Source of the DNA: Vulcanimicrobiota bacterium
GTDB taxonomy: Bacteria; Vulcanimicrobiota; Vulcanimicrobiia; Vulcanimicrobiales; Vulcanimicrobiaceae
Assembly (NCBI GenBank): GCA_963714015.1
Contig: OY970223.1
Location: 800,001 to 864,000 of the forward strand
Direction: 5' to 3'
DNA: 64,000 bases
Part shown: positions 1 to 64,000 of the stretch, one piece after another
How positions within the stretch are numbered: position 1 is the stretch's first letter
Layout of the letters: every line of letters starts with the position of its first letter
The notes under the pieces: model-generated
The model's database searches: none
What the model saw: only the letters and a program-made list of their open reading frames with translations
What the model was told of the DNA's origin: nothing
Made by a program: the position numbers and the translations under genes

Positions 1-516
<516 letters not shown>

Positions 517-586
517 GTATCAGCACAATGGGCACGCGATCGTCGCTGCTCAGGATGATCGGAGTGCTGCCGCGAAGGTAAGCGGC

Positions 587-1642
587 ATGACCGGTGCTCC
601 GAGAATCGCTGCGGTCGCAACTGCCGTACCGCCTTACATATTAGAGCAAGATGACATCGCCCGCCGGGTGAAGGCGCAGTTCAGCAACAGCGCGGTCGTG
701 CAGCGGCTGTTGCCGGTGTTCGTCAATACGGGAATCGATCGCCGGTATTCGTGCGTGCCGATCGAGTGGTATTACGACTCGCACGGCTGGTCCGACCGCA
801 ACAGCATCTATCTGAAGTCTGCGGTCGACCTCTTGGAGCAGGCGACGGGCGAAGCGCTCCAGCAAGCCGGAAAGCGCGTGGAAGACGTCGACGCGATCGT
901 CGTCGTATCGACGACGGGAATCGCAACGCCGAGCCTTGACGCGCTGCTCGTGGAACGCCTGCCGTTCAAACGGACGGTGCGACGTTTGCCGATCTTCGGC
1001 TTGGGCTGTGCCGGCGGCGCGCTCGGCGTCGCTCGAGCGAGTGCGCTGGCTGCCGCCGAACCCGGTTCGACGGTGCTTCTGCTCGTTATCGAACTTTGTG
1101 CCCTCTCGTTCCGGCGGGACGACATTACCAAGAGCAACGTCGTCGCAACCGCGCTCTTCGGTGACGGCGCGGCGGCGATGGTCATATCCCATTCCGCCTC
1201 GGGTCCGGCAATTACGGCATCCGGCGAGTACCAATTTCCGCAGTCGCTCGACGTCATGGGTTGGGACGTTGCAGCGGACGGCCTGCGCGCGGTCTTCTCG
1301 CGCGACATTCCGCAATTGGTGCAAAGCGAACTGCGTCCGATCGTCGATGGCTTTCTATCATCACGCGGCATGACGCTGGATGACATCGATTGCGTGCTCT
1401 CGCATCCCGGCGGAACGAAAGTGATCGATGCGCTGGAAGACGCCTTCGGCATGGAGCGCGGAGCAATGGAAGATTCGCGGGTGGTGTTGCGCGAGTACGG
1501 CAACATGTCCGCCGTCACCGTCCTCTTCGTGCTGGCGCGCGCCCTCGATCGCGGCGCGCTGCACAACAGTGAGTGGCGCCGAGCGCTGCTCATGGCGATG
1601 GGGCCCGGGTTTACCGCGGGATTCGTTTTGCTTGAACGATGA
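587..1642 (+). CDS. Type III polyketide synthase (chalcone synthase-like, BpsA/SrsA type)
   Basis: Catalytic Cys in GLGCAGG, His in SHPGG, Asn in YGNMS; ALFGDGAAA and MGPGF motifs. Confidence 0.93.
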   Translation: MTGAPRIAAVATAVPPYILEQDDIARRVKAQFSNSAVVQRLLPVFVNTGIDRRYSCVPIEWYYDSHGWSDRNSIYLKSAVDLLEQATGEALQQAGKRVEDVDAIVVVSTTGIATPSLDALLVERLPFKRTVRRLPIFGLGCAGGALGVARASALAAAEPGSTVLLLVIELCALSFRRDDITKSNVVATALFGDGAAAMVISHSASGPAITASGEYQFPQSLDVMGWDVAADGLRAVFSRDIPQLVQSELRPIVDGFLSSRGMTLDDIDCVLSHPGGTKVIDALEDAFGMERGAMEDSRVVLREYGNMSAVTVLFVLARALDRGALHNSEWRRALLMAMGPGFTAGFVLLER

Positions 1643-2148
1643 TCCCGGCACTTTGGATCGTGCTCGCGATCGTCGCCGTGCAGCGAATCGGGGAACTGGT
1701 CTACGCGTCCCGCAATGCAAAAAATCTTTTGGCGAACGGCGGCGTCGAAATCGCTCCGCAGCAGCACGGGTATTTCGTGACGTTGCACGCCGCGTGGATC
1801 CTGTGCCTGCTCGTTTTCGTTCCGGCATGGACGACGCCGAGCTGGCCGCTGCTCGCGTTTTTTTTCGCGCTGCAAGCCGCGCGGGTGTGGATTATCGCCA
1901 CGCTCGGACGCTATTGGACGACGCGGATCGTCACCATGCCGAATGCGCCGCTCGTCCGCGAAGGCCCGTACCGCTGGGTGCGGCATCCGAACTACGTCGT
2001 AGTGACGCTGGAGATTGCATTGCTGCCGCTGGCGTTTCACCAGGCCGCGATAGCCGTGATCTTCAGCGCGCTCAACGCCGTGTTGATCGTATGGCGCGTG
2101 CGTGAAGAAGATCGCGCGCTGGAGGCACGGCGCAGCCGGACCGGGTAA
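1639..2148 (+). CDS. Isoprenylcysteine carboxyl methyltransferase family protein (BpsB/SrsB type)
   Basis: Hydrophobic; LGRYWTTRI, GPYRWVRHPNY and R..EEDRAL motifs; overlaps PKS stop codon. Confidence 0.9.
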   Translation: MIPALWIVLAIVAVQRIGELVYASRNAKNLLANGGVEIAPQQHGYFVTLHAAWILCLLVFVPAWTTPSWPLLAFFFALQAARVWIIATLGRYWTTRIVTMPNAPLVREGPYRWVRHPNYVVVTLEIALLPLAFHQAAIAVIFSALNAVLIVWRVREEDRALEARRSRTG

Positions 2149-2159
2149 AACCGTGCACG

Positions 2160-2822
2160 GTGCAGATCAGCAACGTTATTCATGCTGCTAAGGAGTCGCC
2201 GGCTCGTGTTGCGGAGGAGGTTGCGTCCGTCGTCTTCGCCGGTGGGCTCGTCATCTTTCCAACCGACACCGTCTACGGGATAGGCTGCGATCCGTTCGAC
2301 TTGGGCGCAATCGGGCGTATTTACGGAGCGAAGGAGCGGCCACAGCATAAGCCGCTATCGCTGCATGTGGCCAGTTTGGGTGAGTTTATGGAATATGCCC
2401 GGGACCGGCGCGAAGTCGTCGCAACCGCGCGGCGCCTCATGCCCGGACCGGTGACGATAATTATCCCAAAGCCTGCGTTTATCAGTTCGGAGGTGACTTC
2501 GGGCCTGCCGACATTGGGATTTCGCGTCCCCGACGATCCGCTCTGCTGCGCGATCCTGGAGCGGTGCGGACCGCTGGCGGCAACCAGCGCGAACCTCAGC
2601 GGCGAGCGCGCCTACTACGGAGCGGGCGACTGGGAGAAGCTTCCCCCGGCCGACCTCTTCATCGAAAACGGGCCGACGCGGCACCAGCGCGACTCGACGG
2701 TTATCGATATGACGGGGCCGCAGCCGACTGTGCTGCGCGAAGGGGTTGTGTCCATAGAGCGGCTAACCGAGCTGTTCGGGACCATCGGTCATCACGAATG
2801 GGCGATTCGAAAGAGGAAATGA
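2160..2822 (+). CDS. tsaC: L-threonylcarbamoyladenylate synthase (TsaC/Sua5/YrdC)
   Basis: FPTDTVYGIGC, K.RP..KPL, PGPVT, ATSANLSG and STVID..LREG motifs. Confidence 0.92.
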   Translation: MQISNVIHAAKESPARVAEEVASVVFAGGLVIFPTDTVYGIGCDPFDLGAIGRIYGAKERPQHKPLSLHVASLGEFMEYARDRREVVATARRLMPGPVTIIIPKPAFISSEVTSGLPTLGFRVPDDPLCCAILERCGPLAATSANLSGERAYYGAGDWEKLPPADLFIENGPTRHQRDSTVIDMTGPQPTVLREGVVSIERLTELFGTIGHHEWAIRKRK

Positions 2823-3433
2823 ACCTACGTATACTGCTTGCGCTGTTTGCGGTCGTCGCGCTCACCGGGCAGGCCCCCGCGCCTAGAACTACGCCGCGAG
2901 GACTCCCCACGCCGGCTCCGGCACCCGGTTCGCAGGCATCCAAAGCGCCGCAGCCGCCGCTTGCGCCGGGAAGTGCTCCATCCGCACCGCGTTCCGCCTC
3001 GGCGCCCTCGCCCAAACCGGGGACCGGTTTTTCGTTCGAAGACTGGCACGTCTCCACCGCGCAGCTCGACGCCAATTGGCAGACCGGCGCGTTCAACACG
3101 CCGACGAGCATCGTGCTTACCCGCACGGGAAGCACCATTACGGCCGATCGCGCTACGGGAAACTTCAAAACGCATCAAGCAAACCTCACCGGCCACGTCG
3201 TCGTTCACGACACGAACGGCGTGCTGACCAATTTCGCGGGACAAACGGGCCCGCACGTTCCGGCAACGCTTACGTGCGACAACCTCGACATCGATGGAAC
3301 GAAAAAGGCCTACGTCGCCACCGGTAACGTGCATTTCATTCAAGGAGGCAGTCAGGTGCGATCGCAGCGCGCCGTCATGGACGGCATCACGCACGAGATT
3401 CATTTGACGGGAAACGTGCAGCTGACGCAATGA
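2819..3433 (+). CDS. LptA/OstA-like beta-jellyroll exported protein
   Basis: ATG at 2819 overlaps tsaC stop; signal peptide, Pro-rich linker, ITADRA...LTGHV and ATGNVHFIQG...LTGNVQL repeats. Confidence 0.7.
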   Translation: MNLRILLALFAVVALTGQAPAPRTTPRGLPTPAPAPGSQASKAPQPPLAPGSAPSAPRSASAPSPKPGTGFSFEDWHVSTAQLDANWQTGAFNTPTSIVLTRTGSTITADRATGNFKTHQANLTGHVVVHDTNGVLTNFAGQTGPHVPATLTCDNLDIDGTKKAYVATGNVHFIQGGSQVRSQRAVMDGITHEIHLTGNVQLTQ

Positions 3434-4080
3434 TCCGATCGACGATGGCCCTGCTGCTCGTCTCGGCTGCCGCCATACTGCCGAAGGGGCCGCCGCACCC
3501 GTTGCCGCCGCGTCCCTCGCCCGGAGCGCCCGAGTGGAATCTGAAGACGACGCAGATGAACTCGAACATGCTCACCGGAGTCTTCTCCGCGCCGGAACAC
3601 GTGCTGCTGATGAGGGCCGACGGCTCGACGGTTAATGCAGATCGCGCGCTCGGAAACTACAAGCTGCACCAGGCTTCACTATACGGCCACGTCAACGTTC
3701 AGGATGCGGGCGGAACCTTCGGTCTGCGAAGCGCGTCGGCGGTTCAGGGACGCGGACCCGCAACGCTCACGTGCGACGAGCTCCATCTCGACGATGCGGC
3801 GCATACGTACGATGCAACCGGCAGCGTGCACTACGTACAGTCCGATACGACCATCGACGCCGACAAAGCGCATTTGAACGACCTCACCCATCAGCTGGAT
3901 CTGAGCGGGAAGGTGCACGTCGTCCAAGGCGATCGCACCTTGGACGCAGACAAAGCGACGTACAATACGGAAACCGGTCAGGGTCAATCCGAAGGCGACG
4001 TAACGATTGTGATGCCGGCGCCGAGTCCGTCGATAGCGACGCCGAAACCGATCAATATCAAACAGCCGAAGATCCCGTAG
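3430..4080 (+). CDS. LptA/OstA-like exported protein (paralog of upstream gene)
   Basis: Signal peptide; ADKA..LSGKVHVVQGDRTLDADKATYN OstA-type repeats; shares PATLTCD motif with upstream ORF. Confidence 0.75.
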   Translation: MIRSTMALLLVSAAAILPKGPPHPLPPRPSPGAPEWNLKTTQMNSNMLTGVFSAPEHVLLMRADGSTVNADRALGNYKLHQASLYGHVNVQDAGGTFGLRSASAVQGRGPATLTCDELHLDDAAHTYDATGSVHYVQSDTTIDADKAHLNDLTHQLDLSGKVHVVQGDRTLDADKATYNTETGQGQSEGDVTIVMPAPSPSIATPKPINIKQPKIP

Positions 4081-4090
4081 CGAACCTCGC

Positions 4091-5428
4091 ATGGAACCGA
4101 GCCTCTTCGAATCGGCATCCGAGGCGAGCGCGCCGCTGGCGGCGCGCATGCGCCCGCGCACGCTCGAGGAGTTCGTGGGTCAGCAGCACATCGTCGGTCC
4201 GGGACACGCACTTCGCCGTGCAATCGAAAACGACAACGTCCCCTCACTGATCCTCTGGGGTCCGCCGGGGACCGGAAAAACGACGCTGGCGGAGATCATC
4301 GCGCGCATGACCGGGGCGCATTTTGCGTCGATCTCGGCAGTGAGCGCAGGCGTTGCCGATTTGCGCAAAATCGTCGCCGAAGCGAAGCATCGGCGAACGC
4401 TCGGAAAACGCACGGTGCTCTTCATCGACGAAATCCACCGCTTCAACAAGGCGCAGCAGGACGCGGTCTTGCCCTACGTGGAGAACGGAACCGTCACGTT
4501 TATCGGGGCTACGACCGAGAATCCGTCGTTCGAAGTAAATTCGGCGCTGCTCTCCCGGTCGCGCGTGTTCGTTTTGAAAGCGCTGACCGACGAAGACGTC
4601 GGCGTCATCGTCGATCGTGCGCTCGCGGATCCGGATCGCGGCCTGGGCAAGCTCGGCGTCGACCTCGATCCGCAGGCACGATCGGCGCTGATCGCACTGG
4701 CGAATGGAGATGCGCGCAGCGCACTCGGAACGCTCGAATTCGCGGCAACCGCAGCGCCCGAAACGGACGGCCGGCGCGCCATCAGCGCACAACTCGTCGC
4801 CGATGCAATGCAGCGTCGCGCCGTTTCGTACGATAAGGGCGGAGATCAGCACTACGACGTCATCAGCGCGTTCATCAAGAGCATTCGCGGGAGCGATCCC
4901 GATGCGGCGATCTACTGGCTGGCGCGTATGCTCGACGCCGGCGAGGACCCATTATTCGTCGCTCGCCGCCTCGTCATTTTGTCCTCCGAAGACGTCGGAC
5001 TGGCCGATTCGCGCGCGTTGTCCGTTGCAATCGCAGCACAGCAGGCGGTGCATTTCGTCGGCATGCCCGAGGGATTTTTTCCGCTGGCGCATGCAACGCT
5101 TTACCTTGCGACCGCGCCGAAGAGCAACAGCGTTGGACGCGCGTACGGCGCGGCAATGGAAGACGTGGAGGGTACACGCAACGAATCCGTGCCGCTGCAC
5201 TTACGCAACGCGCCGACCGCGTTGATGAAGAACTTAGGATACGGTCGCGATTACGAGTACGCGCATGCAAGCGAGCGCTACAAGAGCGCGCAAGGGGACG
5301 TTCCGCCGCCGGAGCGCCTGCAGGCGTACTTGCCGGAGAACCTGCGGGATCGTGTTTACTACGAACCGGGCAGCCAAGGCGAAGAGTACCGCTTGACCGA
5401 GTGGATAAAAAAGAGGCGGTCCGAATGA
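4091..5428 (+). CDS. rarA: Replication-associated recombination protein A (RarA/MgsA AAA+ ATPase)
   Basis: PLAARMRP, Walker A GPPGTGKT, FIDEIHRFNKAQQD, GATTENPSF, SAFIKSIRGSDPDAA, VPLHLRNAPT. Confidence 0.96.
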   Translation: MEPSLFESASEASAPLAARMRPRTLEEFVGQQHIVGPGHALRRAIENDNVPSLILWGPPGTGKTTLAEIIARMTGAHFASISAVSAGVADLRKIVAEAKHRRTLGKRTVLFIDEIHRFNKAQQDAVLPYVENGTVTFIGATTENPSFEVNSALLSRSRVFVLKALTDEDVGVIVDRALADPDRGLGKLGVDLDPQARSALIALANGDARSALGTLEFAATAAPETDGRRAISAQLVADAMQRRAVSYDKGGDQHYDVISAFIKSIRGSDPDAAIYWLARMLDAGEDPLFVARRLVILSSEDVGLADSRALSVAIAAQQAVHFVGMPEGFFPLAHATLYLATAPKSNSVGRAYGAAMEDVEGTRNESVPLHLRNAPTALMKNLGYGRDYEYAHASERYKSAQGDVPPPERLQAYLPENLRDRVYYEPGSQGEEYRLTEWIKKRRSE

Positions 5429-5543
5429 TCGAACCGCCTTATCCGTTGCTACTTCTCGGAGTTTTGTGCAATGGAGCTTCGCACAAACACATCCTAAAAC
5501 CGCATACTGAGAATGACCTGGGACTTCACCCCGGGACGGTAAC

Positions 5544-6705
5544 GTGAATCGGATCTATTTGGACAACGCGGCGACGACGAGCATACGCCCGGAAGTGCTC
5601 GAAGCGATGCTTCCGTTTTTTTCGGAGCGCGGATACAATCCCAGTTCCGTCCATGCCGAGGGCCGCGCCGCCCGAGCGGCACTCGACGAGGCGCGCGAAC
5701 GCGTCGCGCGCTGCATCGGCGCCCGTTCCGAAGGAAATCGTTTTTACCGCCGGCGGTTCGGAGGCGGACAACTTGGCGCTGCTCGGAGTCGCGGGAGCCG
5801 CGCCTTCAGAGTCTCGATTCGTCAGTACCTCCATCGAGCATCATGCGGTTCTCCACGCGCTCGATGCGCTGCGGGATAGAGGCGCCGGCGTTGAGATTCT
5901 CCCGGTGGACTCGGAGGGCCGGCTCGACGCTTCGGTGTTCGAGCGCGCGCTTACGCCCGGCACGCGGCTGGCCTCCGTAATGTACGTGAACAACGAGCTG
6001 GGCACGGTAGCGCCCATCGCTCGTTTGGCCGCCGTCGCCCGCAAGCGAGGCGTGCTTTTTCACAGCGACGCCGTCCAGGCCGCGGCGTACCTGCCTATCG
6101 ACGTCCGCGAGCTGGGGGTTGACCTGCTTTCGATAGCGGCGCACAAGTTCTACGGTCCCAAGGGCGTCGGGGTGCTCTACGTGCGCGACGGGACGCCGCT
6201 TGCGCCGATGCTCCGCGGGGGTTCCCAGGAGTACGGCCGGCGCGCGGGGACCGAGAATCTCGCCGGTATCGCGGGGCTGGCTTGCGCCCTTGAATTAGCG
6301 CTCGACGAGCGGACCAAAGCCGCGGCCCGCGTAGGCACGCTCAGGGATTCGCTCGAGGGGGCCGTCAGCCGCATCGCGGGCGCCCGCGTCAACGGCGCGA
6401 ACGTTCCCCGCGCGCCCCATATTTCCAACGTGAGCTTCCTCGGCGTCGAGTCCGAGCAACTGCTGCTGCGGCTCGATTTGGACGGAATCGCCGTCTCGGC
6501 CGGCAGCGCTTGCGCGTCGGGTGCCGTCGAACCCAGCCACGTCATTGCCGCCCTCGGTCTGCCGTCCGAGTGGACGCGCGGCGTGATACGCTTTTCCCTG
6601 GGACGAACCACGTCCGAAAGCGATATCGATCGTACGGCGAAGGTCCTCGAGCGAGCCGTCTCGGACTTGCGATCGATCTCCGAGGTTTCGCCTGCTTTTA
6701 GATAA
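5544..6705 (+). CDS. iscS: Cysteine desulfurase (IscS/NifS type), one frameshift near 5725
   Basis: IYLDNAATT..YNPSSVH in ORF 5544; EIVFT.GGSEADN, HSDAVQ, AHKFYGPKG and SAGSACASG in ORF 5653 frame. Confidence 0.88.
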
Positions 6706-6818
6706 CCAAGCGGCTGGGAATAGTTTGTTCACGCTTCCAACGCGGAAGCTACGACTTTTTCCCGCGGGATGGAGGCCGGCGCGTCCGGTCTTGAGCGACT
6801 AGTAAGGGGACGAAGGGA

Positions 6819-7229
6819 TTGAGCACAGGTTTGGATTGGTCCGCGTTTCTCGACGTACTCGCAGGCGTCGGAGCGTTTTTGGCGGGTCTTGGGATTTTTG
6901 TCGCAATGGCTGCCTTGGCGCGAACGCTGCGCCGGCTCGACAAAACCCTCGACGGTCTTGACGAACAGGTGGCAGCTTTGGGTAAGCCTGTTAGCGAAAC
7001 GCTCGCGCACGTCGGCGGTATCGCGGATACGGCCGATCAAACGATTGCGCGTTTATCCGGAGTCGTCGGATCGCTCGAACAGATCTCGGGCTCTCTCGCA
7101 CAGGGCGCAAAGATCACGCAAGAGGCCATGACTCCGGCGATTGTCAACGCGGGCGCGACGCTGGGCGGCATCACCGCGGGACTTCGCCGCCTGGTTCGCG
7201 GCGAAAAGGGAACGGGAGAGAACGCATGA
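6819..7229 (+). CDS. DUF948/YoxC-like membrane-anchored coiled-coil protein
   Basis: N-terminal TM followed by heptad helix; precedes YtxH-like gene as in known general-stress operons. Confidence 0.65.
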   Translation: MSTGLDWSAFLDVLAGVGAFLAGLGIFVAMAALARTLRRLDKTLDGLDEQVAALGKPVSETLAHVGGIADTADQTIARLSGVVGSLEQISGSLAQGAKITQEAMTPAIVNAGATLGGITAGLRRLVRGEKGTGENA

Positions 7230-7609
7230 GCGAGAGCGGCAACGAGCGGAGAGAGGGCGGCGGGGGATTCTTCGCCGGTTTTCTGCTCGGCGCCATAGTG
7301 GGCGCAGCACTCGCTTATTTCATCACGCAAGAGGAAGCGCGCGACGTTCTTCTGGGCAAGGCGCGCGAAGCCGGGAACTTGGCAATGGACGCAACCGGCG
7401 ATCTTCGCGGCCGCGTCTCGGAAGCCGCAACGACGATCCAGACCAATGCCGCCGACCTGTACGCCCGCGGAAAAACCGTCGTGGACAACGCCCGCACCAA
7501 CGTCGACGCCGCCGTCGAGGAAGGCCGCTCCACGGCGGATCAATTACGGACGGACCTGAACCGGCAGTCATCGCCATCACCATCACCATCGCAGACCTCG
7601 GAGTCTTAG
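7226..7609 (+). CDS. YtxH-domain general stress protein
   Basis: FFAGFLLGAIVGAALA TM motif followed by amphipathic helices. Confidence 0.75.
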   Translation: MSESGNERREGGGGFFAGFLLGAIVGAALAYFITQEEARDVLLGKAREAGNLAMDATGDLRGRVSEAATTIQTNAADLYARGKTVVDNARTNVDAAVEEGRSTADQLRTDLNRQSSPSPSPSQTSES

Positions 7610-7617
7610 GAGTAAGT

Positions 7618-7962
7618 GTGGACATCAAAGTAAACGTAAGGGAATCGCAGGGCGACACGTACGTCGTCGATCTGAACGGAGAGATCGACGTGTATACGTC
7701 ACCGAAGGTCAAGGATGCGATCGGAGACCTCATCGACAAGGGACACTACAATCTCGTGATCAACCTCGAGAAAGTACGCTATATCGACTCGACCGGATTG
7801 GGCGTCTTAATCGGCGGTCTCAAGCGCGTGCGCGAGCATGGGGGAACCGTCAATTTGGTCTGCACGAACCCGCAGATCAAAAAGATCTTCGACATAACCG
7901 GACTGGTGAAAATCTTCGGAATCTACGACGATGAGGATTCTGCCATGAAGGCGCTTGTGTGA
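7618..7962 (+). CDS. rsbV: Anti-sigma factor antagonist (STAS domain, RsbV type)
   Basis: GTG start after AGGAG; GEIDVYT and YIDSTGLGVL phospho-Ser motif, IFDITGL. Confidence 0.92.
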   Translation: MDIKVNVRESQGDTYVVDLNGEIDVYTSPKVKDAIGDLIDKGHYNLVINLEKVRYIDSTGLGVLIGGLKRVREHGGTVNLVCTNPQIKKIFDITGLVKIFGIYDDEDSAMKALV

Positions 7963-8390
7963 ACCAGCCTCTCGCCCAGTCGAACCGTTCAATGGCCGTC
8001 GTGGAGTTGCGCATTCCCAGTAAGGCCGAGTGGGTCGCCGTCGCCCGCTTGGCCGTCGCCGCCGTAGCCAACCGGCTGAACTTTTCTATCGAAGACATCG
8101 AAGACGTCAAACTCGCCGTCGCGGAAGCGTGCACGAACTGCATACAGCACGCTCACGGGAGCGATCAAATCGAGATCACGTGTGAAACCGAATCGGACTC
8201 CCTGACGGTGCGGGTGCGCGATTACGGGTGCGGCACGCGGCCCGAGGTCGTCGCTTCACGCCATGCCGACGAACCGCGCGTCGGCGGCCTTGGCGTCTTT
8301 CTGATTCGGTCGCTCATGGATTCCGTCGAATACGACGTGCATCCGGAACGCGGCACGAATCTCGTCATGACGAAAAAAGTAACGAACTAG
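7959..8390 (+). CDS. rsbW: Anti-sigma factor Ser kinase (RsbW type)
   Basis: IEDVKLAVAEACTN, VRDYG, GGLGVFLIRSLMD and GT.LVMTK HATPase motifs. Confidence 0.92.
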   Translation: MNQPLAQSNRSMAVVELRIPSKAEWVAVARLAVAAVANRLNFSIEDIEDVKLAVAEACTNCIQHAHGSDQIEITCETESDSLTVRVRDYGCGTRPEVVASRHADEPRVGGLGVFLIRSLMDSVEYDVHPERGTNLVMTKKVTN

Positions 8391-9178
8391 TGCAACAGCA
8401 CGCAGACGACGAACGCTGGGATCGGCAAAAGACCCGCGAAGCTTTCGCACGCTTTGCCGATGCCAAAAAGGATCCGCACAACTCCGAGTACGATCGTCTG
8501 CGCAGCGAATTGGTCGTTGCGCACCTCAACTTGGTGCGTTATCTCGCCGTCAAGTTCGCCAATCGCGGCGAGGCGCTCGACGACCTCATTCAAGTGGGAA
8601 CGGTCGGATTGCTCAAAGCGATCGACCGGTTCGATTTAGAGCGCGGCGTAGAGTTCACAACGTACGCGACGCCGACCATCGTCGGTGAAATCAAGCGCTA
8701 TTTCCGCGACAAAGGCTGGGCCGTAAAGGTACCGCGCCGGCTTCAAGAACTCAATTTGGCCGTTAACCGCGCTATCGAGAAACTCTCGGTAAAGATGGGC
8801 CGAAGCCCGACCGTCGGGGAGCTGGCCGAGCATCTGAACGCTACCGAAGAAGACATCCTCGAAGCCCAGGAGCTGGGCCAGGCGTACAACCTGCTCTCGC
8901 TGGACACCGAACTCTCCGGCGAAGGCGACAAGAAGTCGCAGACGCTGGCCGACTACATCGGCACCACGGACGCGGGACTGGCGCTGCTCGAGGACAAGGC
9001 CAATCTCGAGCGGGCGTTCGAGGTGCTCACCGGGCGCGAACGCGTCATTCTCTATCTGCGATTCTACGAGAGCGTCTCGCAGACCGAGATCGCCAAACGC
9101 CTGAACGTCTCGCAGATGCACGTCTCCCGGCTCCAGCAGAAAGCGCTCGAAAAACTCCGGCACGTCCTCCAGGAGTAG
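8390..9178 (+). CDS. sigB: SigB/SigF-family alternative sigma factor
   Basis: DDLIQVG.VGLLKAIDRFD, FTTYATPTIVGEIKRYFRDKGW.VKVPRR, SQTEIA..L.VSQMHVSRL; follows rsbV-rsbW. Confidence 0.9.
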   Translation: MQQHADDERWDRQKTREAFARFADAKKDPHNSEYDRLRSELVVAHLNLVRYLAVKFANRGEALDDLIQVGTVGLLKAIDRFDLERGVEFTTYATPTIVGEIKRYFRDKGWAVKVPRRLQELNLAVNRAIEKLSVKMGRSPTVGELAEHLNATEEDILEAQELGQAYNLLSLDTELSGEGDKKSQTLADYIGTTDAGLALLEDKANLERAFEVLTGRERVILYLRFYESVSQTEIAKRLNVSQMHVSRLQQKALEKLRHVLQE

Positions 9179-9232
9179 CAGCCGCCCCAGGCAGGCAAAG
9201 GCCGTCTCCTGGCACTAATTACGAGCCATCCC

Positions 9233-11878
9233 ATGAGAAGCCAAGAACTGCGCTCGGCCTTCGTCGAGTTTTTTACGTCCCGCGGCCACAGGCACGTGCC
9301 CTCCGCGAGTCTCATTCCCGACGCGATGTCGACCACGCTCTTCACGATTGCGGGCATGGAGCAGTTCGTTCCGGCGTTTCTGGGAGACGAGCCGCCGCCT
9401 GCGCTCAATGCCGTAACCGTGCAGCGCTGCCTGCGCGTGGCCGGCGCGAAGAGCGACATCGAGAACGTCGGCCGAACCGGCCGCCACGGCACCTTCCTGG
9501 AGATGCTGGGCAATTTCAGCTTCGGCGGCTACTACAAACGCGAAGCGATCGGCTACGCGTGGGAGTTCGTCACGCAAGTGATGCGGCTGGATCCGGAGCG
9601 GCTGCGGATTACGGTGCATACCGGCGACGATGAGGCCGAACGAATCTGGCGCGAGGAGATCGGCGTGTCCGCCGAACGCATCACGCGTTTCGACGAAGAC
9701 AATTTTTGGACGATGGGACCGACGGGTCCATGCGGGCCATGCACGGAGATCTTCTACGATTCGGGTGCGCAAAACGCCACCGGTCCGGACGACGACGGGC
9801 CCAACAAAGGCGACCGTTTCGTCGAGATTTGGAATGTCGTCTTCCAGCAATACAACCGTGATGCCGCCGGTAAACTCGAAGAGCTGCCGCGCAAGCAGAT
9901 CGATACCGGAGCGGGTCTCGAGCGCATGCTCGCGGTTGCGAACGGAAAAGTCTCGATGTATGAGACGGATCTCTTCACCGATCTCATCGCCGCCCTTCCT
10001 CCGGCGGGGCAAACCACGCTTTCTTCAAAAGATCGGCTCGAGCGCCGCAATATCATCGCCGATCACGCTCGCGCGGTCACGTTTCTGATCAACGACGGCA
10101 TCTACCCGGGTAACACGGATCGCGGCTACGTCTTGCGATTTTTGATTCGACGCGCCATTCGCAACGGCAAATTGCTCGGCTACCCGAACGGGTTTTTGAC
10201 GCAGCTCGTGCCCGCGGTCGTGACGTCGCTGGAGCCGGGCTATCCGGAGCTGCGGGCCAACATCGCGCGCATTCAAAGCGCGTTGCGCACGGAAGAGCAA
10301 ACCTTCGACCGCACGCTGGAGCGCGGCATCGCGATGCTGGACGATCTGCTCGCAAAGACGCCGGACGGCTCCGCGATCTCCGGTCAAGACGCGTTCGTGC
10401 TTCACGACACGTACGGATTTCCAATCGAGCTCACCCGCGAGATAGCGGCCGAGCGCGCCATCGCCGTCGACCACGCGGGATTCACGGCTGCAATGCAGGA
10501 GCAGCGGGAACGCGCCCGCCGGGACGCCGCGGCAAAACGCGCGGTCGTAACGCTTGCCGAATTACCTGCAACCAAAACCGAGTTCCTCGGCTATGAAGGC
10601 CTCGAAGCCGACGGCGAGATCGTCGCCATTCTCAGGGACAACGATCTGGCGCAAGAGCTTCATGCGGGCGACGCCGCGCAGATTATTTTGGACCGCACGT
10701 CGTTCTATGCCGAAAAAGGTGGCCAGATCGGCGACCGCGGAACGATTACGCTCCCGCATCCTCGCGATCTTGTGGAAACGCCGGCCGAGTCCGTCGAGAC
10801 CGCTTTTGAAGTCACCGATACGCAATTCCAAGGCGAAGCGGTGCTTCATTCCGGCAAGCTCGTGCGCGGTACCCTCCGCACGGGCGATCGCGTGCGCACG
10901 CAAGTATCGGCCGAGTGGCGCCGCGAGATCCGCAGGCATCACACGTCCGCGCATTTGCTCCAGCGGGCGCTCAAGGACGTGCTTGGAGACGAAGTCGCGC
11001 AGGCCGGTTCGTGGGTGGGCACCGATCGAATGCGCTTCGATTTCCGCTCGCCGGCGGGCGCGTTGACGGCCTCGCAGAAACGCGAGATCGCGCATCGTGT
11101 CAACGAGATGATTCGCGACGATACGCCGCTCGAGACGCGCGTGCTGCCGATCGAAGAAGCCAAAGCCGGCGGCGCAGTGATGATGTTCGGCGAAAAATAC
11201 GGCGATCGAGTACGCGTCGTCAAAGCCGGTCCGTCGGTCGAGTTCTGCGGAGGAACGCACGCGCATTCAACCGGCGAGCTCGGCATGTTCGTTATCCTCA
11301 GCGAATTTTCTATCGGGAGCGGAATCCGGCGCATTGAATCCTGTGTTTCCCGCGCCGCTGAAGAGTTTACGCAGCGGCAGCAAGAGATGATCGCGGATCT
11401 CGCCTCTTCCCTTGCCGCCGCGCCGGACGAATTAGGGGACCGTATTACGCGGCTGCAGCGGGACGTCAAGGATCTGCAGAACGCGGTCGGCGAGCTGAAG
11501 GCGCGTTTGGCGGCTGCGGATGCGCAGACGTACGTCGAGAACGCGCAGCGCGAAGGAAACAAGACGTTCGTCGGCGCCGTCGTCCCGGAAGCGAACGCCG
11601 AGGCGCTGCGTCACTTGACCAGCGCGATTCGTCAGCGGTTGCGCAGCGGAGTCATCGCTCTGGCGGGGATCGACGACGGTACCGTAAGCCTTTTGGTAAG
11701 CGCGAGCGACGACATGGTGAAGGAAGGCGTCCACGCCGGGAATTTGGTGAAGCTCGCCGCGCCGCTCGTTGGAGGAAGAGGCGGCGGGCAGGCCGCGCAA
11801 GCCCAAGGCGGCGGCAAGGAGCCGGAACGGGCGCACGACGCCGTGCGCGCGATTCGTGAGGCAGTGCTGAGCGCGTGA
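9233..11878 (+). CDS. alaS: Alanine--tRNA ligase
   Basis: TLFTIAGM, NVGRTGRHGTFLEMLGNFSFG, IDTG.GLER, editing HHTSAHL and EFCGGTH, C-terminal DHHA1 GGRGGG. Confidence 0.98.
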   Translation: MRSQELRSAFVEFFTSRGHRHVPSASLIPDAMSTTLFTIAGMEQFVPAFLGDEPPPALNAVTVQRCLRVAGAKSDIENVGRTGRHGTFLEMLGNFSFGGYYKREAIGYAWEFVTQVMRLDPERLRITVHTGDDEAERIWREEIGVSAERITRFDEDNFWTMGPTGPCGPCTEIFYDSGAQNATGPDDDGPNKGDRFVEIWNVVFQQYNRDAAGKLEELPRKQIDTGAGLERMLAVANGKVSMYETDLFTDLIAALPPAGQTTLSSKDRLERRNIIADHARAVTFLINDGIYPGNTDRGYVLRFLIRRAIRNGKLLGYPNGFLTQLVPAVVTSLEPGYPELRANIARIQSALRTEEQTFDRTLERGIAMLDDLLAKTPDGSAISGQDAFVLHDTYGFPIELTREIAAERAIAVDHAGFTAAMQEQRERARRDAAAKRAVVTLAELPATKTEFLGYEGLEADGEIVAILRDNDLAQELHAGDAAQIILDRTSFYAEKGGQIGDRGTITLPHPRDLVETPAESVETAFEVTDTQFQGEAVLHSGKLVRGTLRTGDRVRTQVSAEWRREIRRHHTSAHLLQRALKDVLGDEVAQAGSWVGTDRMRFDFRSPAGALTASQKREIAHRVNEMIRDDTPLETRVLPIEEAKAGGAVMMFGEKYGDRVRVVKAGPSVEFCGGTHAHSTGELGMFVILSEFSIGSGIRRIESCVSRAAEEFTQRQQEMIADLASSLAAAPDELGDRITRLQRDVKDLQNAVGELKARLAAADAQTYVENAQREGNKTFVGAVVPEANAEALRHLTSAIRQRLRSGVIALAGIDDGTVSLLVSASDDMVKEGVHAGNLVKLAAPLVGGRGGGQAAQAQGGGKEPERAHDAVRAIREAVLSA

Positions 11879-12546
11879 TTGCAGCCGCGCTTATCGCGTT
11901 TGCCCTCGCCCGCACGCCGCTGGACTCGCAGGTCGTCCTCGATCGCTATGCCGCCCGCCTGCTCAGCCTCGAGGCGCCGAAAGCGATGGTCTTCTCGTAC
12001 AACGTTTCGCAAGCCGGGCCGCACGTCATCGAGCAGACGCATCGCGAGTACCGCAGCGGCGAGATGGTTCGCGACGAGACGCTCACCGTCGACGGACAGC
12101 CGCTTCGTCCAAAAGTCACGCGCATCGCCCGTTACCGCAATCACTATACGCTGGATGGATTGGCGCCGCGGCTCTCGCAGTACGCGTTTCTCTTCATGCG
12201 ATCGTACCGGTCGGGCAACTCCTATCAATACGAATACCGGGCGGAAGCGATCGCTGCGGCGGGCAACTTCGTAATCGACGGCATGACCATCGACGGGCGC
12301 TCGTTCCTGCCTTCCCTCATCCGCTTTCACACGACCAACGGTTCGATCGAGGGAACCGGCTCGGTGACGTTTGCAAAAGACGGCAAGTATTGGCTGCCTA
12401 TCGCCGCGAACGTCGCAGCCACGATAGACGGCAAACCCGCCCGCGAGCGGATAACCTTCAGCGGTTACCAATTCCCAGGGAGCTTGCCAAAATCAACGTT
12501 TCAAGCGCCGAAACCGCTGCCCACTCCGACGCTGCCGGCGTTCTAG
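11875..12546 (+). CDS. Hypothetical exported beta-rich protein
   Basis: GTG overlaps alaS stop; N-terminal hydrophobic signal; 223-aa ORF with coding-like codon usage. Confidence 0.65.
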   Translation: MIAAALIAFALARTPLDSQVVLDRYAARLLSLEAPKAMVFSYNVSQAGPHVIEQTHREYRSGEMVRDETLTVDGQPLRPKVTRIARYRNHYTLDGLAPRLSQYAFLFMRSYRSGNSYQYEYRAEAIAAAGNFVIDGMTIDGRSFLPSLIRFHTTNGSIEGTGSVTFAKDGKYWLPIAANVAATIDGKPARERITFSGYQFPGSLPKSTFQAPKPLPTPTLPAF

Positions 12547-12593
12547 TCCGCGACGGTGCGGCCGATCGTGCTGCAGCGTGGCTTGCATGGCTT

Positions 12594-14010
12594 ATGCCGC
12601 TCGCGATTTATGCCGCGTCGCTGGAGAGTGCCGTCGCTTTTTGGGATACGGGTGAAGCGCAAACCGTTCCGTGGATTTTCGGCATCATGCATCCCACCGG
12701 TTTCCCCGCCTTCACCATTATGGCCGGCGTCTTCGCGCACGTCTTTGCGCTGGGGACCGTGGCTTGGCGGATTGCATTTTTTTGCGCGCTTGCCGCGTCC
12801 GGATCGTCATGGCTCGTCTATCGGATCGCTCGCGACTTAGGAGGCAACTCGTTTGCGGCGCTCGGCGCGGCGTGGATGTTCGCGTTCGGCGACGTGGTGT
12901 GGACGCGCAGCACGCGTCCCGAGATCCACGATCTCGCGCTGTTTTTTATGCTGGCGTGCATAGCCGGCGTCATCGCGTGGTATCGCGCAGGGCCGCGGTG
13001 GTCTTTGCCCGTGGCGGCTGCTGCATACGGCCTTGGTCTGGCCACGCACGCGATCGCGATCTTCATCACGCCTTCAATCGCCGTACTGCTCGCCGCGCGC
13101 GGCAAAGCGCTGCATCGCGGCGAGGTTCTAACGGCGCTCGGAGTGCTTGCGCTGAGCCTTTGCACTTACGCTTATCTCCCGATTCGAAGCTTTACCGTCG
13201 ATGCGGCGCATCTGGATCCGCTCGTCGCCCTCGGCAAACCGCGCGGTAACGCGTTCTGGAACACGGACGATCCCTCGACGCTTTCCGGTTTCGCGCGTCT
13301 CGTTTCCGGATCGGATTTTCCCACGGGCAATGCACTGCGCAACATGATCTCGCCCGAAGATTACGGCAAGAACGGCCCGCAGCTCTGGGAAGCGCTGTTC
13401 AAGGACTTTACGCTTGCGGGCTTGGCGCTCGCGTTAGCGGGAATTGCGGCGCTCTACCAGCGCGATAAGATTGCGCTGGCAGCGCTCGTGCTCATGGGGT
13501 TTTTGCCGAGTGCATTCGCGTTCGGCTACACCGTCCTCGCCGATATGGATCGCTATTTTTTCGCCTCGCTCGCCATAACGGCGATACTTTGCGGAATCGG
13601 CGCCGCACGTCTCTGCGCGCTTCCGGTTCGGTACGCGCGCTTCATTGCGCTGCTTCCCGTGTATCCTTGCGATCGGGCTCCTATATTCCGGCCGCCGCAC
13701 GTTCTCGCAGCCCGCCGACCGCGGCGCCGAGTACGTCATCAATTCGGTCGTCCTGCATACGCCTGACGACGCGGTGCTGGTAGCACCGTGGCAGCAGGCG
13801 ACGGCACTGGCGTACGGCGAGTACGTCGAACGACGGCTGGGCCGCCGTATCATCGATTCCGCGTGGTATGGCGAAGATGAAGACTATATCCCGAAGTGGA
13901 CGGCGCGTTATCCGGTGTACGTCGTGGGTTCGCCTTGGGGCCAGGTCAAAGGCTATACGCTCCGCGCCGTTGCCAAGAATCCCGACATCTATCGCGTGGT
14001 CAAAAACTAG
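12594..14010 (+). CDS. DUF2723/TMEM260-like GT-C glycosyltransferase (start uncertain; frameshift near 13660)
   Basis: WDTGE.Q.VP..FGIMHPTGFP motif, multiple TMs, YAYLPIRS; C-terminus continues in ORF 13645-14010. Confidence 0.78.
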
Positions 14011-15183
14011 TGCGCCGGGGTACGCTGATCGCGGCCGTCGTCGCCCTGCTCGCTACGCTCGCCGCCTCGCACCTGCGTTCGACGCCGTACAACAACTACG
14101 TGCTGCTGGCGCAAGCGCTGCTGCACGGACACACATGGATCGACTGGCCCGGGGACTATATCGACGCGCTCGGCTACAACGGGCAGCATTACGTCATCGA
14201 GGCGCCGTTGCCCGCACTACTGCTCTTGCCGTACGTCGCGTTCGCGGGGACGGCGGCGAATCAGACTTGGCTCGCAATCGTCTTGGCGGCCATTGCAATC
14301 GGGGCGGCATGGGAGCTTGGTGCGCGACTCGGGCTGCGCGACGGGGTGAACGCGTGGCTTTGCGCGTTTTTGCTTCTCGGCACCGATTTGCTGTGGTGCG
14401 CGATGCTCGGCGACGTGTGGTTAATCGCGCACGTGAGCGCCGTCTGTTTCACGATGCTTGCGCTCGTGGAGGTCTGCGGCAAACGCCGAGGGTGGCTCGT
14501 CGCGCTCTGGGCGGTTTGCGCGGCGGAGTCGCGCTTTACGATGGTTCTCGCGATTCCGGTGTACCTCGTGTTGCTCGTGGCCGGCACAACGCAGCCGGAT
14601 GAGTTTAGGTTTGACAGGGAACGGCTTCGATCGCTGATCGGATGCGGCGCAGTGTTTGCGGCGGCCGCCGTGTTCTGGGCTTGGTATAATCTGGCGCGTT
14701 GGGGCACGGTCAGCGACATCGGTTACACGACTTGGTACCATCAGGATCAAGCGGGAATGCCGGCCGGATCGCCGTTTCAATTGCGCTATCTGGAATATCA
14801 GATCTGGTCGTTCTTCGTGCAGCAGCCCGGCATTTCTGCTACATGGCCTTGGTTTACGCTGTCCTATTCGGGCGTGGCCTTGACGTGGACGAGCCCCGCG
14901 CTGGTGTACGCGCTTTGGGCAAAACGTCCGCGCGTCTTTACGCTCGCGCTTTGGGCAGCCGCGATCCTGACCGCCGTTCCCAACTTCGTCTATTACGTGA
15001 ACGGCTACGCCCAATACGGCATGCGGCACGCGCTGGACTTCATTCCGTTTGTTTTTGTCGCTGATGTGCCTGGCGGCGCGCAATGGGCTTGCGGTTTGGG
15101 TAAGGGCACTCATTGCCTACTCCTGCGCGGCCGGCATCTACGGCGTTTGGTTTTGGGACGCGCTGATTCGGAGGGCTTACTAA
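14010..15183 (+). CDS. Polytopic membrane protein, probable GT-C glycosyltransferase (frameshift near 15060)
   Basis: About 10 TMs; YNLARWG and GYAQYGMRHALDF motifs typical of GT-C-like proteins; translationally coupled to upstream gene. Confidence 0.6.
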
Positions 15184-16968
15184 TTCGCTGCACCGTTTGA
15201 GAGCTGCTCGAAAGCCTCGCGAAGTTCGGCAGTGCTTTGCGCCGGTGACGCGCAGGCCGTGCCGATGCAGACATAGGCGGCCGGGCGCACCGACGAAATC
15301 AAAGCCGCGCTTTAGGAGCGCATTACCATCTTCAACATCGATCGTCCGAACGGCGGTTAGCGGCGAGGGCAATGCATGTGCGGCCTCGCGGAGGGCTGCG
15401 GTTTCGCCGGCGGAGCCAAGGAGCACGACCGACGTCTCCGGCGACAAAAAGCGGCGTACGCTGCGCGCGTAGGACGCGGCGAAGACCCCGGAACTTTCGT
15501 AAGTTGGGACGTAAAGGGAGAGCGTGTTCGCGGCGATCTCGCGATAACGCGGTTCGCCCTCCAAAATGGAAAGCCGCATCAAACACTCCGCCAATAGCGA
15601 ATTGTCGGCGAGCGGTCGATCGCGCAGGGAAAGATTTCCCAGCGGTTCCTCCACCGACGCATGATCGTAAAAGCCGCCGTCCGGAGCGCCGAAGCGCTGT
15701 TCGATTACGGCCGCCAAACCCTGCGCCCGTTCTAAAAAGCGCCGTTCGCCGGTGTATTCGTGAGCGTCGAGCAGTGCGCGAAAGTATGCCGCTTGGTCCG
15801 TCAGCAGGCCACGAACTTGCGGCGCACCACCGGGCTCGATGAAATGGTACAGCAGGCCCTCGTCATCGCGCATCCTCTCGTGCAATGCGTCCAGGGTCGC
15901 GAGTCCCTCGGCGACGATGCGATCGTCCTCGAGCACATCGCCCGCCGAAACGAACGTTCCGGCCATTGCCGCCGTCCAATTGGAGTAGGACGTGCGATCG
16001 ACGTACGGGGCTCGAAGTTTGCGGCGCTCTTCGAGCGGAAGTTCGTAGTACTGTTCGTCGGCGTCCTGGCTTCCGGCAAACAACTGCGTGCTCGAATCGC
16101 GCAGGACGGTTCGAACGTACATCAGGGCCGAGACGAGCGTGCTGCGAAAGCGCTCGTTACGCGTCGTGCGCGCCAGAGAGGCGAGTATCCGCAGCAGCGC
16201 GGCGTGGTCCTCGGTCATTTTCTCAAAATGCGGAACCGACCAATCACGCGTCGTCGAGTAACGGAAAAAGCCGCCCTCGGCGTGATCGTACATTCCGCCG
16301 GTGGACATGGCAATCATGGACTTCGCGACCATCTCAAATTGCCGGCTGTTGCCGGTGATGCGATGCTCCTGAAGCAAAAACTCCAACGCATCGGTCATCG
16401 GGAACTTCTGCGAGCTGCCGAATCCGCCGTACTCGTCGTCGTAAATCGCTTCCAATGCGCCCGTGACTCGCTCGACAATCGCGTCGCTCAGGTCGCCGGG
16501 TTGCGAGGGTGCATTCTTGACGTGCAGCCTCTGGGAGACCTCCGCCGCGCGTTCCGCGATCCGCTCGCGGTTGGAGCGGTAGAACTCGACGATCTGCTCG
16601 AGCGCGGCGCTCATCTGTTCGGGCGGAAGGTACGTCGCGCCGGCCAGCAGCGTGCCGTCGGGCGTCAAGAACGCGGTCGTCGGCCAGCCGCCTTGGTTAT
16701 AGCGCGCGTTGACGTCGGGACGCCGGTCGTTGTCGACGCGCACCGGTATGTATCGATCGTTGATCGCGCTGATGACCGTGGAGTCTGAATAACTCGTCTC
16801 GTCCATGACGTGGCACCAGTGGCACCATACGGCGGAAATGGAAAGAAGAATCGGCTTGTCTTCGCGACGCGCGCGTTCGAACGCGGGCTCGGTCCAGGAT
16901 TGCCAGTTGATTTCGTGTGCCCGGTTCGGGCGGGGGGAGAAACGAAAGTCGCTAGGGGTCGTCGGCAT
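15180..16968 (-). CDS. Thioredoxin-domain DUF255 (YyaL/SSP411) protein, frameshift near 3' end
   Basis: INWQSW..AFERA...DKPILLSI...WCHWCHVMDETSY, GGWPTT, GGFFRYS...W.VPHFEKM; AYVC.G.AC in shifted frame. Confidence 0.9.
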
Positions 16969-16972
16969 CGAA

Positions 16973-17146
16973 TCAGTCCTGATCGGCAAAGCCGCGCAAA
17001 AACGAAGTGAAGTAAAAAATCGAGATCAGCACCGCTACCGCCAGCAGCGGCACAGCCGGTATCGCGGCGTAGAAATACGATACCGCAAAGAGCACCATCA
17101 GCGCGAAGCTGACGAGCGCATACCGGCTGTGCGTCGCGCGGCTCAT
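16973..17146 (-). CDS. Small two-TM membrane protein
   Basis: MSRATHSRYALVSFALMVLF...FLRGFADQD, 57 aa, directly upstream of DUF255 gene. Confidence 0.5.
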   Translation of the reverse strand: MSRATHSRYALVSFALMVLFAVSYFYAAIPAVPLLAVAVLISIFYFTSFLRGFADQD

Positions 17147-17365
17147 TCCGTATTCGCCGCTCGCATAGGAACTTGCCGACCCGGCTGACGCGCCGCGGGC
17201 CGAGAGCACGCACGTAATCAGTGAAAGAGCGAATCCTACAACGATCCAAAAGTTCACGGGTTGCCGGTCGATCCGGCAAGCGTACAGGCTGCCAGCGCTG
17301 GGTATAACCGGGCCACTGCAGATCCCTCTCGGGGTTTGCGAGGCGAAAAAGGAGCAAGAATCCGT

Positions 17366-17587
17366 ATGGCTGATGGCCCGGTAATTGTAAACGAGGGCGG
17401 CGGGGGCGGCGGCGGGAGCGCAGCGGCGGTCGGCATCGTCGTCGTCGTGCTCATAGCAATCCTCATCGCGGTCTTTGTCTGGCATCCCTGGTCGACGTCC
17501 GCGACATCCAGCGGATCCTCGACATCCACTTCCTCGGGCACTACCAATTCGAGTACGTCCGTCAAGACGGGCGGAGGAGGAAAATAA
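17366..17587 (+). CDS. Small single-TM protein with Ser/Thr-rich tail
   Basis: AAGGAG RBS; MADGPVIVNEGGGG...IVVVVLIAILIAVFVW. Confidence 0.65.
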   Translation: MADGPVIVNEGGGGGGGSAAAVGIVVVVLIAILIAVFVWHPWSTSATSSGSSTSTSSGTTNSSTSVKTGGGGK

Positions 17588-17590
17588 CGC

Positions 17591-17749
17591 ATGGCCGGTC
17601 TTCTTTGGGCCATTATCGTCATTCTGTTCATCTTCTGGCTGCTGGGTTTTTTGGTCTGGCATCTGGGAGCGATCATTCACATCGTCATCATCGTGGCGAT
17701 CGTGCTGCTGATCATCAACCTGCTCACGGGCCGCGGGGCGCGAATCTGA
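17591..17749 (+). CDS. Lmo0937/DUF5670-family small membrane protein (not in ORF track)
   Basis: Translates MAGLLWAIIVILFIFWLLGFLVWHLGAIIHIVIIVAIVLLIINLLTGRGARI; GGAGG RBS. Confidence 0.8.
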   Translation: MAGLLWAIIVILFIFWLLGFLVWHLGAIIHIVIIVAIVLLIINLLTGRGARI

Positions 17750-17773
17750 GGAGGATGGTAAGATAACGGCATA

Positions 17774-19450
17774 ATGCCGGCATCCAAGGGCAAAGGAGCG
17801 GGCCGGACCGTCGCCGAGCGGGGCTCGCTCCAACGTTATCAGGCAAAGCGCGATTTCCAAGATACACCCGAGCCGCGCGGCGCGCGCGCCAAGAAATCGT
17901 CAAAGCTGCGGTTCGTCATTCAGAAACATCGCGCAAGCCGGTTGCACTACGACTTCCGTTTGGAAGCCGACGGCGTTCTCAAATCGTGGGCAATTCCCAA
18001 AGGTCCGTCATTCGATCCGGCCGACAAACGCCTAGCGATGCACGTCGAGGATCATCCGATGGATTACCGCACGTTCGAAGGGATCATTCCCAAAGGCAAC
18101 TACGGCGCCGGCGAGGTGATCGTGTGGGACGAGGGCACGTACGAATTGGTCGAAGGCGACGATGCTTCCGAAGAGATCGGGCACGGCAAGATCAAATTCG
18201 TGATGCACGGTAAAAAAATGCGGGGCGAATTCACGCTGGTGCGCATTCGCGGCCGCTCCGGCGAGGGCGGCGATCCGTGGCTGCTGGTCAAGGACCACGA
18301 CGAGTTCGTCGATACCAAGTACGACATCGCCAAAGACGACAAATCGGTCAAAACGGGACGCACGGTGGAATCCTATGCGAAGGATCCCAAAGCGCCGCAC
18401 TGGATCTCCGATCGTCCGTCCGCGCAAGCCTCGAGGGCCGCCGAAAAAAAAGCTCGCACCCGCACTAGGCGGGATTCCATTCCGAATGTCAAGACGCCCA
18501 TGCTTGCAACGCTCGTAGACGAGCCGTTCGATGACGAGGAGTGGCTCTTCGAGATCAAATGGGACGGCTACCGCGCCATCTGCACGGTCGATGAAAAACG
18601 AAACCTCTCGCTGGTCTCGCGCAACGGCTTGGACTTTCTTGCCAGATTTCCGGAACTCGAACAGCTTAAAGACGCCTGGACCAGTCTGCCGATCGTCGTC
18701 GACGGTGAGATCGTCAGTCTGGACGATCAGGGCCGTTCGTCGTTTCAGCGCCTGCAGGAGTCGCTCAACAGCCGGCGCAGCAACGGGCGCCCCAAAACGT
18801 CACGCAATCCGTTGATGTTTGCCGCCTTTGATTTGATCTACGCGGACGGCAAGGATCTGCGCAAAGAGCCGCTGGAGGAGCGCAAAGCGCTGCTGGAGCG
18901 ATCGATAGCGGATAACGCCGTCGTTCTGTTTTCCAAACACGTCGCCGGTCACGGGTGCGCACTCTTTCATCAGGCCGAGGAACGGCATCTGGAAGGCATC
19001 ATCGGCAAACGGCGCGATTCGGTTTATCAAGAACGGCGCACGCGCGACTGGGTCAAGATCAAAGCGCAACTGATGCAGGAGTTCGTCATCGGCGGGTTCA
19101 CCGAACCGCGCGGAAGCCGGACCGGTTTCGGGTCCCTGTTGCTGGGCCTCTACGACAAAGGAAAATTGTATTACGTCGGTCACGCCGGGACGGGGTTCAA
19201 CACCAAAACGCTGCAGACGATGACGCGCGACTTGAAGAAGATCGAGCGCAAGACCTCACCCTTCGTCAATCCGGTCGAAGCGAATGCCAAGGCGCATTTC
19301 GTCGAACCAAAACTCGTTGCCGAAGTGCGCTTCACCGAATGGACCCGCGATAATCTGCTGAGGCAGCCCGCCTTCCTAGGATTGCGCATGGACAAAGATC
19401 CTAAGAACTGCAAACGCGAGCGCGCGATCGACACGGACGAAGTCACCTGA
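17774..19450 (+). CDS. ligD: NHEJ LigD: phosphoesterase + ATP-dependent ligase domains
   Basis: FVIQKH.ASRLHYDFRLE...SWAIPKGPS (PE domain); EIKWDGYR (ligase motif I), EGIIGKR, EVRFTEWT. Confidence 0.95.
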   Translation: MPASKGKGAGRTVAERGSLQRYQAKRDFQDTPEPRGARAKKSSKLRFVIQKHRASRLHYDFRLEADGVLKSWAIPKGPSFDPADKRLAMHVEDHPMDYRTFEGIIPKGNYGAGEVIVWDEGTYELVEGDDASEEIGHGKIKFVMHGKKMRGEFTLVRIRGRSGEGGDPWLLVKDHDEFVDTKYDIAKDDKSVKTGRTVESYAKDPKAPHWISDRPSAQASRAAEKKARTRTRRDSIPNVKTPMLATLVDEPFDDEEWLFEIKWDGYRAICTVDEKRNLSLVSRNGLDFLARFPELEQLKDAWTSLPIVVDGEIVSLDDQGRSSFQRLQESLNSRRSNGRPKTSRNPLMFAAFDLIYADGKDLRKEPLEERKALLERSIADNAVVLFSKHVAGHGCALFHQAEERHLEGIIGKRRDSVYQERRTRDWVKIKAQLMQEFVIGGFTEPRGSRTGFGSLLLGLYDKGKLYYVGHAGTGFNTKTLQTMTRDLKKIERKTSPFVNPVEANAKAHFVEPKLVAEVRFTEWTRDNLLRQPAFLGLRMDKDPKNCKRERAIDTDEVT

Positions 19451-20412
19451 TGGCCGGCGCGAAGGTCGAATTGGCCGTCGGCGGCAAGAGCTGACGCTTT
19501 CGAACCAAGACAAAGTGCTGTTTCCGCGCGACGGGTACACCAAAGGCGATCTCATCGCGTACTATCGCAGCGTGGCCAAGTGGCTGCTGCCGCATCTGGA
19601 GGATCGCCCGCTGACGCTGCAGCGCTTCCCGGACGGTATCGACAAGCCGTCGTTTTTCGAAAAACAGGCACCCCGCTTTACGCCGGACTGGATACCCACC
19701 GTCGCGCTTTCGGCCGAACAGGACTCAAGGAAGATCTCCTACCTCCTTTGCAACGACGAAGCGACGCTGACGTGGTGTGCTAATCTTGCATCGATCGTGC
19801 TGCACGTGTGGTATTCGCACGTGCCGACGACGGATTATCCCGATTACGCGCTATTCGATCTGGACACGTGCGAACGAACGACGATGAAAACACTCGCGAC
19901 CGTGGCGATCGCATTCCGGGATACGCTGGGCGATATCGGACTGCAGGCGTTGACGAAGACTTCAGGCGGGTCGGGACTCCACGTCGTCATTCCGCTTCGA
20001 CCCAAATACGACTACGAGACGATCAAACAGTTTGCCGAGATCGTGGCGCGCCACGTGGCAGCTCGAATTGCCCGAATTGACGACGCTCGAACGCACCGTC
20101 TCGAAGCGGCCGAACACCTCCGTGTATCTGGACTGGGTGCAGGTAGGGCGCGGGAAGACCGTCGTTCCCCCGTACGTCGTTCGCGCTCGTGACGGGGCGC
20201 CGGTGTCGATGCCGCTGGACTGGTCCGAGGTCGAAGACCTTGCACGCAAACGCGCAACGCCGGCCGCCGTTTTCGCGCAATGGAACATTCGCAATGCTCT
20301 CAAACGGCTGACCGGCACGGGCGATCTGTGGCGCGGAAACCATTGGAAACCGGCTGCGCTCGAAACGGCACTCCGGAAGGCGCAGCGCGCCTGGAGCCCA
20401 AAGGTTTCCTAG
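19450..20412 (+). CDS. Stand-alone LigD polymerase/primase domain (frameshifts near 19490 and 20060)
   Basis: LSNQDKVLFP..GYTKGDL..YY, RFPDGI...FFEK, FDLD, KTSGGSGLHV, VYLDW.Q...GKT...PY.VRAR. Confidence 0.88.
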
Positions 20413-20466
20413 GGTATAATCAAATGCCGGCGTTTCGGATCTGCCGGAAGGAGAAAAGACGTACTC

Positions 20467-21321
20467 ATGGCTCATGCGATATGGTCGGGGGCGATAAATT
20501 TCGGGCTGGTGACGATCCCCGTCAAATTATTCACGGCTGTTCGTACCAATGATTTGTCGTTCAATATGCTTCACAAAAAGGATGAAGGGCGCATCAAGTA
20601 CGAGCGCGTCTGCTCGGTCGACGGCAAGGCCGTTCCTTGGGACGAGATCGTCAAGGGTTACGAGTACGAAAAGGGCGAGTATGTGCTCCTGACCGACGAA
20701 GATTTCAAAAAGGTCAATCCGGAGGCGACGCAGAGCGTCGACATCCTGGAGTTCGTCGATCTCGACAAAATCAACCCGATGTTCTTCGACAAACCTTACT
20801 ACCTGGAGCCCACCAAACAAGGCCGCCATGCTTACGCGTTGTTGCGCGAAGCTCTGTCGCGCGCCGGCAAAGTCGCAATCGCGCGCGTCGTCATTCGTAC
20901 CAAAGAGACGATCGCCGCGGTAAAACCGGACGGCGAAGCACTGGTGCTCGAACTGATGCACTGGGCCGATGAATTAGTGGAGCAGAGCGATCTGGATTTC
21001 CCGGGCGACATCAAGCTTCCCGAACCCGAAATGAAGATGGCAAAGATGCTGATCGACTCGATGAGCGTCGACGAATTCGAGCCCGAGAAGTTCACGAACC
21101 GGTATCACGACGAGATGATGGCGATGATCGAAGCGCGCGCCGCCGGTAAAGAAGTCCCGCAGCCCAAGAAGGCGCCGCGCCCCTCGAAGGTCGTCAACCT
21201 CATGGACGTGCTGCAGCAGAGTCTGCAAGAGAGCAAAAAGGCCCGAGCGGGGCGCAAAGAGCAGGCACCGAAACGTGCGGCGCATCGCGCCTCACCGGGA
21301 CGCAAAAAGAAAAGCGCTTAG
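20467..21321 (+). CDS. ku: NHEJ Ku protein
   Basis: AIWSGAINFGLVTIPVKL, IVKGYEY, YYLEP, VVNLMDVLQQSL and basic C-tail. Confidence 0.96.
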   Translation: MAHAIWSGAINFGLVTIPVKLFTAVRTNDLSFNMLHKKDEGRIKYERVCSVDGKAVPWDEIVKGYEYEKGEYVLLTDEDFKKVNPEATQSVDILEFVDLDKINPMFFDKPYYLEPTKQGRHAYALLREALSRAGKVAIARVVIRTKETIAAVKPDGEALVLELMHWADELVEQSDLDFPGDIKLPEPEMKMAKMLIDSMSVDEFEPEKFTNRYHDEMMAMIEARAAGKEVPQPKKAPRPSKVVNLMDVLQQSLQESKKARAGRKEQAPKRAAHRASPGRKKKSA

Positions 21322-22529
21322 AGCTTCTCGACTTCGGGACTCAGGCCGGGCGCCGCAGAAGCGGCGCCTTTTGCATTCCGTTCGTCGTCGGAACCCGCCT
21401 GGGCCGTCCCCATGATGAATGCCACGACGGCAAAGAGCAGCGACCACGCGCCGGCCCATGCGGATCCCAAACTTCCCAAAAAAGCCGTCGCCACGGGCGG
21501 CGAGATAATGCCCGCGAATGAATCGAGCGAGGACGTTACGCCCAGCACCGTTCCCTGTTTGCGATCGTCCGCGGCGCCACTGATGAGCGCGGTTAGCCCG
21601 GTACTGCCGAACGCCATCCCCATGCTGAAAAAGATCATTAGACCGGCCATTTGCCATACGTTGTGAATGAAGGGCACAAAAGAGAACCCGACCACGAGCG
21701 AGCCGATGCCGATCGTCGACATCACCCGGTTGCCCAGGCGGTCGGACGCGCGTCCGACCACGATCGCGTTCATGAACGCATTGACGACCGAGAATACGGC
21801 GAACAGATACGCCGTCTCTTTGAAAGAGAAATGCAGCTGATGCGCCAGGAAGAGCGCCTGAACGCTGAACCAGCCGTACAGCGTCAACGAAAGAGCGAGC
21901 TTCTGCCAGAGCTTCGAGGAGAGCTTCGGATCGCGGAACGTGCGGACGATCTCGCCTAGGCCGACGGCACTTTTCTCTTCAAGCTTCGTGCGCGATTCGG
22001 GAAGGACGATGATCGTAACGATCAGCGTTATGAACTGCAGCCCCGCAGCGACGTAGAGCGGTACCGAATATCCGTACGTCGAGAGTGCGCCCGCAATAGC
22101 GGGTCCGAACGTGAAAGCAAACGCGAACGTCGCCCCGATGTATCCGAACGCGCGCGCGCGATCTTTCGGCGGCACCAGATCGGCGACGTAGGCCTGCGTG
22201 ACGCCGATATTTCCGCCCGATGCGCCTTCCAAAACGCGGGCCGCGAAGACCCATGCGATGCTCGGCGCCCATCCCAGCATGCCCCATCCGATCGTCGCGC
22301 CGATTTGACTGATGATCAGCACGCCCTTGCGCCCGATGCGATCGGAGACGTTTCCCCAAATGGGGCCGGAAATGAGTTGACAGAGCGAAAAGACCGAAAA
22401 GAGCACGCCGACCACGAACGGTGAAGCGCCAAAGTGCGTGACGTAATAAGGAAGCAGCGGAATGAGCATGCTGAACCCGAGGATGTCGATGAACGTTATC
22501 CCGAGGATTGGCAGCAGCGCTTTGATCAT
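21318..22529 (-). CDS. MFS transporter (TetA/DHA1-like)
   Basis: 12 TMs; G.VSDRIGRK motif A, AYVAD...RARAFG. Confidence 0.9.
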
Positions 22530-23470
22530 GCTGCTTCGATCGGCAGCACGATCGGCTGCAGGCGTTGGTTCTTGCGGACGATGGTCAGGCGATAGCTGCG
22601 CGCCAAATCGATGAGCGTGAGGTGGCGATGCAGATCGTCCACGCTCAGAATGCCGGCGTCTTCGAAGGCGACCAGCAGATCGCCCTCGCGCAGTCCGGCA
22701 GTTTCGGCGGGACTTCCCGGTTCGACCGAAACGATCATCACGCCGCGCGAGGCGCGTAAATCGTGCGCGCGCACCAGACGGCGCGGGACCTCGATGTCTT
22801 GACCGGCGATCCCGAGGTAGCCGCGGCGGATCCTCCCGTCGCGCATCAAGATGCTGCCGATGAACTTAGCCGTGTTGATCGCAATGGCAAAGCAGATTCC
22901 TTGACCGGGAAAGACCGCGGTATTGACGCCGACCACCGCACCGTCGGCCGTTACGAGCGGTCCGCCGGAGTTTCCGGGGTTGAGTGCGGCATCCGTTTGG
23001 ATCACGTTGTCGATGAGCCGTCCTGATTGAGCACGCAGCGATCGTCCGAGCGCGCTTACGACGCCGGCCGTGACGGTGTACTGAAGCCCGTACGGGTTGC
23101 CCACTGCCACGACGAGTTGCCCCGGCTGGAGGTACGACGAATCGCCGAGCACCGCCGGCACTAAGTCGGGCGCGTCGATGCGCAAGACGGCGATGTCGGA
23201 GTGCTCATCCTCCCCTGCCAGCGCCGCCGGCACCTCACGGCCGTCCAGAAGGGAGACACCGATATGCTCGGCGCCGTGCACGACATGGCTGTTGGTCAGC
23301 ACGAAGCCGTCCGGCGTGAAGATAAAACCGGAGCCGTTTCCGCCGCGCCGCGCCGTGCGGACCTCGATCGCGACGACGGACGGGCTGACCGTTTGCGCGG
23401 CGGTCGTCACGGCTTGCGAGTAAGCATCCAGCGGCGCAGGCTCGGAAACTAAACGTAGAGGGGCAGACAT
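22526..23470 (-). CDS. HtrA/DegP-like trypsin protease with PDZ domain
   Basis: GSGF, TNSHVV (His), DIAVL (Asp), [15 protein letters not shown] (Ser); C-terminal PDZ SPA..AGL..GD. Confidence 0.93.
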
Positions 23471-23577
23471 GGTGGCCTCATCAACCCTTTACCGGACGGT
23501 CCCGGTTTCACGAAGGGCTCGGGTGCCCCGAGGCGAATCGGAGCCGGTCGACTCAGGCCTGTCCTGAGCTCCGAAGC

Positions 23578-23661
23578 GCCCAGATGGCGGAATTGGTAGA
23601 CGCGCTGGTTTCAGGTATCAGTGGCCGCAAGGCCGTGGGGGTTCGAGTCCCTTTCTGGGCA
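23578..23661 (+). tRNA. tRNA-Leu (anticodon CAG); CCA not encoded
   Basis: GCCCAGA/TCTGGGC acceptor stem, TGGCGGAATTGGTAGACGC D-arm, CTGGT-TTCAGGT-ATCAG anticodon arm, long variable arm GGCC-GCAA-GGCC, GTTCGAGTC T-loop. Confidence 0.96.
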
Positions 23662-23750
23662 ATTTCGTCTCAGCTAAATCCAAAGTATAAAAATACTTTG
23701 GATCGAGCACAGACGAATCGCCGAATACTTTGGCTTTGCCATTTCTCGTC
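23662..23750. repeat. Left-end motif cluster: three ATACTTTGG copies (one inverted) in a long fold-back
   Basis: CCAAAGTAT 23680-23688, ATACTTTGG 23693-23701 and 23725-23733; palindrome ATCCAAAGTAT-AAAA-ATACTTTGGAT. Confidence 0.9.
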
Positions 23751-24276
23751 CCGGCCTGTGGGCATTGCCAAAAACGGCGCGCGCTCGTTTCAAGAAACCG
23801 CAACAAGGCCCCGATCACATAGATCGCGCCGCTTTTTGCCGGGCTGACTAGCGACGTCCGCCGCGACCAACGGCGCGTGTCACCCACATAGTCGTTTGCC
23901 GTCGAACGCGGGTGCGCGTGGCCGGTCGTCCTCAAAATAAACCGCGGAGGGTGTCCTTCAGTGCTCTACGAATCGCACGATTTCCATGATCGCGCCATCG
24001 GTCAGCGTCAGCATGGAAGCTGGCCCACCGAACCGCACCTCCGTGCAACCTTTTGAAACCGAACGGTGTTTAGCATTGGGTCCCGGCTCAGCAGCCGCGG
24101 ATGTCCCCGTCATCGGCTCTTCCGGTTACGGTCAGTCTAAGAATAGAAGAGCGCGAACGATGCTTGATTCTTGTCTGGCATTTAGTAGCGAGAGATAAGG
24201 CAAGAACAGACTTAGAGTAAGGCGCTTTTCCAGCTTGCCGCTGGACGAGCTATCTGAATATAAGGATGTGTTGCCA

Positions 24277-24372
24277 GTGCGTAAAACAGCATGGGCGCTA
24301 TTTATTGGCGTCGTAGCTGGCCTTATTGCTAACCTCGTGTCAGCAATTTGCGCCGCCTTTCTTGGGTTTTAA
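24277..24372 (+). CDS. 31-aa hydrophobic peptide, type I toxin-like (not in ORF track)
   Basis: TAAGGA RBS; (M)RKTAWALFIGVVAGLIANLVSAICAAFLGF; followed by hairpins. Confidence 0.5.
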   Translation: MRKTAWALFIGVVAGLIANLVSAICAAFLGF

Positions 24373-24397
24373 CGAAACCCCGCGCCCGTAAAGGGCC

Positions 24398-24424
24398 AAA
24401 GGGAGCAGCGCAAGCTGCTCCTTC
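24398..24424. terminator. Stem-loop between the convergent peptide and transposase genes
   Basis: GGAGCAGC-GCAA-GCTGCTCC perfect 8-bp stem with GNRA loop; T-tail weak. Confidence 0.55.
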
Positions 24425-24450
24425 GCTATTTCCCGCGACGTAGCCACGTG

Positions 24451-25987
24451 CTACGACGCGTATGGTAGGATGATTCGACGCAGTGACGTGATGTTGGTTC
24501 CGAGTGTGACGCTCACGGGCTCGCGCAGTTGGTACTCCCACGCTGCGATCCGGCGTGCGTTATGAGCAATGGCGATCCCGTACGCCTCGTTCGTCTGAGC
24601 AGTTCCGACGAGTTCCTGCGCCAAGAACGTGCAAAACAACTCTCGCGCCGTCTCCAGGCTCGTTGGGCCTTTCGCCGGATACTTTTGCGCGAGCCGTTTC
24701 ATTTCAGCTTTACGCGTGCGCGACTTGATGTGGCCGCTGACGCGCTGCTCAGACGAAAAGACGCCTTCCATGCGCTGACGATACCGGTGAAACGTTCGGT
24801 AGATCGCGGGATGTTCGCGGCGCAGAAACTCCATGAACGCCATCGTCTCGCGTCCGAACTCGGCATTATCGGGATTCACCTTCTCTTTGATCATGACCAT
24901 CAGCATGATGCCTAGATCTTGAAGCGCGCCGTAGTGCTCGTCATCCCAGTAGGCTTTGTCGCCTACAACGAGCTTCACGTTCGGATTCAGCGCACGTCGC
25001 ACCAGATCGGGCAGGTGCTTCACGTCGGCGGTTCCTTCCCCGAATTTCAACGTGCAGCTGAGCGAGTAGATCAACCCTGACATCAAGCCTGCGACCGTGT
25101 GGACCTTGACGAAGCCCTTGCGGTACTTGGTGCGCTTTTCGATGGCGTCTTCGCTGAAGAAGTATTTCTGGAGAATCCAGATGGCCGCTTTTGACGTTCC
25201 GAAGCCGGTGGCGTCGATCCCTAGGATGCGATCCATTCCGCGGCCCGGACGTGACGACGCTTTCAGCAGGCGTTTGAGGGTGTCGAGCACGAGCGGATCG
25301 CCATGAACTTCGAGAGGGTCTCGTCGCTCAATGCCTGCTGATTTTTGTATCCCTCCCGAATGCCTCCGAGCATGCGGTACCGAGGGTCTTTTTCGAGATC
25401 TTCCCTCAGCTTGTGCGCTTTGACGCCCTCACCGGCCTTGACGAGAAGCGCATAGACGAGCGCCGCCCACGGGATGCGCGGCTGTCCCCGCTTGGATCGA
25501 CGCGGTCGGGGATCGGTCAGCAGGCGGCACATGTCGTAGAGGTGGTCGCGGAGGCGCTGCGTGTCTTCTTGAGCCTGGTTGACCCGCGTGGTGAACCGGT
25601 CGCCATACGGGTGGACTACCTGGGGCAGCTCCAGCCGGCGGGCGAGGGCGTACGGGCCCGGAACCCGGCAGGTTGTTCTCCAGGCAGTAGTAGGCGGTGT
25701 GCCCGCACGCGCCGACCCGGTTTGTCCGGTAGACTGTGACACATGCCCGTGATGCGCTTCGTCTTGTGCTGGACCTTGTAGAGCGCTCTCCGTTCGCCGT
25801 CGGCATGTTTCGAGTAAAAAATCCACAGCGTCGGCGACACTTTTTCGATGTCAAAGCGGCGGGCGTAAGTCTCGGACGCCTCGTCGTCGGGCAACATCGC
25901 GGGCAACAGAATGACTGGCGCTGGCAGCCCGAATTCGATGAGCTGGCTGGCGACGTCGTTGATTTCCCGCTGCACCTTGCTCATCAT
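24451..25987 (-). CDS. SWIM-finger-fused DDE transposase (IS4/IS5-like DDE_Tnp_1), ~3 frameshifts
   Basis: Joined ORFs 25616-25987, 25429-25854, 25263-25826, 24451-25290; C...ACGH finger, NQAQ...G.PR; ILGIDATGF, VVGDKAY and HRYRQRMEGVFS catalytic D-D-E. Confidence 0.8.
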
Positions 25988-25990
25988 TTG

Positions 25991-26262
25991 CTAGCGGCTC
26001 TTTCGAAAGCCCTCCCGTGATCGTGCAAACGCCTGCCAAATGTCTTCGGCCTCAGCGTCGGTTTGCGCCAGCAGCCATGACGCTGGAATCAGGCGGGCAT
26101 CACCGATCTTCCGGGGATGATGCCGGCATAAACGTCTGCGTAGATCGTGCGTAGACCAAGTCCGGTAAGATTTGCCACTCCGCGCGGACGGTAGTACAAG
26201 CGTTCAATGGGGGTTGCTCGCTCACTCTTTTGTGTCGTTGTCCTGTTTTTTTGCGTTCGCAT
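25991..26262 (-). CDS. Excisionase-like HTH (HTH_17/MerR-like), one frameshift near 26110
   Basis: RLYYRPRGVANLTGLGLRTIYADVYAGIIP then RKIGDARLIPASWL in the shifted frame; stop 3 bp before transposase start. Confidence 0.75.
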
Positions 26263-26353
26263 TCGCGAGGTGATCTCCCGGTTGCACAGGCAAATAGGTG
26301 ATCGAAGAAGACTCGACTCGCACACGCCACATTGTGTCGATCCTTCTTAATCG

Positions 26354-26742
26354 CTAACGCCGCTTCCCGGAAGTCTCCGTCACCTCCGCCTCGGGTGCCT
26401 CGATGGCCGCTGGCTTAACTTCGCGGCTCGCCGCGCGCATTAAGGCGTCCGCTTCGCGTGCATTTTTTTCAGGCAGCGGCACGCATTCTATCGTTAGCCC
26501 GGCGTCAAAGCGCCTTGGATCTTTCAAGTGAGCATTTGGTGAAAAGCCGGATAGGTCAGTAGCAGCGTGCGCTTCGGTGCCTGCACGAGAGCGACAGAAT
26601 AGATTTCACTAATTGCGTTGTGCACGTCGCCCGCGGAAATCGTTTTCCCGGCCGTAAGGCCGGAAAGTCGCCTCGATGCTTGCGACGATGGTGGCATCCG
26701 ACGCAGCCGCGTCGAATTCTTGCGATTCGGAGTCAGTTTCAA
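26354..26742 (-). CDS. Hypothetical protein (frameshift near 26525)
   Basis: ORF 26524-26742 continues as LKDPRRFDAGLTIECVPLPEK...GKRR in another frame; co-oriented with xis. Confidence 0.35.
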
Positions 26743-27180
26743 GAACTGCGTGCTGAACTCTACGCTATGGATCTCCTGAGCCGTGGCCTCGCACGTGATT
26801 CTCGACGACCGTGGTCAGTAACGCGTGTTAGCCATTCAGACGACTCTGCGCACTTCGACGCGCGGCAATTCACAGACGACGGCCGTTGCGCCCGGCGACA
26901 AATCCAACGCGGCGGCAACGCCTTCCGGAGCGGACTCCGACCAGGCTTCGAACAAGGACAACGCGTTCAATACGACGCCGTCAGCGCCGTCCACCCTGAC
27001 CTCATAAAATGCCGAAGACTGCATGCTAGCGCCAAGGCTGGGTCTACTACTGCGGCGAGGGAGACGCCGGATCGCTCGAATCTTCGGGCATATCACCGAA
27101 TCGCACGGATAGGTCGCCATCGCGGTTCTGAAAGGCCCCCCATCTTCACGTGTCCATCGTCGAACATGATGTACGTATCT

Positions 27181-27549
27181 CTAAACCGGCAATTGTTCGC
27201 ATTCCAATGCAACTGCCAATCGGTTGTTCTTGCTCACCATCTTCGTCTGCGCATCGTACGAGAGCAGTACGGCGTCGCCATGCATCCGAACGATCCTCAA
27301 CGTATACGGCTGGCACGCGGAGTCGATCTCCCTTGCGGACGCACCTTCAGAATAGACCTTCAACGTATCGCCGTTTGCGAGCGTCAACGATCCGCACAGG
27401 TCTCCCGAGCCGCAATCCTTCACGGCGGTGGCGACGGAACCGTCCCGCATCTGAACATGCAACGGACTGTCCAGACTCGGATCGGCGGCTAATCCGACGG
27501 CAGCGCTCGTCAAGAGAAGGGCTAGACACATAACACCCGTCCTAAACAT
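27181..27549 (-). CDS. Small secreted Cys-containing protein
   Basis: GGAG RBS; signal peptide MFRTGVMCLALLLTSAAVGLAA; paired Cys. Confidence 0.6.
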   Translation of the reverse strand: MFRTGVMCLALLLTSAAVGLAADPSLDSPLHVQMRDGSVATAVKDCGSGDLCGSLTLANGDTLKVYSEGASAREIDSACQPYTLRIVRMHGDAVLLSYDAQTKMVSKNNRLAVALECEQLPV

Positions 27550-27824
27550 TAAATCTCCGCGTCAAGACAAACGAAAAATCGCCAGCATCCAAAGAAGGCG
27601 CCCGCGTCGAAATTCGCTTCAGCGGGCGAACTCCCTGGGGCATGTCCGCGGTAGTCGCCCATGGACGCCGTCCACATGGACCCGTTAACGGGTCAACCTC
27701 CAACATTCTACGCATTGCGGTTGCCCGCAGATTCCACGTTGATAGCGCGCAATGCGCTCCAGCATCCATACAGCGCAGGCAGCGCCTCTCGTACGTTCCC
27801 AACGTCCGAATCTTGTGACTACTC

Positions 27825-28730
27825 TCAACTATTTTCAGCGTCGCCGTTTTCCATTCCACTGACACGCAACCACTGCTGGTAGGCGCTCAAAACCGTCGAA
27901 GCAACATGTACCGCGGGACCGAACTTCGCGTGCAGACTCTTTTGTCGTTCGACGTCAATCGCATGGTGAGCGACATCGCTGTCGTCACGAAGCCGTCGCA
28001 AAGGTTCGATTTCATCTGCAAAATAACCATAGGAAATCCCGAAGTTGCGATAGCGCCTCTGATAATCCCGATCCACACTGGGATCGCCAATTATGACCGA
28101 AACGGCTTTCCAAAGATTCAGTATCATCGCCGACGCAAGCACGTCGAAATCTGGCGTACCAAACTTAGCGATAACGCCTTGGTTTGCAATCAACATCAAT
28201 GCGTGCCGGTAATATATCAGTGCCCTGTCTAGTCGCTCGTCCGTCGTTGCGGAAAGCAAAGCGGCTCGCGAAATCTTTTCGCAAAGCATGTGTGTGTCGT
28301 ATGTCGTGAATGAAGCCAGATCGCCGAATCTAGGCAGCGGGTACGCCTTGCCAGCGTCGTCGCGAAACGAAACCAGTTCGTACGAAATCTGCTGTTCCAG
28401 TTGAACGGACGCCGATTCCATAAGCCGGTTCAAAGAATTCGTGATCCTGAAAAGTGCTTCCGAGTGTGACGCAACTGGCAAATCACACACGACCATGATG
28501 TAGTTGTCGTTCAGCGTCATCCGGAATCCATCTAATACGAAAGACACGCGCACGGCGTCCTCGTCTTCGCGATACCGTGACATCGTGCCGTGCCCGACCT
28601 TTCGGAGCGTTGAAGTATCCAAGGCCGCTGAAACAATTTCTGCTTGACCAGACGGATAGACGGTCTTCGTCCCGTCTGGGACGCCGAAGATGCCCGGAGG
28701 AAATATCTCCGCATGGACGATGTACGTCAT
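27825..28730 (-). CDS. Hypothetical protein with C-terminal HEPN-like (MauJ/ApeA-like) domain
   Basis: Intact 301-aa ORF; RLDRALIYYRHAL...LNLWKAVSVI...LRRLRDDSDVAH (R-x6-H). Confidence 0.6.
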   Translation of the reverse strand: MTYIVHAEIFPPGIFGVPDGTKTVYPSGQAEIVSAALDTSTLRKVGHGTMSRYREDEDAVRVSFVLDGFRMTLNDNYIMVVCDLPVASHSEALFRITNSLNRLMESASVQLEQQISYELVSFRDDAGKAYPLPRFGDLASFTTYDTHMLCEKISRAALLSATTDERLDRALIYYRHALMLIANQGVIAKFGTPDFDVLASAMILNLWKAVSVIIGDPSVDRDYQRRYRNFGISYGYFADEIEPLRRLRDDSDVAHHAIDVERQKSLHAKFGPAVHVASTVLSAYQQWLRVSGMENGDAENS

Positions 28731-28764
28731 TCACGAGCCTTTCACTGATTGACGCCGCGCGGCT

Positions 28765-31700
28765 CTACGCGAAGACGTCGGCATACTGGCGCACACCCAT
28801 CTTCATCAACTCGTCATTGACGTGCAGAGCCGTTTTTTCCGCTTCGCCCCCAGCTGCGCGAGCATTTCGAAAGATTTCGCGTACACCGTCCTGATTCATG
28901 AACGGAAACGGCGTCTGCCTCTTCACCAGCAGATCCAGTGCCGTAACGGCCTCCCGCGGATGCGTCGCGCTCAAAGACTCCGAGTTTCTCAATGACTCTC
29001 CATTCCATGTTTACCTGCCCGGCGGTACTGTGCAAAACTGCTTGCAGCATGGACAAGGCCCACCTTGGATCGACGTTGTCGGAAATGAACCAAAGGCCGA
29101 AAATGGCAAGGATCTTCCGACGTTCCTCGAGCGTTCGATCTGAATAGAGTTCCAACATTCGCTCGAAGAGTACCTCGAACCGATGCATCGTTTCATCCGA
29201 CCAGTTTGGCGAATTCAAGGCGTTCCCGGCGCTCGTCATCATGTGCGACAATGCGGATGGCGGCGCGTCGTGCAAGAACGCTGCAAGCGGGCCTTGTTGC
29301 AGATCTAGTCGTCCCCATAGGTACGGACCCAAAAAGTGGGATCCGAGCGAACCGGCGGGATACCAGTCTGTCCGATCAACGTTCGGCTCCTCGCCGATGC
29401 TAAACGCATGGCGCTCGTAGCGCGAGCGCAGGACGTCAAACGTCTCTCCGTAGATGCGATTGAAGACAAGGTACGCTTCCCAGGATGCGCGTCCAGCATC
29501 GTCGTTCGTAAATATCCGATCGAGAGCACCTTTCGTCCACGTTCTCGACTCCGCATAGATGGATACGAAGTTCTGTCCATACGTGGAACGGATCGCGCGC
29601 GTGTGCTCGACCATGGGATCCAGCATACGGTCGAGGAGCGAAAACAGTTCGGGCGCGTGCGGACGCAGATCGAATTCGCCCTCATCCCCTTTCAGTGCTG
29701 CGTTGATCCAGCGCGCGTACTCGAACAACGCTAGCATTCCGGCCCCGCGCGCAGAGTTCAGCGCTAAACTCCAAGGGTCGCCGTGCGATTCGCGTCCGGA
29801 GTAGCGGTCATCCTGATCGGGCGTGGGATCGCGGTCCGCGATAATTGCTTCGATGATTTGGAAAACGCGGGCGCGCAATGCGTACGGTAGAGATTTACCG
29901 CGCATCATATCCGTAAGCGCGAACGCGATCGTCTGCCGCAACGGTCCCCAGGACGGTTCGTCGTCGTCCGCTTCGTCCAACGTCTCGTAGTTGCGCTCCG
30001 CTTCGGCTGCGTCCGCCTTGCACATCTCCATCAGCGAAACGTACGCGTCGTAATCGAAATCTGTGCCGGTGGCATGCGGCCGAATCGCTTCAACGACGTG
30101 ACGCACATAGATCGGCGGCGGACTCGCTGACACGCCGCCATTGCTCAAGAAATTCGCGCCGCCGTTCGACGACGAGCGGCTGCAGCGCGCGCCCGAGGCC
30201 TTCGGGTGACGGTGCTAACCAGCCGCCTTCGGGCGTCCAGGATTCCAGGTACGTCAGCACCTCCGCCGTGGACATTTCGCGCAATTCTTGCGCCGATTTC
30301 GGAGCCTCCGGCCCCAGCGATGTTTCGGCGTGCTGAGGCGATTGGTCGTATTCTTGCGCGAAGCGCATCTTCAAATCGTCGAATCGCGCTAGATCGTCCC
30401 CAGCGAGGTACGGCGCAATCGGCTTCATCTGCTCGTACGTCTGACGGGCCCTGAACCGCTCGACGGCGGCCTGTAGGTCTTGTTCCTCGACGCGACCACG
30501 CAGAAGTACAACCGCCCGTGCTTTCGTCGTTATACCGGCACGTAGGCCTGCAACGATCTTTTTGCGGTCCTCTTCCTCGAAATCCGGAAAGAACCGAGAC
30601 AGGAAATCTCTTCGCTCCTTCGTGTTTTGGCGATAGGAAAGCAGGTTGCCGCGCTCGGCCAATGCGGTCTTTGCGTTCTCTGCTTCTCCGACGGCAGTTA
30701 TGATCGCCAGCGAGATGCGTTTGAAGACGTCGTGCTCGAACCTGCGGAGCAGTGAAAGAACCTCGTCAACGGGAAACCGGCCTGCATTCACGGCCGCGCA
30801 CGAAGTAGAGTAGATTTTGAGGGAAAGGCGCTGCTTTACGCCGTGCGCCATATTGGCGTCTTCGCGGATCTCGGGAAGCCAGCTGGTGGAGTAATCCGTG
30901 ACCGGCTCCCCTTCGATTTCCAGTGCGTCCTTCAGCCGATACGCCAGCATTTCAACGAATTCCAACGGCTCCGCTTGGCCGAGGAACGTTCGATACTATC
31001 TAGCGCCGCGACGTATTGCATGTCGCCGATCTTCGCGGCGGCCCGACGGCGTTTTCGACCCATGAGTTCGAACTGGTCGTCAACCGTTATCAAATCCAGC
31101 ACCGATCGGGCGATCTTTCGGGCCGCGGCGTACTCTCCCGACGCCGTGAAATGCTTTATGACGTTCAAGTAGGCGTATTGGAGTCGGTCAGGATCCGCTT
31201 CGAACCATGCCCTGAGCGGCTTTACCAACGTCTTTCCTGTCGCGGCCGGCATGTTGTTCACCGCAGCGACCAGTTCGTACACTACAAGTGTATTGTCGGT
31301 CTTGATGTTGCGGATGACGTCCGCGACTTGGTCCGGTATTGCATGCGCGACGTTTACCAGATACTTGCCCTGCGGCCAACGCATGAAAACAATTCGATCG
31401 CCGCTCCGACGGGAAGTTGGAGGCGAATCGAACATGTGACATCTCTTGAGCAGATAGAAAGCCTTTGGATTTTTAAGGCGCTCGAAAAAATATAGCGCAT
31501 CCTCGGGATGTCCAAGCGCCTCAATGGATGCGCGAAGTTTTCCCTCGTTCACCACGATTCGATCTCCGCAAGGTTTTCATCCATGCGTGCCTGTCGTTCG
31601 TGCCGATGGCCAAGTATGGCGTGCAAGATGTCCTCGAACCGGTCCCATTCATCAAGCGCTTCCGATTCGTTGCGCAGCTTGTGACGTGTCGGCACATGCG

Positions 31701-32237
31701 CTAACTTCTCGCCCTCCAAGCGGACGAGTCCCCTCGCTACATGGGTCATCTCTTCGGGATAGACGCCGTGCAGAAGGCCTAAGACTTCCGACAAGGCCTC
31801 CACGCGCTCCCCTTCGACGTTCGACTCCTGCGTTATCCAACGGTTGAGCGGGACGCCAACTCGAACCGGATCGTCACGGAACTTTCCGCGCTGGGGCGTG
31901 ATTGCGCGTCCCCCAGCGCAAGATCCCCGACCGCGGCGCGCCACTGTGCAAAGACCTGTAGTCTTTCCTCACGCCGCAGACGATCATGATCTTCATCGCC
32001 CCCCGCTGGTTCCAGACCCTCATAGTGATCCCGCAAGCGGTTCACGATTTCGCGCATCGCGTGGCCGATGAGGTAGGCCCTCCCCGGAAAACCCTCGCAC
32101 TGGCGCAGAATCGCCCCAGACTCGAACACCGCCGCCATCTCGCCGAACAGCTGCAGTGCCTCGACTATGTCGCGTTCTCGCTTGTTGAGTAGCGCGCGGA
32201 GGATGGAGATAGTCCCACCCAAGGACTCGTCCGGCAT
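28765..32237 (-). CDS. Large (~1150 aa) alpha-helical putative defence protein, broken by several frameshifts
   Basis: Consecutive overlapping ORFs 31833-32285, 31549-31944, 30932-31555, 30090-30965, 28814-30148, 28765-28992; N-terminal GHAMREI..RL motif; FF..L..P...F..PP...WP...YL...A...P motif. Confidence 0.6.
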
Positions 32238-32637
32238 GCCGTCTGTTTTTGCACTAACCACCACGACGAATCTTGCTTCGCACAATGCCGTGCCATATGC
32301 CTCGCATCAGTTCATGTGTGGCGCACCGCTTTTGCTACTAGGAATTGGTCTAACGTCCGGTGTTCGGCGCGCTCAAAGCCGAGCGAGTGGCTCCAATCGA
32401 TGATTTTGTGAATGCCGGCCATGAAGGCAGCCGCCGGCCCCCAGGCGCTATATCGTGAATGGAACGAGCACCCTGGTGCCTTTCGTTGACGCGGCGGGTT
32501 CATCGACGCTACCATCGACGCCCTATGAGGATCCTGGATATTGGCCCCGAGAAGGCCCAACCAGCGGATTCGAATCCTGAGCAGGCGACGCACGCGCAGT
32601 GCCCTATTAAGAGTGGCAAGGAGACGCACATAAGGAT

Positions 32638-34492
32638 ATGAGCGTCGGACGTGCCATCGCGTCACAGAACTTCCCACCCCTGTTCGGGCCTTATCACCGG
32701 ACGGAGACTCTCGCTGCCCTGGCACTTCATGGACCGATGCCGGCACCGGCGCTGGAGCGCATTTTTTCGCTACAGACGTCCCGGAGTATACGTCGCGAAG
32801 GCCGAATCGCGCCAAGATGCTGGTCCCGGTTCGAGCCGCGAAAGGCCAACTCGGGGGCACCACGGTGATCGGAGATCAACCCCCGGCTTCCGGTGCGTTC
32901 GGAACTGGAAGACCTGCTCGGCGCGCTGCGCCGCCACCACGCTGTGCGGCCATGAGCAACCCGGTTCTTCCTATACAGATGGCGGCGTTTTTGGAGGGGC
33001 CACGCCCCCGAGGTAGATCTGGATTTCCTTTTTTGCAACGCGGGTCCGCACCCGGACGCTGGTGGTGCCGAGGGCGCTCGGTGGCGAGGAGACCACCGGA
33101 CGGCTACAGCGATCGGTTCTGAATTTTTTCTCCGGACGCGTCCGTGGAGCAGTCGTCGGATTCGTCGAGGATGGAATTCTGGAACTCGACGGGTAGACCG
33201 TGCGGTTCAACCAGCGCCTTACGTGGCTTAATGAGCTGTACGCGCTTTTGCACGCCTTGGGACATCTGATGGGCGACGTCGTCAGCCACGCACGCTCGGC
33301 GAATGACGAACGGCAGAACAATCCAGGACGATCCAGTGGTGAGCTATGGAACGCGCTTCCGCCTTTTCGGAAGCCGCGCAAACCAAGCGATGCTCGCATG
33401 CCTAGCCGCTTTCGGTCCCAAACGTTCAACGGCGCTTGCCGCCGTATCGGCGGTCAAAGATTCGACGGCGATCCATAGGCTTGTAAAAGCCGGCATCGTC
33501 TGCCGGGTACCGGGAGCCAAAGCCCGTGCCGGCGATTTCTATGCGCTCAACGCGGCACATCCGGTCTATTCGAAGCTCGAGCCGCTTTGCGCACCGACGC
33601 GATACTGGACGAAAGCCTTCCGTTTCGGCAACCGGGGTTGCTGTACGGACGGGCCGGACGGGTTCGAGGAGCGGCAGTCGTTTCCGCCACCCTATGAAAT
33701 CTTCGGAACCCAAAAGAAGGACGCCCGGGCCAACATTGTGGCCACTCTGGCGCACACCGAGCACGCCGAAGCCGATGCTGGCTCCCTTTCGCGCCTGCTC
33801 TCGGAGCACGAAAGCACCTCGATTTTGAAGGCGTTGAAACGGCTTGCGAAGCACGGCGCGCTCGCCAGACGGGAACTTCGTGGCCTCAATCTGTACCGCG
33901 TAAATCCGGATGAACGCGCCATGACGAACTGCTCGACCTGCTTTTTGCGATGGGTCGGGCATGGCCACGCGACTTCTCCGAGGGAGGCCAAGTCGAAGCG
34001 CGCCTGCATCCCCCTAGGCGGAACGCCATCGAACGCGCTCGCCGCACCGAGGCTGGTCGGCCCGCGGCAATGCCGGTTGCCGCGACATGAGCAAGTCTGC
34101 CCTGCCTCCCGTTCCGCATGGTGCGTAGACCGAACAGAGAGCAAAGAAGACTTGGAAACGCAGGTGTTGCGTCAACGAACGGCGCGCGGCCGCCATCGAG
34201 CCCAACTTTGCTCTCACCCACGGCGCGCGTGCTCTTCGCCCTGACCGACGTCCCCCGTCAAAGCGCTACGTTAATTGCGGAGGCGGGGTGTGATCCCCAT
34301 ATCGGTCACCGGAGTCTGCGCCGCCTCATTCTTCTCGGCCTTGCGAAGCGAACCGCTATAGGGCAAATCCGGCTCGCCGAGCCTTCGCCGAATTCCGGAA
34401 TTTTCAAGGTCACATTTTTGGGGTCACCCGTCGAGCCCGGCTCCGCCTCGTATCGGCGAGCGGGGAATCTCACGTGTCTGTCGGCTATTTGA
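32638..34492 (+). CDS. Tandem winged-helix repeat protein (~5 repeats), multiple frameshifts
   Basis: TAAGGA RBS; recurring units LFGPYHRTETLAALALHGP, LFATRVRTRTLV, LFGSRANQAMLACLAAFGP..YALNAAHP, IFGTQ..ARANIVATL..LYRVNP, LLSPTARVLFAL. Confidence 0.6.
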
Positions 34493-34660
34493 TCGACGGG
34501 GCCGGGCAGACGCCGCGTCATCTAGCCTGGTGCGGGCGCATCATCATCGCCGGCGAGAGCAGCGCGAAGGTGCCGATGGGATTGTGCTACTCTTGTTCAC
34601 CGGCAGCTCTGGGGGCCACCAGCGAACGACGCCGCGGCGTGAGCGCATCCAGTGAGACAT

Positions 34661-34811
34661 CGAATACTTTGGCTTCAAGCTGCTATACGGTAGAATACTT
34701 TGGATTCACGCAGTAAAAGCGTAATACTTTGGATTTAGCCATTTCGTCTAGCTTAACCCAAAGTATTTCGAGTAGGGTAAGAAGATCTCTCGCCGCAGAT
34801 ACTTTGGGTTA
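34661..34811. repeat. Right-end/junction cluster: five ATACTTTGG copies around the ATTTCGTCT core
   Basis: Direct copies at 34664, 34695, 34724 and 34799; inverted copy 34758-34766; core at 34741-34749. Confidence 0.9.
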
Positions 34812-35259
34812 GTGCACCGTCACGCTCGCCCAGACGACGTGCGGATGGAAAAGAGTCATGCGTAGGTCAACGTTGATCCTGTGGAGCGCTCCCGAGGGAG
34901 ACGCACTTTTCAAATATCGCAGGCGGTTTTCAGGTCTACCTTTTGCAAGTCGACGGCCGCGCCGAACATTTCGCACGCCTCGACCTAAATCGGAGGACGT
35001 TTACGCAAGATTCAGCCGGTATTTGAAGGACGAAGTATACCGATTGTTACGACGGTAGTTCAGCCGCAAACGGTTTGGCGACGGACGCCACAGTCTATCA
35101 GGACCTTGAGCGTGTTTTCGGACCTTCCGCTCGTAGACCGAGCAGAGCACGACGGCTCGGCCACATGACGCGGCCGTCCGTTAACGGCGAGCGTCGTCAG
35201 TAGCCGGTCCTCACATTCGCGTCGAAGAGGGGGGCGGTTCTTGGTCTGGCTTCCGCGCT

Positions 35260-35670
35260 ATGGGCTTGGTTCGCGAAATTGCAAAGGCAGCCCGGGACGC
35301 CCATTATATTGCAAGGCGCACGCGATATATCGATGTAGTCATTTATCGCCAAGGGCGTAACGATGCCGTCATTATAGAGGCAAAAAGCCTCGAGGAGGAC
35401 GACGCTGATCGAGCCAGATGTGCCATAGACCAGCTCCTACTTTACAGGTGCTTGCATGCCGAAATGTACGGTCAATCTGCTGGCCTTGTCGCAGCATTTA
35501 CGCGAAAACCTCGGTACAAGAGTTTTGATCTTACCGAGATTCTAGTGAAATGCGGCATTGGCGTTTTGTGGCGCGCAGACACTTCATTTAACGGGACTGA
35601 CTCGGCTCGACAATCCGTTTCATGGATTTTCGACCAACAACACGAAATAAACAGGCTCATTCAGGCGTGA
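35260..35670 (+). CDS. PD-(D/E)XK nuclease domain protein (probably 3' part of a longer gene starting ~34858)
   Basis: IDVV...IIEAKS...AIDQLLLY motif set. Confidence 0.7.
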   Translation: MGLVREIAKAARDAHYIARRTRYIDVVIYRQGRNDAVIIEAKSLEEDDADRARCAIDQLLLYRCLHAEMYGQSAGLVAAFTRKPRYKSFDLTEILVKCGIGVLWRADTSFNGTDSARQSVSWIFDQQHEINRLIQA

Positions 35671-36140
35671 TGCTGTTTAGTAGTGACGAAAAGGCTCCTT
35701 CGCCGTCAACTCTTGTGCTCTCGAGGACCGTCAGTACGACTCAGCGTACTGGGTAGCCGGTAAAGTGGTCCAACGATAGATGCAGAATCAAAAGGCTCGG
35801 GCTCAAGGAGACCACCATGCGCAGTTGCTAGCCGGTGCACTTCGCTGCTACCGCGCGCATGTGAACGTTGCGAGCGGTTGCGCTCTCTTACAGCGCGCAC
35901 GGTGTTCGCACAACGCCGAAGATTCCGTCATTGTCGCTTGATTGAATGGCACGTGCCGGTGGTTACAGCATCGACTTGTCCATCATCCCGCCGAACGCCG
36001 CGCGAATACAATTTACCCTTCAAAGTTCGCACGCAACCCCGTCGCCGCATCTGGAATGTTAAGCTCCGGCGCAAGAGCGCAGGTGCGTCCGCGAGTCCCT
36101 CGCCGTCATAAGAAAGCCTCCGGTTTGAGCGCCGCGTAGG

Positions 36141-38345
36141 CTAGGCGCATTTGTTCCATCTCGATGCGCACGCTGTCCGCATCGATATGGTCGTACGCCG
36201 CGCCCGCAGCGGCGGCAAGCGCCATCAAACATTGCTGTCGTCCGGGTCGATGTCGGCGCCGTTTTTGTGCGGCCCGAACAGCGCGATCGCTTCCAAGCGC
36301 TGGCGCAAAAACACCGGCATCGCGATAACGGGGCGCGCAGGACTGTCGGCCAAATCGCCGGCGTTCCAGCCGAGGTCGCTCAGGCGCAGCGTTTCCCGTT
36401 CGGATTCCAAGTGCAGCACGAGCGTGTCGTCCGCGGCAATCTCGCCGTTTGTCTCTTCATCCCAACCGAGCGCAAATTCGCGCACATATGCCCCCTTGCC
36501 GGCTCGCGATCCGAATCCGTCGACGTGATAAACGATCGCCAAGTTGGGCCGCATTTGCACCCGCTCACGCCCCTCTATCATCGCTCACGCCGGCGGCAGC
36601 ACGGGCACGTAAGGCGAAGGAAGCCGCAGCGCTTCGTCCTTGAGCCACAAAAGTGCGGCGGCGAGTTCCGCTGCAATGGTGCGCAATACGAACTGATCGT
36701 CCGGATCGTACCACTGACTGTGCGGGCGCGCGCCCACGTAAATGCCGCCGTGTACCCGGCCAACGACGGTGAGCGGCAGCAGTAGGCCATTTCGCGGCAG
36801 CAGCGTCTCGATGCCCCGCACGTCGACGGTGGCGTGCGTTCGGCGCAGCCGCATAAACGCAGGATCGTCTTGCGGCACCACTTCAGGTGCCCGTTCAAAC
36901 CCGTGTATCGCGTACGGAGTATAGACGCCTTCATCAAACCGGTAGATCGCGCAGGCACCTTTAAACGTGCGATAAATTTCACCGATTGCATGACGCGCGA
37001 GCGCATCGGGGTCATGGGCTTCCGAAAAATCTTCGACCATGGCGAGAAGCCTATCGTGAGCGGCTTTTTTCTCGCGATAGAGCGTGCGTTGAAGCCCGTT
37101 TTCAATGTGGCCGCCGATCCAGCGCATGGAGAGGCCGAGCAGAATCGGAATCGCGAAAGAGACGGCGATATTTCCGAACCGTCCGAGAAAGACGTGATCT
37201 AAAAACGATTCCGTAAGCGCAATGACGGCAACGATGACGCCGAGCAAGATCGCATACAGTGCGGCGCGGCTTACGAAAAAATCGAGGTCGTAGACGTTCT
37301 TGGTGAAAACGACGTACGCAACGGCAACGGGCATCACCATTATCGTGAGGCCAAGAGCGCCGTCGAAGGGCAAACTCAGATTCCACAAGCCGGTAACGAC
37401 CGCATCGACGGTCGGGCCGGAGAACGCAACAACCAATGACCAGAAAATGATGCGGACGGTCAAGGGTTGCCGCTGGCGTGGCTCGACCGACGCAAACCAA
37501 ACGGCGGCGAGAACGACGACGAACCCCAAGATGTATGCGATCGCCAGCGCGAACGCCAGCCCCGACTGCTGCGCATCGACATCGCCCACGAACATATAAC
37601 GGATCTCAAAGTAGCCGAAGACTGCAAGCAAGATCACGTTTGGCGCGTACAGCACCCGGAACGCCCACAGCGCAACCGGCGAAACTTGCACCGGCACGAA
37701 GCTCTCGGCAAACAAATAGAGCAGCACGAGCGACAGCGCAGTCGTCAGCACGGTTACGACCCACGACGCCACCGCGAGCGGTCCGATTGCAAAAAAGCCG
37801 TTGAACCCCCACATAAACGGCAGTCCTGAGATTGCAAGCGCCTCGAGAAAGAGCCCGCCGAGCAGCGAAGCGCGGTCCCGCCCACGCAGGAGCAACAATG
37901 CTCCGAAGATCGCCGAAAACACACTGAGCACGTCGCTCACAAGCGCAGACACACGATCGTTCCACGGCGCGCTCGTAGTGCGCCGAAGAATACGGACGAT
38001 CTTACCGTCGCGCTGATACGGAAGGCTAAACGTTTGCTCCGCGCCGACAGAGCCAAGCGTAACGTCGTCACCGCCGTTATAGCCCGAGACCGGCCCGCTA
38101 CCCCACAAATTAAAACGATAGCGTTCCAGCGGCGTCAACAATCGAAAATCCAGCACGTCTCCCGGGCGCAACCCGGCATCGCGTCCGGCTTTCGTCACGT
38201 GCGTCATCGTGAATACGGGCCAGGCTCCGCGAGACGACGATTCATATCGCACGATCGACCCTTGATTGAGGGTTCCAAAAATGCTCGCAACGACGAACAC
38301 GAGCGTCGCAACCGAGATGAGGGCCCCCACGACGGTACGGGTCAT
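36141..38345 (-). CDS. Membrane sensor-like protein: PDZ-like + multi-TM + two GAF-like domains (frameshifts near 36590 and 36230)
   Basis: AGLRPGDV, ~9 TMs, LLLPL.V.GRVHG.IYVG and IAMPVFLRQRLEAI.LFGPH GAF-type strands; no output domain seen. Confidence 0.65.
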
Positions 38346-38410
38346 GCTTGTCCGCTTCGACAAGCGTAGCAGAGAACCGCCTGGAAACGCGGCGTAATGC
38401 GCCCTTGAAT

Positions 38411-39445
38411 CTACACCCGGCCGTGCGCGGCGCAGGTCGCGAGGCTGCCGCCGAAGACGACGCCCAAGCCGCATTGCGAGCGAAACATCCGCCGGTTGTC
38501 GTGCGGAACGCCGCGTACGAAGGCGTAATCTTGATTGGTTCCACCCGGATGGCGGCGATGCATGTAGGCGATGAAGTTCTTGCCGCGGGCGAAGCGGTAC
38601 GGCCCTTGCGCTTCTCCGCCGCACGAACGGTCGAGATCGTCTTCGTTCGGATTGGTGTCGGCAGTACCGAGCAGATAGGTGACGTGCCGCTTGACGTACC
38701 GCGTTTCGAGCGTTGCCGCGGTGCCCCTGACGTAGGGCGGCGCGCCGGCGATGCCGTAGCGCCACTGGTTGAAGTCGGGGCAGTTGCGCTGCGGCACCGG
38801 ACGATCCTTGCTGAAATAAAAGTACGACGAAGGGTTGGCGATCACCAGGTGCACGGGGACGCTTCCCGCGGCCGGATCGAGCTGCGGCGCGTTGCCGACG
38901 ATGGCGTAGCGGTCGACGATCTGTCCTCCCGCGGAGTGTCCGGCGAGCACGATCTCGCGCATCTTCGGAAAATAGCGCTTGTCGGCAAGGCGCGCGATCA
39001 TCGCGTCAAACACCGCGTAGGTGCTGATCGGCGCGGGCGCGACGGCGGGCGAGCCTCCCGGCCATTTGGAATCCCAGTAGAGCGTGCGCGGTGAGACGTT
39101 ATGTCCCGCAAGATCTTCGCGTTCGACGAATTGCGGCGAGATGACGATCGTATTCGCGGCGTGCGCGTCGCGAGCGGCTTCCATCGCGGTGTCATAATAA
39201 TAATCGGCGTCGCGCAGCACACCGTGCACCATGATCAGCGCGCGCGTCGCGTTGCGATCGCCTTCGAGCCCCAAGTTGCCGTAATAGCGCGCGTATCCGC
39301 TGCCTTGCGGCGTGCGCACGAAAAACTGCCGCGGCGCCAGCACGCCCGAATTGTCGGGCTGCGGCGTTTCGGTCGCCATCGGCAGCGGCGCGGCCGCCAT
39401 GGCAAAAACGAGCGAAGGCAATGCGAGCAAGGCGAGCAGTTTCAC
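38411..39445 (-). CDS. Secreted alpha/beta hydrolase
   Basis: Signal peptide; MVHG oxyanion motif, LAGHSAGGQ nucleophile elbow, ANPSSY, V.GV.HD. Confidence 0.85.
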   Translation of the reverse strand: MKLLALLALPSLVFAMAAAPLPMATETPQPDNSGVLAPRQFFVRTPQGSGYARYYGNLGLEGDRNATRALIMVHGVLRDADYYYDTAMEAARDAHAANTIVISPQFVEREDLAGHNVSPRTLYWDSKWPGGSPAVAPAPISTYAVFDAMIARLADKRYFPKMREIVLAGHSAGGQIVDRYAIVGNAPQLDPAAGSVPVHLVIANPSSYFYFSKDRPVPQRNCPDFNQWRYGIAGAPPYVRGTAATLETRYVKRHVTYLLGTADTNPNEDDLDRSCGGEAQGPYRFARGKNFIAYMHRRHPGGTNQDYAFVRGVPHDNRRMFRSQCGLGVVFGGSLATCAAHGRV

Positions 39446-39499
39446 GATCGATGTCTTCGACCGGAGGGGCACCGCTCCCCGGAGAATGTCGCGCCATGG

Positions 39500-40169
39500 T
39501 CGTACGCACCGTCCTCACCTTGCTGTGCTGCCCGACGTCGTCCATCGCGCCCCAACACCAACCGTTTACGCAGATCGCCGTCGCTTCTCGCCATGATACG
39601 TATCTGCCAGTCGGGCCGCAAAAGCACTGCGCAAAGCAGTGTACGTTCCGGCGCGGATGCGGTATCATCGACGGCCGTGTCAAACCTCGAGTACACGCTG
39701 AAGGCGAAGCACAGGTGGCGCCTTCGACATCATCAGATCAATCCGCACGCGCTTCAACGGCGGCGCGTTCTGGATGCCGGAATTCCGTGCTCTGCTGGAT
39801 GTGCTCGCATCGTATATGCCCGAGGTCGTCGGCCACGCGGTCGAGCAGCGGGGACACAGAATCTCCAGCAAGCGGGGCACGTCGCATTCCGCCGGGCAGA
39901 AGTTCCGTCTATTCGGCAGCCGCGTGAACCAGGCGATTCTGGCGTACCTGGCGGCGAACGGACCTGGCGGCAAGACGCAGATCATGGCGGCGGCGAACTG
40001 CGACGTGCCGGCGATCCGCCCGCTCCTTGAAGGTGCTGCCGGGACGGTCTGCGTCATCCCGGCACGCTCTGGCAACCGCGGTGATCTGTACTCGCTGAAC
40101 GCCCCCCATCCGGTGTTCGCGGAAATCCGCGCGCTGCTCCGGACCGAGGCGATCCGCAAGCAGACCTAG
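39500..40169 (+). pseudogene. Remnant paralog of the tandem winged-helix protein
   Basis: WMPEFRALLDVLASYMPEVVGHA...FRLFGSRVNQAILAYLAANGP...GDLYSLNAPHPVF aligns by eye with 33200-33580; 5' boundary uncertain. Confidence 0.65.
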
Positions 40170-40231
40170 GCGCACCTTTTCGATCCATTGCGGTCAGCGC
40201 GCGAAAGCGACGGACGCGGGCGTCAACTGAA

Positions 40232-40283
40232 TAAACTTGAAATCATGCGACATCGAACAGCGGCGGACAATTAAACTTGAAAT
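40232..40283. repeat. 12-bp direct repeat TAAACTTGAAAT x2
   Basis: Copies at 40232-40243 and 40272-40283 in AT-rich DNA just after the wHTH remnant. Confidence 0.8.
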
Positions 40284-40471
40284 AGTAAGCGGCCTTTTGA
40301 AGGCGCAGCATCGGCTATATGCAGCTTAACTAATAATCAGCGCGATATGACGGGCCGTCCTACGTGACGGCCGCACGCTCGACTGCACTAAAGGGCCTGC
40401 TACTGCCTAGTAGCAGGTAGTGCTATAGTGCGCATGCATGACGTTGCTGTCTTAAGATTTGGAGTTTTCCT

Positions 40472-41509
40472 ATGAATTCTCGCGCTTCGCTTCGGTCGAT
40501 CTCGCGCCGTGACGTTCTGGCTTTCGGAGGCGCCGCCGCTGCCGGCACAGTGCTGGCTGCTTGCGGCTCGCACGGGGTCGCCTCCGGACCCTTGAGCGAG
40601 CCCGACGATGCGGACCGGTCCATAGCTGCAGGGCGCTTGTCGATGGCGGAGATAACCTCGAATTCGACTGCTCCGCCGCCGTGGGTGCGCAAAACGATCG
40701 AAGACGTCATTCAAGCGCAAGGCACCGCGTCGAATGGCGTTTTTGCGATTGAGGTCGACCGCAAAGATATTCCAAACGTGCACCTGCGCGGCGTTCCGAT
40801 TCTTCCTTCATTCGAAATAAACGGGACGCTAAATTTCCAAAGCGTCGACGGCGGAGGCGGCAACGTGTTCACGAATTCCGATCTTTGCCTAAAAGCGGAC
40901 GAAATTGACCCGTTCATTTCACAACTCATCGATCACGACATCATCTTTCAGGCGGAACATCAGCACTTCTACGACTTCGATCCGCTCGTGTGGTTCATTC
41001 ACTTCCGCGCGTATGGGGATGCGAAACAGGTGGCGAGCGGCGTTAAGGCGGCTTTGAACGTTACGTCCACGCCCTTCCCGCAGACGCTCCCGAAAAATCC
41101 GACGACGCCGCTGCCCGCCGAGGAGATCGGTGATATTTTAGGTGCGGCTCCAAGCGTGAGTTCAAACGGCGTGGTCAATTATTCGATTCCGCGCGCGAAT
41201 CCAATGAGGCTCGGAAAATTTCAGATCAACCCGTATCTGAACATTATGACGCCCGTCTCATTCGAGCCCTTGGATCGTAGCGGCAAGACGGCCGCGGCCG
41301 TGCCGGATTTCGGCATGGTTGCCGATGAAGTACAAAACGTCGTGCGCTTGATGCGCTCGCGCCGATGGGACATCGGTTGTCTCTATAATCAGGAGACAGA
41401 CGAACACCCGCAGCTCGATTTTTCGCATCAGTTCAAGACCGGCGACCCCATCGCGCTGGCGCACGAAATTCGAGACGGCTTGAATCTGATGGACATGCGG
41501 TTCATGTAA
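40472..41509 (+). CDS. DUF1259 (LppY/LpqO-like) Tat lipoprotein
   Basis: SRRDVL twin-Arg, LAAC lipobox; two internal repeats with AEHQHF...WFIHF and LYNQE...FSHQ. Confidence 0.78.
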   Translation: MNSRASLRSISRRDVLAFGGAAAAGTVLAACGSHGVASGPLSEPDDADRSIAAGRLSMAEITSNSTAPPPWVRKTIEDVIQAQGTASNGVFAIEVDRKDIPNVHLRGVPILPSFEINGTLNFQSVDGGGGNVFTNSDLCLKADEIDPFISQLIDHDIIFQAEHQHFYDFDPLVWFIHFRAYGDAKQVASGVKAALNVTSTPFPQTLPKNPTTPLPAEEIGDILGAAPSVSSNGVVNYSIPRANPMRLGKFQINPYLNIMTPVSFEPLDRSGKTAAAVPDFGMVADEVQNVVRLMRSRRWDIGCLYNQETDEHPQLDFSHQFKTGDPIALAHEIRDGLNLMDMRFM

Positions 41510-41892
41510 TGCATAAAATAAGTCTCGCTGCATTTTGCTTCACGATCTGTCTTGCAGGTTGCGGCGGCACCTCTTCGCCGGCACCGCGCGTGCCGCTGAC
41601 GCTTCGAGCTTCCGTGAACGGCGGCGCCGAAACCAATGTGACCCAACCAGCCGCCCTCAACTTGCCGAATATTGGGGAAGCCGGCATCGTTACGGCGTAC
41701 GAAGGCTCCGAACAAGTGTCGTTTTCGCTGACGCCCGCAGCGGCTTGCCTGAACGCCGTGACGATATCGCCGGCGGCTTCCTCGGCGCAACAGACCGTTA
41801 CCGCAACAGCTACGGGAGAATGCACGGCAAGTGCGGTGGCATCGGACGGTGAGACGGCAACTCTTTCCATTTTCTCCATGCCGCCCCCGTAA
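41509..41892 (+). CDS. Hypothetical lipoprotein
   Basis: LAGC lipobox; coupled to upstream stop. Confidence 0.6.
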   Translation: MHKISLAAFCFTICLAGCGGTSSPAPRVPLTLRASVNGGAETNVTQPAALNLPNIGEAGIVTAYEGSEQVSFSLTPAAACLNAVTISPAASSAQQTVTATATGECTASAVASDGETATLSIFSMPPP

Positions 41893-42127
41893 TACAGGGA
41901 AGGACCCTCACGGCTTCCGAGGGACGGTACGGAGGCTGACAACCACGTCGTTCAAATCGGCGCGAACCGGCTGTTCAGAAGAGCGCGGGGCCGGCGTTTC
42001 GCAAATTTTACAACCCTAACGGGCTGAAGCGAACGAAGCCGCCGAACTATTTTGGTGTGAGTTGCGTTACGTACACGCAGCCGTCATTGCACGCGTCAGT
42101 GTGTAAGGAGAGCGGCTGATTTCGATC

Positions 42128-43651
42128 ATGCTCTCTCCGGCACGTTCATACGCCAACCCCGTTCAACGCGGCGACTATCCCGATCCGTCGGTTGTCCGCG
42201 TCGGGAACGAGTTTTGGGCCTGCACGACCTCCACCGAATGGGCCCCGCAGTTTCCGCTTTTGCGCTCGACCGACTTGGTGCATTGGAAGCGCGTCGGCGC
42301 CGTCTTCAACGAGCGACCGCAGTGGTCGCGCGGGAGTTTTTGGGCGCCGGAAATTTCTGCGCATCGGGGCCGCTTTTTCGTTTACTATGTTGCCGAGCAT
42401 GAAAGCGGCCCACTCACGATTGCCGTCGCAACGGCAGAACGTCCCGGCGGGCCCTACGTCGATCACGGGCCGCTTGTCGGACAGGCATCAGGCTCGATCG
42501 ATCCCACGCCCGTAACGGGAAAAGACGGCCGGCGATATTTGATTTGGAAGGAAGACGGAAACAGCCGCGCCCTTCCGACGACTATTTGGATTCAGCCCCT
42601 CAGCGCCGACGGTCTCCGGCTCGTCGGTGAAGCGCGCGTAATTTTGCGGAACGACGCGCCGTGGGAGGGTCCGGTCGTAGAGGGGCCGAGCGTCGTGCGG
42701 CGCGGCGAATGGTTCTATCTGTTCTATTCGGGAAACTCGTGCTGCGGCAAGAACTGCAATTACGCGGTCGGCGTCGCGCGTGCTCGTTCCGTACTCGGCC
42801 CTTGGGAGAAGTACGGCGGCAATCCGATTCTGAAGAGCAATTCGACGTGGCGTTGTCCGGGGCACGGCAGCGTCGTCGAAGCTGCGAACGGCCGCACGTT
42901 CTACCTTTACCATGCCTATTCCACAACAGATTCGATCTACGTGGGGCGACAAGTGCTGCTCGACGAGGTACGATGGAATGATGACGCTTGGCCCGCGATC
43001 AACGACGGCCGGGGTCCCAGTACGTTCGCGCGGCGTCCGTTCGACGGCCGGTCGAAATCCGAGGCGCCGGGCCATTTTTTCAGCGCGTTTCTACGGCGCC
43101 GGCTTTCTCCGGCATGGCAGTGGCCGCAAGGCCATCGTCCGCACATTTCGTTCAAAGCGTGGCGGCGCGGTGTCGTCGTGAGCTGCACAGGCGAATGTGA
43201 GGACGTCATTTGCAGTGTGCTTGCGCGGGGCACGGAAAGCACCACCTATCTCGCTGAAACGGCGATTGACGTGCGCACGCTCGCTCCGGGCGTGCAAGCG
43301 GGGATATGCGCGTACGGCGATTCGGAAAATGCCGCCGGCGTAGGGATTCGCGACGGGGAAGTGATCGTTTTCCGCCGTTCGCGCGGCAAGCACCGCTCGA
43401 TTTCTCGCATGCCAGTTTCGAAAGGCGCAACGGTGCGATTGCGCATGCAGGCAAACGGCGGCTACGAATTCACATTTGCAATGAGCGTAAACGGCATGCG
43501 GTGGACCGATTTGTCGCCGGCGCCGGTGCGCGCGCCGCACCTATGCCCGTGGGATCGCGGAATTCGCGTCGCGCTGACGGTCGGCGGAGCGCAAGACGCT
43601 TCGGCGCGATTCAAATGGATGCGAATTCGCAACAGCGCGTACCACAAATAA
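42128..43651 (+). CDS. Glycoside hydrolase family 43 with C-terminal beta-sandwich
   Basis: NPV..GDYPDPSVVR, WAPEI, SIDP, EGP, PGHGSVV. Confidence 0.92.
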   Translation: MLSPARSYANPVQRGDYPDPSVVRVGNEFWACTTSTEWAPQFPLLRSTDLVHWKRVGAVFNERPQWSRGSFWAPEISAHRGRFFVYYVAEHESGPLTIAVATAERPGGPYVDHGPLVGQASGSIDPTPVTGKDGRRYLIWKEDGNSRALPTTIWIQPLSADGLRLVGEARVILRNDAPWEGPVVEGPSVVRRGEWFYLFYSGNSCCGKNCNYAVGVARARSVLGPWEKYGGNPILKSNSTWRCPGHGSVVEAANGRTFYLYHAYSTTDSIYVGRQVLLDEVRWNDDAWPAINDGRGPSTFARRPFDGRSKSEAPGHFFSAFLRRRLSPAWQWPQGHRPHISFKAWRRGVVVSCTGECEDVICSVLARGTESTTYLAETAIDVRTLAPGVQAGICAYGDSENAAGVGIRDGEVIVFRRSRGKHRSISRMPVSKGATVRLRMQANGGYEFTFAMSVNGMRWTDLSPAPVRAPHLCPWDRGIRVALTVGGAQDASARFKWMRIRNSAYHK

Positions 43652-43665
43652 CAAAACGCTAAACC

Positions 43666-43692
43666 GTTTGGTGCTGAGCCGCCAAGGGGTAT
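43666..43692 (+). promoter_or_regulatory. Putative SigB/SigF-type promoter
   Basis: GTTT-N17-GGGTAT about 35 bp upstream of the glycosyltransferase ATG. Confidence 0.55.
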
Positions 43693-43727
43693 AGAAACCC
43701 ACCTATTATTACTTGCTACGGTGGGTT

Positions 43728-44846
43728 ATGATGCAGCGCTCGACGCCGATATTCTGCTTTTCGCACCTGCGCTGGGACTTCGTATACCAGCGTCCGCAAC
43801 ACATTCTAACGCGTCTGGCCGCAGACCGCGACGTCTACTACTTCGAAGAACCGGTTTTTGAAAGCGCCGTTGCGCCACAGCTTCTCGAAGAGCATCCGTA
43901 CGACGGCGTAACGGTTCTTCGCCCGCGTATGGAAGCGGGCGACTCCGAAAGCGTCGAGCACGTCCAGGAACGCTTGCTGCAATCGTTTGCCGCGCAGCGC
44001 GGCATTTCGCATCCAATCACTTGGTACTACACGCCGATGGCCCTGGGGTACACCCGGAATTTTGGACGTTCGACTTGCGTGTACGACTGCATGGACGAGC
44101 TTTCCATGTTCGCGTTCGCACCCCCGAATCTCGTGGAGCGCGAGCGCGAACTCTTGGGGCGAGCGGATGTGGTCTTTACCGGTGGCCGCAGGCTCTTCTA
44201 CAATAAGCGCAAGCATCACGGCAACGTTCGCTGCTTCCCCAGCGCCGTTGACGCGGCGCATTTTGCGCCCGGTTTGCGTTCGGAACCTTCGGAAATGGCA
44301 GGCCTTCCGCATCCGCGTCTGGGCTTTTACGGCGTGGTCGACGAGCGCTTCGATACGACGTTGCTTGCTCGAGCAGCAGACCTGCGTCCCCAGTGGCAAT
44401 TCATCATTATCGGTCCGGTCGTAAAGATCGATCCGGCCGCCTTGCCCCATCGGCCCAACATTCACTACGTCGGGCAGCGTTCGTACGACACTCTGCCCGC
44501 ATACCTCGAGCATTGGGATATTGCCATGCTTCCATTTGCATTGAACGACTCCACCCGGTTTATCTCGCCGACAAAAACGCTTGAATACCTGGCAGCGCAC
44601 AAGCCCGCCATCTCGACGCCCATCGCCGACGTCGTCGACCCGTACGGCGAAAACGGACTGGTTGCGATTGCCCGTAATGCTGAAGAATTCGTTGCGCTCG
44701 CCGAACGGATTTTGTCGGCCGGCATCGCGCCCGGCTGGCAAAAGCGAGTTGACGAGCTCGTTTGCGCAAACAGCTGGGACGCTGTGGCGGCCGGCATGAG
44801 CGCTGAATTGGAACGCATTGCGCTCGCCCAGGCCGTGGCGCAATGA
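43728..44846 (+). CDS. GT-B glycosyltransferase (glf-associated)
   Basis: CFSHLRWDFVYQRPQH, VYDCMDEL, GFYGVVDER, PFALN.STRFISPTKT.EY. Confidence 0.9.
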   Translation: MMQRSTPIFCFSHLRWDFVYQRPQHILTRLAADRDVYYFEEPVFESAVAPQLLEEHPYDGVTVLRPRMEAGDSESVEHVQERLLQSFAAQRGISHPITWYYTPMALGYTRNFGRSTCVYDCMDELSMFAFAPPNLVERERELLGRADVVFTGGRRLFYNKRKHHGNVRCFPSAVDAAHFAPGLRSEPSEMAGLPHPRLGFYGVVDERFDTTLLARAADLRPQWQFIIIGPVVKIDPAALPHRPNIHYVGQRSYDTLPAYLEHWDIAMLPFALNDSTRFISPTKTLEYLAAHKPAISTPIADVVDPYGENGLVAIARNAEEFVALAERILSAGIAPGWQKRVDELVCANSWDAVAAGMSAELERIALAQAVAQ

Positions 44847-45958
44847 AATTCGATTGTCTCATCGTTGGGGCCGGCTTCGCCGGCTCTGTTCTTGCTGAGC
44901 GGCTGGCGCGCGACGCAGGCAAGTCGGTTTTGCTCGTCGATCGCCGTAACCACATCGGCGGTAACGCGTACGACGAATACAATGCCGAAGGACTGCTGGT
45001 CCATCGGTACGGTCCCCATATTTTCCATACGAACTGCACGGAGGTTTTCGGTTACCTAAGCCGCTTTACCGAGTGGCGCCCGTACGAGCACCGCGTGCTT
45101 GCGCGCGTCGGCGACCGGCTGCTGCCCATTCCAATCAATCTCGACACGATAAACGGCCTGTACGGTCTGAATCTGCGCGAAGACGAGGTCGAAGCCTTTC
45201 TCAGCGAGCGCGCCGAAAAAGTTCCGCGTATTCGCACCTCGGAAGACGCAGTCGTTGCGCGGGTCGGCCGGGACTTGTACGAAAAGTTCTTCAAATACTA
45301 CACGCGTAAGCAATGGGGCCTGGACCCCTCGGAGCTCGACGCGTCGGTCACATCACGCATTCCGGTGCGAACGGATCGCGACGACCGGTACTTTGGTGAC
45401 AAACACCAGGCAATGCCGCTACACGGATACACGCGCATGTTCGAAAACATGCTGGATCACCCCAACGTCCGGATCGAACTGGGAATCGATTACCGCAATT
45501 TGGGGAAGTCCGTACGGTACGACACGCTAATCTACACGGGACCGGTGGACGAGTTCTTCGATTTCCGGTTCGGCAAGTTGCCCTACCGGTCGCTGCGGTT
45601 CGAACACGTGACGGTCGACTCGGAGCAGCTTCAACCGGTCGCGGTCGTGAATTATCCGAACGAGCACCCTTACACGCGAATCACCGAATACAAGCATTTG
45701 ACCGGTCAAGCGCATCCGAAGACTGCCGTCACGTACGAGTACCCCCAAAACGAAGGAGATCCGTACTACCCGGTTCCGCGTCCGCAGAACGCCGAGCTGT
45801 ACGAGCGATACAAGCGTTTGGCTGACGCGCTGCCGGACGTGAAGTTCGTAGGCCGGCTTGCAACGTACCGCTATTATAATATGGATCAAGTCGTGGCGCA
45901 GGCGCTCACGACCTATGCCAAACTGCGGGGCGCGGAATCGTGGACGCAGGTGGCGTAG
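44843..45958 (+). CDS. glf: UDP-galactopyranose mutase
   Basis: IVGAGFAG, HIGGNAYD, HRYGPHIFHTN, YTRKQWG, PYYP, GRLATYRYYNMDQ. Confidence 0.97.
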   Translation: MKFDCLIVGAGFAGSVLAERLARDAGKSVLLVDRRNHIGGNAYDEYNAEGLLVHRYGPHIFHTNCTEVFGYLSRFTEWRPYEHRVLARVGDRLLPIPINLDTINGLYGLNLREDEVEAFLSERAEKVPRIRTSEDAVVARVGRDLYEKFFKYYTRKQWGLDPSELDASVTSRIPVRTDRDDRYFGDKHQAMPLHGYTRMFENMLDHPNVRIELGIDYRNLGKSVRYDTLIYTGPVDEFFDFRFGKLPYRSLRFEHVTVDSEQLQPVAVVNYPNEHPYTRITEYKHLTGQAHPKTAVTYEYPQNEGDPYYPVPRPQNAELYERYKRLADALPDVKFVGRLATYRYYNMDQVVAQALTTYAKLRGAESWTQVA

Positions 45959-47328
45959 ATCTCTGGGGCGGCGTCGAGTGTACCGTTTGCCGCATCGGCG
46001 AGCGGTACGTCGACCAGACGATCGCGTCGGGTCACCACGTTCGGGCGGACGATCTCGACCTCATCGCGTCACTCGGCCTCACCCACCTGCGTTATCCGGT
46101 CCTTTGGGAGCGCGTCGCTCCCGAAGGGCTGCGGCACGCCGACTGGACGTGGACCGACGAGCGGCTGCACCTGCTGCGCGAGCGCAACATTACCCCGATC
46201 GTTACGTTGCTGCACCACGGCAGCGGACCGCGCGACACGAATCTGTTGGATCCGCTGTTTGCCGAGAAACTTGCCGAATTCGGCGGTGCCGTCGCCCGGC
46301 GATATCCCTGGCTTCGATATTTCACGCCCGTTAACGAACCTGGAACGACGGCGCGTTTCAGCGCGCTTTACGGCTGGTGGTATCCACACGCGCGGGACGA
46401 CCGATCGTTCTACACGGCGCTGATCAATCAAATTTCGGGCATTCGCAAGGCCATGGACGCGATACGGGCCCACATTCCACAGGCGCAGCTCGTTACGACG
46501 GAAGATCTCGGCAAGACCTATTCCACACCGTCGCTGCATTATCAGGCGGCGTACGAAAACGCGCGGCGCTTGCTTTCGTACGACCTGCTTTGCGGCACGT
46601 TGGACGAGAATCCGCAGATGCGCGCGCAGCTGGGCAGCTTTGGTTTTCCCATTGAAGCACTCGAGAAAGAACTGCGCTGCGAGCCGGCGATTCTAGGCTT
46701 TAATTATTACGTCACCGGCGAGCGCTGGCTCGACGAACGCCTTGATCTTTATCCGAACTCTATGCGCGGAGGGAACGGGCGCGACGAATACGTTGACGTT
46801 GAAGCAGTGCGAGTGCGGCGCGGAGCGGCGGGGGCACGCACCTTACTGCAGGAATGTTGGAACCGCTACCGCCGGCCTATGGCGATAATGGAAGCGCACT
46901 TGGCCTGCTCGCATGATGAACAGATCCGGTGGCTGCGCGATCTGTATTGCGACGCTGCCGGCTTGCGCCGGAGCGGCGTCGACCTCCGCGCCGTCACCGT
47001 ATGGTCTCTGCTCGGAGCGTTCGATTGGAACTCGATGCTTACGCGGCAAGACGGCTATTACGAGACCGGGGCGTTTGACGTTTCCGGCGGTGTCGTCAAA
47101 GAAACGCCGCTCGGTTCCTTCGTTCGCACTTTGGCGCGTGCGCCCGAACTCGCTCTGGCGCAGGTTCACGGCCAGGGGTGGTGGCGGCAGCCGGCGCGGC
47201 TGTCCTACGCCGAGCCGGAATCGGCTGCCTCAGCTGCCGGTCTCGAGGAGGGAAACGGTCACGAAGGAGTGGACCGAACGGCACGACTATGTGGCTCACA
47301 TGAAGCGCGAACGCAATTCACGGCATGA
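45940..47328 (+). CDS. GH1-like glycoside hydrolase (RmlD-associated type)
   Basis: LWGGVECTV, RYPVLWE, LLHHGSGP, FTPVNEP acid/base, GFNYY, IMEAH nucleophile. Confidence 0.82.
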   Translation: MDAGGVDLWGGVECTVCRIGERYVDQTIASGHHVRADDLDLIASLGLTHLRYPVLWERVAPEGLRHADWTWTDERLHLLRERNITPIVTLLHHGSGPRDTNLLDPLFAEKLAEFGGAVARRYPWLRYFTPVNEPGTTARFSALYGWWYPHARDDRSFYTALINQISGIRKAMDAIRAHIPQAQLVTTEDLGKTYSTPSLHYQAAYENARRLLSYDLLCGTLDENPQMRAQLGSFGFPIEALEKELRCEPAILGFNYYVTGERWLDERLDLYPNSMRGGNGRDEYVDVEAVRVRRGAAGARTLLQECWNRYRRPMAIMEAHLACSHDEQIRWLRDLYCDAAGLRRSGVDLRAVTVWSLLGAFDWNSMLTRQDGYYETGAFDVSGGVVKETPLGSFVRTLARAPELALAQVHGQGWWRQPARLSYAEPESAASAAGLEEGNGHEGVDRTARLCGSHEARTQFTA

Positions 47329-47794
47329 AGGAGAGGTCGATGCCTCGCAGCGCATCGACCGCTTGATCGCAGAGATCCCGGACTGGCGCGCACAGACGCT
47401 CGCGGCGGTGCGAAAGAGCATTTTGGCGGCAGACCCCGAGATCGTCGAAGAATGGAAGTGGATGGGAAGCCCTGTTTGGTCTCGCGAGGGAATCATCGCC
47501 GTCGGAAACGCGCACAAAGAAAAGGTCAAGCTGACTTTTGCGAATGGCGCGAAGCTGGCCGATCCGCAGAAGATCTTCAACAATGGTTTCGGTGGAAGCA
47601 AGTGGCGGGCGATCGACCTTTTCGAGGGCGACAAAGTCAACGAACGCGCGCTCAAAAATCTTGTCCGCGCCGCTATCGAGTACAATCAAAGCCTCTCTAA
47701 AAAGAAGGTACCCGCGCGAAAACCGCAGGTCAGCCGAGCGAGTTCGCCGGATCGGCCTGCCGCGAAAAAATCGCGATCGCCAAGATCGCGCTGA
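47300..47794 (+). CDS. DUF1801 (YdhG-like) protein
   Basis: DWR..TL..VR..I..ADPEIVEEWKWMG.PVW, VKLTF..GA.L.DP..IFN. Confidence 0.85.
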   Translation: MKRERNSRHEGEVDASQRIDRLIAEIPDWRAQTLAAVRKSILAADPEIVEEWKWMGSPVWSREGIIAVGNAHKEKVKLTFANGAKLADPQKIFNNGFGGSKWRAIDLFEGDKVNERALKNLVRAAIEYNQSLSKKKVPARKPQVSRASSPDRPAAKKSRSPRSR

Positions 47795-48959
47795 CGCCTA
47801 CGGCATTCGAAATCCAGGTCAGCCGTTCGTTCAACGTCATGGAGCCCATGGAAACGCCGCCGAACGCGTGACCGATGGCCAGTTCCATCACCGCGCCCGC
47901 AAGAATGGCTCCGGCAATGAACAACGCGACGAACGTCCACGTAATTCGCGCCGGAAACGATTTCAAGTAGATCGCTATCAAAGGCGGAACCAGCAAGTCG
48001 CCATAGATAAATGACGTGTTTGCGCCAAGCGGAATTCCGGCATTGGCAAGAAACCGCGCGATGGGAACGTTACCCATGGAGCAAACGAACGTCAAGACCG
48101 CAATGCACAGGCCCAGCGCGAGAAGCAGAAGGTAGCCGGCGTATGGAATGCTGCCGACGAAATGCAGCGCGCCGGAAAGCCATTGCGGCGGGACGAGTGC
48201 GGCGGCAAATCCGGCAACGAGATAGCCGATCGCCAGTTCATTTCGTAGCATGAGGACGTCGTTCCAAGCCGTTTCGCGAACTTCGCGCCACGTTTGAGCA
48301 CGCTTGAGGGCCTGCCACCCTTTTGCACCGTTTGCGGATTCCGCACCCGCGATATATCGCGCGGGATCGGCGGAAAGGTCGAGCTGATGCTTTCTGCCGC
48401 ACGCGTAATATGTCCGGCCCGTATACTCTACGGCGAACTCCGGTTCGCCTTCCATGCCGCAGGCGGGGCACTCCGTCACGATGGTTCCATCGGGTGATCC
48501 GGGCGCCGGTTGCTCTAGGCGCAGCCTTTCCAGCTCCCCCGGCCGGAATGCGAGCGTGAATCCAAGAGCGACGACGGCAATGATAATCGCGCCTCCGAAA
48601 AACTCGGCGAACGCGAACCTCCACCCCAGCAGCGACCAGAACAGAATGAGGATGGCGACGTTCATGTTCGTCGACGAAATCAGAAACGCAAAGACGGCAC
48701 GGACGTCTGCGCCGCGCTGATAAAAACCTCGGGCCGCAGCCGCCGCGCCGTAAGAGCATGCGGAGGAGATGATACCGAAGCCGGCTCCGTTCAGTATTCC
48801 GCGAAGGTTCGGACCCAAGAAGCGCTGCATAGCCGAGGGCGTAAGGGCTACCTGAACCGTGGCGGAGATCAGGAAACCGAAGATCAAACCAAATAGGCTG
48901 TCCCATAAAAATTGCAGGGACTGAAGCAGTCCGGCGCCGATGGCCACAAGCACGATCAT
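47730..48959 (-). CDS. DUF318/ArsP-type permease with inserted YHS/TRASH motif
   Basis: SSACSYGAAA, SSTNM, FVCSMGNVP; CPACGM...YTGRTYY.C insert. Confidence 0.82.
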   Translation of the reverse strand: MIVLVAIGAGLLQSLQFLWDSLFGLIFGFLISATVQVALTPSAMQRFLGPNLRGILNGAGFGIISSACSYGAAAAARGFYQRGADVRAVFAFLISSTNMNVAILILFWSLLGWRFAFAEFFGGAIIIAVVALGFTLAFRPGELERLRLEQPAPGSPDGTIVTECPACGMEGEPEFAVEYTGRTYYACGRKHQLDLSADPARYIAGAESANGAKGWQALKRAQTWREVRETAWNDVLMLRNELAIGYLVAGFAAALVPPQWLSGALHFVGSIPYAGYLLLLALGLCIAVLTFVCSMGNVPIARFLANAGIPLGANTSFIYGDLLVPPLIAIYLKSFPARITWTFVALFIAGAILAGAVMELAIGHAFGGVSMGSMTLNERLTWISNAVGVSAILAIAIFSRQADPANSLG

Positions 48960-49021
48960 GCGAACGCCAGAACCAAAGACTTCCGGCGCGAGGTTGCACC
49001 TGTCCTTAAGGAGGGCCTGTT

Positions 49022-49408
49022 GTGTTTCCGCATTTGGCAAACTTTACCGACTACAACTTGTTGTTTCTGCGCCTAATGGCCGGCCTGGTCTTCACGTACA
49101 GCGGTTACAGCGACCTCAAGGATCCCGATGCGCGCAGCAAGAGCATCGAGATGTCCAAGAACTTTGCGCTCTTTCTCGGTGCGGCAGAACTGCTCGGCGG
49201 CATCGCGGTGATCGTCGGGTTTCTGGTTCAACTTGCCTGCATCGGCTTGGCGCTGATTATGCTCGGAGCAGCCCAAAAGAAGCTCTTCGTCTGGAAGACC
49301 GGCTTCTGGGGCAAAGACGGACTAGGCTGGAACTACGAACTGATCGTGCTGTCCATGGTGCTCGTGATCTTGTGCACCGACGGAGGCCGATTCATTCTGC
49401 TCGGCTAG
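49022..49408 (+). CDS. DoxX family membrane protein
   Basis: TAAGGAG RBS; LRLMAGLVF..SG, AELLGG, GWNYELI, DGGRF. Confidence 0.85.
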   Translation: MFPHLANFTDYNLLFLRLMAGLVFTYSGYSDLKDPDARSKSIEMSKNFALFLGAAELLGGIAVIVGFLVQLACIGLALIMLGAAQKKLFVWKTGFWGKDGLGWNYELIVLSMVLVILCTDGGRFILLG

Positions 49409-49989
49409 GCGTTCGTCAAGTCGAGCAGCAGGCATTTTGCGCTCGCGCGGAAGCGGTTAATATCTCCGTACGTGCGAGCAACAAGCATTGCGCCCTCAAG
49501 CGATCCAAGCACGAGACGAGCACGCTCCTTCGCGGATTCGCGAAAACGCATCGTTCCATTTTTCCGTCCCGTTTCAAGTACCGCGGCGAGCCAGCGTTCG
49601 TTGACGTCGAAGAAGCGCTTGAGTTCGTCCTGCATCGTTTGCGGCAACGTCGAAAATTCCGCGGCGAACATTCCGCACAGGCAAAGGCGGTCGTCCACCA
49701 GGACGTCGCCATACAGCATCGCGTAGCGGCGCAGCCGCTCCGCTGGGTCTGTATACCGCTCCGCAATTCCCCCCAGCGCCGCCTCGAAATTGTCGCGGTA
49801 ACGCAGGATGAGCGCTTTGCCCAATTCACTCTTCGACGGAAAATGGTAGTGTAGCGCCGCTTTCGTGACGAGCAATTTTTCCGCGATATCGGCATAACTG
49901 AATCCGTTGAAGCCGCGCCGCTGCGCAAGCTCTTCGGCTACGTCCAGAATGCGCTCCGCGGCCCCGATCGTCCGGTTCTTTTGCTGCAT
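49405..49989 (-). CDS. TetR family regulator (NemR-like)
   Basis: ILDVAEEL...GFNGFSYADIA......AALHYHFPSK; CLCG motif. Confidence 0.93.
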   Translation of the reverse strand: MQQKNRTIGAAERILDVAEELAQRRGFNGFSYADIAEKLLVTKAALHYHFPSKSELGKALILRYRDNFEAALGGIAERYTDPAERLRRYAMLYGDVLVDDRLCLCGMFAAEFSTLPQTMQDELKRFFDVNERWLAAVLETGRKNGTMRFRESAKERARLVLGSLEGAMLVARTYGDINRFRASAKCLLLDLTNA

Positions 49990-49999
49990 GTTGACTTTT

Positions 50000-50015
50000 T
50001 ACCTACTAGTAGGTA
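50000..50015. promoter_or_regulatory. Perfect 16-bp palindrome, probable TetR operator
   Basis: TACCTACTAGTAGGTA between divergent tetR and cupin genes. Confidence 0.75.
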
Positions 50016-50081
50016 GAGTAACAAATACACACGGGACACTTCAAGCCCCTATTCCGCAGCCTCGTGAGAGAGGAAACGTAT

Positions 50082-50453
50082 ATGCAAGGGGTTCAGCAGC
50101 GCACGCACCACGGCTCGTTCGGAAAGCCGGACGAAGTACGCGAATTTGCGAAAGGCCGCGCAGAGATTCTTCAAATCGACGGCACCCCGATCGGCCGCAT
50201 GATCTTTCAACCCGGATGGCGCTGGTCGGTCGACCTCAAGCCCGTAGCGGGCACCGAGAGTTGCCGCGCACCGCATTTCCAATATCATGTTTCCGGAACG
50301 CTCGGCATCAAGATGGACGACGGCACCGAAATCGTGGCCAAGGCCGGCGACGTCACCTCGCTGCCGGAGGGGCACGACGCCTGGGTGATCGGCGATGAGC
50401 CGGTCGTGGTCGTCGACTGGTTCGGTGCGAGCAACTACGCACAAAAGGTCTAA
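50082..50453 (+). CDS. Cupin domain protein
   Basis: PGWRWS...GTESC...H..Y..SG, GDV..LP.GHDAWV.GDE. Confidence 0.88.
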   Translation: MQGVQQRTHHGSFGKPDEVREFAKGRAEILQIDGTPIGRMIFQPGWRWSVDLKPVAGTESCRAPHFQYHVSGTLGIKMDDGTEIVAKAGDVTSLPEGHDAWVIGDEPVVVVDWFGASNYAQKV

Positions 50454-50482
50454 TTTTGCTCTCCTGTTCTTAGGAGGTTTAG

Positions 50483-50674
50483 ATGGAAACCAAGACGCGC
50501 AAGTACATCGACTGCCGTGATTTTCCGAGCGAAACCAATTGCTCGCTGACGATTGCCGGTGCCGAAGAGGAAGTGGTCAAGGCCGCAGTGGAGCATGCAG
50601 TCTCCAGTCATGGCCACTCGGCAGGTTCCGAACTGACCCGAACGATTCGCAGCGCGCTCCACGACGAAATGTAG
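50483..50674 (+). CDS. DUF1059 small protein
   Basis: AGGAGG RBS; IDCRD.PSE.NCSL.I.G.EEEV..AA.EHAV..HGH. Confidence 0.85.
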   Translation: METKTRKYIDCRDFPSETNCSLTIAGAEEEVVKAAVEHAVSSHGHSAGSELTRTIRSALHDEM

Positions 50675-50733
50675 CGGACTAGTTCGCTCTCGCGCATCCA
50701 ATTTACGACCGCGATTCGGGCGAACGAGCCGGA

Positions 50734-53230
50734 TTAATCCTGCGTCAATATAAGCAGTTTGCCCGCGTGCAGGCGGATCTCGCTCAGATTGTGACCAGCA
50801 CTCTTGCTGCCATTCCACGCTTGTCCGCGCCTAGGCAAATCGTCGAGCGTAGCTAGATCGTCGTAAAGTGCGCTCGTCTGCACGACGCTGCCCTTTTCGT
50901 CCAGGAGCGCGAAAGCGATCGGCGTGTTCAGGAACGCGCGCGCTAGGAGCGCATTTTCGTCTTCGACTATGGTCACGCGGCCGCGCGCCTCGCTGATCAA
51001 TCGCTCGAGCTCGCTACCGCGCGCGCCGAGTTCCTCGTTCGTGGTGTTCAGCTCCTCAACTGTGGCTTGCAGCTCCTCGTTGAGCGTTTCCAACTCTTCG
51101 CTCGTGGCCTGCATCTCCTCGTTCAGCGTCTCGACCTCTTCGGCGGACGCTTCCGCTTCTTCGGCGGCGATGAGCAGACGCTCATTCATGTTGCGCAGCT
51201 CGGCGTTACTGCCGGTCGAGCTCGTTGTTGGCTTCGACCAGCGAGCGCTGCCGCTCGAGCAATTCGGAATTCTGACGCATGACGCGGTCGACGGACGTTC
51301 GCGCGGCCGCCCACTCCTCTTCCAATTGCTTGCGGTGCATGGAAGCCTTGGTGACGTCTTCGACGAGCAAGATGAGGCCGGTTATGCGTGAGTCTCGACC
51401 GCCGTCCCGCTCCGGATAGTAGGAGACCTGCAGATAGCGCGTCTGGTCGAGGGCCGAGTCTTTGAAAAGCAGTTCGCCGCGACCGTCTTTCTGACTTCGA
51501 AAGGCGGCGTCCAGCGCCGACTTGAGTTCCTGCGAATCGACGTTCGAGGCCAGGTGGATGAGATCGTCGCCGATGGCCTGCCCGTGAATGTTCAGAAGCA
51601 TTCGCGCGGCTTGATTGATCGCTTGGATGTCGTAATTGGCGTCGACGAATACGACGCCGATGTTTGACTCGAAGAGAAATGAACCCAAGCGTTCGGCAAG
51701 TGAGGAACGCTGGAGGCTCTCGGAAGTGCGATTCGGTAAGGGCGGCTGGCGTCGCGGCGGATCGCGCCGGATAATCCGCTCGGGAAGTGAAACACCTTCC
51801 GTAAATGCGGGCGTGGAGATCAGCAGCCGTTCACCTTGGCGCTGGAAGACTTTGAGCGCCGGGTTAATCGTACCGAAGAATTGCGGGAGGGGGTTGGTCG
51901 TTTCGGCTTTCCCCAGAACCAGATATCCGCCGTTGCGCAGCGAGAAGGCGAAGAGCCGGAGCGTACGCTGTTGGAGCTCCTTCGTAAAGTACATCAGCAC
52001 GTTGCGGCAGACGATCAGATCGATCCGGGTAAACGGTGCGCGCTGACCCAGATCGTACTCACCGAAAACACCGAGATTGCGGATGCGTTTCTTGACCTGG
52101 TAGGCATCGTCGATGCGGGTGAAATGCTTTGCCAACAGATCCTGCGGCATGTCCCGGAAAGCGCTGGCCGGATAGACTCCCCGCCGTGCAAAGACGATGG
52201 ACTCGGCGTCGAGGTCGGTAGCGAATATACGGATGTTCAATGCGTCGAGTTGGTCGCCCAAAATCTCGGCGATCAGGATCGCTATCGAGTAGGCTTCTTC
52301 GCCCGTCGCGCAGCCGGCCGACCAGATTCGCAGCTCCTGGCCGGTGCGCCGCGCTTCTGCGATGATCTCTGGGAGTGCGCTATCACGCAGGTACTCGAAC
52401 AGCTCGGGGTCACGGAAGAAGCCGGTGACCTTGATTAAGAACGACGTGATGAGCCGCTGGTAGGCGCCCGGGTTAGCGTTCAGATACCGCGTGTATTCCG
52501 CAAGCGTAGAGCAGTGCGCCGCCGCCATCAAGCGCGAAAGACGCCGGATTATCGTCGGCATCTTGTATTGCGTGAAGTCGATCCCGCTGCGCACGCGCAA
52601 ATGCGTTAGAAACGCGCGAAGCGTATCGTCGTCGAGCTGCGCTGACGCGCCGCCGGCGTCCGCGATCGAGCCGAGCAGCTGGCCCATGTTGTCGATATCG
52701 CTGACCAGGTCCACATTTACCGACGCGATGGAAGCTGGAAGCCCCGGATAAGCCGCAGTCGCCGGATCCTGAATAACCACGGTGCCGCCGGCTTGCTTAA
52801 CGGCCTGCGCGCCGGAAGCGCCGTCGGAACCCGTACCGCTCAAAACGACTGCAACCGCGCGCTCACCGAATGCACGCGCGGCACTCGTGAAGAGCAAGTC
52901 GATGGACGGCAGCGGATGAACGCCTTTATCGGCCGGTGTTGTTGAAACCGAGCGGTCGGATATTTCGACGTGCTGTCCGGCGGGTACAACGTAAATCGTA
53001 CCAGCCTTGATAGCCGCCGAGTCGGCCACGCTTACGACTTCCATGGAGGTGCATCCCTGAAGGATGGGGGCCAGGCGGCTTACCCGAGACGGATCCAGGT
53101 GCTGCGCGACCACGATCGGCGCTTCGAACGTGGCCGGGAGCGACCCAATCAGACGCTCGAGCGCATCTATTCCGCCGGCTGAGGCGCCAATGACGAAAAG
53201 CAGATGCTCGTTGGAGCGTTCTTCGGGCAT
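50734..53230 (-). CDS. CheB-CheR fusion with PAS and coiled coil (frameshift near 51210)
   Basis: GASAGG, QHL, LSGTGSDG (CheB); GIDF..YK, WSAGCATGEEAYS, ATDLD, CRNVLMY (CheR); EELETLNEELQATVEEL coil. Confidence 0.9.
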
Positions 53231-53268
53231 CGCGTCACCTTCGGGTGTGCTATAGGAAAAACTTTCGG

Positions 53269-54252
53269 ATGGAAACATCGGCGCAGCGGCAGTTCGGAAT
53301 TGTCGTTATAGGCGGGTCTGCCGGCTCGCTCGAAGCCCTTCAACAAATCGTTGCGAATTTCCCGGACGACATTCCCGCGGCAGTCTTCGTAGTGACGCAT
53401 ATCCCGTCGGACACGGTTAGCGCGATGCCGCATTTGCTCAGCCGGCGGGGCGCGCTTTTCGCGACGCACGCAATCGATCGGGCGCCCATTAGTCCGGGGA
53501 AAATCATCGTGTGCCCGCCGGGCCATCATCTCGTTATCGAGCGCGACGTAATGCGCGTCGTGACCTGGGCTAAAGAGAACGGCTACCGGCCCTCGATCGA
53601 CGTGCTCTTCAGGAGCGCCGCCGAATCATACGGCAAAGCAACCTGCGCCGTATTACTTTCCGGCACGCTCGATGACGGAGTTGCAGGATTGCGCGCGGTT
53701 CGCGAGGCGGGAGGAGGAACGTTGGTGCAAGATCCGGCCGACGCCGCGTTCCCGGACATGCCTCGCAACGCTATTACGGCCAACGTCGCCGACCGCGCCC
53801 TACCCGCACCCGCGCTTGCTGAGGCTATCGTATCGTACGTCGAAACGGCGGTGGTCGAAGGCCGTGGCGGGCTCGTGCCTTTTGCGGCGCCGGACGAACG
53901 CCGCCAAGGCAAACCTTCCGTGTTTACGTGTCCCGACTGTAGCGGCACGCTTTGGGAGATGGAGGGGAAAGACTATCTGCGCTTCCGCTGCCGGACCGGC
54001 CATGCATATTCCGTCAACTCGATGATGGCCGTTCAGCGAGATGCGGTTGAGAGTTCGCTTTGGTCTGCGGTGCGGATCTTACAGGAACGCGGCGATCTGC
54101 TGCGCCGGCTTTCGCACCGGGCGCAGGCGCGCGGCGACTCCATCTCGGCCGATCGGTTCCAACGTCAGGCGCAGGAGCTGACCAACGACGAGATTGCGAT
54201 CCGTAACGCGCTGAGCGACGTCATCGCTCAGAGCCAGAGCTCGGCCGGGTGA
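53269..54252 (+). CDS. Stand-alone CheB methylesterase with C-terminal zinc-ribbon/helical domain
   Basis: GGSAGS, THI, RPSIDVLFRSAA, LSGTLDDG; FTCPDCSG.LWE...RFRCRTGH. Confidence 0.9.
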   Translation: METSAQRQFGIVVIGGSAGSLEALQQIVANFPDDIPAAVFVVTHIPSDTVSAMPHLLSRRGALFATHAIDRAPISPGKIIVCPPGHHLVIERDVMRVVTWAKENGYRPSIDVLFRSAAESYGKATCAVLLSGTLDDGVAGLRAVREAGGGTLVQDPADAAFPDMPRNAITANVADRALPAPALAEAIVSYVETAVVEGRGGLVPFAAPDERRQGKPSVFTCPDCSGTLWEMEGKDYLRFRCRTGHAYSVNSMMAVQRDAVESSLWSAVRILQERGDLLRRLSHRAQARGDSISADRFQRQAQELTNDEIAIRNALSDVIAQSQSSAG

Positions 54253-56465
54253 TCGCTGCAACGGCAATATCGACTGAGCCCGGCAGCGCGCTCGTGACCG
54301 CAGCCAGCGGATTAGGCGAAGATTCCTCGAGCTGCTTTTGAACGATCCGCACCAGCTCGGTCGATGCCAAACCAGCCTGCGACTCGTTTCCGTAAATCAA
54401 CGTCAACGTTCCCGGCCGCAGCCGCATGCGTCCAGTAAGCGCGTCCGTACGTTTTTGCGGGAGCGCAGCCGGGCCTCGACGGCCGATCTGCAGCGGCGCC
54501 GGAAACCCCAAGGCTGCGAACGTCAATCGCGACTGAGGGCCCGAGACGACTCCCGCAAATGCGGCGCGCAGTTCGATGCCCGCATTTGCTACGACCGCGC
54601 GCAAAAGGTCAACCTCGAGTTCGTCGCCGTGTTCGGCGGCGAGCGCGATCTCGTGCAGCATAGTTTCCGCGATTTCGAGTGATTCGTGGGGATCCGGCGC
54701 ATCCGCGGCGACAACGCCCACGCACTGATCCGCGCCGCCGATCGGGGACATCCGTATGGAGCACGTGGAGGCGTTTCCGCGATAGGAGTCGATCCGGCAG
54801 TCGCGCACCATCAGGTGCATCCAATGCGGCGCTTCCGAGAACACGCGCGTTTCCGCGCGGGAAAGACGCAACTGTAGAATGCTGAATGCGCGCGATGCGG
54901 ACTCGCACAAGGAGAGCATCGCTTCGAACTCCGCTTCGCTCAGTTGCCGCCGGCGGGTAAGCACGAGCATGTTCCCGACGACTCGCCCGGACTCCATTAT
55001 CGGAATGGACGCACCGGAAACGGGCGATAACGCGGCGAGGCCGTTTCGAGCCGTCTCGTCGTCGGTAATTTCGGAGTAAAAATCCTCGTCGATTTGGGAA
55101 CGCACGATTGCGCGGCCATCCAGGAACGTCGTCGGCACCACGTCGATCGCCGGCTTTTCAGATTCCGGCCGGTGCGCGCTGTAAAGATTTCCGGATGAAT
55201 CGAACATCTGCACGACGCAGCGGTCGGCTCCGATTTCGCACGCAGAGCGGCATACGGCGCGGGCGAGTTCCATGCCGTCCGCACATTGCACCAGTTGGGG
55301 CCAAAAGAATCCGACGGTAGAAACGAGCGATTGCCGGCGGCGTTTGGGAATGAGCCGAATCGTTTCTTTGATGACACGAAAGATCTCGTCGCGGGAGGCG
55401 GTTTGGGGAACGCGGCCGTCGACGAGCAGGTCGAGCTCCGCGTCGTCCTGTTCTCCGCCGAAGTAGATGATTGCGGCATGAGACGTTCCGGTTGCGTGCC
55501 GGATGGCCCGCAGGGCAGCGAGCGGCTTCATCGAGCCGGTACTGTCGAGCAGAACGACGTCGACGCGGCGCGCTTCCAGCAGCCCCCAAAGGTCGCCCAG
55601 GTTAGATGCCTTCGTGACCTGCCAGCCCCTGCGCGCGATCATTTCTTGCAGCGTCCGGCGCAATGCGGCGTCGCTGATGTGCAGCACGATGTCCGGAGCG
55701 GCCGGGAGCGGCGCGAATTTGATCGAGTCTACGTTGAATTGCCGCACCGCCGCTGCCGGATCGGCCGATGCGACCGCCAGCCCTTCTATCGTCCGGATCA
55801 GCAGATTCTCGTCACGCTGCAGCGGAGGATTTTGTCTGAGGGTCGCAACGACCACATAACGTTCACCGCTTGATAGGACGAACGGAACGGCGAGGCCGCG
55901 TCCTCCGCCGGCCGGATGCTTTACGACGCAGGCGCGACGGCGCGCGAAGAGCCGGTGGAGGGGCCATCGCTGCCAGTCTGCGTGTGTCTTCAAAAGGACC
56001 GCCGATGGCGCGCACCAGGACAAACGCTCCCGCGCTTCGCGAGAGAAAGAGCGCGCACGACGTAAACAGCTGCGGGCGAATGTCGTAAAGCATTTGCGCG
56101 AAGGACTGAACGTCGGCGACGGTAGCGTCGCGAGGATTTGCGCTGCGGACAATTGCCGGAAGCGCGTCGAACGTGCCTGTGCGGCTCCCTGCGCCGAGCT
56201 CAACGTAGACTGCGCGTTCCCCTGAAAATTGGAGCGGCGTGAACGTCCAGTTCGCTTCGCCGATTTGAACCGCAGAAGGTTGACCGTCTTCGTATGCGCG
56301 TTCTACCCTCAGATTGACGGCAGCGGGAAGTTCGCGCGGAAAAAGTGCGCGAAACGCTTCATTCGCGGCGATCGCCAGCGGCTGCCAGATACAACGCGGA
56401 GCGGCGCTGTCGAGCAACTGTTCGGCGAACGCCCGAAGCGGACTTAGGAGCGCCGGCGAAGACAT
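54221..56465 (-). CDS. Multidomain regulator: REC + GAF + degenerate SpoIIE/PP2C-like domain (frameshift near 55950)
   Basis: ORF 55863-56465 joins 54221-56203; DVVLLD receiver strand, SIPI..SGRVVG GAF strand, LTFAALGFPAPL and L.PG.LTLIYG SpoIIE-like motifs. Confidence 0.6.
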
Positions 56466-56710
56466 GCCCCGTTTTGACGCAGAAATGCACCCAAGCGTTC
56501 CTGCGACACTCGGCGGAAGAGCTGACGTAAGGCAATCTCTATAACGGAACTTTCGCTAACCCGGTGTTCGTAAGCGATTCGTTTGAGCTCGCTGCCGAGG
56601 TCGGAAGACAAATTCACGGAAAACTTCAGAGCGTTTGCCGAGTTGCCCACCTCCGCCGCGAGTTGGCGTGGGTTGGGAGCGGGGTGAAGTGCGGTCGAAG
56701 AATGTGCCAT
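56444..56710 (-). CDS. Ribbon-helix-helix DNA-binding protein
   Basis: KFSVNLS..L..ELKRIAYEHRVSESSVIEIALRQL pattern. Confidence 0.7.
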   Translation of the reverse strand: MAHSSTALHPAPNPRQLAAEVGNSANALKFSVNLSSDLGSELKRIAYEHRVSESSVIEIALRQLFRRVSQERLGAFLRQNGACLRRRS

Positions 56711-56882
56711 AGCAAGTATTATTGCATATCATCAGTCGTGCGTACTGCCGGCGCGGCGCGTTCGCCGCAAAATTTTTCCCGGCGAGAATGCAAGCGGTGC
56801 CGCCAACCAGCGGGCCGGTCGGCTGGAGCGGTAATCCTAAGTAGCATTAAGAGGCCGCTCCGCACGAGGAGAAAGGATCCGA

Positions 56883-57335
56883 ATGTATCAGGTCATCGTT
56901 TTCATTCACGTGCTTTCGGCAATCGTCGCGGTCGGATACAACGCGACGTACGTGGTATGGCTCACCCGCGGCGGCATGGAGCGCGCTCACCTGCTCTTTG
57001 CACTGCGAACGATCCGCTTCATGGACGCCAAGATCGCCAATCCCGCCTACGGGCTGCTGTTGGTAACGGGGGTCGCGCAAGTGATGCTTTCGCACCGCTC
57101 GTGGCATGAAGCGTGGATCGAATGGGCGATCGTCCTGTGGATCGTGCTTGCCGCTGTTGCCTACGGCGCCTATACGCCGGCGCTGAAGCGTCAAATCGCA
57201 ATCGTCGAAGGAGGTGACGTTTCGGGAGAACAGTATGCGGCTGCGAACCGGCGCGCGACGGCAATCGGTGCTTCGTTGATGGTTCTTGCGCTCGCTATTC
57301 TCGGGCTGATGGTATTCCGCCCCGGCGGAGCTTGA
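56883..57335 (+). CDS. DUF2269 family membrane protein
   Basis: FIHVLSAIVAVG, LLLVTG, LMVFRP; four TMs. Confidence 0.85.
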   Translation: MYQVIVFIHVLSAIVAVGYNATYVVWLTRGGMERAHLLFALRTIRFMDAKIANPAYGLLLVTGVAQVMLSHRSWHEAWIEWAIVLWIVLAAVAYGAYTPALKRQIAIVEGGDVSGEQYAAANRRATAIGASLMVLALAILGLMVFRPGGA

Positions 57336-57342
57336 CGCGCCG

Positions 57343-58242
57343 ATGCGCGTACTGCTGATCGTCAACGAAAAGTCGCGAAAGGGCGGCCGTGAGGGCGCAC
57401 TCGTCTGCAGCACGCTCGAAGACCTCGGGATTGACTGCTCGCAGGATGCCTCGGCGGAGAACGTTGATGCGGTAGTGGCGGCCGGCGGCGACGGTACGGT
57501 GATCTCCACGCTTCCAATTGCGATAGAGCGGGGCGTCCCCCTCGGCGTCGTGCCGCTCGGAACGTTCAACGACCTTGCTCGAACGCTCGGGATTCCACTG
57601 GACGTTCGGGGAGCGTGCGAAACGATCGCGGCAGGGGCCGTGCATGAAATCGACGCCGGCCGCGTCAACGGGTCGTATTTCGTGAACGAAGCGAGCGTCG
57701 GACTCTCAACGCGCATCGCGCGGCGCCAGACTCCGCAAGTCAAGCAGCGCTTTGGTTTGTTGGGAGTCGCTGCGACCGCGCTGCAAAGCCTGCGCGCCGC
57801 ACGTTTCTTTACGGTAACGTTGACGTATGGCGATGGTGCGGTCGAGCGGTTCCGGACGATACAGCTCACCGTTGCCAACAATGCGCGATTCGGCGGCATT
57901 ATGGAAAGGCCCGGCGCTTCGATCGACGACGGCTGGCTCGACCTTTACTCGATAGAGCCGCGCAACTGGCTGCAAGCAGTGCGCGTGGCCGGAAAAATTC
58001 TCGCGCGCGATCCAGACTCCGGCGAAGGTTTGCGGACCCGGCGCGCAGCGAGGTTTGACGTTTCTACAAACCACCGGCATCACGTCGCAGCCGACGGAGA
58101 AGCGGCCGGTTTTACGCCGGCCGTCTTTGAAATCGTTCCGAAGGCGGTCCGCGTCTTTGTGCCTAAGGCGGCCGGATGCGCTACAGAACCCTCGGACATT
58201 CCGGACTCAAAGTTTCAACCGTCGGACTCGGTTCCTGGCTGA
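57343..58242 (+). CDS. Diacylglycerol/lipid kinase family (YegS/BmrU)
   Basis: IVNEKSR.G, AGGDGT, PLGTFNDLAR, FVNEASVG, DDGWLD, ADGE; 3' end overlaps next gene. Confidence 0.9.
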   Translation: MRVLLIVNEKSRKGGREGALVCSTLEDLGIDCSQDASAENVDAVVAAGGDGTVISTLPIAIERGVPLGVVPLGTFNDLARTLGIPLDVRGACETIAAGAVHEIDAGRVNGSYFVNEASVGLSTRIARRQTPQVKQRFGLLGVAATALQSLRAARFFTVTLTYGDGAVERFRTIQLTVANNARFGGIMERPGASIDDGWLDLYSIEPRNWLQAVRVAGKILARDPDSGEGLRTRRAARFDVSTNHRHHVAADGEAAGFTPAVFEIVPKAVRVFVPKAAGCATEPSDIPDSKFQPSDSVPG

Positions 58243-59150
58243 CGTACGGCGGAAACGTCGGAGCGGACACGGCCCGTGCATGCGTGCTGCGCGCATGGGA
58301 GAAGGGCGTCAACTTCATCGACACCGCAAACGTGTACGCGCGCGGTGCAGCCGAAGAAGTCCTTGGACCGATCTTGCGGGAGCTGAACCGCGACGCGCTG
58401 GTTCTGGCCACGAAGGTGTACTTTCCGATGGGCGACACGGTGAACGAACACGGCCTCTCGCGTAAGCACATCCGCGACCAAGTGCATCATTCGCTGCGGC
58501 GCTTGAAAGTCGACTACATCGATCTCTATCAATGCCACCGCTTCGATCAGACGACGCCGATTGAAGAGACGTGTGAGATGATGAACGATCTCGTTCGATC
58601 GGGATGGATTCTCTACTGGGGCGTTTCGGAATGGAACGCGGATCAAATCTCGTCCGCGGTAACGCTGTGCCGCGCCCGCGGCTGGGCAGCACCGATCAGC
58701 AACCAGCCTCAGTACAGCGCGCTTTGGCGCCGCATCGAGCAGCGCGTACTGCCCACTTGCGAGGCGTACGGTGTAGGGAACGTCGTGTGGTCGCCGCTGG
58801 CTATGGGAATCTTAACCGGGAAATACACGGATGCGAAAAACCCGCCGCCCGGCACTCGCGCGGCCGGTTCGAACCGTGACATGATGGAGGACTACTTCAC
58901 CCAGCCCGTACTGGATGCCGTGGCGCAGTTGCGGCCGCTTGCCGAGAGCGCCGGTTGTACGCTCGCGCAACTCGCGCTTGCATGGTGCTTGCGCCGGCCT
59001 GCGGTCAGCAGCGTAATCGTCGGCGCGACAAAAGCACAGCACGTCGACGATAACGTCGGTGCCGCGGATCTGGCCGTCGATGCCGCAATCTTCGCACAGA
59101 TGGATCGTATGTTGGAGCCGGTCGCCCCGAGCGAACCGTATCTCAGTTAA
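58176..59150 (+). CDS. Aldo/keto reductase (Kv-beta-like)
   Basis: YR.LG.SGLKVS..GLG, IDTANVY, LATK, DYIDLYQCH, WSPLA.G.LTGKY. Confidence 0.93.
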   Translation: MRYRTLGHSGLKVSTVGLGSWLTYGGNVGADTARACVLRAWEKGVNFIDTANVYARGAAEEVLGPILRELNRDALVLATKVYFPMGDTVNEHGLSRKHIRDQVHHSLRRLKVDYIDLYQCHRFDQTTPIEETCEMMNDLVRSGWILYWGVSEWNADQISSAVTLCRARGWAAPISNQPQYSALWRRIEQRVLPTCEAYGVGNVVWSPLAMGILTGKYTDAKNPPPGTRAAGSNRDMMEDYFTQPVLDAVAQLRPLAESAGCTLAQLALAWCLRRPAVSSVIVGATKAQHVDDNVGAADLAVDAAIFAQMDRMLEPVAPSEPYLS

Positions 59151-59310
59151 AAGCGCCTTAAAAAAGATTTGGGCTGACGATGGTGGAGGCATCGTCAGCC
59201 CTTCTTGCTGCACTCTACGAGGTTGGAGTCGAACGGGTTACTGACGTGGAGGACAACAGCCCGTTTTCCATCTCGCATGACTATCATGCGGATGAAACCT
59301 TAAATGCGCC

Positions 59311-59481
59311 TTAATTCCAGTTTTTCAGCAGATTACCAACGCCTGAGACTTTTGGGCCCCAGCCGCTGAACGACGCCGTATCCGGCGTGTTCGACATGAC
59401 GCGCGCGATCGTAATCGTCGGACGCGTGTCGGCATCTGTCTGGGTCGTTATAGGCGCTTGCGCTTTCCTAGCGGTTTTCAC
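59311..59481 (-). CDS. Small hypothetical peptide (56 aa)
   Basis: TAAAGGA RBS then GTG; (M)KTARKAQAPITTQTDADTRPTITIARVMSNTPDTASFSGWGPKVSGVGNLLKNWN. Confidence 0.4.
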   Translation of the reverse strand: MKTARKAQAPITTQTDADTRPTITIARVMSNTPDTASFSGWGPKVSGVGNLLKNWN

Positions 59482-59803
59482 AATTGAATCCTTTATGAGT
59501 TCGGGAACGCACACCGCGTGTTCCATTCCGTACTGTACATCCGCTTCTACTGCGCGCCTACAACTTTTGTTTCATGCGATTTTGTCGCAGAACGCGCGAT
59601 GCGATTTCGTTGTGACGGTTTGAACTATTTCGTTGTTCGAGGTGTTATACGTTCACAGAAGACTCGTTCGAATCGTTATCGACTCTTGGCGGGGTGCGGA
59701 ACATCGGCCGCGTGGCAGCGTATAACGGAAGGAACCGCTGTTCCGGGCGCGGCGGGGCCCGGCGGCGGAGCCCGAGAACCGCACATGGGGAAGGAACGCG
59801 CTG

Positions 59804-61195
59804 ATGACCATTTATCGATTCGGCCCATTCCGGCTCGAGAAGGAGCCGTTGCTCCTGCGGGTCGGCGAAAGCACCCTGCCGCTGGGTCCCAAGGTCGTCG
59901 AAACATTGCTCGCGCTCATCGAACGTCCCGGCCAGGTCCTCTCCAAAGCGGACCTGCTGGCGCGAGTATGGCCCGAGGGGTACGTCGAGGAAGCGAACCT
60001 CGCGCAGAATATCTACGTCATTCGCAAGGCGCTGCGTTCGCACTGGGGTCAGTGTCCGATCGAAACCGTTCCGAGGCGCGGTTACCGTTTCTCGGCCCCG
60101 GTTACCACCGGCGACCTGGCCGCCCCGGCGCCGCGCAATCGCAGCCGGCTCTGGATGGGCGCCGGCGCAGCCGCGGTCTTTGCGTTGGCGGTCGCAGCGG
60201 GAAGCATCGGCGTGGCAAACTCTCGCGCATCTACGACCGCCAGCTTGTCCGAACCGGGCGCGCGGCTGTACTCCATGGGCAAGTTCTATTGGAATCAGCG
60301 CACAGCTTCTAGCGTCGTCAAGAGCGTTCGGTACTTCCAGGAAGTGATTCAAAGCGATCCTCATGACGCTCTCGGCTATGCGGGACTGGCGTCGGCATAT
60401 GCCATCGAGGGCGACTATCATTTCGGACCGCTGTCGAAGCCCCAAGCGTTTGCCCTCGCGTCCGATTACGCGCGCAAGGCGCTGAGCATCGACCCGCGGT
60501 CGGCCGAAGCGATGGCGGACATCGGTTTGGCGCAAGTGGACGCGGGCCACGAATCTGCCGGAGAGCTGTGGTTCCGGCGTGCCATTGCCGCCAACAACAG
60601 CTACGCGCCGGCGCATCAGTGGTACGGGATGTCGCTGCTGCAGCGCGGCAACGGCGCGGCCGCTTACCGGGAACTGCAGCGAGCCGCGAACTTGGATCCG
60701 GAGTCCGTTGCAGCGACGGACTGGCTCTCGCAAGCTGCTTACTTGTCACGACGCTATCGCGATGCCGTCAGCTACGCGCGTCAGACCCTGGATCTTTCAT
60801 CGCAGCGGTACGACGCTTACGGCACGATGGGGATGGCCTACGAGGCGCTCGGCGATTACCATAAAGCAATCGTTTCGTACGAAATCTTCGCGCGCAGTTG
60901 CGCCGCGTGTCAAGGCGAAGCGGCGGCACTGATGGCCCACGCGTACGCGGCGATTCACGATGATTCGGCGGCTGAAGCAGAGCTCAGCAAAGCTCGCGCT
61001 GCGATGGCCATGCAGATGGTCGATCCCGAGGACCTCGTCACGGCGCTGGTGGCGATGGGACGGCGCACCGAAGCGCTCAAGATGCTCGAAGACCATAAGC
61101 GGGCGCTCTTTCCCGGAGCGCTTGCGATCGATCCGCGAATGGATCCCGTACGGGACGACAAGCGTTTCCGCCTCTTCATCAAGGGTCCGGGCTAA
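59804..61195 (+). CDS. CadC/OmpR-type wHTH + TM + TPR transcriptional regulator
   Basis: YRFGPFRL, L..RPGQVLSK..L...VWP...VEE.NL.QNI..IRKAL, IETVPRRGYRF; one TM; TPR repeats. Confidence 0.9.
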   Translation: MTIYRFGPFRLEKEPLLLRVGESTLPLGPKVVETLLALIERPGQVLSKADLLARVWPEGYVEEANLAQNIYVIRKALRSHWGQCPIETVPRRGYRFSAPVTTGDLAAPAPRNRSRLWMGAGAAAVFALAVAAGSIGVANSRASTTASLSEPGARLYSMGKFYWNQRTASSVVKSVRYFQEVIQSDPHDALGYAGLASAYAIEGDYHFGPLSKPQAFALASDYARKALSIDPRSAEAMADIGLAQVDAGHESAGELWFRRAIAANNSYAPAHQWYGMSLLQRGNGAAAYRELQRAANLDPESVAATDWLSQAAYLSRRYRDAVSYARQTLDLSSQRYDAYGTMGMAYEALGDYHKAIVSYEIFARSCAACQGEAAALMAHAYAAIHDDSAAEAELSKARAAMAMQMVDPEDLVTALVAMGRRTEALKMLEDHKRALFPGALAIDPRMDPVRDDKRFRLFIKGPG

Positions 61196-61207
61196 GCGCT
61201 CGAATTC

Positions 61208-61660
61208 GTGACGGCGCGCTACTTGCAGGCCGCGCTCTCGGCACGGCCGCAGATCGCCGCTAGTCTGGAGCAGCATGAGCGTGCCGTAATGGAGACCGGC
61301 GACGTGCATCCCGTCACCAAGGAACTCTGCGCCGCCCTTTGTGCCGCCGTAAACTTTTGCACGCCGCTGTTGGTGGAGCACCGCGCGCGAGCGCGCGAAA
61401 TGGGCGTCAGCGTTGCGAAGTTGAACGATCTTTGGGAATTTGCGCGCAGCGCCGAGTACTCGAAGGAGGAACGCGCCGCCCTCGCAGCGGCGGTGGCGCT
61501 TTCGCGAGAACCTCGCGCGCTGCCGGCGGTCGTGTGGGAACAGTTGTGCGATGCGTACGACGAACCTTCGATTAGCGAGATTCTCTGCGTTATCGGCTGC
61601 GTCAATTACACTGCCCGGCTCGTGAACGCACTCGACAGCAAGCCGCGCGAACCGTCATGA
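61208..61660 (+). CDS. Carboxymuconolactone decarboxylase/AhpD family protein
   Basis: KELCA...AAVNFC.....H, YS.EERAALA pattern. Confidence 0.75.
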   Translation: MTARYLQAALSARPQIAASLEQHERAVMETGDVHPVTKELCAALCAAVNFCTPLLVEHRARAREMGVSVAKLNDLWEFARSAEYSKEERAALAAAVALSREPRALPAVVWEQLCDAYDEPSISEILCVIGCVNYTARLVNALDSKPREPS

Positions 61661-63088
61661 CGAAGCGGTAGCGCTCACCTGCGCCAGAACGCGCTCGGTT
61701 TTGATCATACGCGTGCCGGAGAATCGGTCTTGCAGGTACACGCGCGAGAAGGGGCTGAGCGGAATAATCAGCCACCACAGAAAAAATACGATCGTGTAAC
61801 GCCACAGACTCTGCAGAACGCGCGGCTGGCCGTATTCAACTGTGACGATGCGCGTACCGCCGATCATCATGCCTGCCGTCTGTCCGGTCAGGCCCACCAG
61901 CAATCCGAAGTACAGACACATCCAGATCGGAAGCATTGCCCCGGTGGCCTGCTCGCGGAAATCTGCCCACGTTAGGCCGCTGCTTCCGATAGAGAGGCCG
62001 TCGGTACGAACGGAAACGGAACCGATTCTAAATATCTCGTCCGAGCTCGTAACCGCCGCGTCGGCTTGCGGATGAAGCCCTTTGACGGTGATCCCCGGTT
62101 TATTCTTGACCGGCCCGGGCGTGACGCTGGTCGAGACGCCCGATGCGCCGGCCAGCGTCTGCACGACGGCGGTAACGACGATAAAGTCTATGACCACTGC
62201 CATACAGCGCCGCCACCAGCCGGCGCAGTCGCGCTTTGCCACGCGTTCTCCCCGCGTGGCCGCGGTTTCCAACGGCAGCTCCCGGCTCTCTTCGACGAAT
62301 CTCTGCTCGTGCGTGCGGTAGAGCTGCGAAGCGAAGAAATCACGCATCGCATCGATCCGTTTGGTCGCGTACGGCGTCGCCCCAAGCCACTCGCCCAGCC
62401 GCAGCACCGAATCGCTGCGGATCTCGCGAGACTGCTCCGCGAAGAGTCCCGGATCGACTTTGCGTCCGAATCCGTGAAACGATGCGATGACGATCGCCCG
62501 CATCGCTGCATCGAGCGAGCCGCAACAGAGCAGTCCCACGCGATCGCACGTCAGTTCCGTCTTGCGCAGCCACGCACCGAAGATCAGCGAGACGATGACG
62601 TTTTCGTTACCGTTCACGCTGAGCAGCGAGGTAAAGCGCGTATGCCCCGAGGCGATATGCCCGAGCTCGCGGCCGATCATGAATGTGAGCTCGTCATCCT
62701 TGAAGTGCTCGATCCAGTTGCTCGAAATCACGATCGAATAGGGATCTCCCAATCCCACGGTCAGGATCGGTACCTGCGGATCGTCGCGCACGAACACGAG
62801 CGGCATGGGTAAGCCGAGGGCGGCGGCGCAGCGCTTCGTAATCGAGAAAACGCGCGGATACTGCGCTTCGTGGATGCGCACGCTGCTTCCGACTAGGCGC
62901 CCGCGCGCGAGGGTGACGTAAATCATGGCGACGACGAGCAGTACGGCGATCTGCGATGGATGGACGTCTTCACGCAATACGAAGCCGATAAGAGCGGCTG
63001 CGGGCAGCGAGAAGAGCAGCGTCATCCAAAATGCGATATGCTCGCCGCGGTACGTGAGTGAAAGCGGGCCCTTGAAGAAATCGCGCAT
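61655..63088 (-). CDS. M48 (HtpX/Ste24-like) peptidase-like domain fused to RDD domain
   Basis: DDEL.FMIGRELGHI..GH, W.R..ELTCDR.GLLCCG, TP...KRI; AGWWRR..AVVID, GQT.G...G.RIV, QDRFSGT. Confidence 0.8.
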   Translation of the reverse strand: MRDFFKGPLSLTYRGEHIAFWMTLLFSLPAAALIGFVLREDVHPSQIAVLLVVAMIYVTLARGRLVGSSVRIHEAQYPRVFSITKRCAAALGLPMPLVFVRDDPQVPILTVGLGDPYSIVISSNWIEHFKDDELTFMIGRELGHIASGHTRFTSLLSVNGNENVIVSLIFGAWLRKTELTCDRVGLLCCGSLDAAMRAIVIASFHGFGRKVDPGLFAEQSREIRSDSVLRLGEWLGATPYATKRIDAMRDFFASQLYRTHEQRFVEESRELPLETAATRGERVAKRDCAGWWRRCMAVVIDFIVVTAVVQTLAGASGVSTSVTPGPVKNKPGITVKGLHPQADAAVTSSDEIFRIGSVSVRTDGLSIGSSGLTWADFREQATGAMLPIWMCLYFGLLVGLTGQTAGMMIGGTRIVTVEYGQPRVLQSLWRYTIVFFLWWLIIPLSPFSRVYLQDRFSGTRMIKTERVLAQVSATASS

Positions 63089-63092
63089 CTGC

Positions 63093-64000
63093 TCAGGAAG
63101 CTCTATCCGCCGCTGCGGCGGGTTCTCGTTCTCGGCGAGTTGCGCGCAGCACCAACGGCGTCACCGCTATTAGCGTCAGGGCTACGGCGGCGTAACCGGC
63201 CGTGTAGCCGTACCACACGCCGTCCAAGCCGTAGCGCGCCGCCAGAATGCTCGCGCACGGAACGGCGACGAGCCACGCGCCCGCAAGGTTCACGATTGCA
63301 CTCCATGCGCTCTGGCCGTATCCGTCGAGTTCGGCGGCGATGACGTTTCCGATTCCGAGGGCGAACGCACTCCAACCCGCGATGAGCAAGCCCGATCGCG
63401 CCAGCTGCACCGTCTGCGGATCGTCGATGAACGCACTCAACAGCGGAACAGCGAAGAGGTACAGCGCGATGGCCAGGATACCGCCGATCGCAAGGTTCAA
63501 CCCCAGCGCAGTCCGCGTCGATCGGCGGCACGCCGCCGCGGTCGTTGCAAATACGAAGGCCGGAGTGGTGAGAACCGCAATGCCGAACGTCACGAGCGTG
63601 AATGCCGCACCGCCGCGCGCGCCGTAGCTGTTCGCGATACTTACGAGTGCGATCTCCGCAAGTGCCACGGCGAGATATTGAACGCTGCCGGGTAAGTCGA
63701 CGCGAAGCACTTCATTGATCGCCTGCGCACTCGGAAAAAACGATCGCAACGCCACGTCCAGGCGAAACTCCGTACGGTGAGCGTACAGCACGATGGATGC
63801 GCCGATCGTTACGATAAGCGTAGCGGCGAGGGATGAGATCGGAACGGACAACGCTCCGACGTGCAGAAATGCGAGCGAGACGAGATACAGCGCCGTGTAT
63901 GCCGCAGTCAGCGCGGGCGGCGCAACCGGATCGTGCAGGCCGTGCAAGACTGCGAGGTACATTCCGAACGCGAACGTCGCAGGAAGCGAGAGCGCGAGCA
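63093..64000 (-). CDS. MATE family efflux transporter (5' part outside window)
   Basis: Multi-TM; LP..VQ, N.YG....AA, F.DDP.TV.LA, YGLDGVW.G motifs. Confidence 0.78.
   Translation of the reverse strand, partial: LALSLPATFAFGMYLAVLHGLHDPVAPPALTAAYTALYLVSLAFLHVGALSVPISSLAATLIVTIGASIVLYAHRTEFRLDVALRSFFPSAQAINEVLRVDLPGSVQYLAVALAEIALVSIANSYGARGGAAFTLVTFGIAVLTTPAFVFATTAAACRRSTRTALGLNLAIGGILAIALYLFAVPLLSAFIDDPQTVQLARSGLLIAGWSAFALGIGNVIAAELDGYGQSAWSAIVNLAGAWLVAVPCASILAARYGLDGVWYGYTAGYAAVALTLIAVTPLVLRATRREREPAAAADRAS

Follow-up and report, generated by a model that had tools for sequence, protein, structure and literature searches.

What could have placed an 11-kb element directly against the 3' end of a tRNA gene when none of its ORFs resembles an integrase? 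The question is raised by a locus in the window, the 64-kb stretch of DNA analysed here, in which an intact tRNA-Leu(CAG) gene (23578 to 23661, plus strand; identified by ARAGORN and by Rfam model RF00005 at 49.5 bits) ends with its discriminator base at 23661 and is followed immediately by the 9-bp sequence ATTTCGTCT (23662 to 23670), which recurs at 34741 to 34749. The segment between these two copies (23671/2 to 34740; 11.07 kb) is, in our judgment, probably a cargo-carrying DDE transposon of a rare, unnamed family, part of which targets tRNA ends. A sequence-only reading of this DNA had described a 9-bp repeat starting at the base after the discriminator, perfect 16-bp inverted repeats just inside it, a tRNA 3' end that is not duplicated, and ends offset by 1 bp from the direct repeat, and all four descriptions were confirmed. 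The two copies of ATTTCGTCT are the only ones in the 64-kb window, and since two or more matches were obtained in 14 of 100 shuffles, the pair alone is not significant. The inverted repeats are perfect over 16 nt (23673 to 23688 and 34724 to 34739) and extend to 17 nt with 16 matches (AGCTAAATCCAAAGTAT at 23672 to 23688 against the reverse complement of 34724 to 34740). No second copy of the tRNA-Leu(CAG) 3' end was found at the far junction. The offset corresponds to a single unexplained C at 23671, which separates the left duplication from the left end and has no equivalent on the right side; with this C included, the duplication boundary is uncertain by 1 nt in three of the four complete elements described below.

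The motif ATACTTTGG occurs eight times in the window against 0.10 expected, and none of 100 shuffles reached eight. This clustering, absent from the sequence-only reading, is the strongest statistical signal at the locus. All eight copies sit at element ends, three at each end of the element and two past the right duplication. The left, tRNA-proximal end (23672 to 23733) has sites at 23680 (minus), 23693 (plus), and 23725 (plus), the terminal one being inverted within the 17-nt terminal repeat and the two inner ones lying in the opposite orientation; together, the first two make up a palindrome centred on AAAA. The same left-end layout (< > >) is common to the window, G258, L085, G401, and G262. 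The right end (34664 to 34740) has sites at 34664, 34695, and 34724, all on the plus strand and in direct orientation with spacings of 31 and 29 nt, the last lying within the 17-nt terminal repeat, which finishes ...TTTAGCC at 34740. Rather than simple inverted repeats, the family elements have asymmetric ends with several sites each. Inner left sites opposed to the terminal site are unusual for DDE transposon ends and resemble the core and arm sites of site-specific recombinases. The two copies past the right duplication (34758, minus; 34799, plus) lie in what remains of the left end of another, older element arranged in tandem (34750 to 34815); these remains comprise a terminal repeat, AGCTTAACCCAAAGTAT, and the inward site at 34799, and a search for the right end of that element found none. 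A tandem second copy is present at the tRNA-Leu site in both the window and G258.

Between the repeats of the window, a transposase pseudogene with a SWIM-like finger, a DUF772-like region, and a DDE_Tnp_1 domain occupies positions 24451 to 25987 of the minus strand (domain at 24451 to 25290; Pfam, 36.3 bits). Colinear tblastn matches to the intact G258 protein run from 25987 to 24451 in four frame segments, which places three frameshifts near 25730, 25660, and 25300. DDE_Tnp_1 is the sole recombinase domain among the 20 ORFs scanned, in agreement with the earlier statement that a SWIM-fused DDE transposase is the only recombinase here. The same reading had asked whether the transposase has close IS ends of its own, and no closer ends were found around it. 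The window match to DDE_Tnp_1 (PF01609; cut-off, 23 bits) exceeds the Pfam gathering score for this IS4/IS5 superfamily domain, as do those of G258:C14 (47) and G258:C28 (82), whereas G401 (20.1) falls below it. The NCBIfam model transpos_IS5_2 (cut-off, 140 bits) gave 43.1 for the window, 33.1 for G258:C14, and, at best, 122.2 for G258:C28; the IS1182 model gave 42.9 bits against a cut-off of 270, and no family protein reached the curated NCBIfam cut-offs for IS5, IS4, or IS1182. Judging from these profiles, the transposase is nearest to IS5-type models and not to IS4 proper. Of the earlier comparison with IS4-family enzymes, the 9-bp duplication and the terminal repeats stand, but the nearest models are IS5-type and the ends are multi-site and asymmetric.

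The signature examined was the DDE triad together with Y-(2)-R-(3)-E-(6)-K. In an alignment of 10 family sequences, D315, D426, E490, Y483, and R486 show no variation, and K497 is conserved to at least 90%; in the window copy, D, D, E, and R are retained, Y is replaced by H, and K is replaced by Q. The SWIM finger (PF04434; a zinc finger of the form C-x-C-x(n)-C-x-H; gathering score, 19.6 bits) is canonical and above this value in P0017 (20.4) and G258:C28 (34.6) and scores below it in P0013 (16.6) and P0009 (13). The window/G258:C14 clade gave no SWIM match in Pfam, its first pair being C-x-S; the window finger is degenerate, with C-x-S where C-x-C is expected. Foldseek matches of the transposase were all RNase-H-fold DDE transposases and integrases, including Tn5 (1muh). 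We read the family transposases, which are 420 to 630 aa long, as three-part proteins in which an N-terminal SWIM zinc finger is joined to a DNA-binding region resembling DUF772 and to a DDE_Tnp_1 core of the IS5 type that bears the Y-R-E-K residues.

A second gene accompanies the transposase in 10 of 23 loci. In G258 it encodes P0151 (478 aa), the AlphaFold model of which has four helix-helix-helix-wing units and matches tandem winged-helix proteins and ArsR/MarR domains in Foldseek. Its homologue in the window is frameshifted (32611 to 34241, plus strand), with three frame segments of 38 to 54% identity to P0151 in tblastn and companion profile matches of 4.4e-24 and 4.3e-10. The transposase and this four-winged-helix protein were the only genes found to be common to the elements. 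Pfam searches identified no integrase, Tn7 gene, or second transposase among the 20 ORFs of the window element, the 31 of G258:C14, and the 34 of G258:C28 and G401. Likewise, no tyrosine, serine, or HUH recombinase domain and no Pfam domain of the Tn7-like set (TnsB [rve], TnsC AAA+ ATPase, and TniQ/TnsD) was found in the four complete elements, which supports the earlier idea of a tRNA-targeted, non-Tn7 DDE transposon. Islands of the integrase type carry an integrase gene, and the tRNA 3' end forms part of their att repeats; here, the repeat begins after the discriminator.

The four complete elements (window, G258:C14, G401, and G258:C28) share the asymmetric multi-site end architecture, and in each of them the SWIM/DDE_Tnp_1-family gene is the only recombinase gene, with a subthreshold DDE_Tnp_1 match in G401. 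The G258:C14 element, from another genus, spans 26.8 kb (522 to 27293) and is flanked by CCAACGGC(C); that of G401:C1 spans about 32 kb (~28035 to 60097), is flanked by TAAGCGAAA(T), and has the site motif GACTAAnTGAAACT. The fourth, in G258:C28, is about 7.9 kb long and does not adjoin a tRNA; its duplication, CTCGCTTCG, is a clean 9 bp, and 14 of the 15 nt of its terminal repeat match. The duplications measure 9 bp in the window and G258:C28, 8 to 9 bp in G258:C14, and 9 to 10 bp in G401, so that the complete relatives at tRNA-Leu(CAG) bear out, at 8 to 10 bp, the 9 to 10 bp expected earlier. In all three complete tRNA-Leu elements (window, G258:C14, and G401), the duplication begins at the first base after the discriminator.

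The sequence-only reading had proposed asking whether transposase homologues lie in elements abutting tRNA 3' ends, with similar terminal repeats. This holds for the closest ones, those of G258:C14 (40 to 56% identical per segment to the window transposase) and of L085, a metagenome contig (78% identity with the protein of G258): both elements abut the tRNA-Leu(CAG) 3' end in the same orientation, have ends near-identical to those of the window (window versus G258, 16/17 and 15/17), and, in L085, show the same left junction. G401 is a far more divergent member with different end motifs at the same tRNA-Leu(CAG) position, and G262 is a distant relative that abuts tRNA-Met(CAT). A left end was definable in seven family loci, the ends of 16 further loci not being definable, and in five of the seven it lies 8 to 11 nt after a tRNA discriminator, that of tRNA-Leu(CAG) in four (window, G258:C14, L085, and G401) and of tRNA-Met(CAT) in one (G262); these tRNA-adjacent cases all come from one bacterial family, and four are at an orthologous tRNA gene, so that they are not fully independent. 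The other two loci lie away from tRNAs; tRNA targeting belongs to only part of the transposon family. The duplicated 9-mers are identical within each genome and unrelated between genomes. Given the near-identity of the ends in the window and G258, the repeat derives from the target rather than from an att core borne by the element; no integrase was found in the complete elements of the relatives either, so that the earlier alternative of an integrase using the repeat as an att core found no backing. These differences between genomes and matches within them fit independent DDE transposition into one position, and the insertions would accordingly post-date host divergence.

In a profile search, 50 of 296 sampled genomes of the bacterial family contained a member, and among these 296 a copy at this tRNA-Leu was found only in G258 and G401; the counts include genomes flagged as unpublished (G021 and others), on which no positive claim is built. 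The family is rare: a search of 1.84 billion representatives yielded 10 proteins at E ≤ 1e-30. Its members came mostly from a single bacterial family within the phylum Vulcanimicrobiota, and they go unnoticed in annotation, all ten cluster representatives looked up being singletons that are unnamed or called "hypothetical protein." In G001 and G002, of the same genus as the window, the tRNA is present and the element and transposase are absent; the flank to the right of the window element has no counterpart in these two genomes, and the empty site is not alignable. The window element is single-copy in its genome and, with three frameshifts and two signature residues lost, shows no sign of recent activity; it is a decayed fossil, inactive or nearly so.

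We consider it unlikely that the transposon does not read the tRNA sequence and instead prefers a feature of tRNA 3' ends (transcription termination, an R-loop, or a bound processing or polymerase factor) or a sequence resembling its own right terminus. Such a preference would suit the use of one position by G401 and by window/G258 despite quite different end motifs, the use of tRNA-Met by G262, and the likeness of the bases preceding the duplication at both junctions (...RGCA in the tRNA and ...RGCC at the right terminus in the window, G258, G401, and G009). However, this likeness spans only 3 to 4 nt, insertion is nucleotide-exact and orientation-specific, and, of all the tRNA genes available, the same one, tRNA-Leu(CAG), is used in four of the five tRNA cases.

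We regard as very unlikely the alternative that a site-specific recombinase that escaped recognition moves the segment as an integrative island, with the 9-mer as crossover core, the 16-nt inverted sites flanking it as core binding sites, the extra ATACTTTGG copies as arm sites, and the DDE gene as a passenger. It is true that the right and left ends, once joined, would give a perfect palindrome with a 12-nt spacer at its centre, that the orientation of the inner left sites is "wrong" for a transposon end, and that many ORFs of the elements have no recognisable family. On the other hand, near-identical ends in the window and G258 adjoin wholly different 9-mers, each matching only the local tRNA trailer, and G258:C28 combines a non-tRNA site with a typical 9-bp duplication and terminal repeats. 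That no tyrosine, serine, or HUH recombinase domain was found in the four complete elements also argues against such an island, as does the finding of only the transposase and the winged-helix protein as shared genes, the model of the latter having DNA-binding folds only.

We give hardly any credit to a single ancient, untargeted insertion by tRNA-Leu that several genera inherited vertically while others lost it: the four tRNA-Leu cases do lie in a common MFS/HtrA/tRNA-Leu neighbourhood in one bacterial family, and their transposases (about 40 to 56% per segment) are no closer than host HtrA (64%) and MFS (59%), but an ancient duplication would have diverged within genomes too, the sizes (11, 26.8, and 32 kb) and cargo are wholly different, the G401 end-site motif is unlike the others, the tandem second copies are repeated insertions, G262 is at a different tRNA, and only G258 and G401 have the family at this tRNA although it occurs in 50 of the sampled genomes.

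A cargo-carrying DDE transposon accounts for what was observed directly, namely the anatomy, the duplications, the recurrence at one position across genomes, and the absence of another recombinase. That the SWIM-DDE transposase performs the catalysis and that the elements move by cut-and-paste we infer only. The transposase would bind 9- to 12-bp sites, three per end (three direct sites on the right and one inverted terminal plus two inward sites on the left), excise the element, and insert it by joining its 3' ends to the target across a stagger of 9 bp, in the manner of IS903-type enzymes. In the tRNA-targeting clade, the target would be fixed, the staggered cut beginning at the first nucleotide after the discriminator and the transposase-proximal (left) end always facing the tRNA. 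Because of where the stagger begins, every insertion would leave intact the tRNA as well as the initial 9 nt of the trailer, and repeated insertion at the same site would build tandem arrays. Candidate readers of the tRNA gene are the ~300-aa N-terminal part with the SWIM finger and the four-winged-helix companion. A bolder reading, somewhat less likely than not, is a minimal system with independently evolved, Tn7-style safe-harbour targeting, in which an IS5-type SWIM-DDE transposase, possibly together with the four-winged-helix protein, reads the tRNA gene as DNA and inserts tens of kilobases of cargo exactly between discriminator and trailer in one orientation, its clades having been re-aimed at Leu-CAG, Met, and other sites.

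Known systems share parts of this picture. We read the family as an undescribed, target-specific variant of IS5/IS903-type transposons: it resembles the IS903 group of the IS5 family in its DDE_Tnp_1 core, the Y-R-E-K signature as seen in the family alignment, and terminal inverted repeats, and the 9-bp duplication of the window and G258:C28 matches that of IS903. IS903 itself is a 1-kb element of low target specificity. Unlike the compact, ~1-kb, single-ORF insertion sequences of that group, the elements here measure 7.9 to 32 kb, have three site copies per end, carry 6 to 30 kb of cargo, and, in one clade, insert at a single defined position behind a tRNA; with respect to the IS5 family, they reach no curated cut-off and encode 420- to 630-aa proteins with an N-terminal SWIM finger. 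Tn7-like elements require TnsA/TnsB (an rve-type DDE enzyme), the TnsC ATPase, and a TniQ/TnsD selector and generate 5-bp duplications. Those of the CAST type (I-D CyCAST, I-B2, and V-K) are likewise cargo-carrying DDE transposons with multi-site asymmetric ends, and tRNA homing in this group likewise uses one orientation and a fixed distance downstream of a tRNA gene as a safe harbour, whereas the present enzyme is IS5-type and the duplication is 9 bp and begins directly at the tRNA end. According to the portions of the reports cited, CyCAST homes to a tRNA-Leu gene and inserts 30 to 33 nt past the gene end (PMC10293859), and the cargo of tRNA-homing Tn7-like (CAST) elements is rich in defence genes (PMC8649781). 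The Dada elements of eukaryotes (Kojima & Jurka 2013) are, in the part of that paper drawn on here, DDE transposons strictly specific for small RNA genes, including tRNA-Leu, with MuDR/hAT/P/IS256-related transposases, 6- to 7-bp duplications, and, in the insertions named, positions inside the RNA genes (PMC3706591); measured against that part, the present family differs in its PF01609-type enzyme, 9-bp duplication, position behind the gene, and bacterial host. Insertion sequences of the IS1202 family, as far as the cited excerpt describes them, insert in fixed orientation a few base pairs from dif/pdif sites (PMC10132070). Within that description, they too are single-transposase bacterial DDE elements at a defined, conserved chromosomal or plasmid site, but they have a different transposase family, a XerC/D site as target, and a length of 1.5 kb without cargo. 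The tRNA islands of tyrosine and serine integrases share the tRNA 3' end, flanking direct repeats, defence-type cargo, and tandem arrays with the elements here, which differ in having no integrase, a repeat that excludes the tRNA 3' end and is not conserved between relatives, and terminal inverted repeats. To our knowledge, exact targeting by bacterial DDE transposons is mainly a property of the multi-protein Tn7 family and of a small number of insertion sequences whose targets are recombination sites or repeats.

In the present family, an IS5-type enzyme bearing an additional zinc finger seems to insert 8- to 32-kb elements, their cargo apparently made up largely of defence and DNA-modification genes, at one nucleotide position behind a tRNA, which is left undamaged. 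If this is true, some integrase-less tRNA islands would be transposons, and a route for defence-gene movement would be added in a little-studied soil phylum. The family could also offer a small system for dissecting, and perhaps re-aiming, target recognition by a simple transposase; were the selector a separable domain or protein, it would make a compact, CRISPR-free, naturally re-targetable system for inserting large cargo.

Two cargo segments of the window element lie on the minus strand. A 301-aa ORF (27825 to 28730) has no match in Pfam, PHROG, or NCBIfam and only a weak match to PglW in PADLOC (E, 0.0024). Three consecutive ORFs of 207, 291, and 444 aa (28814 to 31555) look like pieces of one large gene and gave weak, colinear matches, all below cut-off, to the C-terminal part of the defence protein Dsr1: in the PADLOC profile, the 291-aa ORF corresponds to positions 722 to 788 (E, 0.0061) and the 444-aa ORF to positions 900 to 1012 (E, 5.8e-5), and the NCBIfam Dsr1 match has an E value of 0.002. 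From these matches, the cargo looks like a broken Dsr1-like defence gene.

The tRNA-Leu(CAG) gene of the window (23578-23661, forward strand; ARAGORN and Rfam) is followed directly by the 9-mer ATTTCGTCT (23662-23670), which has one other copy in the window, at 34741-34749. This recurrence alone is weak, as two or more matches were obtained in 14 of 100 shuffles. A copy of ATTTCGTCT also abuts each arm of a perfect 16-nt inverted repeat (23673-23688 and 34724-34739), which lengthens to 17 nt with 16 matching positions. Both the recurrence and the inverted repeats had been claimed in the sequence-only reading and were found in the window, and the 1-bp offset of the ends that it described is one additional C (23671) that separates the left duplication from the left terminal repeat. 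The stronger signal is the clustering of another 9-mer, ATACTTTGG, which has eight copies in the window versus 0.10 expected, all of them at the two element ends and junctions. The left end contains one inverted terminal site (23680, reverse strand) and two inward sites (23693 and 23725, forward strand), the right end contains three direct sites (34664, 34695, and 34724; spacing, 31 and 29 nt), and two further copies lie just past the right duplication (34758, reverse strand; 34799, forward strand). The bases preceding the duplication are similar at both junctions (23657-23661 and 34736-34740), as they are also in genomes G258, G401, and G009: the tRNA ends in ...GGGCA or ...GAGCA and the right terminus in ...TAGCC or ...GAGCC. 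This resemblance might reflect mimicry of the target by the transposon end, or chance, only 3 to 4 nt being involved.

The sole recombinase domain among the 20 ORFs scanned in the element is a DDE_Tnp_1 domain (24451-25290, reverse strand), as the earlier claim of a DDE transposase without any other recombinase had it. The transposase is colinear with its intact relative from 25984 to 24454 in four frame segments, which implies three frameshifts, near 25730, 25660, and 25300. Its catalytic signature retains D, D, E, and R, and has H and Q in place of Y and K, which are invariant or nearly so across the family. The adjoining host genes, for an MFS transporter and an HtrA protease, are intact, so the breaks are concentrated in the element. 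Judged by its sequence, the window copy is a fossil, its frameshifts being either true decay or assembly errors. Three consecutive ORFs (207, 291, and 444 aa; 28814-31555, reverse strand) showed weak colinear matches (E values of 5.8e-5 and 0.006) to successive stretches within the C-terminal part of Dsr1 and look like one large cargo gene split by frameshifts. The element also contains a 301-aa cargo ORF to which no function was assigned and a frameshifted gene for a winged-helix companion protein (32611-34241, forward strand). All of the element is single copy in the 3.56-Mb genome, no Rfam family other than the tRNA was detected, and no longer homologues of the 279-aa ORF were scored in a word-index protein search. 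A small ORF just upstream of the transposase start (26089-26325, reverse strand), which we take by eye to resemble excisionase/AlpA-type helix-turn-helix proteins, gave no Pfam match even at an E value of 0.5.

Related elements were identified beside tRNA genes in other genomes. Contig C14 of G258, a genome from another genus, has the same MFS-HtrA-tRNA-Leu(CAG) neighbourhood as the window, and the discriminator (the last tRNA base before the duplication) is followed by CCAACGGC(C), AGCTACATCCAAAGTAT, and two inward ATACTTTGG sites. An intact 613-aa transposase gene points at the tRNA, its stop codon lying 150 nt beyond the left-end sites. The right end, 26.8 kb away, consists of three direct sites ending in ...GGATGGAGCC, after which CCAACGGC(C) occurs again, followed by a second left end with ~140 nt matching the first. 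Another right end with three direct sites is located at the end of contig C32 of G258 (140682-140750; L083). It is flanked by CCAACGCAA, which has six of nine bases in common with the C14 duplication, and may represent the right end that the second tandem element of G258 lacks. On metagenome contig L085, a transposase 78% identical to that of G258 ends 146 nt from a tRNA-Leu(CAG) gene with the spacer CCAAAGCAT; the left end is the same as that of G258, and the right end lies beyond the contig. The G401 transposase is far more divergent (22% to 29% identity to family members by tblastn) and the site motif, GACTAAnTGAAACT, is unlike the others, with the layout unchanged. There, the tRNA-Leu discriminator is followed by TAAGCGAAA(T) and a left end of one inverted terminal site and two inward sites and, ~32 kb on, three direct sites ending in ...GGAGCC precede TAAGCGAAA(T) and the start of a host gene; ARAGORN places this tRNA end one base later than homology with other genes suggests. 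In G262, the sequence behind a tRNA-Met(CAT) gene has an inverted site separated by 4 nt from the first of two inward sites (GGTCCAGAAAGT gcaa ACTTTCTGGACC ...), and the family transposase gene, 1.9 kb away, is oriented towards the tRNA. No cluster of this site motif that could represent a right end was found elsewhere in the G262 genome.

The family is also present at other kinds of sites. A complete 7.9-kb transposon on contig C28 of G258 (about 6700-14660; L098) occupies a non-tRNA site, with a clean 9-bp duplication (CTCGCTTCG), a 15-nt terminal repeat matching at 14 positions, ends of the same design ('>>>' and '>><'), and a 418-aa transposase composed of SWIM and DDE_Tnp_1 domains. The left end on contig C31 of G275 lies just past the stop codon of a protein gene. 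A left end could be defined in 7 of the 23 family loci with flanks, and five of these seven adjoin a tRNA 3' end, so that the expected location of homologues at tRNA 3' ends was borne out at those five and not at G258:C28 and G275:C31. A generic k-mer scan for end-site clusters did not resolve the ends of the other 16 loci, and no family-type end was found beside any tRNA within 10 kb of them.

It is quite likely that the window element is a transposon, as the sequence-only reading had proposed. The features that separate this reading from that of an integrase-type island all favour transposition. The flanking repeat has a constant length (9 bp, plus or minus one) and is unrelated in sequence between elements with nearly identical ends; it is the local tRNA trailer in every tRNA-linked case, and the family member at an ordinary site (G258:C28) also has a 9-bp duplication. 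No tyrosine, serine, or HUH recombinases and no Tn7 proteins were found in the four complete elements (20 ORFs in the window element, 31 in that of G258:C14, and 34 in those of G258:C28 and G401), and no nearer ends flank the transposase gene that could make it an insertion sequence of its own. Because the two 9-mers are identical within a genome and unrelated between genomes, the insertions are younger than the host split, which implies that one nucleotide position was hit independently at least three times, not counting the tandem copies in the window and G258. A native tRNA terminator as the explanation of the palindrome behind the tRNA was discarded, since in G401 the host flank to the right of the element leads directly into a gene start and has no hairpin of this kind.

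The elements show asymmetric multi-site ends, fixed orientation, repeated use of the site, and no recombinase other than an IS5-type DDE enzyme. Their duplication of ~9 bp starts with the base next to the discriminator. In the proposed mechanism, the transposase would bind the repeated end sites and would mobilize the element by cut and paste, as is usual for its superfamily. It could be placed on the tRNA 3' end by its SWIM-bearing N-terminal part, by the winged-helix companion, or by some property of the tRNA end itself. The tRNA remains intact together with its first nine trailer bases, making the site a safe harbour.

The winged-helix companion is the one gene besides the transposase common to the window element and G258:C14, where the intact protein, P0151, has 478 aa. 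A profile of five homologues detected the gene in the flanking DNA of 10 of the 23 loci, in many cases next to the transposase gene and divergent from it; it is absent from short-transposase members such as G258:C28. The P0151 model (mean pLDDT, 70) has four helix-helix-helix-wing units, and Foldseek matched it to tandem winged-helix proteins and single ArsR/MarR-type domains (best domain rmsd, 2.2 Å over 82 columns). In this model-based comparison, the tandem-winged-helix fold alone accounts for the matches to TFIIIC and Pol III subunits, which are uninformative on tRNA-gene binding. We take the companion to be a putative DNA-binding accessory protein: a regulator, end organiser, or target selector. 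Its presence at L094, L095, and L100, far from any tRNA, argues against a simple role as tRNA selector. A predicted complex of transposase residues 60-613 with winged-helix residues 10-450, modelled without controls, scored 0.00 against a mark of 0.32. An intact 512-aa companion homologue is encoded elsewhere in the window's genome (G000:C1:2850620-2851990; L105:848-2386, reverse strand), with no family transposase in the 3 kb examined there.

The transposase family is rare. A HMMER search of 1.84 billion representative proteins gave 166 matches at E values of ≤0.001, 25 at ≤1e-10, and 10 at ≤1e-30, and the ten family proteins looked up were metagenomic singletons without a name or annotated as 'hypothetical protein'. 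Among 401 sampled genomes of the phylum, 52 were positive with the family profile (E ≤ 1e-10), 50 of them among the 296 sampled from the window's own family (some genomes in both samples are flagged unpublished). A genome-contig scan with a single protein yielded no relative; alignment A2 retrieved only G258's own record from genome contigs, and L085 and the weak L086 from metagenome contigs. Distant members have the canonical C-x-C-x(n)-C-x-H SWIM finger, the first pair of which is C-x-S in the window's clade; P0017 and the G258:C28 protein pass the Pfam SWIM cut-off, and weak DUF772 matches follow the finger. The nearest NCBIfam models are of the IS5 type, with scores always under the curated cut-offs. 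For the intact G258 protein, an AlphaFold model (mean pLDDT, 65) matched only RNase-H-fold transposases and integrases, including Tn5. The family profile gave nothing meaningful against PDB sequences.

By descent, the closest known elements are IS5/IS903-type insertion sequences. Functionally, the closest are Tn7-like elements homing to tRNA genes, such as CyCAST, which is described as inserting 30 to 33 nt past a tRNA-Leu gene via TnsD (PMC10293859). The eukaryotic Dada transposons likewise target tRNA genes but have a different transposase class and 6- to 7-bp duplications (PMC3706591), and IS1202-type elements are reported to target dif sites (PMC10132070). An incomplete coverage of the literature, which lacked ISfinder, yielded no account of an IS5-type transposase bearing a SWIM finger or of a bacterial element with a single transposase that targets tRNA 3' ends, nor of a bacterial IS4/IS5-type or SWIM-bearing transposase with such a target. 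The finding is real, and the element is a target-specific variant of a known transposon kind; new here is the tRNA-end-specific clade with long transposases and a winged-helix partner.

To the right of the window element, AGCTTAACCCAAAGTAT (34750-34766) and the ATACTTTGG copies at 34758 and 34799 together make up what remains of the left end of a second, tandem element, for which no right end was found within 3 mismatches. The region from the right duplication to the ArsP-type permease gene (34750-47700) is lineage specific and begins with this remnant (34750-34815); it contains a second companion fragment (39702-40241; 44% identical to P0151) and probably represents what is left, after decay, of an older tandem element from which the transposase and right end have been lost. 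The permease gene (47730-49040) is the first gene syntenic with same-genus genomes. Of these, G001 and G002 have the tRNA and lack the element and transposase, and in G001 the permease gene follows ~2.2 kb after the tRNA. No alignable empty site was found when window 34750-40000 was compared with the tRNA-Leu downstream regions of the two genomes (blastn and tblastx).

Judging from gene content, the complete elements carry mainly genes for defence or DNA modification as cargo. In addition to the Dsr1-like fragments of the window, these are genes for a C5 methyltransferase, an RNase_H_2-family protein, and a subtilase (G258:C14); a type I/IIG restriction-modification N6 methylase with HSDR_N and Eco57I-type domains, a DUF488 protein, and a 465-aa protein without assigned function (G258:C28); and a DpnII/MboI-type endonuclease, a 5-hmdU DNA kinase, a MazG_C protein, a T5orf172/MUG113 protein, and a 1327-aa protein without assigned function (G401:C1:28035-60097; L089 and L104). 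The 5-hmdU DNA kinase and MazG_C genes are typical of thymidine hypermodification. An IrrE/ImmA-type M78 peptidase gene lies 0.5 to 3 kb inside the right end in G258 (L082:974-1987) and G401 (L104:11049-12388), accompanied in the latter by a paired Xre-type HTH gene; the window copy yielded no equivalent. By analogy with other mobile elements, the peptidase could be a stress-responsive switch.

Short palindromes (xxCCAAAxx / xxTTTGGxx) were also observed a few bases after the same tRNA-Leu gene in other genera (L047 in G009, L052 in G033, L048 in G007, L049 in G022, L050 in G015, and L023 in G025). None of G007, G009, G015, G022, and G025 had a family transposase (0 of 5 at E ≤ 1e-8) or homologues in the 20-kb downstream regions, and a search for the transposase in G033 showed none. 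In G009, an 11-nt direct repeat right after the tRNA recurs 1.6 kb on, behind a ...TATGGAGCC terminus, and G033 has a 12-nt repeat with copies 4.5 kb apart. These palindromes and repeats are possible solo ends or non-autonomous relics.

Follow-up and report, generated by a model that had tools for sequence, protein, structure and literature searches.

Site-specific transposition by bacterial DDE transposases is, to our knowledge, known mainly from the Tn7 family, where it takes a multi-protein machine in which TnsD/TniQ works with TnsA, TnsB and TnsC-type partners. The PIF/Harbinger elements of eukaryotes encode a transposase related to IS5 together with ORF1, a DNA-binding protein. PIF/Harbinger mobilization needs both ORF1 and transposase (PMC2836001), and the target duplication measures 3 bp (PMC2213677). 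In Tn7, TnsD binds conserved DNA at the end of glmS, which leads to insertion just downstream (PMC2918618). Among proteins with several winged helices, Rpc82 of RNA polymerase III has four such domains (PMC5814912), and tauB of TFIIIC reads the promoter elements of tRNA genes (10.1101/2023.05.16.540835).

The window analyzed here, the whole stretch of 64,000 nucleotides, carries a transposon that can be compared with these systems. As with TnsD, its four-winged-helix protein is a putative non-catalytic, transposon-encoded selector. Elements of the window type also resemble Tn7 in lying at a fixed place and in a fixed orientation by the 3′ ends of conserved genes (tRNA-Leu twice, ssb once), which is a property of the element and not yet of the protein, and in piling up in tandem at one site. 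However, TniQ has an N-terminal zinc finger, whereas the protein described here has four winged helices and no TniQ match in Pfam or NCBIfam, and the window element has an IS4/IS5-type transposase of Tn5-like fold and, among its ORFs, no TnsA, TnsB or TnsC-like genes. The likeness to PIF/Harbinger lies in a second protein encoded beside the transposase, but the eukaryotic elements are small and cargo-free, with a Myb/SANT ORF1 and a far shorter duplication, whereas here we find a winged-helix protein, a duplication of 10–11 bp and cargo; no Myb family was matched in Pfam by the window protein. The partner transposase shares with Tn5/IS4 a DDE_Tnp_1 domain, a Tn5-like fold and a 10–11-bp duplication, but it falls below all NCBIfam IS cut-offs and has an extra CxC...CxH N-terminus, and window-type elements carry 10–40 kb of cargo and insert at specific sites. 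Each unit of the second protein has the winged helix-turn-helix fold of the ArsR/SmtB and MarR regulators (HlyU, CzrA, SmtB, AntR), which are single-domain and dimeric, whereas four units are here fused in one chain in a fixed arrangement. The presence of several winged-helix domains per polypeptide recalls Rpc82/RPC62 and TFIIIC tauB by analogy only; these proteins are eukaryotic and their Foldseek matches were not significant (E 0.014–0.06, TM 0.10–0.14, rmsd >20 Å).

The transposon spans positions 23673–34739 (11,067 bp), with the pseudogene near its right end and the broken transposase gene near its left, and its insertion point is the last bases of a tRNA-Leu(CAG) gene (23578–23661, + strand, ARAGORN). 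Alignment by blastn to the empty site of G210, a genome of the same genus, ends at 23665, and in G210 all that lies between 23666 and about 47770 is missing. The target-site duplication of approximately 11 bp was read from the sequence as CAATTTCGTCTCA on the left (23660–23672, including the last two tRNA bases) and CATTTCGTCTA on the right (34740–34750). A repeat search found the left terminal inverted repeat GCTAAATCCAAAGTAT at 23673–23688, complementary at 16 of 16 positions to 34724–34739. The original prediction had the winged-helix gene adjoining a mobile element's right end, and these terminal repeats and duplications bear it out. Three copies of the site ATACTTTGG in orientations −, + and + were counted at the left end (23680–23733), and three direct copies at the right end (34664–34739) start at 34664, 34695 and 34724, 31 and 29 bp apart, the outermost being part of the right terminal inverted repeat. 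In total, the window has eight of the 20 copies in the whole genome where 0.10 would be expected, and all eight lie at the ends of the element. A left-end-like remnant of an older tandem element follows at 34751–34807, with GCTTAACCCAAAGTAT at 34751–34766 and a site at 34799–34807. We had considered whether the direct repeats of 75–140 bp at the ends might be the attL/attR sites of a tyrosine or serine recombinase and rejected this, since no such gene occurs among the ORFs of the window element; the perfect terminal inverted repeats and short duplication, followed by a second left end, explain them better. Among the element's ORFs of at least 130 aa, a Pfam scan matched DDE_Tnp_1 alone and no TnsA, TnsB, TnsC-like, TniQ or recombinase gene.

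Judged from its sequence, the region 32638–34090 (+ strand) is an inactivated copy, a pseudogene, of a rare protein of four tandem winged-helix units. Three-frame translation gave four units over about 484 codons, in segments 32638–~32950, ~33026–33334, 33348–33905 and ~33912–34090. Residues 1–130 of the homologue P0002 align to 32638–33033, residues 128–225 to about 33026–33334 in a second frame, residues 235–419 to 33348–33905 in a third, and its tail, about 424–464, to about 33912–34042; the pseudogene's stop codon lies at 34088–34090. This piecewise alignment to intact homologues joins the fragments into one tandem winged-helix gene and places at least three frame changes at about 32950–33026, 33290–33348 and 33905–33912, in addition to two in-frame stops within the aligned segments (TGA at 32866–32868, TAG at 33194–33196). 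We rejected assembly errors as the source of the frameshifts: at two of the lesions a substitution has created a stop codon, and with 18 open frames of at least 400 aa in the window, an assembly full of errors is improbable. For 32600–34200, a search for sequencing runs listed neither a run nor a holder of RNA data. The window transposase gene is equally dead, and nothing works at the locus now.

The original prediction had recognized units of the form LFG...GP...LN..HP...L..LL on the + strand across several frames, which the three-frame translation confirms, and units 1 (32680–32931) and 3 (33363–33602) can be aligned within the region itself (32% identity over 84 aa, E 0.001). It had also counted about five units in some 600 aa over 32638–34492, which is too many. 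The ORF at 34118–34492 (+ strand), which had been read as a fifth unit, lies outside the gene and beyond the family's C-terminus; it scores a probability of 2% against the family profile (hhalign), has one weak match among 150 other genomes of the host family and is probably spurious. The gene consequently ends 573 bp, not approximately 170 bp, before the first array copy at 34664. The absence of an evident catalytic domain holds in Pfam, where no family was matched at E ≤ 0.01; up to E ≤ 1 only winged-helix families appeared, all sub-threshold, including MarR (16.3 bits, gathering cut-off 24.6), PaaX (17.7, cut-off 24.8) and AbiEi_4 (E 0.023). PADLOC gave weak matches to PDC-M05A (E 1e-7 to 2e-4, about 70 residues). 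The likeness of the units to the winged helix N-terminal to MNT nucleotidyltransferases, which the original prediction had also put forward, is at most tentative on this AbiEi_4 score and these PDC-M05A matches.

Intact relatives are 413–512 aa long and form a rare family without a name. Out of 1.84 billion representative proteins, 46 match at E ≤ 1e-3, 31 of them being 413–509 aa long. Intact members matched no Pfam or NCBIfam family, the winged-helix proteins had no match in PHROGs, and Rep_3 or other replication or partition families were absent from the matches in all three collections. In a cluster look-up the members are nameless singletons, and a protein atlas returned generic HTH clusters alone, with scores up to 0.90. 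An AlphaFold2 model (pLDDT 87.7, pTM 0.83) comprises four helix-helix-helix-hairpin units, and profile-profile comparison of the family alignment by hhalign found all six pairs of units homologous (probability 96.4–98.9%, E 1e-9 to 1e-17, 79–93 columns). Single units resemble HlyU, SmtB, CzrA and MarR-type structures in a structural search (Z 8–10; 4k2e_A, Z 10.2; 6uvu_B, Z 8.8, rmsd 2.2 Å over 76 residues) and 4ooi_B in Foldseek (TM 0.65), in agreement with the early reading of each unit as a winged helix. The whole model had no Foldseek match in the PDB at E ≤ 0.001, and no Rep_3-type fold was among the 50 matches listed by the structural search. Relatives with one or two units are frequent: at E ≤ 1e-5, matches occur in 173 of the 401 genomes, most of them ORFs of 110–300 aa, so the winged-helix domain itself is not restricted to transposons. 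The window contains a second gene fragment of the family at 39741–40169 (+ strand; family positions about 185–326, unit 3), inside the older island and annotatable as a 131-aa ORF at 39774–40169. The four-winged-helix family looks new. The literature we searched contains no description of a tandem winged-helix protein paired with a transposase, none of the papers on DDE transposases, winged helices, target-site selection and tRNA genes describes such a system, and nothing relevant was among the matches listed for IS5, SWIM and transposase.

At the opposite end of the element, the broken gene of an IS4/IS5-superfamily DDE transposase (24451–25990, − strand) reads toward the tRNA gene in pieces in several frames. 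It matches Pfam DDE_Tnp_1 at 36.3 bits, a transposase profile hits it in two separate places, and its fragments are 40–53% identical to the transposase of G244, a genome of a second genus; the pattern Y-x2-R-x3-E-x6-K is readable in the G244 protein. The fold is matched best by the Tn5 transposase structures 1muh and 3ecp (probability 1.00 over about 240 columns), and all NCBIfam IS-family models score 15.6–54 bits against cut-offs of 110–325. Ahead of the Tn5-like core lies an N-terminal zinc-finger-like CxC...CxH and helical region, with which the transposase could bind the ends itself. A protein database search with one transposase found no homologue at 1e-10, and an alignment of transposases used as query found four homologous proteins, none of them named. 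Prediction of a complex between the transposase of G400 and its winged-helix protein scored 0.00 against a mark of 0.32, a result that counts neither way.

The pair of transposase and four-winged-helix genes, mostly reading outward around variable cargo, occurs in 18 of 401 sampled genomes. In 12 of the 14 genomes with a full-length winged-helix gene, and at the window locus, a divergent transposase homologue lies on the same contig at a distance of 0.9–42 kb, and six more genomes are linked (four divergent, two co-directional). The pair is linked in 18 of the 25 genomes that hold this type of transposase, and every other gene cluster occurs at two of 15 loci at most. Across nine elements, the pairwise identities of one protein rise and fall with those of the other (Mantel r 0.83, permutation p 2e-4, uncorrected for host relatedness). 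Homologues are thus linked to mobile ends, with a DDE transposase on the same contig in 18 genomes. A general linkage to tRNA genes, which had also been anticipated, was not borne out: no tRNA gene lies within 8–20 kb around the winged-helix gene in any of 13 loci, and 20 of the 22 transposase-side ends examined are without one, the other two both having tRNA-Leu(CAG). Site specificity may consequently not be general. A search with P0002 found no related locus in genome contigs and two loci with close homologues in metagenome contigs (L065 and L066), which have no tRNA, ATACTTTGG site or clear array, and no transposase within 8–10 kb.

A conserved target was identified for three elements only, tRNA-Leu(CAG) in G000, the genome of the window, and in G244, and ssb in G264. 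Contig C14 of G244 shows the same architecture as the window over 26.8 kb at the same tRNA-Leu(CAG), with terminal inverted repeats matching at 15 of 16 positions, a perfect 10-bp duplication that includes the CCA of the tRNA, ATACTTTGG ends and the + + + − + site pattern of the window; in its cargo, of which seven ORFs of L040 were scanned, a recombinase gene may be present. In both G000 and G244 it is the transposase end that lies nearest to tRNA-Leu, and beyond the right end comes another left end, which is what recurrent insertion into a single site should produce. The outermost site of the G264 element starts about 7 nt past the stop codon of ssb. Each end has three to five site copies, with the spacing of about 30 bp at the right end conserved between the window element and G244. 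Site arrays are likewise found in a second element of G000, in G105, in G264 and in six of ten further transposase-side flanks, with at least four motif types among the elements: ATACTTTGG, GATTCA(A/T)TGTGAAA, TTCACC... and GCGAATTC.GGAAATCC. The second element of G000 has an intact winged-helix paralogue (G000:C1:2850647-2852185) whose sites begin 13–60 bp past the stop codon; judging by the sequence, the transposase of this element may change frame close to its C-terminus.

The analysis establishes the family and its fold, shows that the window copy has decayed, defines the ends of the transposon, and finds the two genes linked and their proteins diverging together. Beyond this, we infer that the four-winged-helix protein acts as a non-catalytic, sequence-specific DNA-recognition partner of the transposase; DNA binding, contact with the transposase and a choice of target over ends are all part of that inference. 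We assign a probability of roughly 0.55 to its being any sort of accessory or DNA-recognition factor in transposition. The window pseudogene is a copy of a protein of roughly 450–510 aa, and the cargo-carrying DDE transposons of this family have only two genes in common, that of the four-winged-helix protein and, at the opposite end, that of an IS4/IS5-superfamily (Tn5-like) transposase, both usually reading outward around 1–42 kb of variable cargo. The element is bounded by terminal inverted repeats and a target duplication of 10–11 bp, and a 9–14-bp site is present near each end in three to five copies. In the proposed mechanism, the transposase itself would bind these end sites, while the four-winged-helix protein would recognize the insertion target, namely the 3′ end of tRNA-Leu(CAG) in the window and G244 and that of ssb in G264, and would direct insertion just downstream in one orientation, as TnsD does for Tn7. 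We tentatively favor this TnsD-like target selection, itself well short of even odds, over end binding.

The other role within transposition that we considered is that of an end binder or architectural factor, which would bind the 9–14-bp end sites, especially the right-end array by its own gene, and recruit or organize the transposase in a PIF/Harbinger-like manner. A site of 9–14 bp suits one winged helix, there are three to five copies per end with a conserved right-end spacing of about 30 bp, similar arrays recur in the elements and flanks named above, and the gene adjoins the right end, so that arrays and gene position fit end binding equally well; PIF/Harbinger mobilization also takes two element-encoded proteins (PMC2836001). 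This role nevertheless appears unlikely to us. The core of the site is shared with the inner terminal inverted repeat, which in characterized bacterial DDE transposons is bound by the transposase, and the transposase has N-terminal domains of its own. The model of the winged-helix protein is compact (pTM 0.83) although the sites lie about 30 bp (~100 Å) apart, and the array is 2–3.5 kb from the gene in G244 and G105.

Alternatively, the protein could be a transcriptional regulator encoded by the transposon, serving as repressor or immunity factor: it would keep the transposase or cargo silent, or prevent additional insertions, and be dispensable for chemistry or targeting. Every unit does have the fold of ArsR/SmtB/MarR repressors, the sub-threshold PaaX, MarR and AbiEi_4 matches point the same way, and conservation in a mobile element would be equally expected of a regulator. 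Yet no ATACTTTGG lies upstream of the window winged-helix or transposase genes, all eight copies being at the ends, two genomes have elements inserted in tandem at the same tRNA gene, which speaks against strong immunity, and a simple repressor would not usually consist of four fused units; we consider this explanation more improbable still than end binding. The position and orientation of the gene relative to the transposase, fixed in 16 divergent loci in which other cargo varies, and the co-variation of its identities with those of the transposase also argue against a frequent cargo or maintenance gene unrelated to transposition, such as a replication initiator that binds iterons or a partition protein serving an excised circle. 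Direct repeats spaced by about 30 bp do resemble iterons, and plasmid Rep proteins use tandem winged helices, but Pfam, NCBIfam and PHROGs gave no match to Rep_3 or any other replication or partition family. A maintenance role is to us the most remote of the explanations weighed here.

Target selection by the four-winged-helix protein would, in its most specific form, be a route to safe sites: an IS4/IS5-type transposase steered by this single protein, which would read about 30–40 bp at conserved 3′ ends and place transposons with 10–45 kb of cargo in one orientation, with no TnsC-like ATPase, TniQ domain or guide RNA. We hold this form to be rather doubtful as it stands. What the data point to is a family of elements with two shared genes that inserts at the same base, in the same orientation, beside the same tRNA gene in two genera and carries large and varied cargo. 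If the four-winged-helix protein supplies the specificity, it would be a new, compact means of targeting a transposase and would show simple DNA-reading modules working in tandem within mobile DNA; if safe-site reading holds, such a modular array would be a natural, protein-only and possibly re-targetable selector. If it binds the ends instead, it would give bacteria an equivalent of PIF/Harbinger and En/Spm, which likewise use two proteins. In both cases, an unannotated protein family acquires a role that can be tested, and a set of genomic islands in this phylum that had lacked an explanation acquires one.

A search of 1.84 billion representative proteins with the first 206 residues of the longest open reading frame in the flagged region (33303-34244, plus strand) returned 46 matches at E ≤ 1e-3, 13 of them at E ≤ 1e-10. 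Most of these proteins (31 of 46) are 413-509 aa long, and it is their C-terminal halves that the query matches; in P0002, an intact relative of 474 aa, residues 233-419 align with it at 42% identity. Back-alignment of P0002 and of the homologue from genome G244 accounted for the whole window gene, which lies on the plus strand in pieces: 32638-33033 (P0002-type residues 1-130), ~33026-33334 in a second frame (residues 128-225), 33348-33905 in a third (residues 235-419) and a tail at ~33912-34042 with the conserved …LLLAMGRxWPE…, running to a stop codon at 34088-34090. The repeat motif that the original prediction had seen split across frames is readable in a three-frame translation of this strand, and the fragments do join into one winged-helix-turn-helix (wHTH) repeat gene. 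The predicted five units and ~600 aa were wrong; the gene has four units and ~484 codons. The ORF at 34118-34492 that was taken for a fifth unit is not counted here: it lies past the point where family members end, reaches a probability of 2% with the family profile, and found a single weak match in 150 other genomes of the family. The best internal match, between 32680-32931 and 33363-33602 (32% identity over 84 aa, E 0.001 within the region), has a stop codon in its first stretch. At least three changes of frame, together with two in-frame stops within aligned segments (TGA 32866-32868, TAG 33194-33196), interrupt the gene, which makes it a pseudogene. Assembly error is an unlikely cause, since two of the lesions are substitutions and 18 open frames in the window are at least 400 aa long.

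Neither the window pieces nor intact members matched any family in Pfam, NCBIfam or PHROGs, PaaX, MarR and AbiEi_4 being sub-threshold matches only. One unit weakly matches PDC-M05A in PADLOC, a cluster look-up returned the members as singletons without names, and a protein atlas gave nothing beyond generic HTH clusters. An AlphaFold2 model of P0002 based on a 32-sequence alignment is confident (pLDDT 87.7, pTM 0.83) and consists of four units, each with three helices, a beta-hairpin and a trailing helix. The whole chain had no Foldseek match at E ≤ 0.001; single units matched HlyU, CzrA, SmtB and MarR-type repressors, and a second, independent structural search gave Z scores of 8-10 for the same families (e.g. 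6uvu_B, Z 8.8, rmsd 2.2 Å over 76 residues). Profile-profile comparison of the four alignment blocks indicated homology for all six pairs (probability 96.4-98.9%, E 1e-9 to 1e-17). The tandem winged-helix structure guessed from the sequence was thus right, and the four-winged-helix family is, as far as profiles and predicted structure indicate, new. Two-unit relatives of ~235-245 aa that match units 3-4 lie directly upstream of four-unit genes at two loci (L049, G308:C180, 2281-2982; L042, G083:C83, 6433-7146), and many more two-unit and one-unit ORFs of this type occur across the phylum.

The gene was expected to lie next to the right end of a mobile element, and it does. The site ATACTTTGG occurs eight times in the window against 0.10 expected (20 times in the whole genome), in a left cluster of three copies (23680-23733), directly after tRNA-Leu(CAG) at 23578-23661, and a right cluster of five (34664-34807). 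A perfect 16-bp terminal inverted repeat, GCTAAATCCAAAGTAT at 23673-23688 with its complement at 34724-34739, includes the outermost left and the third right copy. Outside these ends lie CAATTTCGTCTCA (23660-23672) and CATTTCGTCTA (34740-34750), which differ by two single-base indels and which we read as a target duplication of ~11 bp that would include the last two tRNA bases. A broken DDE_Tnp_1 transposase gene in several frames occupies the tRNA-proximal end (24451-25990, minus strand), and a scan of the element's ORFs of at least 130 aa found no recombinase of the tyrosine or serine type. With its inverted ends, target duplication and end arrays, the element is a DDE transposon. On its minus strand, five overlapping ORFs (444, 291, 207, 131 and 150 aa) without a Pfam match at 28814-32285 look like one large cargo gene frameshifted apart, as would be expected if the whole element is decaying.

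The right duplication is followed by another repeat resembling a left end, GCTTAACCCAAAGTAT (34751-34766), with a further site at 34799. We read this arrangement as a newer element of 11,067 bp (23673-34739) that inserted between the tRNA gene and an older element of its own kind, already resident there. This reading fits the same-genus genome G210, which matches the window up to 23665 and then only from ~47770, and a second family-gene fragment in the older stretch (39741-40169, family positions ~185-326); no transposase remnant was found there. The older tandem island (34751-~47770), absent from G210, thus begins with a left-end-like repeat and holds the family gene only as an internal fragment.

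The same element type is present on contig C14 of G244, a genome of another genus, where AATACTTTGG occurs five times at 472-598 and three times at 27223-27285. An intact family gene (2623-4059, 478 aa) reads toward the five-copy end and a transposase of 555-613 aa, ending at 27148, toward the three-copy end, which adjoins tRNA-Leu(CAG). At the junctions, the inverted repeats ATACTTTGGATGTAGC and GCTCCATCCAAAGTAT can pair at 15 of their 16 positions, the 10-bp duplication, TGGCCGTTGG, is perfect and includes the complement of the tRNA's CCA, and, as in the window, a second left end lies past the right end. The two elements share site, orientation and end architecture; their cargo differs (11 kb versus 26.8 kb), and their proteins are only ~40-54% identical. 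Insertion at tRNA-Leu(CAG) with identical site and orientation, and in tandem, occurs in two genera. Another three AATACTTTGG copies, the third such cluster in G244, lie close to the end of a contig (L051, G244:C32, ~8680-8750, i.e. C32:140682-140751) and may mark the distal end of the older tandem element. The window's own genome, G000, carries a second element of ~45 kb that is not beside a tRNA (G000:C1:2850495-2896190; loci L004-L007 and L064). Its wHTH gene is intact (2850647-2852185, 512 aa) and lies 42 kb from the transposase (2893811-2895409), which may have a frame change near its C-terminus. Both ends carry a repeated site, GCGAATTC.GGAAATCC, unlike that of the window element, and among the cargo are proteins of the HNH_5 and TIR_2 types together with an ISL3 transposase.

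Across the phylum, the family profile matched 173 of 401 sampled genomes at E ≤ 1e-5, mostly through single-unit or two-unit ORFs, and matches spanned all four units in 14. The transposase was the sole non-family gene cluster common to more than two loci (5 of 13, plus the window). A search with the transposase alignment placed a homologue on the same contig, divergent and 0.9-42 kb away, in 12 of the 14 four-unit genomes as well as at the window locus; in the other two, G308 and G356, the wHTH gene sits on 8-28 kb contigs of fragmented assemblies. Phylum-wide, the transposase search hit 28 of 401 genomes at E ≤ 1e-45, of which we judge 25 to have this type; three have only a shorter relative of ~410 aa. 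It added four divergent pairs (G121, G079, G318, G290) and two adjacent co-directional ones (G249, G118), bringing linkage to 18 genomes. These 401-genome tallies include genomes flagged as unpublished (G237, G247, G359, G263, G178), none of which enters a locus-level claim. In nine elements whose two genes are both intact or almost intact, pairwise identities of the two proteins co-vary (Mantel r 0.83, permutation p 2e-4, host kinship being ignored). The two genes form a conserved bracket.

Pfam DDE_Tnp_1 scored above cut-off for the window copy and three of the five partner-locus transposases scanned; all NCBIfam IS-family models fell far below theirs. The alignment contains invariant D, D and E residues, and Y-x2-R-x3-E-x6-K is readable in the G244 protein. 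An AlphaFold2 model (pLDDT 72.4) comprises a sheet-plus-helix region at the N-terminus, a second region that is helical, and an RNase-H-like core, with Tn5 transposase (1muh, 3ecp) as best structural matches (probability 1.00, E 3e-3). Because these two regions and a conserved N-terminal CxC…CxH pattern precede the core, the transposase has candidate DNA-binding parts of its own. The pattern, at about residues 80-115 of the transposase from genome G400, presumably resembles a SWIM-type zinc finger.

Arrays also occur 3′ of the transposase stop codon in G105, in G264 and in 6 of 10 further flanks, each with three to five copies of a 10-14-bp motif that varies by clade; the inner copies are in direct and the outer ones in inverted orientation. 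The proposal that homologues sit at tRNA-island ends does not hold generally: no tRNA lay near any of 13 four-unit wHTH loci within the fetched 8-20 kb, and 2 of 22 transposase-side ends examined (window and G244) adjoin one, the other 20 (5 + 5 + 10 loci) having none. In G264 (L046, G264:C31, 5735-6252), the outermost site on the transposase side begins ~7 nt past the stop codon of ssb (PF00436, E 4e-36), whose 3′ end apparently adds a second type of target at a conserved gene. A protein that combines SAVED with a Cap4 nuclease, a CBASS-type effector, lies directly past the G177 element on its transposase side (L062, G177:C1, 2216-3649), and HicA-like and HRDC-domain genes lie within the element at locus L044; defence-type cargo or neighbours seem common around these elements.

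We infer that the wHTH protein would serve as a DNA-recognition partner of the transposase. Target selection is our favoured role, at a probability of about 0.35, because an element that lands precisely and in one orientation next to conserved genes needs a selector, and apart from the transposase only the wHTH gene is shared. A compact four-domain protein would also suit a contiguous 30-40-bp site better than sites ~100 Å apart. Moreover, the core of the end sites recurs in the inverted repeat, a type of sequence that transposases normally bind themselves. Action of the wHTH protein at those end sites, which we consider rather doubtful, would fit the arrays and the position of the gene beside the right end, and has a precedent in two-protein PIF/Harbinger elements (PMC2836001). 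A repressor is somewhat less probable still, and a maintenance role unrelated to transposition is improbable. For target selection, the closest functional analogue would be TnsD of Tn7 (PMC2918618), which is no relative: the wHTH protein lacks a TniQ domain, and TnsABC genes are missing from the element. In literature listings and abstract openings, no tandem winged-helix protein was described as the partner of a DDE transposase. We rate the wHTH protein as a putative accessory or targeting factor of a transposon; its copy in the window is a relic, and the interest lies in the family that it revealed.

Follow-up and report, generated by a model that had tools for sequence, protein, structure and literature searches.

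The junction at positions 34724-34811 of the 64-kb stretch of DNA analysed here (hereafter, the window) consists of the right end of one element, a 9-bp duplication and the left end of a second element, and probably arose through insertion of a newer DDE transposon at the fixed position already held by an older relative. The newer element would have inserted immediately after the tRNA-Leu(CAG) gene and pushed the older one downstream. By direct reading, the segment consists of ATACTTTGGATTTAGCC, ATTTCGTCT and AGCTTAACCCAAAGTAT ... ATACTTTGGGTTA, with the right end stopping at 34740, ATTTCGTCT occupying 34741-34749 and the second left end starting at 34750. The order of right end, core and left end noted in the preliminary description of this DNA is confirmed by the direct sequence at 34724-34766, as is the view of the second end as a variant of the first left end: the 17-mer at 34750-34766 differs from that at 23672-23688 in two of the 17 positions. 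Further in from the two left ends, the first and second elements show no similarity. The tRNA-Leu(CAG) gene, which is the sole tRNA gene of the window and the sole Rfam match over positions 23000-41000, is followed by ATTTCGTCT, one C and then AGCTAAATCCAAAGTAT. The same nine bases are thus found on both flanks of the 11,070-bp proximal element (element 1; Table 1), but the extra C at 23671, which separates the left 9-mer from the first left end, breaks the perfect register; one extra base at the left flank is found also in G329. The layout of the left end of element 1 recurs in five genomes (G272, G301, G084, G329 and G099), and terminal AGCC is present in 10 of the 11 tabulated right ends. 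The left end together with the adjacent duplication copy (23662-23718) forms an imperfect hairpin, with 23693-23718 similar to the reverse complement of 23662-23688, and the segment 23725-23751 resembles the right end plus the duplication.

Table 1. Features of the tRNA-Leu(CAG) locus in the window (TSD, target site duplication; HTH, helix-turn-helix; strand "." where none applies)
Feature	Position	Strand	Basis
tRNA-Leu(CAG), target gene, intact after insertion	23578..23661	+	ARAGORN, Rfam
TSD copy 1, ATTTCGTCT, bases +1..+9 past the discriminator	23662..23670	+	sequence; register common to relatives
Left end of element 1: extra C, terminal site 23672-23688, opposite sites 23693 and 23725	23671..23740	.	
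Transposase gene, N-terminal zinc finger and DDE_Tnp_1, broken into three frames	24451..25987	-	Pfam PF01609, E 6e-9
Short excisionase-like HTH ORF (label by eye)	26089..26325	-	no Pfam match
Cargo ORFs, several frameshifted	26400..32300	.	no Pfam match
Four-winged-helix partner gene, broken	32611..34244	+	HMM pieces
Right end of element 1: direct sites 34664, 34695 and 34724; terminal AGCC 34737-34740	34661..34740	.	
TSD copy 2, ATTTCGTCT (the "core" of the preliminary description)	34741..34749	+	sequence
Second left end, older element: terminal site 34750-34766, one opposite site 34799	34750..34816	.	
Partial winged-helix gene, paralogous to the broken one above and 48% identical to it	39702..40166	+	HMM, tree
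Possible relic of a right end with another type of motif, no TSD after it	40228..40345	+	TAAACTTGAAAT twice, unique in genome

The 17-mer of the first left end has eight matches at no more than three mismatches on both strands of the whole 3.56-Mb genome. There are 20 exact copies of ATACTTTGG in the genome, against 6-12 expected under Markov models, and eight of these fall in two clusters, at 23680-23733 and 34664-34807. Within the window alone, ATACTTTGG with one mismatch has 12 matches versus 4.56 expected, a count reached by one of 100 shuffles; since this enrichment is mild, the signal lies in the clustering. When a weight matrix is trained on 12 sites of G272 alone, with none from the window genome, seven of the eight clustered window sites take the top seven ranks genome-wide and the eighth takes rank ten; the top-scoring site of the genome is the second left end at 34750. 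The match of this end to known left ends was equalled by none of 200 shuffles, and by five of 200 when the first left end of the window was excluded from the comparison. The recognisable sites of the second left end are two (34750 and 34799) rather than three.

Elements of this kind are not confined to the window genome. The transposase HMM matched 29 of 385 genomes at E<=1e-15, and in seven of the eight genomes in or near the tRNA-Leu group (G000, which is the window genome, G272, G308, G301, G084, G329, G099 and G096) the element lies downstream of the tRNA-Leu(CAG) 3' end; G096 contains a transposase remnant with no tRNA within 60 kb, and its element ends were not found. The preliminary description took the junction as the strongest argument for site specificity, a role that belongs rather to this position recurring across genomes. 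In the tRNA-Leu group, the left ends consist of one terminal site followed by oppositely oriented sites, with motifs that differ between genomes, and the termini of the clade are NG[CT]T on the left and AGCC on the right. The comparison with relatives did not place the 34750 end itself next to the tRNA: no searched genome holds the same element, only the same class of end, and in G001 and G002, both of the same genus, this tRNA-Leu(CAG) carries no element. When the G272 transposase was used to scan for related loci, only G272 itself was recovered from the genome collection and nothing from metagenomes, viral contigs or plasmids, and no homologues were found among longer proteins; three metagenomic loci from a back-translated motif scan had no transposase HMM match and were dropped.

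With one mismatch, the end motif is found in 11 of the 385 genomes of the class, and among the 10 of these other than the window genome it forms clusters only in G272, which belongs to the same family as the host genome; the single matches in G001, G080, G092, G211, G255 and others are lone and were dropped. In G272, tRNA-Leu(CAG) is followed by CCAACGGCC, a left end, an intact transposase gene, 26.8 kb of sequence, a right end, CCAACGGCC again and a second left end with the full three sites; beyond a contig gap, there are a second right end, CCAACGCAA and the chromosome. Past this outer right end, the flank shows synteny to the G271 tRNA flank as well as to the present window from 57.5 kb. 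The two inner 9-mers are identical whereas the outer one, across the contig gap, differs at three of nine positions. In G308, a degenerate left end follows the right end and the duplication. The proposed tandem insertion at one site is supported by the G272 array, with its shared end motif and outer right end, and by the G308 locus. Altogether, a right end-duplication-left end junction is present at three of the 11 tRNA-Leu right ends (the window genome, the inner one of G272, and G308; 0/200 shuffles in each case). The displacement of the older element by the newer one, also proposed earlier, is a less direct conclusion: the identity of the inner 9-mers in G272 as opposed to the outer one, together with the degraded state of the distal element both in the window and in G308, suggests that the proximal element is the newer.

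A distinctly unlikely alternative is that the transposase prefers its own ends, or that an end-to-end dimer was inserted, in which case no recognition of the tRNA is implied. The transposases of IS30, IS911 and IS21 favour DNA next to their own ends, the junction has the expected right end-spacer-left end form, the order of events is a deduction, and the right end closes with GC-C, similarly to the GC-A of the tRNA, so that a later insertion after a right end would produce the same array. However, at eight of the 11 right ends the following sequence does not match a left end; these right ends meet plain flank, so that the first insertions need no resident end and would have chosen the tRNA. 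Furthermore, the spacer equals the host's own tRNA flank, the two left ends of the window belong to different elements, as their divergence indicates, and the 9-mers of G272 differ between the inner and outer positions. In the favoured reading of successive insertions at one target, the position is in all likelihood read from the DNA of the upstream tRNA gene and not from the duplicated bases.

The nature of the nine bases is best assessed across hosts. A pattern of the tRNA, 10-11 arbitrary bases and GYT matched 44 of the 385 genomes of the class; the 21 loci compared (562 kb in total) comprise 20 of these 44 matches plus G304, with G301 having 450 bases and 23 left out, and thus were selected non-randomly, for a left-end-like pattern. 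Seven of the 21 loci contain an exact copy of AGCC plus the nine bases that directly follow the tRNA at the same locus, a number that rises to nine when one mismatch is allowed; at nine other offsets there was no exact match, and 100 control offsets gave a mean of 0.03. In 12 of the 21 loci, no right end was found at one mismatch or less, partly due to short contigs and the 20-40-kb limits of the search. G095 is a probable tenth duplicated locus, with the right end AACC. Over the ten hosts, identity between the left and right flanks spans positions +1 to +9 (8-10 of 10 at each position) and falls to 2-4 of 10 beyond, and the enclosed elements range from 794 to 32,063 bp. The ten duplicated 9-mers have a mean pairwise identity of only 2.7 of nine bases and lie wholly outside the tRNA. 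Because the shared 9-mer differs by host and four elements contain no recombinase gene, what had been called the core is, on this comparison of flanks, a 9-bp target site duplication of bases +1..+9 after tRNA-Leu(CAG) and not an attP core.

These data bear directly on a reading in which recombinase-borne elements in tandem form an attP-like P-O-P' junction, with ATTTCGTCT as the crossover core and the repeats as arm sites. Inverted sites do flank a short core, the 3' ends of tRNA genes are classic integrase targets, and a tyrosine-integrase island sits at the same tRNA in G308. According to the preliminary description, such a junction would look the same, but the two can be told apart: besides the complete change between hosts of a core that in a recombinase system would be conserved, there is no match to tyrosine (PF00589) or serine (PF07508) recombinases inside the elements of G000, G272, G308 and G099, the conserved gene encodes a DDE transposase, and the integrase island of G308 repeats the tRNA 3' end itself, unlike the DDE elements. 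This reading is largely refuted and can be considered highly improbable. At the G308 locus (L091, G308:C4:575978), the integrase island displaced the DDE element from the tRNA; the DDE element is still located at +10 of the duplicated tRNA 3' fragment from the island.

On the reading of tandem transposon insertions, the older element of the window is a relic of which only the paralogous winged-helix fragment remains. This fragment groups with the tRNA-Leu proteins of G000, G272 and G308 (support 99/99), and its presence at 48% identity within the same clade indicates that another family member did lie downstream. No transposase of the second element was found by HMM search downstream. The weight matrix of the ends, as the preliminary description had proposed, was run downstream for the second right end; nothing convincing emerged over the next 95 kb, nor did a family-wide terminal matrix detect it, and a third duplication, sought as AGCC plus the 9-mer genome-wide at one mismatch and over 100 kb at three mismatches, gave nothing convincing. 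Two right-end candidates, at 34996 and 42576, were rejected for lack of a duplication, the latter also lying inside a GH43 gene. The two TAAACTTGAAAT repeats at 40231 and 40271 are suggestive of a relic right end of another motif type: the score of this segment against the right end of G084, one of 11 right ends compared, was reached by one of 400 background windows. If real, such an end would mean that there was either a deletion fusion or a third element. The same-genus genome G001 is syntenic again only from 47770, and steadily so from 57339. Just inside the second left end, there is a 136-aa ORF (35260-35670) that by eye resembles a PD-(D/E)XK nuclease; it has no Pfam match, and no homologue in the window genome or the loci searched.

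The missing partner right end and third duplication, along with the recognition of two sites out of three, could be taken to mean that the second left end is an accessory site pair or an internal rearrangement of a single element. This possibility appears very remote given that the second left end starts at the base right after the duplication, as left ends do, that eight of the 11 right ends lack such sites past the duplication, that the winged-helix fragment is located 5 kb downstream, and that G272 has a complete left end at this place as well as an outer right end. An assembly artefact in this single-contig, indel-rich genome, as could be surmised from the many frameshifted ORFs in the element, is hardly credible because the two left ends differ in sequence and G272 and G308 independently show the same type of junction.

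Both elements of the window are broken or relic, and their gene content is best understood from intact homologues. The three pieces of the transposase match an intact 554-aa protein of G272 at 39-53%, and intact homologues of the winged-helix protein, of 449-479 aa, are encoded inside the G272, G308 and G099 elements. The short HTH ORF has no blastp match outside the window genome in the relative elements searched and hence is not a core gene. Comparison of the C-terminal transposase piece with 1.84 billion representative sequences yielded 166 matches, 10 of these at E<=1e-30 and mostly of 530-630 aa; the ten matches looked up are unnamed or annotated as "hypothetical". In the alignment, the eight intact transposases share a CxC...CxH zinc-finger pattern, invariant D, D and E residues spaced by 97-141 (D1-D2) and 61-63 (D2-E) residues, and the Y-x2-R-x3-E-x6-K motif; the copy in the window differs from this motif at the Y and K positions. 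Because Pfam names SWIM only in a shorter, 410-aa relative, application of this name to the long proteins rests on the alignment. None of five transposases passes any NCBIfam cut-off for an IS family, the G272 protein scoring 43.5 bits against a cut-off of 270 for IS1182 and 33.5 against 140 for IS5. In structural comparison, the model of the G272 transposase (pLDDT 59) has the Tn5 transposase as the best match (Z 10.8, rmsd 5.0, 248 aligned residues), with retroviral integrases close behind. The model of the G272 winged-helix protein (pLDDT 82) consists of four helix-helix-helix-hairpin repeats with local likeness to ArsR/MarR winged helices, none of it significant. Neither model had a Foldseek match at E<=0.001; the first row for the winged-helix protein, yeast TFIIIC tauB on a tRNA gene (E 0.002, TM 0.13), was given no weight.

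The transposase is highly likely to bind the three repeated sites at each end and to attack the target with a 9-nt stagger. The selection of the target is less clear. The four-winged-helix protein is the leading, modestly favoured candidate, given its co-occurrence with the transposase in the G272, G308 and G099 elements as well as in the ssb, tmRNA, tRNA-Ser and fliE clade regions described below. Selection by the transposase itself is less probable, and a host factor or an RNA in this role is unlikely. Targeting of tRNA-Leu falls in two clades of the transposase tree (39 rows, C-terminal 330 residues, built without the short remnants of G301 and G084), and in the winged-helix tree a single tRNA-Leu clade is neither shown nor rejected (p-AU 0.29), so that the winged-helix protein stays a candidate selector.

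The distant transposases sort by target in the tree. The ssb clade is represented by eight loci flush after the ssb stop codon (L004, L068, L073, L076, L079, L080, L082 and L002, a set that includes the unpublished genome G021, on which no other claim rests), with winged-helix partners in frames of 443-687 aa in five of the eight genomes. The last nine bases of ssb are duplicated exactly in three of the seven ssb loci examined for a right end. Left-end-like sequences after the right ends of this clade are suggestive only: their scores were reached by seven (G016), 25 (G215) and 175 (G375) of 200 shuffles. Three loci of another clade lie after the tmRNA 3' end (L069, L098 and L100); one of these, in G158, has an exact 9-bp duplication 41 kb away, and the G149 tmRNA locus, with two transposase and two winged-helix pieces, is possibly a tandem array. 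A 45.6-kb array on the minus strand (G000:C1:2850562-2896206, covered in part by L006) is located at the 3' end of fliE, a gene named by eye from its protein, with the left end after GATGTAGCG and the outer right end followed by GATGTAGCG after AGCC, an exact 9-bp duplication; it encodes an intact-looking transposase of 551-568 aa and two winged-helix proteins, and contains an internal right-end-like stretch near 2859720. Two further loci are directly after tRNA-Met(CAT) (L182 and L183) and two are no more than about 10 kb away from tRNA-Ser(GGA); right ends were not found at the loci of either kind. The left ends of L182 and L183 begin with TGTACA and contain a long inverted repeat, unlike other clades. 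Eight relatives of 406-448 aa form a separate transposase clade; the three that could be placed have three different neighbours, consistent with ordinary insertion sequences as far as genomic context can indicate. Copies of the 410-aa, IS-like relative in G000 share 65-79% DNA identity with those of eight other genomes, and at G000:C1:3052657-3056453 such copies are present as broken and inverted pieces.

The family resembles Tn7-like elements, including the cyanobacterial tRNA-Leu-targeting elements with TnsD, as far as these are described in the accounts cited below, in that it relies on DDE chemistry and carries cargo, has more than one transposase site at each end, and inserts in a set orientation and at a constant distance from a conserved gene; further shared features are clades that differ in target and, compared with some Tn7-like lineages, multiple insertions at one site. 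Tn7-like elements, according to these accounts, need TnsC and a TniQ-domain selector (PMC11837452), generate 5-bp duplications (PMC9881144), insert 29-33 bp after tRNA-Leu (PMC9881144, PMC10293859), have TGT...ACA termini and possess a target immunity that is overcome in some lineages (PMC11014353). In contrast, no TnsC/TniB or TniQ/TnsD was detected inside the four elements, the transposase is of the DDE_Tnp_1 type and not TnsB, the duplication is of 9 bp, insertion occurs directly after the tRNA, the ends of the tRNA-Leu clade are NGCT...AGCC, and the candidate selector is a tandem winged-helix protein. Specifically, TniQ (PF06527) had no match in G000, G272 and G308, its sole match in G099, which served as the positive, is on another contig, and 14 control genomes had none; for the AAA+ ATPase, searched as the TnsC/TniB family PF05621 only, all matches in the four genomes are outside the elements, the second element of G272 having a contig gap. 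The absence of TnsC implies that target immunity is likely lacking, so that elements stack, and the tandem junctions at three of 11 right ends suggest, at the level of sequence, that such immunity is weak or none. The analogy with Tn7 drawn in the preliminary description therefore stands for behaviour but fails for membership.

Members of the IS4 family carry the Y(2)R(3)E(6)K motif, space the DDE residues as D(60-110)D(100-150)E, make duplications of roughly a helical turn (7-13 bp) and measure 1.2-5.4 kb (PMC2266710). By this account, the present family is similar to IS4, in particular the IS10/IS50 subgroups and Tn5, in the YREK motif of all eight intact proteins, the 9-bp duplication and an RNase H fold closest to that of the Tn5 transposase in a model of pLDDT 59, and departs from it in the D2-E spacing (61-63 versus 100-150), the N-terminal zinc finger, three sites per end, a size of 0.8-32 kb with cargo and a partner gene, gene-end targeting, and ends that do not carry the subgroup signatures. 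Thus, the family works like Tn7 yet is a member of neither the Tn7 nor the IS4 families as defined. Tsy is described as a non-Tn7 element that has a dedicated target selector for a conserved host gene (comM) and employs tyrosine recombinases (PMC10293859). Like Tsy in that account, the present elements are non-Tn7 and carry a selector gene, here a candidate one, and unlike Tsy they combine a DDE transposase with target site duplication. Unlike tyrosine and serine integrative elements in general, they have no recombinase gene and no att core shared with the target gene. Casposons also are TIR- and TSD-bearing elements found at tRNA genes without an integrase; they differ in the transposase, and no Cas1 or DNA polymerase family B Pfam match was detected among the window ORFs scanned. 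Elements of the TnGBS/ISLre2 type are large, position-specific and DDE-based as well, but are IS256/Mutator-like and target promoters, in contrast to the gene 3' ends and DDE_Tnp_1 transposase seen here. No description of a two-gene family of this kind was found in the literature searched by topic through titles and the opening parts of abstracts, a corpus outside subscription journals, supplements, ISfinder and TnCentral, and such a transposon family at fixed gene ends is likely undescribed.

For bacterial DDE elements, the best-known case of insertion at a set position next to a conserved gene is that of the Tn7 machinery of four to five proteins. The present family reaches a Tn7-like outcome at several targets that are unrelated to each other, using a transposase of the IS4/IS5 superfamily plus no more than one conserved partner. 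The origin of target selection from an ordinary insertion sequence thereby becomes directly testable, and the family is a candidate for a compact tool with which large cargo could be integrated at safe sites. A general model can be tentatively outlined whereby this is a minimal, two-protein, ATPase-free system of targeted transposition unrelated to Tn7, in which a Tn5-like zinc-finger/DDE transposase is aimed by a modular four-winged-helix protein, with variants that pick the ends of different genes (tRNA-Leu, tmRNA, ssb, fliE, tRNA-Met and tRNA-Ser), elements of up to 30-45 kb that insert flush and stack without immunity, and an origin from the 410-aa IS-like relative. If so, swapping the winged-helix protein would retarget the element. 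The family also might account for integrase-less islands at tRNA, tmRNA and gene ends that are missed by integrase-based island finders.

Finally, the target flanks contain what are likely excision footprints. After several duplications (G082, G016, G215, where this occurs three times, and G375), bases 2-9 repeat with a period of 8. Among 70 unique tRNA-Leu flanks, period 8 is present in five (four without a homopolymer case), compared with one or none for periods 6, 7, 9, 10 and 11. Excision would remove the element plus one base, and joining of the ends would leave an 8-bp scar. Past tRNA-Ser(TGA) in G000 (G000:C1, c3426179), bases 2-9 of the nine-base flank recur directly after it as two 8-bp repeats, with no right end found in 150 kb. 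At L159 (G332) and L018 (G309), the left ends are shifted eight bases away from the tRNA, with an 8-bp repeat in between that is exact in G309 and degenerate in G332, as would be expected if a proximal element had inserted and later left. Genes for end joining, namely pieces of LigD and Ku, are encoded at 17774-21321 of the window, 2 kb upstream of the target tRNA.
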